Assembly (NCBI GenBank): GCA_043753995.1
Contig: JAYUVP010000084.1
Span: 1 to 27,925, forward strand
Length of the DNA stretch: 27,925 nucleotides
DNA from: Fibrobacterota bacterium
Lineage (GTDB): Bacteria; Fibrobacterota; Fibrobacteria; UBA11236
Direction of reading: 5' to 3'
The translations under genes and the position numbers were made by a program. Numbering within the stretch: the stretch's first letter is position 1; each line of letters starts with the position of its first letter. The notes beneath the pieces were generated by a model, which was not told the origin of the DNA, ran no database searches, and was given only the letters and a program-made list of their open reading frames with translations. Below are positions 1 to 27,925 of the stretch, piece by piece.

Positions 1-146
1 TCCAAAGCCCCCACTTCGATTCCATCCCCTTTCAACCAACGTTTTGCCAAATACTCTCGCACTGAGAGTGAATCTTCTCCGCTCATTAATTTAACGACGG
101 TCCCCATTTTTCGAAATAGGGCCTTAAGTGCGGATGAGATGGGCAT
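1..146 (-). CDS. Partial (5' end only) probable class I SAM-dependent methyltransferase; runs off the left edge
   Basis: Not in the ORF track. Manual translation from ATG at 146: MPISSALKALFRKMGTVVKLMSGEDSLSVREYLAKRWLKGDGIEVGAL..., open to position 1. GGAG SD lies 7 nt upstream. GxGIEVGAL resembles SAM-binding motif I. Confidence 0.6.
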   Translation of the reverse strand, partial: MPISSALKALFRKMGTVVKLMSGEDSLSVREYLAKRWLKGDGIEVGAL

Positions 147-166
147 GCGATAACTCCAGTATTGGA

Positions 167-1099
167 TCAATTCTCTTTAAACAATCGGGGGAACCGTGCA
201 AAATATTTTGGCGAGGACGAAAAAGAATCCACCCATCCGAAAAAAATGGCCTTCAGCTTGGGCGCACGTTGCGAAATTCCAGGAACCACACTGAACTGTA
301 TCAATTTTACAAATGCGACCAAGGCCGTGACGGCATGCAGATAGTACCGGTAGGCGACGGTATTGGCCACCAGCGGTTTATTGCGAATACTGAAGTACAA
401 GTAATAATCTGGACGCTGCTTTAAGGATGCACCAGACCCTAGTTCATGCAAAAGCCATGTCGATGGCACATAAAATATTTTGAATCCGGTCTTCCTAATC
501 CGCAAGCAAAATTCAATGTCGTCGAGGTACATAAACATTGAATTTTTTAAACCGCCCAATCGGAGGAATAAATCAAGCGGAACTAGCATACAACACCCGG
601 TGGCATAAGTCACCTCTCTAGTTTCCAAGTCTCCGGCCTGATCGTCACGCAAAAAGCCGTCGTTTTTTCCTGCCCCCAGCCATACGCTGAACTTGCCGCC
701 TGCATACCAGGTTTTACTCCCGTCAGGGAACATCAAAATCTTGCAGGTGACCGCCCCAATTCGAGGGTCTTGCTCTGCACATGCCATCATTTTTTCCAAG
801 CAATCGGAGGCGATTTCCGTATCATGATTAAGCAAGAGTAAATGGGTGGCCCCCAATTCCAGCGCAATTTTCGCCCCGAAATTATTGCCCTCGCAAAACC
901 CAAGGTTTCGTCCGGGCCGATCATAGCGTATCTCCTTTTGAATTTCCGGAGGCAAGGAGTGAAATAATCCTTGATGCCGACTATTATCGACCACTACAAC
1001 ATCAAAGTTTCTATAGGTGCTTTTCCGGAGGGCAGCCAGGCATCGCGTCAAGAATGCCTCGCTCTCGAAAGCAACGATAACCACGACCAATTTCGACAA
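167..1099 (-). CDS. Glycosyltransferase family 2 (RfbF/WbbL-like subgroup)
   Basis: VVVVDNS, NLGFCEGNNFG, LLLNHDT, TGCCML and FMYLDDIEFCLR motifs. TTG start with AGGAG SD. Confidence 0.92.
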   Translation of the reverse strand: MSKLVVVIVAFESEAFLTRCLAALRKSTYRNFDVVVVDNSRHQGLFHSLPPEIQKEIRYDRPGRNLGFCEGNNFGAKIALELGATHLLLLNHDTEIASDCLEKMMACAEQDPRIGAVTCKILMFPDGSKTWYAGGKFSVWLGAGKNDGFLRDDQAGDLETREVTYATGCCMLVPLDLFLRLGGLKNSMFMYLDDIEFCLRIRKTGFKIFYVPSTWLLHELGSGASLKQRPDYYLYFSIRNKPLVANTVAYRYYLHAVTALVAFVKLIQFSVVPGISQRAPKLKAIFFGWVDSFSSSPKYFARFPRLFKEN

Positions 1100-1212
1100 G
1101 CCGACTCCTAATACCTTGGATTTTCTAATTTAAAAAGACTTCATGCCTAGCGCTTATTTTATATCATCCCAACAACCCCAAGCCCCAGAAAAGTCTTAGC
1201 AAATGGGCGTCT

Positions 1213-1761
1213 TTAGAGGCAAATGTCGGTATCGAAAAGCGGATGATAATCGTTTTGGTAATTCACCTGAGGATTCCGTTTGCCAACTTCCTTCGCCGGC
1301 GAGCCCGCGATGATGGAAAAAGCGGCGCAAGACTTGGTCACTACGGCGCCGGCGCCGGCAATTGAGCCTTTTTCCATGACGATACCGGGCAGAATGATTG
1401 CTCTCACACCCACCCACACCATGTCTTCAAGCACGACTTGTTTGGCGATGGCCGAGAATTCCACATTTTGAACATCATGAGTCAGAGTCAACAGATAAAC
1501 CTCAGGCGAAATGCTGACGCCGTTTCCAATCTTCAATGGGCCGCGTCCGTCCAAATAGCAATTCCGATTGATCACGGTTCCATCGCCGATCGTGATGCGA
1601 TTCCCAGTGATGAAGCAACCCGCGTGCACATAGGAATTCTTGCCTAAATGGATTTTAAGTACATGCTTCAAATAGGCGTGCCTTGGCCAGTAGAACGGAA
1701 ACTTGCCAATACCGTGGTTATAGAAATAAAAGCAGCAAGCCTTAAGGATGTTTTTAACCAC
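1213..1761 (-). CDS. Hexapeptide-repeat (LbH) O-acetyltransferase, WcaF/MAT-like
   Basis: Hexapeptide repeats, LTHD motif, VWVGVRAIILPG, IAGAGAVVTK, IIAGSPAK. GTG start with AGGA SD. Confidence 0.9.
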   Translation of the reverse strand: MVKNILKACCFYFYNHGIGKFPFYWPRHAYLKHVLKIHLGKNSYVHAGCFITGNRITIGDGTVINRNCYLDGRGPLKIGNGVSISPEVYLLTLTHDVQNVEFSAIAKQVVLEDMVWVGVRAIILPGIVMEKGSIAGAGAVVTKSCAAFSIIAGSPAKEVGKRNPQVNYQNDYHPLFDTDICL

Positions 1762-1802
1762 TTGTCGTCCTATACTTCCATCTACCGCGGCTGCCTACCC
1801 CG

Positions 1803-3215
1803 ATGAGTCTAAGAACTAACTCGCTACTGAATGCCCTGTCAACCGGACTGAATGCCGCTTTCCCCATGGCCATGATGGCTTGGGCGAGCCGACACCTGAG
1901 CGTTCAGGATATTGGACGATTTTATTTCGCCAACGGGGTTGTCTCTTATTTCTTGATGATAGCAGCAGGATCCTTTTCATTTTATGCGTTTCGTGCCATT
2001 GCGGCCAGTCGTTCGGAGAGTGATTATGGAGGAAAACTCAGCGGTCAACTTTCCGGGCTGAATTTGATTTTCACCGGCGTATCCAGTCTTATATACATCG
2101 CAGTAATTTTCATTGTCCCTGCTTTTAAAGCCCATCTACCCATTTTTTTGACGCTCGGATTCATCTTATTTTTGAATGCTTTTTACGTGGATTTTTTGTT
2201 TCTTGGGCGTAGTAATTTCGTCAATCTTTTCTTAAGGACCTTGATTAGCCGAACGATCCCAGTCATTTTGACGTTAATTTTCGTTCGAACAAATCAGCAC
2301 TTTTTCCTTTTTTGTTTGCTTTATGTTTCCAGCGTTTTTTTGCACAATCTCTCCGGATTGTTCTCGGAACGAAGGGCTTTGCGGGTATCGCTGACTTGGA
2401 GCGACATAAGCCCCCATTTTAAAGCCTGCCTTCCTATGCTCATTTTCCTCCTGCTCGGAGGGGTTTATGCCAATCTCGATTCTGTTTTGCTTGGTCTTCT
2501 TTCAGATACGACTCAAGTGGGATATTATTCGCTTGGGACACGCTTAAATCGGACCATGGTAGCCCTCATTGCCGCCATTGGCGGGTCGCTGACTCCCGGC
2601 CTGATCGCGCTTCATTCTCAGGCTCGAATTCAGGAAACTCGATTCCTTTTAGACAAGGTCTTTACTTGGTTGATGACTCTGTCCTTTCCGGCTATGGCTT
2701 GCATGGTCGTCGCATCACCGGTTTTCATCCAATTGGTTTTTTCGAAAAACATGGCTCCCGCAGGTTTTGTTTGCCAGCTCAGTGCTCCGGGCATACTTGT
2801 GAGCGGAATGACCGTTTTCATTGGAATGCAGGTATTGTTTCCCATGGGAAAAGAACGTGCCTTGATCGTTTCCACCGCGGTCGCGGCTTTCCTTTGCCCG
2901 GTCTTAAGCTGGATTCTCATTCCGCATTGGGGATTTCGCGGTTCGATTCTGTCCTGGTTATTGTCGGAGACGATTAGCTTGGTAATTCTCTGGCGCATCG
3001 CCTCGAAGGCCAGTCTTTTGCCTGCAGGCATGTTCACTAAAATGATTCGCCCAGCTTTAGGCGCGGTGCTTTCAGGCTTAGCCTATTGGGCCGTATTGCA
3101 ATTGCCCCTCGGTGATCTCGCCCGCTTGGTGTTGGGTTTTGGTGCTGCCGCCCTGGTATACATTTTGGCCATGTATCGTTCGGCACCCTGGCGCGATTTA
3201 CGCCGGGGAGGATGA
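1803..3215 (+). CDS. wzx: Wzx-type polysaccharide flippase (MOP superfamily)
   Basis: 470 aa with many hydrophobic segments. N-terminal SLRTNSLLN, VYANLDSVLLG and VGYYSLGTRL motifs. Polysaccharide gene context. Confidence 0.88.
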   Translation: MSLRTNSLLNALSTGLNAAFPMAMMAWASRHLSVQDIGRFYFANGVVSYFLMIAAGSFSFYAFRAIAASRSESDYGGKLSGQLSGLNLIFTGVSSLIYIAVIFIVPAFKAHLPIFLTLGFILFLNAFYVDFLFLGRSNFVNLFLRTLISRTIPVILTLIFVRTNQHFFLFCLLYVSSVFLHNLSGLFSERRALRVSLTWSDISPHFKACLPMLIFLLLGGVYANLDSVLLGLLSDTTQVGYYSLGTRLNRTMVALIAAIGGSLTPGLIALHSQARIQETRFLLDKVFTWLMTLSFPAMACMVVASPVFIQLVFSKNMAPAGFVCQLSAPGILVSGMTVFIGMQVLFPMGKERALIVSTAVAAFLCPVLSWILIPHWGFRGSILSWLLSETISLVILWRIASKASLLPAGMFTKMIRPALGAVLSGLAYWAVLQLPLGDLARLVLGFGAAALVYILAMYRSAPWRDLRRGG

Positions 3216-4490
3216 AGCTTTACGGCGATGGGCCACGGCAATCACGGCCAAGTTCAATAAGAAAAACCATAGCTCCCAAGACGGCATGTGAAAGCTAAGC
3301 GCAACGGCTCCAATCAGGCATCCCCATAGGCTCAATTGTTTGAGGGTCGGAGAGAGTAATAGGTTACGGTGGAATTTCGTGATCCAAAGTCCGGCAAACA
3401 AAGTCAGGGCAAAAACCCCGACGGTCCCGAAGTCTTTGTAGAGGTGCCACACATAAATCACCGTATTCAACCCGGAGACGCGTTCGACCATCCCATTCAT
3501 TTGCGAGTCATACCCAAATTGGGTAATCAAGGCAGGTTCAATGCGAAGAAGATGCAAGGTGAATGATCTGAGCAATCCCAATCCCCATTGAAATGGATAG
3601 GCGTGACTGCCTTCCACAAATTTTTCAAAGCCGTAATTCATATTCCAAAAATCATTGGCGAGATAGGCATAAACATTGGATGCCCAAGCCCATTTGGGGG
3701 GCAGTTTCACCTTGATGGTGTCGTTGAAGGCTCCGACCATATCTTGATTGATGCGTATCAAAAAGGCCAACATAAAGATGAAGGTGAAGGCGGCCAGGGC
3801 CGAGGCTAAATGCGTCCATCGCAAATGCCGCTTGCCATAGTGAAAAAGCACCATGGAAAAAAGAAGCAGGCGAAAAATATCGAATCGAGTGACTATGGTA
3901 AGGTGCAAGGCCAAGGTCAGCAAAAAACCCACCCCGACCAGCCATTTCAGTTGCTTGGTCAGATTGGCCATCATCCAGGCCTCCACCGCCAACATCAGGC
4001 TGAATGGACCGAAATAAAGCCCATAGTAAATGGGAACCGACGCCGTGGAAAAAGCAAGTCGGGCATTGTCCGCTTCTTCAGCAAAGACCGGTATTTGCCC
4101 GGTTTTGATAAATGCCACGAAATAGCTCATGAGAAAGACAAGTACGCAAGCCTTCCAAACCCACAAGAAATGGTGCCAATCCAGGGCCTTTGCGTCCTCA
4201 ATCAATTTCCCCTTGACTTCAGAAAAACTCAATTTCCACTGGGGATGCATGGCCCGGCTTGTCATGCCCATCAAGAAACAGCCCGCGATAAAACAGAAGC
4301 AGGCTCCCCAAAAATGAATATGAGTGGAAATATTCCAGGGAACTTGAATACGGCTCAACCGCATGAAATTGACGGCTAATAAAATTCCGTAAATGGAGAG
4401 ATAGACTCTACCAGGCGAAAAAATATCGGCCCGGTAGAACAAGGTGAGCAAGACCGTTCCCAGTCCTATCGACAGGAAAATCCAGCTCAT
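3198..4490 (-). CDS. Wzy-like O-antigen/oligosaccharide repeat-unit polymerase
   Basis: 430 aa polytopic membrane protein with a large loop and a LNTVIYVWHLYKDFGTVG motif of the type seen in Wzy polymerases. Coupled to wzz by a 4-nt overlap. Confidence 0.72.
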   Translation of the reverse strand: MSWIFLSIGLGTVLLTLFYRADIFSPGRVYLSIYGILLAVNFMRLSRIQVPWNISTHIHFWGACFCFIAGCFLMGMTSRAMHPQWKLSFSEVKGKLIEDAKALDWHHFLWVWKACVLVFLMSYFVAFIKTGQIPVFAEEADNARLAFSTASVPIYYGLYFGPFSLMLAVEAWMMANLTKQLKWLVGVGFLLTLALHLTIVTRFDIFRLLLFSMVLFHYGKRHLRWTHLASALAAFTFIFMLAFLIRINQDMVGAFNDTIKVKLPPKWAWASNVYAYLANDFWNMNYGFEKFVEGSHAYPFQWGLGLLRSFTLHLLRIEPALITQFGYDSQMNGMVERVSGLNTVIYVWHLYKDFGTVGVFALTLFAGLWITKFHRNLLLSPTLKQLSLWGCLIGAVALSFHMPSWELWFFLLNLAVIAVAHRRKASSSPA

Positions 4491-5677
4491 TTTTTAAGGG
4501 CCAGGTGTCCGCCGATTTCCTTGAATTTTCGATAAACTTCGCTGTTCATTTCTCGCTGCCGTCCAAACCAATATTGAACGACCACGTAACCAGAAAGAAG
4601 GCAAAAGGCCACGAAGAAACTCAAAATGCAAATCGCACCACGTTTTGGACCCGCTTTCTTTTGGGCGACGCGCCCCCACTCCAATACACTGATGACCGGA
4701 GCATTATTCGCCTCGCGAAACTTCGCTTGTTCATGCATTTGCAAAAGGAAAGCATATAGAGCCTCCTGAACCTTTACGTCTCGCAGCAGGTATGCGTAGG
4801 CGATGCCCAATTCCGGTGCCTTATTGAGCGGCAATAAAAGGCTACCCGAACCTTCATTCATATACTCCTTCAACCTTGCCTTCAGCACGCGCTGCTTTTT
4901 AGCGATTTCGTCAATGCGCTGGTTATCCGCTTTAAAGTTAGAGGAAAGCATCGCTTTTTCGATGTCGGCGGCCATGGACTCAGATTCTATTGTGGCCAAG
5001 GCTTCGATGGTTCCCTTGACCTGCTCTTCGAAGTCCAGCATATTGTGCAACTTTTGGAAGTCGGCCAATTTGGTATGCACCGAATCCAGGGCATGCTTTA
5101 TCAACGCCAGTCTTTCCTCGAAAAAGACGCGCGACCCCCTGGCTTTTTGCCGAGTCAAATCAAAACTCATCGTATCCAGTTTAGCGACGATATAATTCAC
5201 CACGTCAGCGGCAAATTTCGGATCTTTGTCATTAAAGGTGATGACAATATTTTCGAGCTTATCTTCACCGATTTCGAAATTTTTATTGAAGGCCTTTAGC
5301 ACGTCTTCGATGAAATAGGTTTTTCTCTTATGGAATTTATAGCGGTGAATAAGGTTGAATTTTTCTATCACCGCCTCTGCCATGGGGCGGCTGCTCAAAA
5401 TGGTGAGGAATTTGGAATTGTCCTCGTGGGAAAACATATCGAAAGACTTCAGCAAACCGCCGACAGGGGAGTCTCCCCCAAGCAATGCGGTTAGGGGCGA
5501 AGATGAACTTTGTTGCGCCGGCATCAAAACCGCCGACGAAGTGTATTTCTTAGGCAATAGCAAGGTGGTGGTGATTGCTGCAGCCGAAACCAAGGCGAGG
5601 CCTATCGCCAGGAATTTCTTTTTGCGCAAAAGAATGAGCGCTAAATCCAAAAATCCTACGGCGGGTGTCGATTCCAT
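4487..5677 (-). CDS. wzz: Wzz/GumC-family polysaccharide chain-length determinant (co-polymerase), no kinase domain
   Basis: N-terminal TM then LPKKYTSSAVL, central coiled coil, C-terminal GPKR motif and TM. Confidence 0.85.
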   Translation of the reverse strand: MESTPAVGFLDLALILLRKKKFLAIGLALVSAAAITTTLLLPKKYTSSAVLMPAQQSSSSPLTALLGGDSPVGGLLKSFDMFSHEDNSKFLTILSSRPMAEAVIEKFNLIHRYKFHKRKTYFIEDVLKAFNKNFEIGEDKLENIVITFNDKDPKFAADVVNYIVAKLDTMSFDLTRQKARGSRVFFEERLALIKHALDSVHTKLADFQKLHNMLDFEEQVKGTIEALATIESESMAADIEKAMLSSNFKADNQRIDEIAKKQRVLKARLKEYMNEGSGSLLLPLNKAPELGIAYAYLLRDVKVQEALYAFLLQMHEQAKFREANNAPVISVLEWGRVAQKKAGPKRGAICILSFFVAFCLLSGYVVVQYWFGRQREMNSEVYRKFKEIGGHLALKK

Positions 5678-5715
5678 TTAAACGAGCCTTCCAAAAATTC
5701 CAGTCCTCAATTTTT

Positions 5716-6729
5716 TCACCAACCCCGCCGCAAGGTGAGGGCATGCACAAAACCCAAGCGGGTCCACCATTGCACGCCATAATCCACGGCAATGGGTTGA
5801 CGCAGGAAGGTAAAACCGAGACCGAGACGGCGGGCTTCTCCGCCGTAAAAAGGCGCAACCTTGTCGTCCGCGATCATGGCGCCGACATGCCGAAGCTCCA
5901 GCCAACTGCCACGTAGGCCGGCTCGCGCGATGAAGTAAGGCGATAAAGTCCATTCGCCAGCGCCGGAGAAAATGGGGTTATCGGCGTCGTCGACTTGCAT
6001 TTGGCCGGTCAAGCGGAGGCGCTTCCAACCTGCGGGAATGAAATAGAAGCCGCCCCGAAGCGCCATGGGCGTCATTCCGCTGGAGTCCCCGTTGGAGGTA
6101 TGCGACACGAATTTTCGACCGGCATTGAGCAGGGCCAATCCGAAACCGAGATTGCGCACGCCTGGTAAATAAATGATGCCGATATCGCCCGCGACTCCTA
6201 TGGCCGATTGCGCCCCTTCAATATCGCCGAGATATTCCTGAAAGCCCTTCAAAGTGAGGCCCAAGCGCCATCTTTCGGAAAGGGTTTTCGCATAGCTGAG
6301 CGAAGGACTGAAGGCCGATGGCTGCACCTTGGCACCTAGTGAATTGCCTTCCTCGTCCACGGTTTCGATTTCCCCGGAATTGAGATAAGCGGCACTTAGA
6401 GCGAAACGACCTGAGGCGGGTCCAAAGACATAGGTCACCTGACCACCGGTTGACCCCAAAGTCAAAAACCTGAAGGTTCCGGCCAGAGCCCTCTCCCCTT
6501 CCATTTTGGTCAAGCCAGCGGGATTTGAGCCTATGGCATCAATTCCCTCGGCCACGGCAACATTGGCCTCGGCCAAAGCCATGGTACGGGCCGGGGTCAT
6601 GATTTCAATGAAGGAAAAGTCGCGAGTTCCCGCATTGGCATCGGTTTCACTCGCATGAACAATGGACGTTTCGGCAAGCAAGAGGCTCACGGAAAGGGCA
6701 AGAAAAAAGGCCGGGGAACGCTTTAACAC
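5716..6729 (-). CDS. PorV/PorQ-family outer-membrane beta-barrel (FadL-like superfamily, T9SS-associated)
   Basis: Signal peptide, FSFIEIMTPARTMALAEA...NPAGL N-terminal motif, YLNSGEI, amphipathic beta strands, terminal Trp. Confidence 0.75.
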   Translation of the reverse strand: MLKRSPAFFLALSVSLLLAETSIVHASETDANAGTRDFSFIEIMTPARTMALAEANVAVAEGIDAIGSNPAGLTKMEGERALAGTFRFLTLGSTGGQVTYVFGPASGRFALSAAYLNSGEIETVDEEGNSLGAKVQPSAFSPSLSYAKTLSERWRLGLTLKGFQEYLGDIEGAQSAIGVAGDIGIIYLPGVRNLGFGLALLNAGRKFVSHTSNGDSSGMTPMALRGGFYFIPAGWKRLRLTGQMQVDDADNPIFSGAGEWTLSPYFIARAGLRGSWLELRHVGAMIADDKVAPFYGGEARRLGLGFTFLRQPIAVDYGVQWWTRLGFVHALTLRRGW

Positions 6730-6735
6730 GGCGAC

Positions 6736-6764
6736 AAAGTACCAAGCCCGAAGATTCGGGGCAA
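6736..6764 (-). promoter_or_regulatory. sigma70-like promoter of the PorV-like gene (leaderless geometry)
   Basis: Minus-strand TTGCCC (6764-6759), 17 nt, TACTTT (6741-6736), 6 nt, GTG start. No SD. Confidence 0.55.
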
Positions 6765-6770
6765 TTCCGC

Positions 6771-6799
6771 TTGAAGGTCGCGGCGGCTGGACCTATCTT
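6771..6799 (+). promoter_or_regulatory. sigma70-like promoter of tRNA-Lys
   Basis: TTGAAG (6771-6776), 17 nt, TATCTT (6794-6799), followed by a GC-rich discriminator (GCGACCCC). Confidence 0.65.
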
Positions 6800-6819
6800 T
6801 GCGACCCCTTCATAGTATC

Positions 6820-6891
6820 GAGCTAGTAGCTCAGTGGTAGAGCAGCGGACTTTTAATCCGTGGGTCGAAGGTTCAATCCCTTCCTGGCTCA
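6820..6891 (+). tRNA. tRNA-Lys (anticodon UUU); 3' CCA not encoded
   Basis: Cloverleaf: acceptor GAGCTAG/CTGGCTC, D arm GCTC-AGTGGTA-GAGC, anticodon arm GCGGA-CTTTTAA-TCCGT, T arm GAAGG-TTCAATC-CCTTC, discriminator A. Confidence 0.97.
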
Positions 6892-6893
6892 TA

Positions 6894-6930
6894 AAAGGTT
6901 AGACCTTCGGGTCTAACCTTTCTTCTTTCT
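6894..6930 (+). terminator. Intrinsic terminator after tRNA-Lys
   Basis: Perfect 12-bp stem AAAGGTTAGACC/GGTCTAACCTTT closed by a C(UUCG)G tetraloop, then a T/C-rich tail. Confidence 0.8.
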
Positions 6931-6985
6931 CCTCATGTCGCGTAGTTTGAGCACCCCAAACACCCCCAGCAGCCAGGATGGCCCG

Positions 6986-9900
6986 ATGACTTCGGTGCAA
7001 ACCCTGAACGATCTCTTGGGCGGACATCTCTTTCCGTCCTTGGCCGCGCCGCGGCCCATGCGCGGGGAGCCGCTCCATGTAGCCGGGCTCGAAGGCAGTG
7101 CGACTTCGGCCTTCGTGGCGTCCCAATTTCTACGCGAGCAGGGCAAGGGCAAAACCGGGCAAATCCTTTTTCTCGCCGCCGACGCCAAAAGCGCCGAGAC
7201 CATGGCCGAAGACTTGGAAGGTTGGCTCGGCGACGAGGCTGTCATTCAATTTCCAGGTCTCGATCTCAAGCCCTATGAATGGCGCCATCCTTTCGGGCAT
7301 TTGCTGGAACAGAGACTCAACGGCTTCGAGGCGCTCTATCGCAAGCGCAATGCCGTCGTCGTCATCACGCTTTCCGATTTTCTCCTCAAACTCAATAGCC
7401 CTGAAAGCCTGCATCTCGAAATCCTGGCCTTTCAAAAGGGCGAAACCCTTTCATTGCGGAACTTCCGCGAAACGCTTTTGCAAATGGGCTTTCGTGAGGA
7501 AAATACGGTGCAAGACATCGGTGAATTTTCGGTGCGCGGCGAAATCATCGACGTCTACCCTTATCTCGCCCAGCATCCCTTCCGCATCGTGCTTTTCGGC
7601 GACAGCATTGAAGCCATCAAGGAATTCGACATTTTCACCCAGCGCTCCTTGCGCGAAGTGGAAGCCATCGAAATTTTCCCTCTCGACGAATGCAGCTTCA
7701 CGCCAAAAGAAATCGAAGCTGGCATGGAGCGCCATTTCGATCGGTTTTTAGGGGAGGGCGGTTTTGAAGCTGAAAATCACAAGCTTTTAATCAAGCGCGA
7801 CTTTGCTGGCATTCATTGGCAAAAGGCCTTCTTCAAAGAGCTGCGCTATACCCTGCTCGACTTTCTCGGCCCCGATCCCCTGGTGGTTTTGGGCGATGCG
7901 GAAGCCATGGCGAATACGGTCGATAAGGTTTGGTCCAATGCCCTCGAAGGCCATGCCGAGGCCGTGCATAAAGACCGCTGGATTTGCCGCCCCAACGAAC
8001 TCTGGTTGGACGGGCCCGGGCTGGAACGCCTGCTTGGAAGCGTGCGCCACGTTCGCCTCTCCCGCGTGAGCTGGGAAGGCCGCTTGTCGCGCACCCTGAA
8101 TGTGGAAGCGCAGACTCGCGCCGGCGCGGGCCTCAAAGACATCGACGATCGCATACGCAAGCTTGCCCAGGAAGGCGTGCAGCTTTACCTCACCGCCCCC
8201 AATGAAGGCCAGGCCGATCGCCTCCGAAAATTGGCCGTCGATTTGCCCGTGGCGGGCGTGGTGGTGGGCCATCTCGATTGCGGCTTCACTTTGCATGATG
8301 ATGCCGTAGCGATCTGGACCGATCATCAAATCTTTAATCGCTTTTCTAGAAAGGTCAGGCAGCGCCGCCAAAAAGGCGGGGGCGTTTCCATACAGAATTT
8401 CGAGGCCCTCACGCGCGGTGACGTGGTGGTGCATGAAGACTATGGCGTGGGCCGTTTCGTCGGTATCAAGCGCATTGTCGCTCAGGGCCATGCCGTCGAT
8501 TGCATTTTGCTCGATTTCTCTGGTACCGACAAATTGGCCTTGCCCGTCACCGACCTGGGCAAGCTGGAAAAATTTTCCAGCGAAGAGGGGCATATTCCCC
8601 AGCTCAGCAAACTGGGTGGCAAGAGTTGGGAAATCACCAAGGAAAAAACCCGCAAAGCCGTGCTCAAGCTGGCGCAAGAGCTCATCGAGCTCTATGCCCA
8701 ACGCAGCGTGGTGCCTGGTTATCCCTTCGCGGCCGATGGCCCCCTGCAGGCCGAATTCGATCAGTCCTTCGAATGGGAATTGACTCCCGATCAAGCTAAG
8801 GCTGTTCAAGATTCCAAGAACGACATGGAGGCCCCGCGCCCCATGGATCGCCTCATTTGCGGCGACGTGGGCTTTGGTAAAACCGAAGTCGCCATGCGCG
8901 CCGCTTTCAAAGCCGTGGCCGACAAAAAACAAGTGGCCGTGCTAGCTCCCACCACCATTTTAGCGGCCCAACATTTCGACCGCTTCGTCGATCGCTTCTC
9001 TTCCTTCCCGGTGCGCATTGAATCTTTGACGCGCTTTCGCACCGCCAAGGAGCAGAAAGAGGCCCTGAAAACCGCCGCCGAAGGCGGGGTGGACATACTC
9101 ATTGGCACCCATCGCCTGCTGTCTAAGGACGTGGTGTTCAAGGATGTCGGACTGCTGATCATTGACGAAGAACAAAAATTCGGGGTGAAGCAAAAGGAAC
9201 GCCTCAAGGAATTGCGCACCCAGGTCGACGTGCTCAGCATGTCAGCCACGCCCATACCGCGCACCTTGCATATGGCCCTCATCGGCACGCGCGACTTGAG
9301 CATTATCGCGACGCCCCCGCGCAATCGCCTGCCCATCGAAACCCGTGTCTTGCCTTGGGACGGTCGGCAAATACGGGATGCTATCAATCACGAATTGTCG
9401 CGCGGTGGCCAGGTCTATTTCGTGCACAATCGCGTACAGACCATGCCCGAGACCTTGGAAAAGCTGCAAGCTTTGGTGCCTCAGGCCCGTATCGGCATGG
9501 CCCACGGGCAAATGGAAGAGGGCGAACTGGAGCGCGTCATGAGCGCCTTTATCGCTCGCGAATACGACATTCTCTGCTGCACGGCCATTATCGAATCCGG
9601 CCTCGACATCACTAACGTGAATACCATGATAGTCGACCGGGCTGAGCTTTTCGGCATGAGCCAGCTCTATCAATTGCGCGGCCGCGTGGGCCGATCCAGC
9701 GCCAAGGCCTATTGTCTGCTCATTTCGCCCGACGCCAACCGCTTCAACGACGACATGAAGAAGCGCCTCTATTCCCTGGAGAAATTCACCGAACTTGGCA
9801 GCGGCTTTCAAATCGCCATGCGCGATCTCGAAGTGCGGGGCGCGGGAAATATTCTCGGTCATGATCAAAGCGGCCATATCGCCACCGTAGGCTATGAAAC

Positions 9901-10414
9901 CTATGTGCGGCTACTCCAGGATGCCGTCAAGGAATTGCAGGGCCAGAAAAAGCTGCCTCCTCTGCAAGTCGAAATCGATTTCCCCCTCGACGCCTATTTA
10001 CCCGAGGAATATGTGGCCGACGGCCTTACGCGCACCGCCGTCTATCAAAAGCTGACCCGCCTGGAAGCCCTGCCCGAAATCGATGACCTCGACAAGGAAA
10101 TGAAGGACCGCTTCGGCCCTCTACCTGAACCCGCCCATGCCCTGCTGCAAACCATGCGGGCCCGTTTGGTGGCGCAAAAACGCGGTTTTGCCACCGTCGA
10201 ATTGCAAGGACCCAAGCTTTTGCTCACCTTTGCCGAAGCCTATCAGCCCGACCAAGCTGGCCTGGCCGAAATGGTTCCTCTTTTCAAGCGCACCATGCGC
10301 TTTATCGCCACCAAACCCCTTCAGATCGCCGTCGAACTCAATCCTCCCAAGGGCGACCATCGCCAGGCCATCGATCAGGCCATTCAGGTGCTGCGTGGAT
10401 TGTGGGTCGCCTGA
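6986..10414 (+). CDS. mfd: Transcription-repair coupling factor Mfd
   Basis: UvrB-homology region (GEFSVRGEIIDVYP), CarD-like RID (VVHEDYGVGRF), GDVGFGKTEVA, IIDEEQKFGV, QLRGRVGRS, DLEVRGAGN, TRCF C-terminus. ORF is open from 6935; ATG 6986 is preferred because AGGA lies at 6975-6978. Confidence 0.98.
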   Translation: MTSVQTLNDLLGGHLFPSLAAPRPMRGEPLHVAGLEGSATSAFVASQFLREQGKGKTGQILFLAADAKSAETMAEDLEGWLGDEAVIQFPGLDLKPYEWRHPFGHLLEQRLNGFEALYRKRNAVVVITLSDFLLKLNSPESLHLEILAFQKGETLSLRNFRETLLQMGFREENTVQDIGEFSVRGEIIDVYPYLAQHPFRIVLFGDSIEAIKEFDIFTQRSLREVEAIEIFPLDECSFTPKEIEAGMERHFDRFLGEGGFEAENHKLLIKRDFAGIHWQKAFFKELRYTLLDFLGPDPLVVLGDAEAMANTVDKVWSNALEGHAEAVHKDRWICRPNELWLDGPGLERLLGSVRHVRLSRVSWEGRLSRTLNVEAQTRAGAGLKDIDDRIRKLAQEGVQLYLTAPNEGQADRLRKLAVDLPVAGVVVGHLDCGFTLHDDAVAIWTDHQIFNRFSRKVRQRRQKGGGVSIQNFEALTRGDVVVHEDYGVGRFVGIKRIVAQGHAVDCILLDFSGTDKLALPVTDLGKLEKFSSEEGHIPQLSKLGGKSWEITKEKTRKAVLKLAQELIELYAQRSVVPGYPFAADGPLQAEFDQSFEWELTPDQAKAVQDSKNDMEAPRPMDRLICGDVGFGKTEVAMRAAFKAVADKKQVAVLAPTTILAAQHFDRFVDRFSSFPVRIESLTRFRTAKEQKEALKTAAEGGVDILIGTHRLLSKDVVFKDVGLLIIDEEQKFGVKQKERLKELRTQVDVLSMSATPIPRTLHMALIGTRDLSIIATPPRNRLPIETRVLPWDGRQIRDAINHELSRGGQVYFVHNRVQTMPETLEKLQALVPQARIGMAHGQMEEGELERVMSAFIAREYDILCCTAIIESGLDITNVNTMIVDRAELFGMSQLYQLRGRVGRSSAKAYCLLISPDANRFNDDMKKRLYSLEKFTELGSGFQIAMRDLEVRGAGNILGHDQSGHIATVGYETYVRLLQDAVKELQGQKKLPPLQVEIDFPLDAYLPEEYVADGLTRTAVYQKLTRLEALPEIDDLDKEMKDRFGPLPEPAHALLQTMRARLVAQKRGFATVELQGPKLLLTFAEAYQPDQAGLAEMVPLFKRTMRFIATKPLQIAVELNPPKGDHRQAIDQAIQVLRGLWVA

Positions 10415-10521
10415 GGGATTTGTATCCTATGCCCCCAATGTCCAGGGACTTTCTCCGAGCCGCCGTAAAGCGGTACCTATGTCTTTTTTCCGCGATTTTG
10501 ACGCCCGGTGCATTTCTGCGC

Positions 10522-11649
10522 TTGAATAGCACCCATTCACGCCTTCTGCTTGGACTTTTGGTTTTGGCCTTAGGACTGGGGCTTTCCAACTGCACCTCCA
10601 AGAAAAAGCCAGGTACGCCCCTGGCCAAGGTGGGCACGGCCACCCTGACTCTCGAAGATGTGCGATTAACCTTTCCGCAAGAATTTGAGCAAGCCCTCCC
10701 CCGCGAGCAATACCTCGATTTCGTGAAACGCTGGATTGACGATGAAGTCATTTACCAACAGGCCCAAAAGGCCGAATTGGATAAAGACACCTCTATCGCC
10801 AGACGCATCGAGGAAATGCGACGCAAATTGCTGATTGAAGAATTCATGGCGCGCGAAGGCGCGGCCGAGGCCGTTGAACCTGATGAAGGAGCTTTATCTC
10901 AATATTATGAGGTTCATCGCGAAGAATTTCGCCGTAAAGTTGCCGAATGGCGTTTTCTCACCTTACGAGTGAAAAGCTTTAAAGAGGCCCTCGAATTGAA
11001 GCCAAAGCTGCGCGGAAGCGATTACTTGGTCCAGGCGGCTCCGCATTTACTTGACCCCTTGCCCGAAGACCTGGAATCCTTGCCATTTCGAAAAGCCCAA
11101 GACATTCGCGCCTGCCTGCAACCTACCCTGGGGCAGACTCCGGTCGGGCAAATCGCCGGGCCCTTGACCTGCCCGGAAGGGATCATCCTGGTTAAGGTGC
11201 TGGAAAAAGCCGAAGCTGGGACCTTGATTGCCTTCCCGACCGTGCGGGACCATATCGCGGGCATTTTGATGATGGAACGTAAGAGCAAGCAAAGGGAAGG
11301 CGCGGTTGCCCGCTACAAGGAAGGCGCCTTAATCACTTTCAATCTGGATAAAATTCCTGGTCGCGAAACTCCAGCAGAAGAAAATGAAGCCGTGTCCATG
11401 CCTTCCCAAGAAAGCGATGAACTCCAAGCACAGGAAAAAGCGGTGCGCAATTCAGTAGACCTGGCTGGAACGACACCAGGCGATATGCCTAAACCAAAAC
11501 CCAAGCCCCGCCCTGCCCCGCCTCGACCTGTCGCCCCGCCGCCACCTTTGGAACCTTTCGATAATACCCCAGCCAATGAGCCTACCGGGGCTTTGCGGTC
11601 GGATGCACCTTCGGCCCCGGTGACGGACACTTCGCATGCAATGCCCTGA
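10522..11649 (+). CDS. PrsA/PpiC-type peptidyl-prolyl isomerase-like lipoprotein with an acidic/Pro-rich tail
   Basis: Lipoprotein signal ...LGLGLSN-C, LAKVG..LTLEDV, WIDDEVIYQQAQ and YYEVHREEF. Start uncertain (TTG 10522 chosen; ATG 10429/10438 possible). Confidence 0.75.
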   Translation: MNSTHSRLLLGLLVLALGLGLSNCTSKKKPGTPLAKVGTATLTLEDVRLTFPQEFEQALPREQYLDFVKRWIDDEVIYQQAQKAELDKDTSIARRIEEMRRKLLIEEFMAREGAAEAVEPDEGALSQYYEVHREEFRRKVAEWRFLTLRVKSFKEALELKPKLRGSDYLVQAAPHLLDPLPEDLESLPFRKAQDIRACLQPTLGQTPVGQIAGPLTCPEGIILVKVLEKAEAGTLIAFPTVRDHIAGILMMERKSKQREGAVARYKEGALITFNLDKIPGRETPAEENEAVSMPSQESDELQAQEKAVRNSVDLAGTTPGDMPKPKPKPRPAPPRPVAPPPPLEPFDNTPANEPTGALRSDAPSAPVTDTSHAMP

Positions 11650-13111
11650 AACTCCATTACGCCCTGCCATTCTCCGCTTGGCCTTGACCTCCTTGGCCAT
11701 TATGACCCTGGCTATAAGCCTGGCCTCGGCGGCTACCGAGGCCGCCAAGTCAGGGAATAAACGCGAGCCGGTCGACGGAATCGTGGCCCAGGTCGACGAC
11801 CAAATCATTTTGCTTTCCGAGATTGAGGAAATGCGGCAAGTGCTGGCCATGCAAAACCCAGCCTTTCGCCGTACTCCCGCCGCCTTGCAAAGGCGTGAAA
11901 TGCTGGAACGCATCATTGAGGAGAAGGTGGTTTTGGCCAAGGCCAAGCAGGACACCACCATTCGCGTTTCCGAAAAAGATTTGACTCCGCGAGTGGAGGA
12001 AACCTATCAGCAATATGTGAAGCAAAGCGGTGGGGAAAAAGCTTTGGAAACGGCCTTGAAGCAAACCACCGGCATGAACCCAGTGCAATTCAAGGCGCGA
12101 CTCTTGGACCAAATGCGCGATCAAGCCTATCGCCAACGCTTGCAAATGAAATATGTCGGCGATCACGATCCATCCAATTCTCAAGTGCAAGAATTCTACA
12201 CGCGCTACAAAGACAGCCTGCCTACTCAACGCGATGGCATTAAACTGGCGCATATTCAATTGCGCATTCAGGCTGGCCGGGTTCTTGACAGCGCGGCTTT
12301 CGCAAAGGCCAATGAAGTCATTGCCCGCCTCGACAAGGGCGAACGTTTCGATTCTCTGGCCAAGCAAACCAGCGAAGATCCTTCAGGCAAGGACGGGGGC
12401 GATATCGGCTATACGCGGCGCGGCACTCTCGACCCGGATTATGAAAGGGCAGCATTCAGCCTGGATGCCGGCGACTATACTCTCCGACCGGTGCGCAGCC
12501 GCTTTGGTTGGCACGTCATCAAGGTGACGGGAAAAAAAGACAATGAAGCCCGCACCAGCCACATTTTCATTCGCGTAACACCTTCGGCCGAAGACACGGC
12601 CCAGGGCAAGGTGCGCGCGGATTCTTTGCGCACAGTTTTATTGGCCGACACGAATAAGGCACGGGCAGCGAAAACTTTCGCCGACATCGCTCGTAAGCTT
12701 TCCGACGATCGCAAAACCAAGGCTTTAGGCGGCTCGCTAGGCTGGTTTCAAAAGGACCAAATCGACGATACCTATAAGTCGGCCGTGGATACCCTAAAGC
12801 AAGGCGATATTTCCGCTCCGATTTTGATTGGAGACAGCTGGAATTTATTCCTTCTCGAAAATAGGGCCGAGGAGCGCCATCTCACCCTCGATGAAGACTG
12901 GACCCAAATCGCCCAAGTCGCCAAAAATTGGCAAGCGAATCAAAAGCTGAATTCCTTCGTGCAAAAATGGCGGGAAAGCATTTTAGTGGAAGACCGTCTA
13001 GCGACCTTTACCGGCTTGCCTGAAAACAGTGGCCCGTCCGGAATTGAAAATACCGGCACCGAATCAGGCGAATTGCCGGTTTACGGGCCTGCCTCCCCCG
13101 GCGCAGAATAG
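11636..13111 (+). CDS. surA: SurA-like periplasmic chaperone/PPIase with two parvulin domains
   Basis: VDGIVAQVDDQIILLSEI N-domain, FDSLAKQTSEDPSGKDGGDIG, SRFGWHVIKV, FADIARKLSDD...GGSLGW. Confidence 0.88.
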   Translation: MQCPETPLRPAILRLALTSLAIMTLAISLASAATEAAKSGNKREPVDGIVAQVDDQIILLSEIEEMRQVLAMQNPAFRRTPAALQRREMLERIIEEKVVLAKAKQDTTIRVSEKDLTPRVEETYQQYVKQSGGEKALETALKQTTGMNPVQFKARLLDQMRDQAYRQRLQMKYVGDHDPSNSQVQEFYTRYKDSLPTQRDGIKLAHIQLRIQAGRVLDSAAFAKANEVIARLDKGERFDSLAKQTSEDPSGKDGGDIGYTRRGTLDPDYERAAFSLDAGDYTLRPVRSRFGWHVIKVTGKKDNEARTSHIFIRVTPSAEDTAQGKVRADSLRTVLLADTNKARAAKTFADIARKLSDDRKTKALGGSLGWFQKDQIDDTYKSAVDTLKQGDISAPILIGDSWNLFLLENRAEERHLTLDEDWTQIAQVAKNWQANQKLNSFVQKWRESILVEDRLATFTGLPENSGPSGIENTGTESGELPVYGPASPGAE

Positions 13112-13130
13112 CCGGGCGCGACGGCCGCGC

Positions 13131-13901
13131 ATGCGTGACAGCAGCCCCTATCGCATTCTCCCCGCGTTTTACGACGCGGTCATGGCCCATGTCGATTACT
13201 ACGCATGGGGAGCCTATTTGCGTCGCCTCTGGGAACGGGAGAAACTCGAACCTCAGCGCATTCTCGAACTTGCCGCCGGGACTTGTCCCTTTCACCGCAC
13301 CGGCGCTTATCCCAAAACCGCCGAAGTGGTTTATAGTGACTTGTCGCCAGGCATGCTCCATGCAGCCACCACGGCGAGCGCTGCCCGTCTCGGGGAAAAC
13401 CCAGCTCCCGCCTGGCGAATTGCCTGCAATGCCCTTAGCCTGCCCTTCGGCACTAATGGATTCGACGTCGTCATCATGGTTTATGACGCCTTCAATTATT
13501 TGATGGACCGCAAAGGCGTCCTGACCTGCCTCGCCGAAGTGCATCGCGTCTTGCGCCCGGGTGGCCTTTTCATTTTCGATGTGACCACGCAAACCAATTC
13601 CCGCCGTCACTTCACTGATTTTCTGGACATCGAGGAATTGCCGGAGGCGACCTTGATTCGGCGCACGCATTATGACAGCGATAGTCGGCTCCAGGAAAAT
13701 GCTTTCACCATTTTCGTGCGCGAGGCCGATGGCAACTATCGCCGCGAGGAAGAAAAGCATCAACAGCGGGTTTTTGAATTGAATCCCCTGCAGGCTTGGG
13801 CTGAGTCGGCGGGCTTTACCTTGAAAGGCCGCTATGCGGGTTTCAGCCTCAAGCCCGGCTCTGAAGCTTCCGAGCGCGTGCATTTCGTACTTTCGCGCTG
13901 A
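13131..13901 (+). CDS. Class I SAM-dependent methyltransferase
   Basis: YDAVMAHVDY, ILELAAGT, DLSPGML, FNYL, LRPGGLFIFD. ATG 13131, just after the surA stop, is preferred over 13029. Confidence 0.88.
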   Translation: MRDSSPYRILPAFYDAVMAHVDYYAWGAYLRRLWEREKLEPQRILELAAGTCPFHRTGAYPKTAEVVYSDLSPGMLHAATTASAARLGENPAPAWRIACNALSLPFGTNGFDVVIMVYDAFNYLMDRKGVLTCLAEVHRVLRPGGLFIFDVTTQTNSRRHFTDFLDIEELPEATLIRRTHYDSDSRLQENAFTIFVREADGNYRREEEKHQQRVFELNPLQAWAESAGFTLKGRYAGFSLKPGSEASERVHFVLSR

Positions 13902-13918
13902 TGACCGAGTGACGGAAA

Positions 13919-14599
13919 ATGATTTGGTTCAAGCATGTCAGCCGCATTTACGAGTCCGAGTTCCGGGCTTTGGACGACGTGCATTTCAGTATCGATCGCG
14001 GTGAATTCGTCTTTTTGACCGGCCCCTCGGGCGCGGGTAAAACCACCTTGATGCGCCTCATTTACATGGACGAGCAGCCCGATCGCGGTGAAGTGCTCAT
14101 CTCCTTCAACAAGGATTTGACGTATCGCAGTCATGAAACGCCGCATTCGCGCATACAATTGTTGCGTAGGCGGCTTGGCATTGTCTTTCAGGATTTCAAG
14201 CTGCTGCACGATCGCAATGTTTTCGAAAACGTGGCCTTCGCCTTGCGCATTGCGGGTTATTCCAATCAGCGCATGAAGGAAAGGGTTTTCGAAGTGCTGG
14301 CCATGGCGGGCATTTCCCACAAATCCAAATCCATGCCTTATCAGCTTTCCGGTGGAGAGCAACAACGCGTCGCCATTGCCCGCGCCGTGGCCAATGAGCC
14401 CTATATCGTCCTGGCCGATGAGCCCACGGGCAATCTCGATCCGGGAACTTCGCGGGAAATTCTCAAGATATTCCAGGAAATTCACGCCAAGGGCACGGCC
14501 GTGCTCATGGCCACCCATGACTATCAACTGATGGAAAACCTTCCCTATCGTCGCATGATGCTGCAACGTGGCAGCCTGGTGAATCGCGATTTCTTATAG
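13919..14599 (+). CDS. ftsE: Cell-division ATP-binding protein FtsE
   Basis: GEFVFLTGPSGAGKTT, GIVFQDFKLL, LSGGEQQRVAIARA, LADEPTGNLDP, GTAVLMATHD. Confidence 0.85.
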   Translation: MIWFKHVSRIYESEFRALDDVHFSIDRGEFVFLTGPSGAGKTTLMRLIYMDEQPDRGEVLISFNKDLTYRSHETPHSRIQLLRRRLGIVFQDFKLLHDRNVFENVAFALRIAGYSNQRMKERVFEVLAMAGISHKSKSMPYQLSGGEQQRVAIARAVANEPYIVLADEPTGNLDPGTSREILKIFQEIHAKGTAVLMATHDYQLMENLPYRRMMLQRGSLVNRDFL

Positions 14600-14632
14600 C
14601 GCTTTCGAGGGGGCGTTGGCGAACCCCTTTTG

Positions 14633-14638
14633 TACAAT
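14633..14638 (+). promoter_or_regulatory. -10 element of a leaderless aroA promoter
   Basis: TACAAT, 6 nt (TTCCCC), in-frame GTG at 14645. No SD. Confidence 0.5.
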
Positions 14639-14644
14639 TTCCCC

Positions 14645-16003
14645 GTGACCAGCGATACCTTGACCTTGCCTCCCTGCGCCTTTGCCGACGGCACCATTCG
14701 CCCTCCCGGTTCGAAAAGCCTAGCCAATCGCGCCTTGCCCTTGGCCGCCATGGCCCGCGGCAAGACCGTGCTCACCCATGTACCTGATGGTGAAGACGTC
14801 ACCCTGATGCGCGAGGCCTTGCACAAGCTCGGCGTACAAATGACTTCGCTCTCCCCCACATCGGAAAGCCTCACCGGACCCAGCGGCCCCTGGAGCCCCC
14901 AAGCCCTGGCCAACTCGGCTTCGGTTGAGCTCTTTCTAGGCAATTCGGGCACCTCCATGCGCATTCTTGCCGGGCTGCTGAGCGGCGCGCAGGGTCGCTT
15001 TCACTTGGATGGCATTCCACGTATGCGTGAGCGTCCCATTCGCGATCTCGTCGACGCGCTTTTGCCTCTTTGCGGTGAAACCCGCATCGAATATGCGGGA
15101 CAAGTAGGGTTTCCGCCTTTGCGCCTCAGCGCCGAAGGCTTGCGCGGCGGCAAAACTGCGATACAAGGCAATGTCAGCAGCCAATTCCTCACCGGCCTTT
15201 TGCTTAGCCTCCCGCTTTGTCGAGAAGAAGTCACGGTGGAAGTACAAGGCAAACTGGTGTCGGCCCCCTATGTCGCCATGACCCTGGCGGCCATGAGCGA
15301 TTTCGGCGTCACGGTGGAGAATGATTCCTTTCGCCGCTTTCACCTAAAGCCGGGACAGCACTACCAAAGCCCCGGCACCTATGCCATCGAACCCGATGCC
15401 TCTTCAGCTTCGTATTTCCTGGCCGCTGGCGCCATTGCTGGGGGTAGCGTACAGGTGACGGGTCTCGACGCCTCCAGTCAGCAAGGCGAAACCCAATTCG
15501 CGGCCGTGCTCGAACGTATGGGCGCCCGCGTGACCTGGGGACAGGGCTCGGTGACTGTACGGCCTCCCGAAAACGGTCTATTGCGCGGGCTCGACATCGA
15601 CATGGACTTGATGTCGGATACCGGCATGACCTTGGCCGTCACGGCGCTTTTCGCCCGAGGCCGCACGCGCATCACCGGCATCGGCAATTGGCGCGTGAAG
15701 GAAACCGATCGCATCGAGGCCATGGCAACTGAATTGCGCAAGGTCGGTGCCACCGTGGCTTCGGGTCCGGACTGGCTCGAAGTGACTCCCCCCTCGGCCC
15801 TCAACACCGCAACCATAGACACCTATCGCGATCATCGCATGGCCATGTGCTTTTCCCTGATTTGCCTCGGTGGCGTGCCCATTACCTTGCGTGATCCAGG
15901 TTGCGTCGCCAAAACTTATCCTGGCTACTTCGAAGCTCTGCGCGCTTTATTGCGCGTCGGGGCCAACGCCGGCGCCCCTCTTCCCGAATTTGCCCGCACA
16001 TGA
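14645..16003 (+). CDS. aroA: 3-phosphoshikimate 1-carboxyvinyltransferase (EPSP synthase, class I-like)
   Basis: PGSKSLANRAL, LGNSGTSMR, RMRERPI, VSSQF, EPDASSASYF, WRVKETDRI, DHRMAM. Confidence 0.97.
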   Translation: MTSDTLTLPPCAFADGTIRPPGSKSLANRALPLAAMARGKTVLTHVPDGEDVTLMREALHKLGVQMTSLSPTSESLTGPSGPWSPQALANSASVELFLGNSGTSMRILAGLLSGAQGRFHLDGIPRMRERPIRDLVDALLPLCGETRIEYAGQVGFPPLRLSAEGLRGGKTAIQGNVSSQFLTGLLLSLPLCREEVTVEVQGKLVSAPYVAMTLAAMSDFGVTVENDSFRRFHLKPGQHYQSPGTYAIEPDASSASYFLAAGAIAGGSVQVTGLDASSQQGETQFAAVLERMGARVTWGQGSVTVRPPENGLLRGLDIDMDLMSDTGMTLAVTALFARGRTRITGIGNWRVKETDRIEAMATELRKVGATVASGPDWLEVTPPSALNTATIDTYRDHRMAMCFSLICLGGVPITLRDPGCVAKTYPGYFEALRALLRVGANAGAPLPEFART

Positions 16004-18330
16004 CCTCTAAATTTTCCGCCTGCGCTGGCCTTGTTTTGGCCCTTGCCGGCCTCACCCGCTGCGAACCCGCTCCCACCCCGCGTCCCGATAGTGGCAAGCC
16101 ACCCGCATCCACCGCGCCTTCGCCCGCACCCAATGCCGTCACCGGCCCCCGGTATACAGCCGATGACGAACGTTTGCCTCGCATTCCCACCGTACCGGGA
16201 CCGCCTTCCGTCGCCTGGAAAACCCTAGCCTCGCATCGCCTTGACTCCATGGTCCAGGCCGAATGGGCGCGCTCTAAATTACGTGGCCGTTTGGGCGTCA
16301 GCGTTTATTCGACTCGCTATGGCCGCGCCGAAGCTGGCGTCCATGACAGTGAATGGTTCACCCCAGCCTCCAATTTGAAATTGGTGGTGACCGCAGCCAC
16401 CATAGACACCTTTCCCGTGAATCATTTCCCCTTGACTGCCCTGGAAGTCCGAGGCCGCATCGAAGGCCGTACTTTATATGGCACTTTGGTGGCCGTGGGC
16501 GGCGGCGATCCCAATGTCAGCAATCGCTTCTTTCCTGACGCCTTAAGCCCGCTCAAACCCTTTGCCGACAGCTTGCGACGCCTGGGCATAGACAGCGTGA
16601 TAGGCGAAGTCGTCACCATCGATACTTTCTTTCATGGTCCGCGTCGCCCCAAGGCCTGGCGTGAGCATCATTTCAATACCTGGTATGGCGCCGAAGTTTC
16701 TTCGCTATCCTATCAGGACAATGCCTTTGACTTGACCGTCATGCCTTCGGCCAAGGTGGGTGCGCCACCGGTAGCCTTGATCGATCCCGACGTCGGCTAT
16801 GTGCAGGTGGTGAATAAGGCGCGCACGGTCAAAGGAAAAGCCCGCCGCCTCTTCGTGAGGCAGGATTCCGATACCACGCGCGTCACTCTCACGGGCACCT
16901 TGGGGCAAAAATCCGGGGGCGTGCACATGGTATTACCCGTGCGCGATCCTCCCGCCTATTTTCGCGCCGCCTTAATGCGGGCTCTCGCCCAGAACAGTAT
17001 TGCCGTGGCACCCGCTCCTCTCGCGGCCAAGGCCGACAGCTTGCCTGTGCTACACCGTTTCCACCTCACGACGGCTCCGCTTTATGACATGATCGAAGAG
17101 GTGAATCAAAAAAGCCAGAACTTGCAGGCCGAAGCCTTATTGCGCCATCTCGGCGGATGGGTTTATCAGGATGCCAGCGATACCTCTGGAATTCGCGCTG
17201 AATATCACTTCTTGAATAAGATGGGCGTAGATACCTCGGATTTTATCTTACGTGACGGTTGCGGACTTTCTTCCGAAAACCGCATCAAGCCTAAGGCCGT
17301 TGCCTCCATGCTGGCCGCTATGGTGCGGCATCCTTATGTGAACGACTATATCGCCTCCTTGGCCACCCCAGGACTGGACGGCGCTACCGGAAGGCGGCTT
17401 CGCCCCTGGTATCAAAGCAATATGATCCGCTACAAGACCGGCTCCATCAATCGTGTGCAAGCCTTGTCGGGCTATGCCTTCGGCATTGACAATGACACCT
17501 TGGCGGTCGCGCTCTTCATCAATGATTTCATGGGCTCCCCGGAAAAGGCCGCCCGCCTTCTCGACACCCTTTTCGTGCGCGTCGCCACGACCATGAATGC
17601 GGAGCGCGAGGGCGTCATTGCCGCCCATAAACTCTTATCGAGGCCCGATGCTCCACCGAATTATCGCGATCGCTTGCGTTTTTTCTCTGCCGCCTTAGAA
17701 GGCCGGCCTTATTTTCTCGGCCCCACCGGCGAGGGCCGCTACGAATCCCCGGACGGTAAGCCCCTGCTCGACATGTCCCGCTTCGATTGCGTCACCTATG
17801 TCGAAAGCGTCCTGGGCATGGCCCTGGCGCGTAATGCCCGCGAGGTATTGCCCATGGTGAAACGCCTTCGTTACCGTGGTGACACTCTTGCCTACCACAC
17901 CCGCAATCATTATTTCGTGGCCGATTGGCTGGCTAACAATGAGAAATACGTGCGCATTCTCCCCTTGCCGGGCGACACCGTGGGCGCGCGCTTCATCAAC
18001 AAGGTGAAATTCTTCCAGGGTAAGAAGCAACCCGCCCCGGCCAGCGATCCCATTCTGCACATGCGTTATCTCACCTATGAAAAGGCCATGGCACTATCCA
18101 AAAACTGGAGCCCAGGTCCCGGCTTTTTCGGCGTCGCCTTCGTCACCGACATCGAAGGCCTTGACGTCACCCACTGCGGATTCCTGCTCGCCGACGGCAA
18201 GGGACCGGTGCAATTGCGCCATGCCAGCCAATTGTTAGGAAAGGTGGCCACCATGGATTTCACGAATTACCTCGAAACGCGCAAAGGAAAATGCTCGGGC
18301 ATCGTGGTATTTGAATTCCTAGACCCCTGA
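16000..18330 (+). CDS. dacB: Fusion protein: D-Ala-D-Ala carboxy/endopeptidase (PBP4, peptidase S13) plus C-terminal DUF1460/AmiA-like NlpC/P60 amidase; probable lipoprotein
   Basis: ATGA overlap with the aroA stop. SxxK (PASNLK), GGGDP, SxN (KSQN), DGCGLS and KTG motifs. C-terminal ~220 aa has GRPY, FDCVTYVE, RNHYF, GLDVTHCG and LRHAS. Confidence 0.9.
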   Translation: MTSKFSACAGLVLALAGLTRCEPAPTPRPDSGKPPASTAPSPAPNAVTGPRYTADDERLPRIPTVPGPPSVAWKTLASHRLDSMVQAEWARSKLRGRLGVSVYSTRYGRAEAGVHDSEWFTPASNLKLVVTAATIDTFPVNHFPLTALEVRGRIEGRTLYGTLVAVGGGDPNVSNRFFPDALSPLKPFADSLRRLGIDSVIGEVVTIDTFFHGPRRPKAWREHHFNTWYGAEVSSLSYQDNAFDLTVMPSAKVGAPPVALIDPDVGYVQVVNKARTVKGKARRLFVRQDSDTTRVTLTGTLGQKSGGVHMVLPVRDPPAYFRAALMRALAQNSIAVAPAPLAAKADSLPVLHRFHLTTAPLYDMIEEVNQKSQNLQAEALLRHLGGWVYQDASDTSGIRAEYHFLNKMGVDTSDFILRDGCGLSSENRIKPKAVASMLAAMVRHPYVNDYIASLATPGLDGATGRRLRPWYQSNMIRYKTGSINRVQALSGYAFGIDNDTLAVALFINDFMGSPEKAARLLDTLFVRVATTMNAEREGVIAAHKLLSRPDAPPNYRDRLRFFSAALEGRPYFLGPTGEGRYESPDGKPLLDMSRFDCVTYVESVLGMALARNAREVLPMVKRLRYRGDTLAYHTRNHYFVADWLANNEKYVRILPLPGDTVGARFINKVKFFQGKKQPAPASDPILHMRYLTYEKAMALSKNWSPGPGFFGVAFVTDIEGLDVTHCGFLLADGKGPVQLRHASQLLGKVATMDFTNYLETRKGKCSGIVVFEFLDP

Positions 18331-18347
18331 ATTCCTTTCCGATACCC

Positions 18348-18356
18348 TGCTATATT
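18348..18356 (+). promoter_or_regulatory. Extended -10 promoter of the fur-like gene (leaderless geometry)
   Basis: TGcTATATT, 6 nt (CCGAAC), GTG start at 18363. No SD. Confidence 0.6.
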
Positions 18357-18362
18357 CCGAAC

Positions 18363-18806
18363 GTGGAAAACAAAAAGACACTTCCCAATGCCCAAGCCAT
18401 TTATGCCGAATGGCTGAAGCGCAAGGGCATGTTCTTCACCAAAGAACGCGTCCTCTTGCTCGACTTCATCATGGCGCAGCCCGGTCATTTCAGCGCCGAT
18501 GAATTGCTTTTCGAGCTGCAGAAAATCCAAGCCAAGATTTCACGTGCCACGGTCTATCGCAGCTTGAGCCAAATGGTCGAGGCCGGCATTTTAACCGAAA
18601 GCGATTTCGGACATGGCCACACCCACTACGAAATCTCCCTGGGCACCCGCCCGCATGTGCACTTCATCTTCACTGATACCGGCGAAGTGAAGGAAATTCA
18701 CAGCCAAAAAATCGAAGATGCCTTGAGCGAATTGGCTCGTAAAGAAGGCTTCACCATCAAGCGCTTCAAAATTCAAGTCTTCGGCGAAAGCCGCAAAGTC
18801 CGCTGA
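18363..18806 (+). CDS. Fur-family transcriptional regulator (no cysteines)
   Basis: FTKER, HFSADEL, ISRATVYRSL wHTH, HYE and PHVHFI..TGEVKE. Confidence 0.92.
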   Translation: MENKKTLPNAQAIYAEWLKRKGMFFTKERVLLLDFIMAQPGHFSADELLFELQKIQAKISRATVYRSLSQMVEAGILTESDFGHGHTHYEISLGTRPHVHFIFTDTGEVKEIHSQKIEDALSELARKEGFTIKRFKIQVFGESRKVR

Positions 18807-18863
18807 CAAGTTCAAAGTGAAACGTCTCGCCCAGCCCCGCTGGCTAGTGGATTCATTCCCCCA

Positions 18864-19646
18864 ATGACTCTTGATTTGCTGTCCGCCTGCGGGCTTGCCG
18901 TGGCCGGAATGGCGGCGGGAGGGCTCAATGCGCTCGCCGGAGGTGGCGGCTTCATCGTCCTACCTGCCCTGATGTTGGCGGGGTCGACAGCGGTTCATGC
19001 CAATACCACGGGTTCGGTGGCCGTATTGCCTGGCGCCTTCGTCACCGTGCTGGCCTATCGAAAGGGCCTGGGAGCCGACGCCAAGTCCCTGCCTCTTTAT
19101 ATCACCCTCGGTATACTCGGCAGCATTTTGGGATCGGCGCTTTTGCTTTTCACCACCAATGAGGCTTTTCTTCAGCTTTTACCCTGGTTGCTCCTGGGCG
19201 CGACCTTGCTTTTTCTTTTCGGCCAACGTCTCACCGAGGTCGCTCGCCGTTCGGGCAAGCTCGGAAGCGATGGGCATCGCCGTCGTTGGCAAGTGCCGGT
19301 CTTACTCTCAGTCATCGCCATTTACGGCGGATATTTCGGCGGCGGCATGGGCATCATGACCCTGGCCGCCTTGGCCTTGCTTGGCATCGAAGATATCCAT
19401 GAAATCAATGCCCTCAAGAGCATTTTGGTTTTCATCATTTGCACCGTGAGCGTGCTTTTTTTCATTGCTCAAGGAGCCGTCGATTGGGTACCGGCCTTGC
19501 CTATGATGGCGGGCAATTTAGTCGGTGGTTATGCCGCCAGCCGCTGGGCCGTCGGACTGCCCAAGGTTTTGCTGCGACGCGTGATCAGCGGCCTCTGTGT
19601 CACGATCACCCTAGCCTATATGCTGCGCGCCTGGGTATTGCGGTAA
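18864..19646 (+). CDS. Sulfite exporter TauE/SafE (TSUP) family membrane protein
   Basis: AGGLNALAGGGGFIVLPAL, ANTT, YGGYFGGGMGI, INALK; about 8 TM segments. Confidence 0.9.
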   Translation: MTLDLLSACGLAVAGMAAGGLNALAGGGGFIVLPALMLAGSTAVHANTTGSVAVLPGAFVTVLAYRKGLGADAKSLPLYITLGILGSILGSALLLFTTNEAFLQLLPWLLLGATLLFLFGQRLTEVARRSGKLGSDGHRRRWQVPVLLSVIAIYGGYFGGGMGIMTLAALALLGIEDIHEINALKSILVFIICTVSVLFFIAQGAVDWVPALPMMAGNLVGGYAASRWAVGLPKVLLRRVISGLCVTITLAYMLRAWVLR

Positions 19647-19657
19647 AAAAACCAAAT

Positions 19658-19686
19658 AAAAAAGGCCAGCTGGGTAGCCGACCTTT
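19658..19686 (-). terminator. Intrinsic terminator of rpsD
   Basis: Minus-strand AAAGGTCGGCT-ACCC-AGCTGGCC-TTTTTT. The stem closes with G.U pairs only on the minus strand and is followed by a U run. Confidence 0.7.
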
Positions 19687-19728
19687 CCATCGCGAAAAAA
19701 TCGCGAAAGTATCTCGAAAAGCGAAATC

Positions 19729-20334
19729 TTACTTGGAGTAAAATTCGACGACGTATTGCTCGTTGAGTTTGACGGGGATTTGATCGCGCAGGGGACGGGC
19801 GAGCAATTTGCCTTCCATCTTCACCTTATTGATCTCATAGTATTCGGGAACCATGACGCCACCGCTGTGGGTCAAGGACTCGACGATTTGCACGTGAGTC
19901 TTGCTCTTGTCATGCACCGTGATGAGATCGCCAACGCGCAGCTTTTGGCTGGGCGTGAAAATGCGGCGGCCATTCATCATGAAATGGCCATGAGCCACGT
20001 ACTGACGCGCGGCATAAATCGTACGGGCAAAGCCCATGCGATAAATGGCGGCATCGGCGCGGGTTTCGAGCTCAATGAGCAGGGCCGTTCCAGTGGACTC
20101 GTGACTATGCGATGCTTTGGCGAAATAGGTGCGCAGCTGCTTCTCGGACACGTTATACGTGTGCTTGAGGCGCTGTTTTTCCATCAGCTGGGTCTTATAG
20201 GTCGAGGGGCTCTTCTTACGCGCCAAGCCATGTTGGCCTGGGGTGAAGGAGCGGCGCTCCATGATACGGGCTGCCTTGGGAGTCAGGGCAAGACCGAGAG
20301 CACGAGAAATTTTGACTTTTGCAGCAGCCGGCAT
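19729..20334 (-). CDS. rpsD: 30S ribosomal protein S4 (stand-alone, no zinc-ribbon cysteines)
   Basis: PGQHG, QLMEKQRLK..YNVSEKQLR, LETRADAAIYRMGFA, ARQYVAHGH, VVEFYSK. AAGGA SD. Confidence 0.96.
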   Translation of the reverse strand: MPAAAKVKISRALGLALTPKAARIMERRSFTPGQHGLARKKSPSTYKTQLMEKQRLKHTYNVSEKQLRTYFAKASHSHESTGTALLIELETRADAAIYRMGFARTIYAARQYVAHGHFMMNGRRIFTPSQKLRVGDLITVHDKSKTHVQIVESLTHSGGVMVPEYYEINKVKMEGKLLARPLRDQIPVKLNEQYVVEFYSK

Positions 20335-20386
20335 GCGCTATCCTTTTGCAGTACCTAGGCGATAAACCTGATTTTTAGGGGAAGGG

Positions 20387-20415
20387 AATGTACATCGATC
20401 CTGTTCCAATTTCAA
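20387..20415 (-). promoter_or_regulatory. sigma70-like promoter of rpsD
   Basis: Minus-strand TTGAAA (20415-20410), 17 nt, TACATT (20392-20387). Confidence 0.65.
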
Positions 20416-20475
20416 TGTCTTAGACGTCCACACAGGGCGATTTTATAGATTTGAGGCCAAAGCGGAGGTCTCCGG

Positions 20476-20793
20476 ATGCCTAAATCCGACGAAATTTCAG
20501 TTCAGGAGCTCCAAGAGGCCCTGGAAAGCAATCCCCAGACCCATTTGGTGGATGTGCGCGAAACCGAAGAATTCAATGAGGTGAATCTCAAGGGCAAGCT
20601 CGTTCCCCTGAGCCAGCTTGAGCAAAGATGGGCCGAAATCCCCAAGGAAGGGACGGTCTATATCTATTGCCGTTCCGGCCGTCGCTCCCGCACTGCCATC
20701 GAATTCCTAAAGTCTAAAGGCTATGACAATTGCATGAATGTCACGGGTGGCATTCTGGCGTGGCTAAACGAAATCAATCCCGACGGCCGCTAA
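20476..20793 (+). CDS. Single-domain rhodanese (sulfurtransferase)
   Basis: LVDVRETEEF, active-site loop YCRSGRRS, NVTGGILAW. GGAGG SD. Confidence 0.93.
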   Translation: MPKSDEISVQELQEALESNPQTHLVDVRETEEFNEVNLKGKLVPLSQLEQRWAEIPKEGTVYIYCRSGRRSRTAIEFLKSKGYDNCMNVTGGILAWLNEINPDGR

Positions 20794-20808
20794 GACCACT
20801 CAAAGGCG

Positions 20809-21168
20809 TCAGCGCCAGGTTTTTCGAAAAACGTCCTCATCAAAGCCGACCGTGGCCTTCTGGCCGTCCGAGACCAGGGGTCGCTTGATAAGACGACCTT
20901 GGCCGGCCAATAAGGTCAGCATGGCGTCTTCGTCCATATCTCCCACCTTGTCTTTCAGGCCCATAGCCTTATAAACCTCACCGCTGGTATTGAAGGCCTT
21001 GCGCATCGGGGCTCCCGCTTGCTTCAGTATGGCTTTCAAACCCGACTTGGCCGGAGGTTTTTCGGTGATGTCCACGAAGGTGAATTCTAAGCCCGCGGCC
21101 TCCAAAGCCTTTTCGGCCTTGCGGCAGGTAGAACATTTCTTGTATCCATAAAAAGTGATTTTAGGCAT
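20809..21168 (-). CDS. ArsC/Spx/MgsR-family protein (YffB/YusI-like)
   Basis: From ATG 21168: ITFYGYKKCSTCRKA, FNTSG, GRLIKRPL, VGF. Confidence 0.9.
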   Translation of the reverse strand: MPKITFYGYKKCSTCRKAEKALEAAGLEFTFVDITEKPPAKSGLKAILKQAGAPMRKAFNTSGEVYKAMGLKDKVGDMDEDAMLTLLAGQGRLIKRPLVSDGQKATVGFDEDVFRKTWR

Positions 21169-21174
21169 GCCCGA

Positions 21175-21180
21175 AAGGTA
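21175..21180 (-). promoter_or_regulatory. -10 element of a leaderless ArsC/Spx-like promoter
   Basis: Minus-strand TACCTT, 6 nt (TCGGGC), ATG 21168. No SD. Confidence 0.5.
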
Positions 21181-21320
21181 AAAAGGCGGCTGCGACAACC
21201 CAGGAACCGGCTATTCGGAACCCTTGGTCCCGTCCCTGCCATGCGGCGAGAGAATTTCGGCGATAGGATGAAAAAGCGGGCCCGGTCCCATGGACTTTTT
21301 CTCCCGCAATGGAGGCAAGC

Positions 21321-21668
21321 ATGTCTTTCGCATCCCGTCTCATGTCGGTTACCCCAGCCCTGGTATTCGCCGGAGGTTTTGGCTTCAGCGCTTGGTCCAG
21401 CCTCGGCTTTCAGCCTGCCTTGGCCTCAGGCCTGCAGGGACAAGCTATTTCCGATGCGGCTTTGCCGGAGAAAGCGACAAAGCCAACCCAACATCAAATC
21501 GGCGACCAGCAAATTACGGGAGATATAGGCTCGAAAACGCCTTACGTGTTGGGAGAAGGATTGACCATTCCCCAACCCCAAATAAACCCCGAGCGACGCT
21601 TTGACGCCGAACTTCCCGGAAACCTCGATCGCGAGAGCCTGGAATTTCAATTCCAAGAAAATGGCTGA
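21321..21668 (+). CDS. Small hypothetical, probably exported protein (115 aa)
   Basis: GGAGG SD at 21311-21315 before ATG 21321. Hydrophobic N-terminus ending in an ALA-type site. Fills the gap upstream of mtgA. Confidence 0.6.
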   Translation: MSFASRLMSVTPALVFAGGFGFSAWSSLGFQPALASGLQGQAISDAALPEKATKPTQHQIGDQQITGDIGSKTPYVLGEGLTIPQPQINPERRFDAELPGNLDRESLEFQFQENG

Positions 21669-21697
21669 CAGCTTCGGAGCTAATTTTCGCCATCACT

Positions 21698-22462
21698 ATG
21701 GCCCGTGACAAAAAGCGTGATTCCCCCCGGACGGTAACACGTCCGGGCAAAGGCCGCGGCACCGGCAAATCCAAGCGGAATTTTTTTCTTAGACTGCTTC
21801 ATGGGGTTCGCCAGGCAGTGCTGATTTTCGTGGCTGTCACCTTCGCCATCACCTTATTGTTTCGCTTCGTAAAGCCTCCTGGGACGCCCCTAATGATCAT
21901 TCGAATGGGCGAACAATGGCTGAATCACGAACCCATCCAGGCACGCAAAGAATGGCAACCGCTTGAGCAAATGGCGCCAGCTCTGGCGCAAGCGGTCATC
22001 GCTTCCGAGGATCAGAATTTTTTCGACCATCACGGATTTGACATTCGCGCCTTAATGTCGGCAGTAGAAGGCAATATTTCAGGTCGCCGAATGGCCGGAG
22101 CCAGCACCATCTCCCAGCAAACCGCGAAAAATCTATTCCTTTGGCCCGATCGAAGCTGGGCGAGAAAAGCCCTGGAAGTCTATTTCACCGGGCTGATTGA
22201 ATTGCTCTGGAGCAAGCGGCGCATTCTAGAGGTTTATCTCAATATTGCCGAAACCGGCCAAGGAATTTACGGCTTTCCCCTGGCATCCCAGGTTTATTAT
22301 CGCAGCTCGGTAGGAAAATTGACCTCGGAGGAGGCGGCTTTGTTGGCGGCCTGTTTGCCCAATCCCCGGTCTTGGACACCTCAGCATGCGCCGCGCCATG
22401 TCTTGCGGCGTCAAGCTTGGATTTTGCGGCAAATGTCGATGCGCGGGAACTTGCCGCTTTAA
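21698..22462 (+). CDS. mtgA: Monofunctional biosynthetic peptidoglycan transglycosylase
   Basis: GT51 motifs ASEDQNFFDHHGFD, GASTISQQTAKNLFLW, RKALE, KRRILEVYLN, LPNP. One N-terminal TM. Confidence 0.95.
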   Translation: MARDKKRDSPRTVTRPGKGRGTGKSKRNFFLRLLHGVRQAVLIFVAVTFAITLLFRFVKPPGTPLMIIRMGEQWLNHEPIQARKEWQPLEQMAPALAQAVIASEDQNFFDHHGFDIRALMSAVEGNISGRRMAGASTISQQTAKNLFLWPDRSWARKALEVYFTGLIELLWSKRRILEVYLNIAETGQGIYGFPLASQVYYRSSVGKLTSEEAALLAACLPNPRSWTPQHAPRHVLRRQAWILRQMSMRGNLPL

Positions 22463-22471
22463 AAAGCCATC

Positions 22472-25400
22472 ATGAGCGCTACTCTTTATTTCAGCAATAG
22501 TGCGGCCATTTTACTCGATCAACTCGCCGCTCATATCGGACAGGGCGATCCCTTTACGGCGCCTCGCCTCGCCACCCCCACCGCAGCCTTGCGGCGACTC
22601 GTGCAAATGGGTCTGGCCGAAAGACTGGGTGCCGTGGCCAATCTAGGCTTTTTGCATTTGGAGCGCGCCTTGTGGGATTGCCTTGCGAATCTCGACGCCT
22701 ATCGCTTGGCGCCCGATCGCGAACCGGCGCGCCTATTTAGCCCTGGAGATTTGCAGGCGCTTTTGCTGGCCAAGCTTCTGGAGCGACCTCCCGAAGCTGC
22801 CGCGCAGTATCTAGGCTGGGGAATGAAAGCCGATGGGCTTGAAGCTGGGGGCATCGGCAGTATCCCCCGTGACGTGGACATTTCCCCTTCCGCGTGGCGC
22901 AAGGCTTTGCAATTGTCGGGACGCCTCGCCTATTTATTCCGCGAATACGAATACAGCCGTGTGCGTGAGCATGGCCGTGAAGGATTGGCGGCCCTGTGGC
23001 TGCGCGGTTCGCCTTGCTTCGCCGACTATCTCGATGCCGGTTCGCCTTCGGCGACCAAGCAGCGAGTGGCTGCCTTGGAAAGCTGGCAAAGCGATTTATA
23101 CCGCGATGTCTTCGGCCCGAATGGATTGCGCGACATCCTGGGTGCGGTAACGGGCCGCTACCTCTATACCTTGCCGCAATACCGCGAAATGGTTTTCGCC
23201 CAGCCGCGAACCACGCCGGTCGTGGCGAACCCCACCTTGGAGCACGCCGATGGGGACAGGTCCCGGAAGGATATCGCCCTTGACCTTTTCGGCTTGGCAC
23301 AAATCTCCCCATTTCACCGCAGCCTCATTCAACAATTATCCGATACCGAAATCACGGGAGGAAATCCGACTCGATTTCGAATTTATGCCCTCAACCCCTG
23401 CGCGGAATATTGGGAAGACGCCCTCGACCCCCGAACACGACGTCGCCGCATGCAGCAAGATCTTTTGCGGCAAGAGCGTTTCTTGTCCTGGCGTCACCTC
23501 GATATCGCCGAAAAGAAGCGGCTGCAATTGCGGCGCGATGCCTTATGGGCCGAAAGCCTCGCCGCCGATCCGCAGGATAATGCCCTCCTCGCCCGCTGGG
23601 GCCTGGTGGGCAGAGAAAATGTCCAACTCTGGTGCCAGGTCACCGACTATGCCTTCGCGGGTCGTTTTCGCGAACCCACGGGAAACACTTTGTTAGCGAC
23701 CGTGCAGTCGGCAGTTTTACATCGCTCCGGGCCCTTACCCATGGAAGAACGCGTCGCCCAGGACCTAAGCCTTCGCCTGATGGCGGCGCCCGAAATCCAT
23801 CGTGAAATCGAAACGGTTTTGCATGACATGATTGAGCGATGCGCCGCGGACCCGACCTTGCGGCCGGACGATATGGCCATCCTGCTCACCAATGGCGAGG
23901 CTTATGGACCGGTCATCGACACCGTATTTGGCGCCCGCGGTTTTGGCGACGCCGGGTTTCTTCCCTTTGTCCGGCCCGAAGCGGGTTTGCATGCCTCGGA
24001 TGCCTATTTGCGGGGCCTTCACACCTTGGCGGCCATGGCCCAGGGCGAATTCGACCGTCCGCATTTTCTCGAATTAATCGCCAATCCCCGCTGTCAAACC
24101 CGCCTCGGCTTCGACGCTGCCGCAGCCGAAACCATGGCCCAATGGGTGACAGCCATGAACCTTTTCCAGGGCCAGGGCGATAACTTAAGTGATGCCAAGA
24201 CGCGAACCGATCCTCATCGCTTCCTCACTGGCATGCGACGACTTTTGCTCGGCTTTTGGCTGGAACCCCCAGGTGACGGGGAAGGGACGTCTTTCCAAGG
24301 TTACTCTCCCTATGCCCCACCCATGGGCGATCGCGAAACCTTGGCCTCTTTTTGCGGCTTGGTCAAAGCTCTCGAATATGGGCTGGCGCCCTTTTTCGCC
24401 ATAGCCAAATCGGAATCCCCCATGACGCCGCGGGGCATGCCGCAATGGGCCGATGCCTTTTTCAATCTCGCCGAGGCCTGCCTGTCTCCGGCGGACGAGG
24501 CGGGCGAAGCCGCCTTCGTTCACCAAATTCAACAATGGCGGCAAGGCCTTGAGTTTTTCGACCGAGCCCGCCAGGCCTTGCGCGGCGAGGCCGAGACGAT
24601 TTCAAGTGCTTCGAATGGCCCGGCTTCAGTGGATCAGCCCAAGGGGCTTTTTCTGGAAAGCCTGCGCGAGGCCCTGGCCTCGGCGAATGCACCGGGTCGC
24701 CCCTGGCTGACGGGTGGGGTGCAAGTGGGAAGCCTGGAAGCCTTGCGCGGCCTGCCTTTTCGCGTGCTTTATGTTCCCGGATTGCAAGAAGGGGACTTCC
24801 CAGACGAGCCCCTGCAAAGCAGTCTCGATTTACGTCAATTCCGGCGCGTCATCGGCGATCTTGAGCCAGCGGCGCGTAACCGCTATTCCCTGCTCATGGC
24901 CTTGATGCAGGCCAAGGATGCCGTGGTGCTAAGCTATGTCGATCGCGACTTGGAGCGGGATCGCGATCAGCAGCGAAGTTCGGCCTTAGGCGAACTCGTC
25001 GACTATCTCGAATCCGACATCTTACCACGGAAGGATGAGAAACGGGCAGGTTTCCGTCTCGTCCGCGTTTCCCTGGATCCGGGTGCGCCGCCCCAGGTTT
25101 CCGCTGACGGCGAGGAGGCCTTATCTCCCCCGCGTCATCCGTTTCCCGAAGGCGATCTTATTTCGCATGAGAACCTCCTCGGTGCCACTCGCGTCTCAGG
25201 ACAGACACAGGAGGCGAAAAATGACCTGGATTCGCGGCAATCCTTGCCGACGGCTTTAGACGTTGACGACCTTGTGAGGTTTTTACGGCATCCGCGCAGA
25301 CAAGTTTTGAAATGGCGACTCAAACTTTCCGATCGCTATGCGGAAGCCGTTGAAGAAACCGAGCCCTTCGCCTTGCCCGAACGCCTGCGAAGAGACTTGC

Positions 25401-26335
25401 CGAGATTTTGCCTTGCCGAAGCAGCATGCCAAGGCCATTCCTTTTCCTTGAACGAATCTCTATCCAGAAGGCTCAAGGCATTGCGCCTGCAAGGCGCTTT
25501 GCCGCCGGGAGATTTCGGTGAGGAGGCGGAAAGGCAATTGCGCGAGTCCACGGAAATGTGGTGGCAACAAATTCACGAATCCTTGCGTGAAACCTGGGGA
25601 ACAGCCCAAGCCTCAGCCTTAACCCTGGCTCGATTTGGGGACGGCAGTCCGCGCTCTCCGCTTTTACCACGACGCGACTATCCCGCCATCGCCTGCGCAG
25701 AGTGGACTTGGCAAGGCCAATTGCCCTTTGTTTGGCGCACCCCGCGCGGCGGTTGGGGCCACCTGGCCATACCCTACTCGTCCTCTGCAAAACCTTCCTC
25801 CTGGACGCCTTGGCTAAAGGCCTTCTCCTTTTTCTGTCTGGCTTTTCAGTCTACTTCAGCCTTGTCAGAAGGCCTTCGAGAAGCGCCAGTGGAATTGTGG
25901 TTGGCCCCGGTGCCGGGCAAGACAGGGAAACCTCGGCGTTACCTATTGCAAATCGATGCCCACACCGCTCGGAATTGGATCGAAATGATGTCCATGCAAT
26001 TGCGATCCAATTTGCTGGATTCCAACGCGCCTGTGGGGCCGGATTTATCACTTTGGCATAAATGGGTAGGCTTTAAAAAACGGCCATGGTTTCAGGAAGA
26101 TTCTGCTGGCGAGGCCTTTCGCCTGTATGTGAAAAGGGCCTTGGAGGCTTCCACGGAGACCATAGAGCCAGGCTTGTCGCCCCTCGCGGAAACTGAAAAC
26201 CTGCTGCCGCCCGCACCTAACCTGGAGGCCCTAGCCTGGGCTCGGGATGCATTTGATCCCCTGCTCGCGGCCATTACACCAGAAAAAGCAGAATCGTCCG
26301 AACAGGTCGAACAAGCCGAAACCGAAGAAGCATGA
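22472..26335 (+). CDS. recC: Exodeoxyribonuclease V gamma subunit RecC (long, divergent)
   Basis: LYFSN, DPF, LNPCAEYWED, LLARWGLVGRE, LLATVQ, REIETVLHD, LRPDDMAIL, LRGLPFRVL..GL..GDFP, FLRHP. Directly upstream of recB. Confidence 0.88.
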   Translation: MSATLYFSNSAAILLDQLAAHIGQGDPFTAPRLATPTAALRRLVQMGLAERLGAVANLGFLHLERALWDCLANLDAYRLAPDREPARLFSPGDLQALLLAKLLERPPEAAAQYLGWGMKADGLEAGGIGSIPRDVDISPSAWRKALQLSGRLAYLFREYEYSRVREHGREGLAALWLRGSPCFADYLDAGSPSATKQRVAALESWQSDLYRDVFGPNGLRDILGAVTGRYLYTLPQYREMVFAQPRTTPVVANPTLEHADGDRSRKDIALDLFGLAQISPFHRSLIQQLSDTEITGGNPTRFRIYALNPCAEYWEDALDPRTRRRRMQQDLLRQERFLSWRHLDIAEKKRLQLRRDALWAESLAADPQDNALLARWGLVGRENVQLWCQVTDYAFAGRFREPTGNTLLATVQSAVLHRSGPLPMEERVAQDLSLRLMAAPEIHREIETVLHDMIERCAADPTLRPDDMAILLTNGEAYGPVIDTVFGARGFGDAGFLPFVRPEAGLHASDAYLRGLHTLAAMAQGEFDRPHFLELIANPRCQTRLGFDAAAAETMAQWVTAMNLFQGQGDNLSDAKTRTDPHRFLTGMRRLLLGFWLEPPGDGEGTSFQGYSPYAPPMGDRETLASFCGLVKALEYGLAPFFAIAKSESPMTPRGMPQWADAFFNLAEACLSPADEAGEAAFVHQIQQWRQGLEFFDRARQALRGEAETISSASNGPASVDQPKGLFLESLREALASANAPGRPWLTGGVQVGSLEALRGLPFRVLYVPGLQEGDFPDEPLQSSLDLRQFRRVIGDLEPAARNRYSLLMALMQAKDAVVLSYVDRDLERDRDQQRSSALGELVDYLESDILPRKDEKRAGFRLVRVSLDPGAPPQVSADGEEALSPPRHPFPEGDLISHENLLGATRVSGQTQEAKNDLDSRQSLPTALDVDDLVRFLRHPRRQVLKWRLKLSDRYAEAVEETEPFALPERLRRDLPRFCLAEAACQGHSFSLNESLSRRLKALRLQGALPPGDFGEEAERQLRESTEMWWQQIHESLRETWGTAQASALTLARFGDGSPRSPLLPRRDYPAIACAEWTWQGQLPFVWRTPRGGWGHLAIPYSSSAKPSSWTPWLKAFSFFCLAFQSTSALSEGLREAPVELWLAPVPGKTGKPRRYLLQIDAHTARNWIEMMSMQLRSNLLDSNAPVGPDLSLWHKWVGFKKRPWFQEDSAGEAFRLYVKRALEASTETIEPGLSPLAETENLLPPAPNLEALAWARDAFDPLLAAITPEKAESSEQVEQAETEEA

Positions 26336-27925
26336 GCACCCAACAAGACCCCTGCCCCGAAGCCGTGCTTCGCTTGCGCTTGGATGCACCGGGCTGGCTG
26401 GAAGCTTCGGCGGGCTCTGGCAAGACCTATGCCATTGAACATTTAGTAACGCGCCTTTTACGGGAGACGCGCGACCTATCCATGCCGGGCATTTTACTGG
26501 TGACCTTCACCGAAAAAGCGGCGGGCGAACTCAAGGAAAAAATCCGAAAGCGCCTAGAGCGTGAGTCGTCCCGCCCGGATTTGGATGCGGGTGCGCGCCT
26601 GCGCTTGCAAGAGGCATGGCTGCATTTCGACCGAGCTAGCGTTCATACCATCCATGGCTTTTGCCTGCAATGCTTACGCCGTTATGCCTTTGAATTAGGC
26701 GGTCTTTTCGAAGCGGCCTTAATTGGGGAAGGGACGGTGAATGAAAAGGCTTTACGGGATTTGCGACGTCAAGCCGCCGCTGGCCAAATGCCCGCAGGCT
26801 TGCCAGCCTCCTTGGTCGCCACCACCGGTGCGGCATGGCAAAAAGATTTGCACGACTATGCAAAAGCCTATCGACCGGAACGCGGCGATAGCCTTGAGCC
26901 AGCACCCGATCCCGAGGACTTGAAGCGCAAAAGGATTCTTCTGGAAGACTTGTGGGAGACCTTGCGGAATCGCCTTCTCCCGCAAACCGAAAAGGAATTG
27001 ATAGAGCAGGCTTGGTTCGGTGAATTTGAAGGACTATTCGTTAGAAAAATCACATCGCATCAATTCGGTCGTCGCAGAAAAGCCCTGGAGAAATTGGGCG
27101 GACTTTTGCTGGATGCCCCCGACAATCTTAAGGCCTGGTACAAGGAATTCAATCACGCGAAATCGGTGCTGGCCTCAGAAGCCGGGGAACTCGTCAATGT
27201 CACCGGCCTCTTGGTGCCAAACCCGGATTTGCAGACACGACTTCAAGGTTTGAGTGAAGGTTTGAATGCCATAGGCCCGGCCCTCCGCGATTTGACTGAG
27301 GCGGAGGCGCGGGAAAGCATGGCCCCCCTATTCGACACCTTGTCGGCTCTGGGAAATGAGGCGATGCGTCTGAAGCAAGATCAAGGCCTTATCACCTATG
27401 AGGATATGGCCTTTCGGCTTTGGCAAGCCTTGCAGCAATCTCCCGAGCTTGCCAACCTATTGCGCCGGCAATACCCCGTCGCCATCGTCGATGAATTTCA
27501 GGACACCGATCCCGTGCAATGGGCCATATTCGAAAAGCTCTACCTCGACGGCCCAAAGCCCATGCCTCTTTTTTTAGTTGGGGATCCCAAGCAGGCAATT
27601 TATGCCTTTCGCGGAGGCGATCTAGCCACCTATTTGAAAGCTAGGTCACGAGTTCAAGACCTCGCACGTAATCGCCAAGCCATCGGCCTGGGATTGGAAT
27701 CCAATTTTCGCTCGCGACCTGAATTATTGGCCGCTTTGAATGAGACATTTTCCCAACCCGATTGGTTTCCCGTGGCCACGACCAACCGGGCCTTCGACAC
27801 CTGGGATTTACCCGAAGAGAGCCGTAAGCTGACCTTCGCTCCAGCACTATTTGGAAATTCGGCGCGGCAGCATTGCGTTGATCAAGGCACAACCCGGGAA
27901 GCGGTGGTGCTATTTCAGCCCTATC
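26332..27925 (+). CDS. recB: Exodeoxyribonuclease V beta subunit RecB (UvrD-like helicase), partial; runs off the right edge
   Basis: Not in the ORF track because there is no stop. ATGA overlap with recC. Manual translation shows LEASAGSGKTY, ILLVTFTEKAAGELKEKIR, TIHGFC, IVDEFQDTDPVQW, LVGDPKQAIYAFRGGD and NFRS. Confidence 0.93.
   Translation, partial: MSTQQDPCPEAVLRLRLDAPGWLEASAGSGKTYAIEHLVTRLLRETRDLSMPGILLVTFTEKAAGELKEKIRKRLERESSRPDLDAGARLRLQEAWLHFDRASVHTIHGFCLQCLRRYAFELGGLFEAALIGEGTVNEKALRDLRRQAAAGQMPAGLPASLVATTGAAWQKDLHDYAKAYRPERGDSLEPAPDPEDLKRKRILLEDLWETLRNRLLPQTEKELIEQAWFGEFEGLFVRKITSHQFGRRRKALEKLGGLLLDAPDNLKAWYKEFNHAKSVLASEAGELVNVTGLLVPNPDLQTRLQGLSEGLNAIGPALRDLTEAEARESMAPLFDTLSALGNEAMRLKQDQGLITYEDMAFRLWQALQQSPELANLLRRQYPVAIVDEFQDTDPVQWAIFEKLYLDGPKPMPLFLVGDPKQAIYAFRGGDLATYLKARSRVQDLARNRQAIGLGLESNFRSRPELLAALNETFSQPDWFPVATTNRAFDTWDLPEESRKLTFAPALFGNSARQHCVDQGTTREAVVLFQPY

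Follow-up and report, generated by a model that had tools for sequence, protein, structure and literature searches.

The window, the whole 27,925-nucleotide stretch of Fibrobacterota DNA analyzed here, carries on its forward strand a gene (P0001; 16000..18330; 776 codons plus stop) predicted to encode an exported protein that combines a PBP4 domain with an AmiA-like domain. According to the ORF listing and translation, the frame runs without interruption from an ATG at 16000 to a stop codon at 18328-18330, which bears out the single 776-aa ORF of a first-pass annotation made from the sequence; the codon positions named there are exact (Ser124 at 16369, Cys597 at 17788, and His725 at 18172), and its motifs SNLK, SQN, KTG, FDCVTYVE, GLDVTH, and LRHAS all appear in the translation. 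Its central claim, an in-frame fusion of PBP4 to a DUF1460/AmiA-like amidase, is supported by Pfam, NCBIfam, and PDB matches and by conservation among 140 fused sequences. The start codon of the gene and the stop codon of aroA, which lies upstream (EPSP synthase; 14630..16003, forward strand), share the sequence ATGA, and the two genes are probably cotranscribed; aroA is kept as a neighbor among relatives. No obvious functional link joins aroA to the fusion protein, and the neighboring genes (aroA, fur, and TauE) lend no support to any pathway.

Residues 94 to 513 (16279..17538, forward strand) constitute a Peptidase_S13/PBP4 domain with the full three-subdomain fold, matching Pfam PF02113 over these residues (E value of 3.6e-63; 214.3 bits against a cutoff of 22.8) and the NCBIfam PBP4 model TIGR00666 (188 bits; cutoff, 107.8). 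The enterobacterial DacB model NF008322 scores 111.6 bits against a cutoff of 527, and by these profile scores the S13 part belongs to the PBP4 family but does not qualify as a DacB orthologue proper. Its catalytic set is intact, as first annotated: the SxxK motif S124-N-L-K127 with the nucleophile Ser124 (16369..16380; codon 16369), the SxN motif S372-Q-N374 (17113..17121), and the KTG motif K479-T-G481 (17434..17442), all on the forward strand. Of 140 distinct fused sequences, 138 retain the SxxK Ser and Lys (two are gapped fragments), 139 retain SxN, and all retain the KTG Lys. Sequence matches in the PDB include PBP4a (1w5d; E value of 1.1e-30) and Escherichia coli PBP4 (2ex2), and Foldseek aligns the predicted structure over 449 to 474 columns with R39 (1w79; TMt of 0.81), 1w5d (0.82), and 2ex2 (0.78). 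Sequence and model together indicate that this part is a complete class C low-molecular-weight PBP of the PBP4/S13 type. E. coli PBP4/DacB (2EX2), Bacillus subtilis PBP4a (1W5D), and the Actinomadura R39 enzyme (1W79) share the Peptidase_S13 family and TIGR00666 equivalog, the same three-subdomain fold (TMt of 0.78 to 0.82 over ~460 residues), and all three motifs, but they stop after the penicillin-binding domain, whereas the fusion protein continues for 260 residues more.

Most of that extension is an AmiA-like cysteine amidase domain of the NlpC/P60 type (PF07313, formerly DUF1460; residues 562 to 763; 17683..18288, forward strand), whose Pfam boundary lies slightly downstream of the start at about 17660 first given for it. 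The match covers profile positions 2 to 201 of 202 with an E value of 9.1e-24 and 84.5 bits against a cutoff of 27, contrary to any reading in which the C-terminal part has no DUF1460 or NlpC/P60 counterpart; in a genome-wide profile search, the same domain scores 87.2 bits and is the sole AmiA-like domain of this genome. The catalytic triad of DUF1460 proteins is described as Cys-His-His in the available text of PMC10318531, and Cys597 in FDCVTYVE (17788..17790), His725 in GLDVTHCG (18172..18174), and His741 in LRHAS (18220..18222), all on the forward strand, align with the Cys and two His residues of 2p1g and 4h4j, His741 pairing with the His of their HAS motif. This alignment and the profile match confirm that the Cys and His noted at first are intact. 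Both Cys597 and His725 are kept in 139 of the 140 fused sequences; position 741 is more variable (H in 107, N in 26, D in 2, Q in 2, and V, M, or Y in 3). All invariants derived from 43 diverse stand-alone AmiA-like proteins (D-C-x-T, R-x-H, W, N, and H-x-G) are present, as D596, C597, T599, R635, H637, W643, N647, H725, and G727. PDB sequence matches (2im9 at 6e-15, 2p1g, and 4h4j) range from an E value of 6e-15 to 1.6e-3, and Foldseek recovers 2im9 (E value of 2.3e-12; TMt of 0.70) and Bacteroides uniformis AmiA (4h4j; E value of 1.2e-9; TMt of 0.71). B. uniformis AmiA (4H4J, 4Q5K, and 4Q68), 2IM9, and 2P1G belong to the same Pfam family and have the same fold and Cys-His-His triad, but they are stand-alone proteins of 236 to 333 residues with ~20 to 22% identity to the fusion's domain.

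Between the two domains lies a conserved, predicted helical connector of near-constant length (residues 514 to 561; 17539..17682, forward strand). In the AlphaFold2 model of the fusion protein (mean pLDDT of 82.3; pTM of 0.71), helices span residues 514 to 532, 536 to 546, and 555 to 565, with the block at a pLDDT of 82 to 95. The spacing from the KTG Lys to the catalytic Cys is 118 residues in 92 of the 140 fused sequences and 115 to 123 in 133 of them, and the sequence of the connector is as conserved as the domain cores. Docking the two domains as separate chains gave a weak pass, with runs at 0.00, 0.52, and 0.57 (median, 0.52) and the best of three controls scoring 0.00; contacts agreed between runs by at least 77%, with partner pLDDT no lower than 85. 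Among solved complexes, 116 of 157 reach the pass mark, as do 2 of 215 mismatched pairs, and passes at or below 0.60 comprise just 18 of the 157 complexes along with both passing mismatches, counts that hold roughly here because the alignment was made by ourselves. With one of three runs at 0.00, these values hint faintly that the domains may dock on each other.

Literature searches found no paper describing the S13 plus AmiA-like architecture. Its novelty is nevertheless limited because the fusion is already stored in public databases in over 100 genomes, annotated plainly as dacB or PBP4. The initial statement that DUF1460 domains usually occur as separate proteins holds in that most AmiA-like relatives are 200 to 350 aa long, but exceptions are several: other partners include S9 hydrolase, SLT_2, 3D, polysaccharide deacetylase, GDPD, and BNR domains, and the available text of PMC4600125 describes the AmiA of Bacteroides thetaiotaomicron as belonging to a larger protein, BT1087, in which an alpha/beta-hydrolase domain precedes a C-terminal AmiA domain. 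As far as that text goes, BT1087 is the nearest parallel in kind: a periplasmic protein in which an AmiA-like cysteine amidase follows a serine hydrolase, the proposed D-Ala trimmer of the stem peptide, and which is proposed to process GlcNAc-anhMurNAc-peptides in periplasmic recycling. It differs in that its partner is an alpha/beta hydrolase that would remove D-Ala from a free tetrapeptide, whereas that of the fusion is a PBP4/S13 DD-peptidase with SxxK, SxN, and KTG motifs, expected to act as a DD-endo/carboxypeptidase and hence to cleave cross-links; the BT1087 pathway is itself a proposal.

On these grounds of sequence, model, and analogy, we favor, with somewhat better than even confidence, an exported, probably periplasmic, bifunctional peptidoglycan hydrolase of a turnover or recycling route. 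The PBP4 domain is predicted to be a DD-endopeptidase/DD-carboxypeptidase that would cut D-Ala-mDAP cross-links and trim terminal D-Ala. The AmiA-like domain is predicted to be an N-acetylmuramoyl-L-alanine amidase acting, like Bacteroides AmiA, on GlcNAc-1,6-anhydroMurNAc-peptides, which lytic transglycosylases would have freed. Joined in one chain, the two sites would break cross-linked turnover fragments down within the periplasm to free stem peptides and the anhydro-disaccharide, a route resembling that proposed for BT1087 and unlike the one that E. coli runs in its cytoplasm through AmpG, AmpD, LdcA, and AnmK. The anhydro-muropeptide specificity would be carried over from a single Bacteroides enzyme to which the fusion's amidase domain is ~21% identical. 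Of the membrane-tethered, two-step remodeling or recycling enzyme first proposed, the two activities stand as the most reasonable prediction, but the tether does not, and the order given (uncross-linking, then peptide removal) was a guess, either order being possible.

The same bifunctional enzyme could instead act on the intact sacculus as the cell grows or divides, the DD-endopeptidase opening cross-links while the amidase strips glycan strands, leaving denuded strands and separating daughter cells. The fusion would then hard-wire the cooperation of PBP4 with amidases in E. coli, where, in the available portion of PMC9166362, PBP4 is placed at midcell, where it binds EnvC, which activates amidases, and its action is proposed to be coordinated with that of AmiA/AmiB; this ties PBP4 to septal amidases and not to recycling. 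Both cases pair a PBP4-type DD-endopeptidase with MurNAc-L-Ala amidases; according to the same portion, however, the E. coli partnership consists of protein-protein contacts with zinc amidases (Amidase_3) at the septum, whereas the fusion provides a covalent link to a cysteine amidase of another fold. In 75 of the 78 genomes of f3, the largest family, the query has one match, the fused protein, which may thus serve as the sole S13 PBP of these genomes, and no S11 PBP5/6 match was found in the source draft genome; both favor a role on the sacculus. The genome has, however, two Amidase_3 (AmiC-type) genes for septal cleavage, and the sole characterized AmiA-like enzyme, Bacteroides AmiA, is reported in the available text of PMC4600125 to be specific for anhydro-muropeptides, which are degradation products. 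Elsewhere, moreover, AmiA-like domains are fused to lytic transglycosylase modules, a pairing suggestive of anhydro products, and their fusion to SLT_2, 3D, and S9 fits a role beside enzymes that make or trim turnover fragments. We consider action on the sacculus unlikely, if a serious contender.

Whether the protein is soluble in the periplasm or a lipoprotein anchored to the membrane through Cys21 turns on its N terminus, where residues 1 to 21 (16000..16062, forward strand) resemble a signal peptide: MTSK, a hydrophobic core, and L-T-R-Cys21. A lipobox has the form [LVI][ASTVI][GAS]-Cys after the hydrophobic core, and the Arg at position -1 departs from it; in a crude scan of 403 signal-like N termini with Cys from the same genome, the -1 residue was G, A, or S in 219 and R in 3. 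Many close orthologues do place a Cys directly after the hydrophobic core (xRC[DE], HC[DE], or QC[DE]), one has a canonical LAGC, and a long disordered Pro/Ala-rich stretch follows, as in tethered lipoproteins. Many others, however, have Ser, Gly, or Val in place of Cys21, and just upstream of it lies a possible signal peptidase I site, A-L-A|G, at which the precursor may be cleaved. With Arg at -1 and the Cys not conserved, the lipoprotein signal first suggested finds no support, and we regard membrane anchoring as improbable. The Pro/Ala-rich low-complexity stretch itself (residues ~22 to 70; 16063..16209, forward strand) varies in length and sequence among orthologues and comes out disordered in the AlphaFold2 model, residues 1 to 66 having a pLDDT below 50; the Pro-rich linker of the first-pass annotation is thus present, but between signal peptide and S13 domain, not between the catalytic domains.

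The S13 plus AmiA-like architecture extends across the class Fibrobacteria: of 112 further genomes from it, 105 have one match that covers both domains (by family, f1, 21/21; f2, 3/4; f3, 76/78; f4, 0/4; f5, 2/2; f6, 1/1; f7, 2/2). Both Pfam families were present on 54 of 120 matches listed in one search and on 111 of 115 listed in another. Thirty-one named genome records carry the fusion; all but six are titled Fibrobacterota, and the remaining titles appear to be either wrong or generic. A FastTree phylogeny of 164 AmiA-like domains places all 39 that come from fusions within one clade of 50 (support, 98), which makes a single old fusion likely; the sequences suggest that the joining probably happened a single time and that both active sites have since been preserved across the class. 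It is very unlikely that the AmiA-like part merely binds or targets PBP4 or that the PBP4 part is a noncatalytic companion of the amidase, given that the catalytic residues of both domains are kept in 137 of the 140 distinct fused sequences, at identities down to 35 to 40% across the class. What speaks for such a module are three exceptions, which show that coupling of the domains is not obligatory: a full-length orthologue (P0231) has Asp for the Cys and Gln for the His, a reduced genome (G042) keeps the PBP4 part alone and has lost the whole amidase domain, and a variant (P0126) keeps the amidase part alone and has lost the S13 core. That an assembly or frameshift artifact joined two genes is a negligible prospect, having no positive point beyond a draft source genome of 356 contigs, since the fusion is conserved class-wide (single-contig genomes and the named records included) with a junction kept in sequence and length.

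To return to the turnover reading, an inventory of the 97% complete draft (356 contigs; single-model searches) lists five SLT-domain genes, two Amidase_3 genes, and two S13 genes, one of them the fusion, and gave no match to AnmK, Peptidase_S66/LdcA, AmpG (TIGR00901), SLT_2, or MltA. A weak Amidase_2 match lies inside a 927-aa frame, and AmpD-like activity may possibly reside elsewhere in the genome. A bolder version, which we offer tentatively as possible though doubtful, is that the only AmiA-like amidase of Fibrobacteria, on a rigid connector to PBP4 (in f3 apparently the only PBP4), forms a two-site machine that takes cross-linked anhydro-muropeptide dimers in the periplasm all the way to free peptides and anhydro-disaccharide. 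Such a machine would lie at the heart of a recycling route without AmpG, AmpD, LdcA, and AnmK, and the fusion would be a "Rosetta stone" for the view that, in general, endopeptidases of the PBP4 type and muramoyl-L-alanine amidases are obligate partners acting in sequence.

Low-molecular-weight PBPs and cell wall amidases are usually studied apart as redundant enzymes, and their partnerships are thus genetically elusive. The fusion represents no new kind of chemistry or system, but its persistence over the entire history of a bacterial class, with a fixed connector and neither active site lost, says that both activities serve one stream of substrate in concert. In this single protein, their coupling is measurable on defined muropeptides by mutating the Ser or the Cys singly. 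The fusion would supply the poorly known AmiA-like family with a second experimentally tractable member and carry the still-hypothetical Bacteroides scheme of periplasmic recycling to a second phylum. A protein of the BT1087 type (Peptidase_S9 plus AmiA-like; 951 aa) occurs in another Fibrobacterota family (L026).

At 16000..18330 (+), a single uninterrupted frame runs through 776 codons to its stop, and the first-pass annotation's description of it as a PBP4 fused in frame to a DUF1460 (now AmiA-like) domain is borne out by two Pfam families that both score far above their curated cut-offs: Peptidase_S13 over residues 94-513 (E 3.6e-63) and AmiA-like PF07313 over residues 562-763 (profile positions 2-201 of 202; E 9.1e-24). 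Among NCBIfam models, the protein passes TIGR00666 for PBP4 (188 bits versus a cut-off of 107.8) but misses the enterobacterial DacB equivalog NF008322 (111.6 versus 527). An alternative longer frame opens at TTG 15901; we take ATG 16000 as the start because a signal-like N-terminus begins immediately there and because the stop of the upstream aroA overlaps this codon as ATGA. The motifs and codon positions assigned from the sequence alone are all exact (Ser124 at 16369, Cys597 at 17788, and His725 at 18172). In PDB sequence searches, Cys597, His725, and His741 align with the cysteine and two histidines of solved DUF1460 proteins, and a review of papain-like enzymes assigns a Cys-His-His triad to DUF1460 (4Q5K; PMC10318531). 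Aligning 43 diverse AmiA-like proteins that stand alone shows D-C-x-T, R-x-H, W, N, and H-x-G to be invariant, and the fusion protein has every one of them.

Used as a query against 201 genomes of the phylum, the fusion protein had a single match spanning both domains in 105 of the 112 genomes of the class Fibrobacteria (the window's genome left out), and the fusion is therefore real and class-wide, not an artefact of one assembly. By family group within the class, the spanning match occurs in 21/21 genomes of f1 (one of these, G194, is flagged unpublished; it supplies a single row to this search, to the tree, and to the conservation counts, and no claim depends on it alone), 3/4 of f2, 76/78 of f3, 0/4 of f4, 2/2 of f5, 1/1 of f6, and 2/2 of f7. 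Matches in the remaining two f3 genomes end at residue 651 or 632, and in one of them the rest (620-776) lies on a different contig; the four f4 genomes carry their AmiA-like proteins as stand-alone proteins. Outside the class, 72 of the 88 genomes have some match and 16 have none, and no match to both domains is found among the matches listed for these 88 genomes, a listing beyond which 82 further match rows lie.

In the protein collection, both Pfam families are present in 54 of the 120 listed whole-protein matches and in 111 of the 115 matches to the C-terminal part. Source names call the fused proteins just "dacB" or "PBP4 family D-alanyl-D-alanine carboxypeptidase," and wherever these names give a taxon, it is Fibrobacteres, Fibrobacterota, Fibrobacteria, or Fibromonadaceae. 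The gene also occurs in 31 named genome records, of which 25 have titles that place them among Fibrobacteres, Fibrobacteria, or Fibrobacterota MAGs; the other six (four "uncultured Bifidobacterium/Bifidobacteriales" and two "bacterium" or "uncultured bacterium") we take as mislabels or generic labels. The four "Bifidobacterium sp." or "Bifidobacteriales bacterium" records are public MAGs (loci L045, L055, L059, and L062) that carry the fusion gene at 41-53% identity, and their titles are probably wrong. To look for the same fusion outside Fibrobacterota, a word-based search with the profile of the 43 stand-alone AmiA-like proteins was run at "longer" lengths; it returned just two proteins, too few to be informative. 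The exhaustive search with the C-terminal domain covers the best 150 of 1999 matches, such that it would miss fusions that arose separately in amidase domains further removed from this one.

The literature searched, to which subscription journals and InterPro architecture pages did not belong, yielded no description of an S13 plus AmiA-like architecture and nothing on Fibrobacter with penicillin-binding protein 4 or dacB; the published analogue differs in that it joins the amidase to a different peptidase. The fusion is a conserved, uncharacterised combination of two well-known peptidoglycan hydrolase families. As a whole, the observation made in the first-pass annotation stands, and its interpretation holds in part.

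Both catalytic sets, described at the outset as apparently intact, are conserved across the fusion. Among 140 distinct two-domain sequences including the query (selected from 195 candidates 600 aa or longer), Ser124 and Lys127 are retained in 138, Ser372 and Asn374 in 139, Lys479 in all 140, Cys597 in 139, and His725 in 139, so that the S13 motifs and the amidase Cys and His are present in 138-140 of 140. Position 741 is more variable (H in 107, N in 26, D in 2, Q in 2, and V, M, or Y in 3). The exceptions are few. Protein P0125 is a fragment truncated at its N-terminus. In P0126 (846 aa, on a 317-kb contig), aroA and the fusion gene form one continuous frame that lacks the S13 core (about residues 125-470 in window-protein numbering) and keeps an intact amidase domain with its Cys and both His. 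Either the variant arose naturally by deletion and read-through, or it reflects an error of assembly or gene calling. P0231 (718 aa), a full-length fused orthologue on a long branch in the tree, has Asp for the amidase Cys and Gln for the His, together with a partial AmiA-like Pfam match (2-78 of 202), and apparently represents an inactivated amidase domain on an intact PBP4. Apart from these 140 sequences, the fourth f2 genome, G042 (1.6 Mb, a single contig, same order), has aroA followed by a 472-aa PBP4 (L028:2996-4411, +) that is devoid of an AmiA-like domain, and none is present among the matches listed for this genome, which looks like secondary loss of the amidase domain in a reduced genome.

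To place the amidase half, we built a quick, unrooted FastTree phylogeny of 164 AmiA-like domains (39 fused and 125 not) taken from the best exhaustive-search matches and the loci. One clade of 50 rows (support 98) holds all 39 fused domains; its other 11 rows are the 7 stand-alone proteins from f4 and its relatives, plus 4 short sequences, probably fragments, with lengths of 182-260 aa. Sister to this clade are AmiA-like proteins from other Fibrobacterota families. Because all fused domains fall into one clade, the phylogeny fits a single fusion event early in the class Fibrobacteria.

An AlphaFold2 model of the fusion protein (36-sequence alignment) has a mean pLDDT of 82.3 and a pTM of 0.71. 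Residues 1-66, where the signal peptide is followed by a Pro/Ala-rich stretch that differs in length and sequence between orthologues, are modelled as disordered, and the remainder is well ordered. In Foldseek searches of the PDB, the N-terminal part resembles the Actinomadura R39 DD-peptidase 1w79 (TMt 0.81), Bacillus subtilis PBP4a 1w5d (0.82), and Escherichia coli PBP4 2ex2 (0.78), and the C-terminal part the Legionella DUF1460 protein 2im9 (0.70) and Bacteroides uniformis AmiA 4h4j (0.71); PDB sequence searches agree for both halves. The 48-residue connector between the Pfam domains is modelled as three helices (514-532, 536-546, and 555-565; block pLDDT 82-95). Across the 140 fused sequences, the KTG lysine and the amidase cysteine lie 118 residues apart in 92 and 115-123 residues apart in 133, and the junction blocks are conserved at 0.49-0.59, the same level as the domain cores. 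When the two halves were folded as individual chains, they scored 0.52 (median of three runs at 0.00, 0.52, and 0.57), the best of three controls being 0.00; the runs shared at least 77% of contacts, with a partner pLDDT of at least 85, and no interface was reported from them. Of 157 solved complexes, 116 clear the pass mark, as do 2 of 215 mismatched pairs; with scores of 0.60 or less, just 18 of the 157 and both passing mismatches clear it. These counts apply only roughly, since our own alignment was used. This folding lends weak support to a defined interface between the PBP4 and amidase halves. Based on the near-fixed spacing, the conserved junction, and the separate-chain folding, we have moderate confidence that the two domains are rigidly coupled and not arranged as beads on a string.

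The earlier statement that AmiA-like domains are usually separate proteins is only partly right. Surveying 27 proteins, most longer than 400 aa, from the best 150 of 1999 C-terminal-domain matches, together with the loci, we found the domain joined, apart from S13, to Peptidase_S9/alpha-beta hydrolase (L026:786-3638, -, in another Fibrobacterota family), an SLT_2 (MltB-type) lytic transglycosylase (L031:2837-4546, +, protein P0277 of genome G010, in another family of the phylum), a 3D domain, polysaccharide deacetylase, GDPD, BNR/YCF48-like repeats, HEAT repeats, MucBP, and a second AmiA-like copy. The L026 protein has the architecture of Bacteroides thetaiotaomicron BT1087, described as an N-terminal alpha/beta hydrolase, proposed to remove D-Ala, followed by a C-terminal AmiA domain (PMC4600125). 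Given these partners and the match to BT1087, the AmiA-like domain is a building block used repeatedly alongside enzymes that generate peptidoglycan fragments or trim them. The L031 protein joins the amidase to the type of enzyme that makes its presumed substrate.

The fusion protein begins with MTSK and a hydrophobic core followed by L-T-R-Cys21, which had been read as a possible lipoprotein signal. The usual lipobox does not accommodate Arg at -1. The window's genome was scanned crudely for N-termini that have a basic residue and a hydrophobic core with a Cys after it; of 4440 frames 200 aa or longer, 403 qualified. Their -1 residue is G in 101 cases, A in 77, S in 41, and R in just 3, and so the organism seems to use ordinary lipoboxes. 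Cys21 recurs among orthologues, often as R-C-[DE], H-C, or Q-C and once as a canonical L-A-G-C, and is replaced by Ser, Gly, or Val in many others. Judged from these sequences, the protein is likely exported, and the claimed lipid anchor is doubtful. Three proteins of this genome (on contigs C58 and C97 and at window 16000-16065) end a signal-like N-terminus in [S/T]-R-Cys (LALSR-C, LLTR-C, and GLTR-C), an unusual occurrence of Arg before Cys.

As to function, published work describes PBP4-type enzymes as DD-carboxy/endopeptidases (PMC9166362) and Bacteroides AmiA as acting on degradation products only (PMC4600125). By analogy, we lean, by a modest degree, towards the fusion being a peptidoglycan turnover enzyme: exported to the periplasm, it would trim and uncross-link stem peptides at its serine site and release stem peptides from anhydro-muropeptides at its cysteine site. 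The window's genome (97% complete, a draft in 356 contigs) contains five SLT-domain genes, two Amidase_3, a weak Amidase_2 match within a 927-aa frame, two S13 genes (the fusion and a stand-alone), and a single AmiA-like domain, that of the fusion; AnmK, Peptidase_S66/LdcA, AmpG (TIGR00901), Peptidase_S11, SLT_2, and MltA were not found in it. This inventory fits a periplasmic route like that of Bacteroides and does not fit the cytoplasmic one of E. coli, with the reservation that absences from a draft genome weigh little. The main rival, that the fusion acts on the sacculus at the septum, draws on an analogy with the link of PBP4, EnvC, and amidase in E. coli (PMC9166362), and we consider it clearly less probable than turnover. 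The stand-alone S13/PBP4 paralogue (G000:C288:4-1308, +; locus L002) sits at the beginning of a short contig and is not followed by an AmiA-like domain. Several f1 genomes (e.g., G112, G146, G152, G156, and G166) also have an additional match that covers S13 only, at about 22-31% identity to the query, and nearly all f3 genomes have the fused match only.

Gene neighbourhood was set aside as functional evidence, since the conserved adjacency to aroA has no evident cell-wall link. The aroA gene lies immediately upstream of the fusion gene in the window and in 5 of 7 annotated class loci, and one further class locus has a solute-binding-protein gene between them. A promoter/terminator scan of 13800..19000 found no promoter-like sites and three terminator-like sites (5.9 expected by chance), and the one at 17665-17678, within the frame near the junction, was treated as chance. 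At 21698-22462 (+), 3.4 kb downstream of the fusion gene, lies a gene for a monofunctional peptidoglycan glycosyltransferase (254 aa; Pfam Transgly) that has no evident link to the fusion. Between the two are fur, a TauE-family gene, and rpsD, and a recC-like gene (22472-26335) directly follows the glycosyltransferase gene. A 415-aa frame at 10402-11649 (+), without a Pfam family at E <= 1e-5, has mfd (6935-10414) on one side and a SurA-like PPIase (11636-13111) on the other, and it overlaps each by a few bases in an operon-like arrangement.
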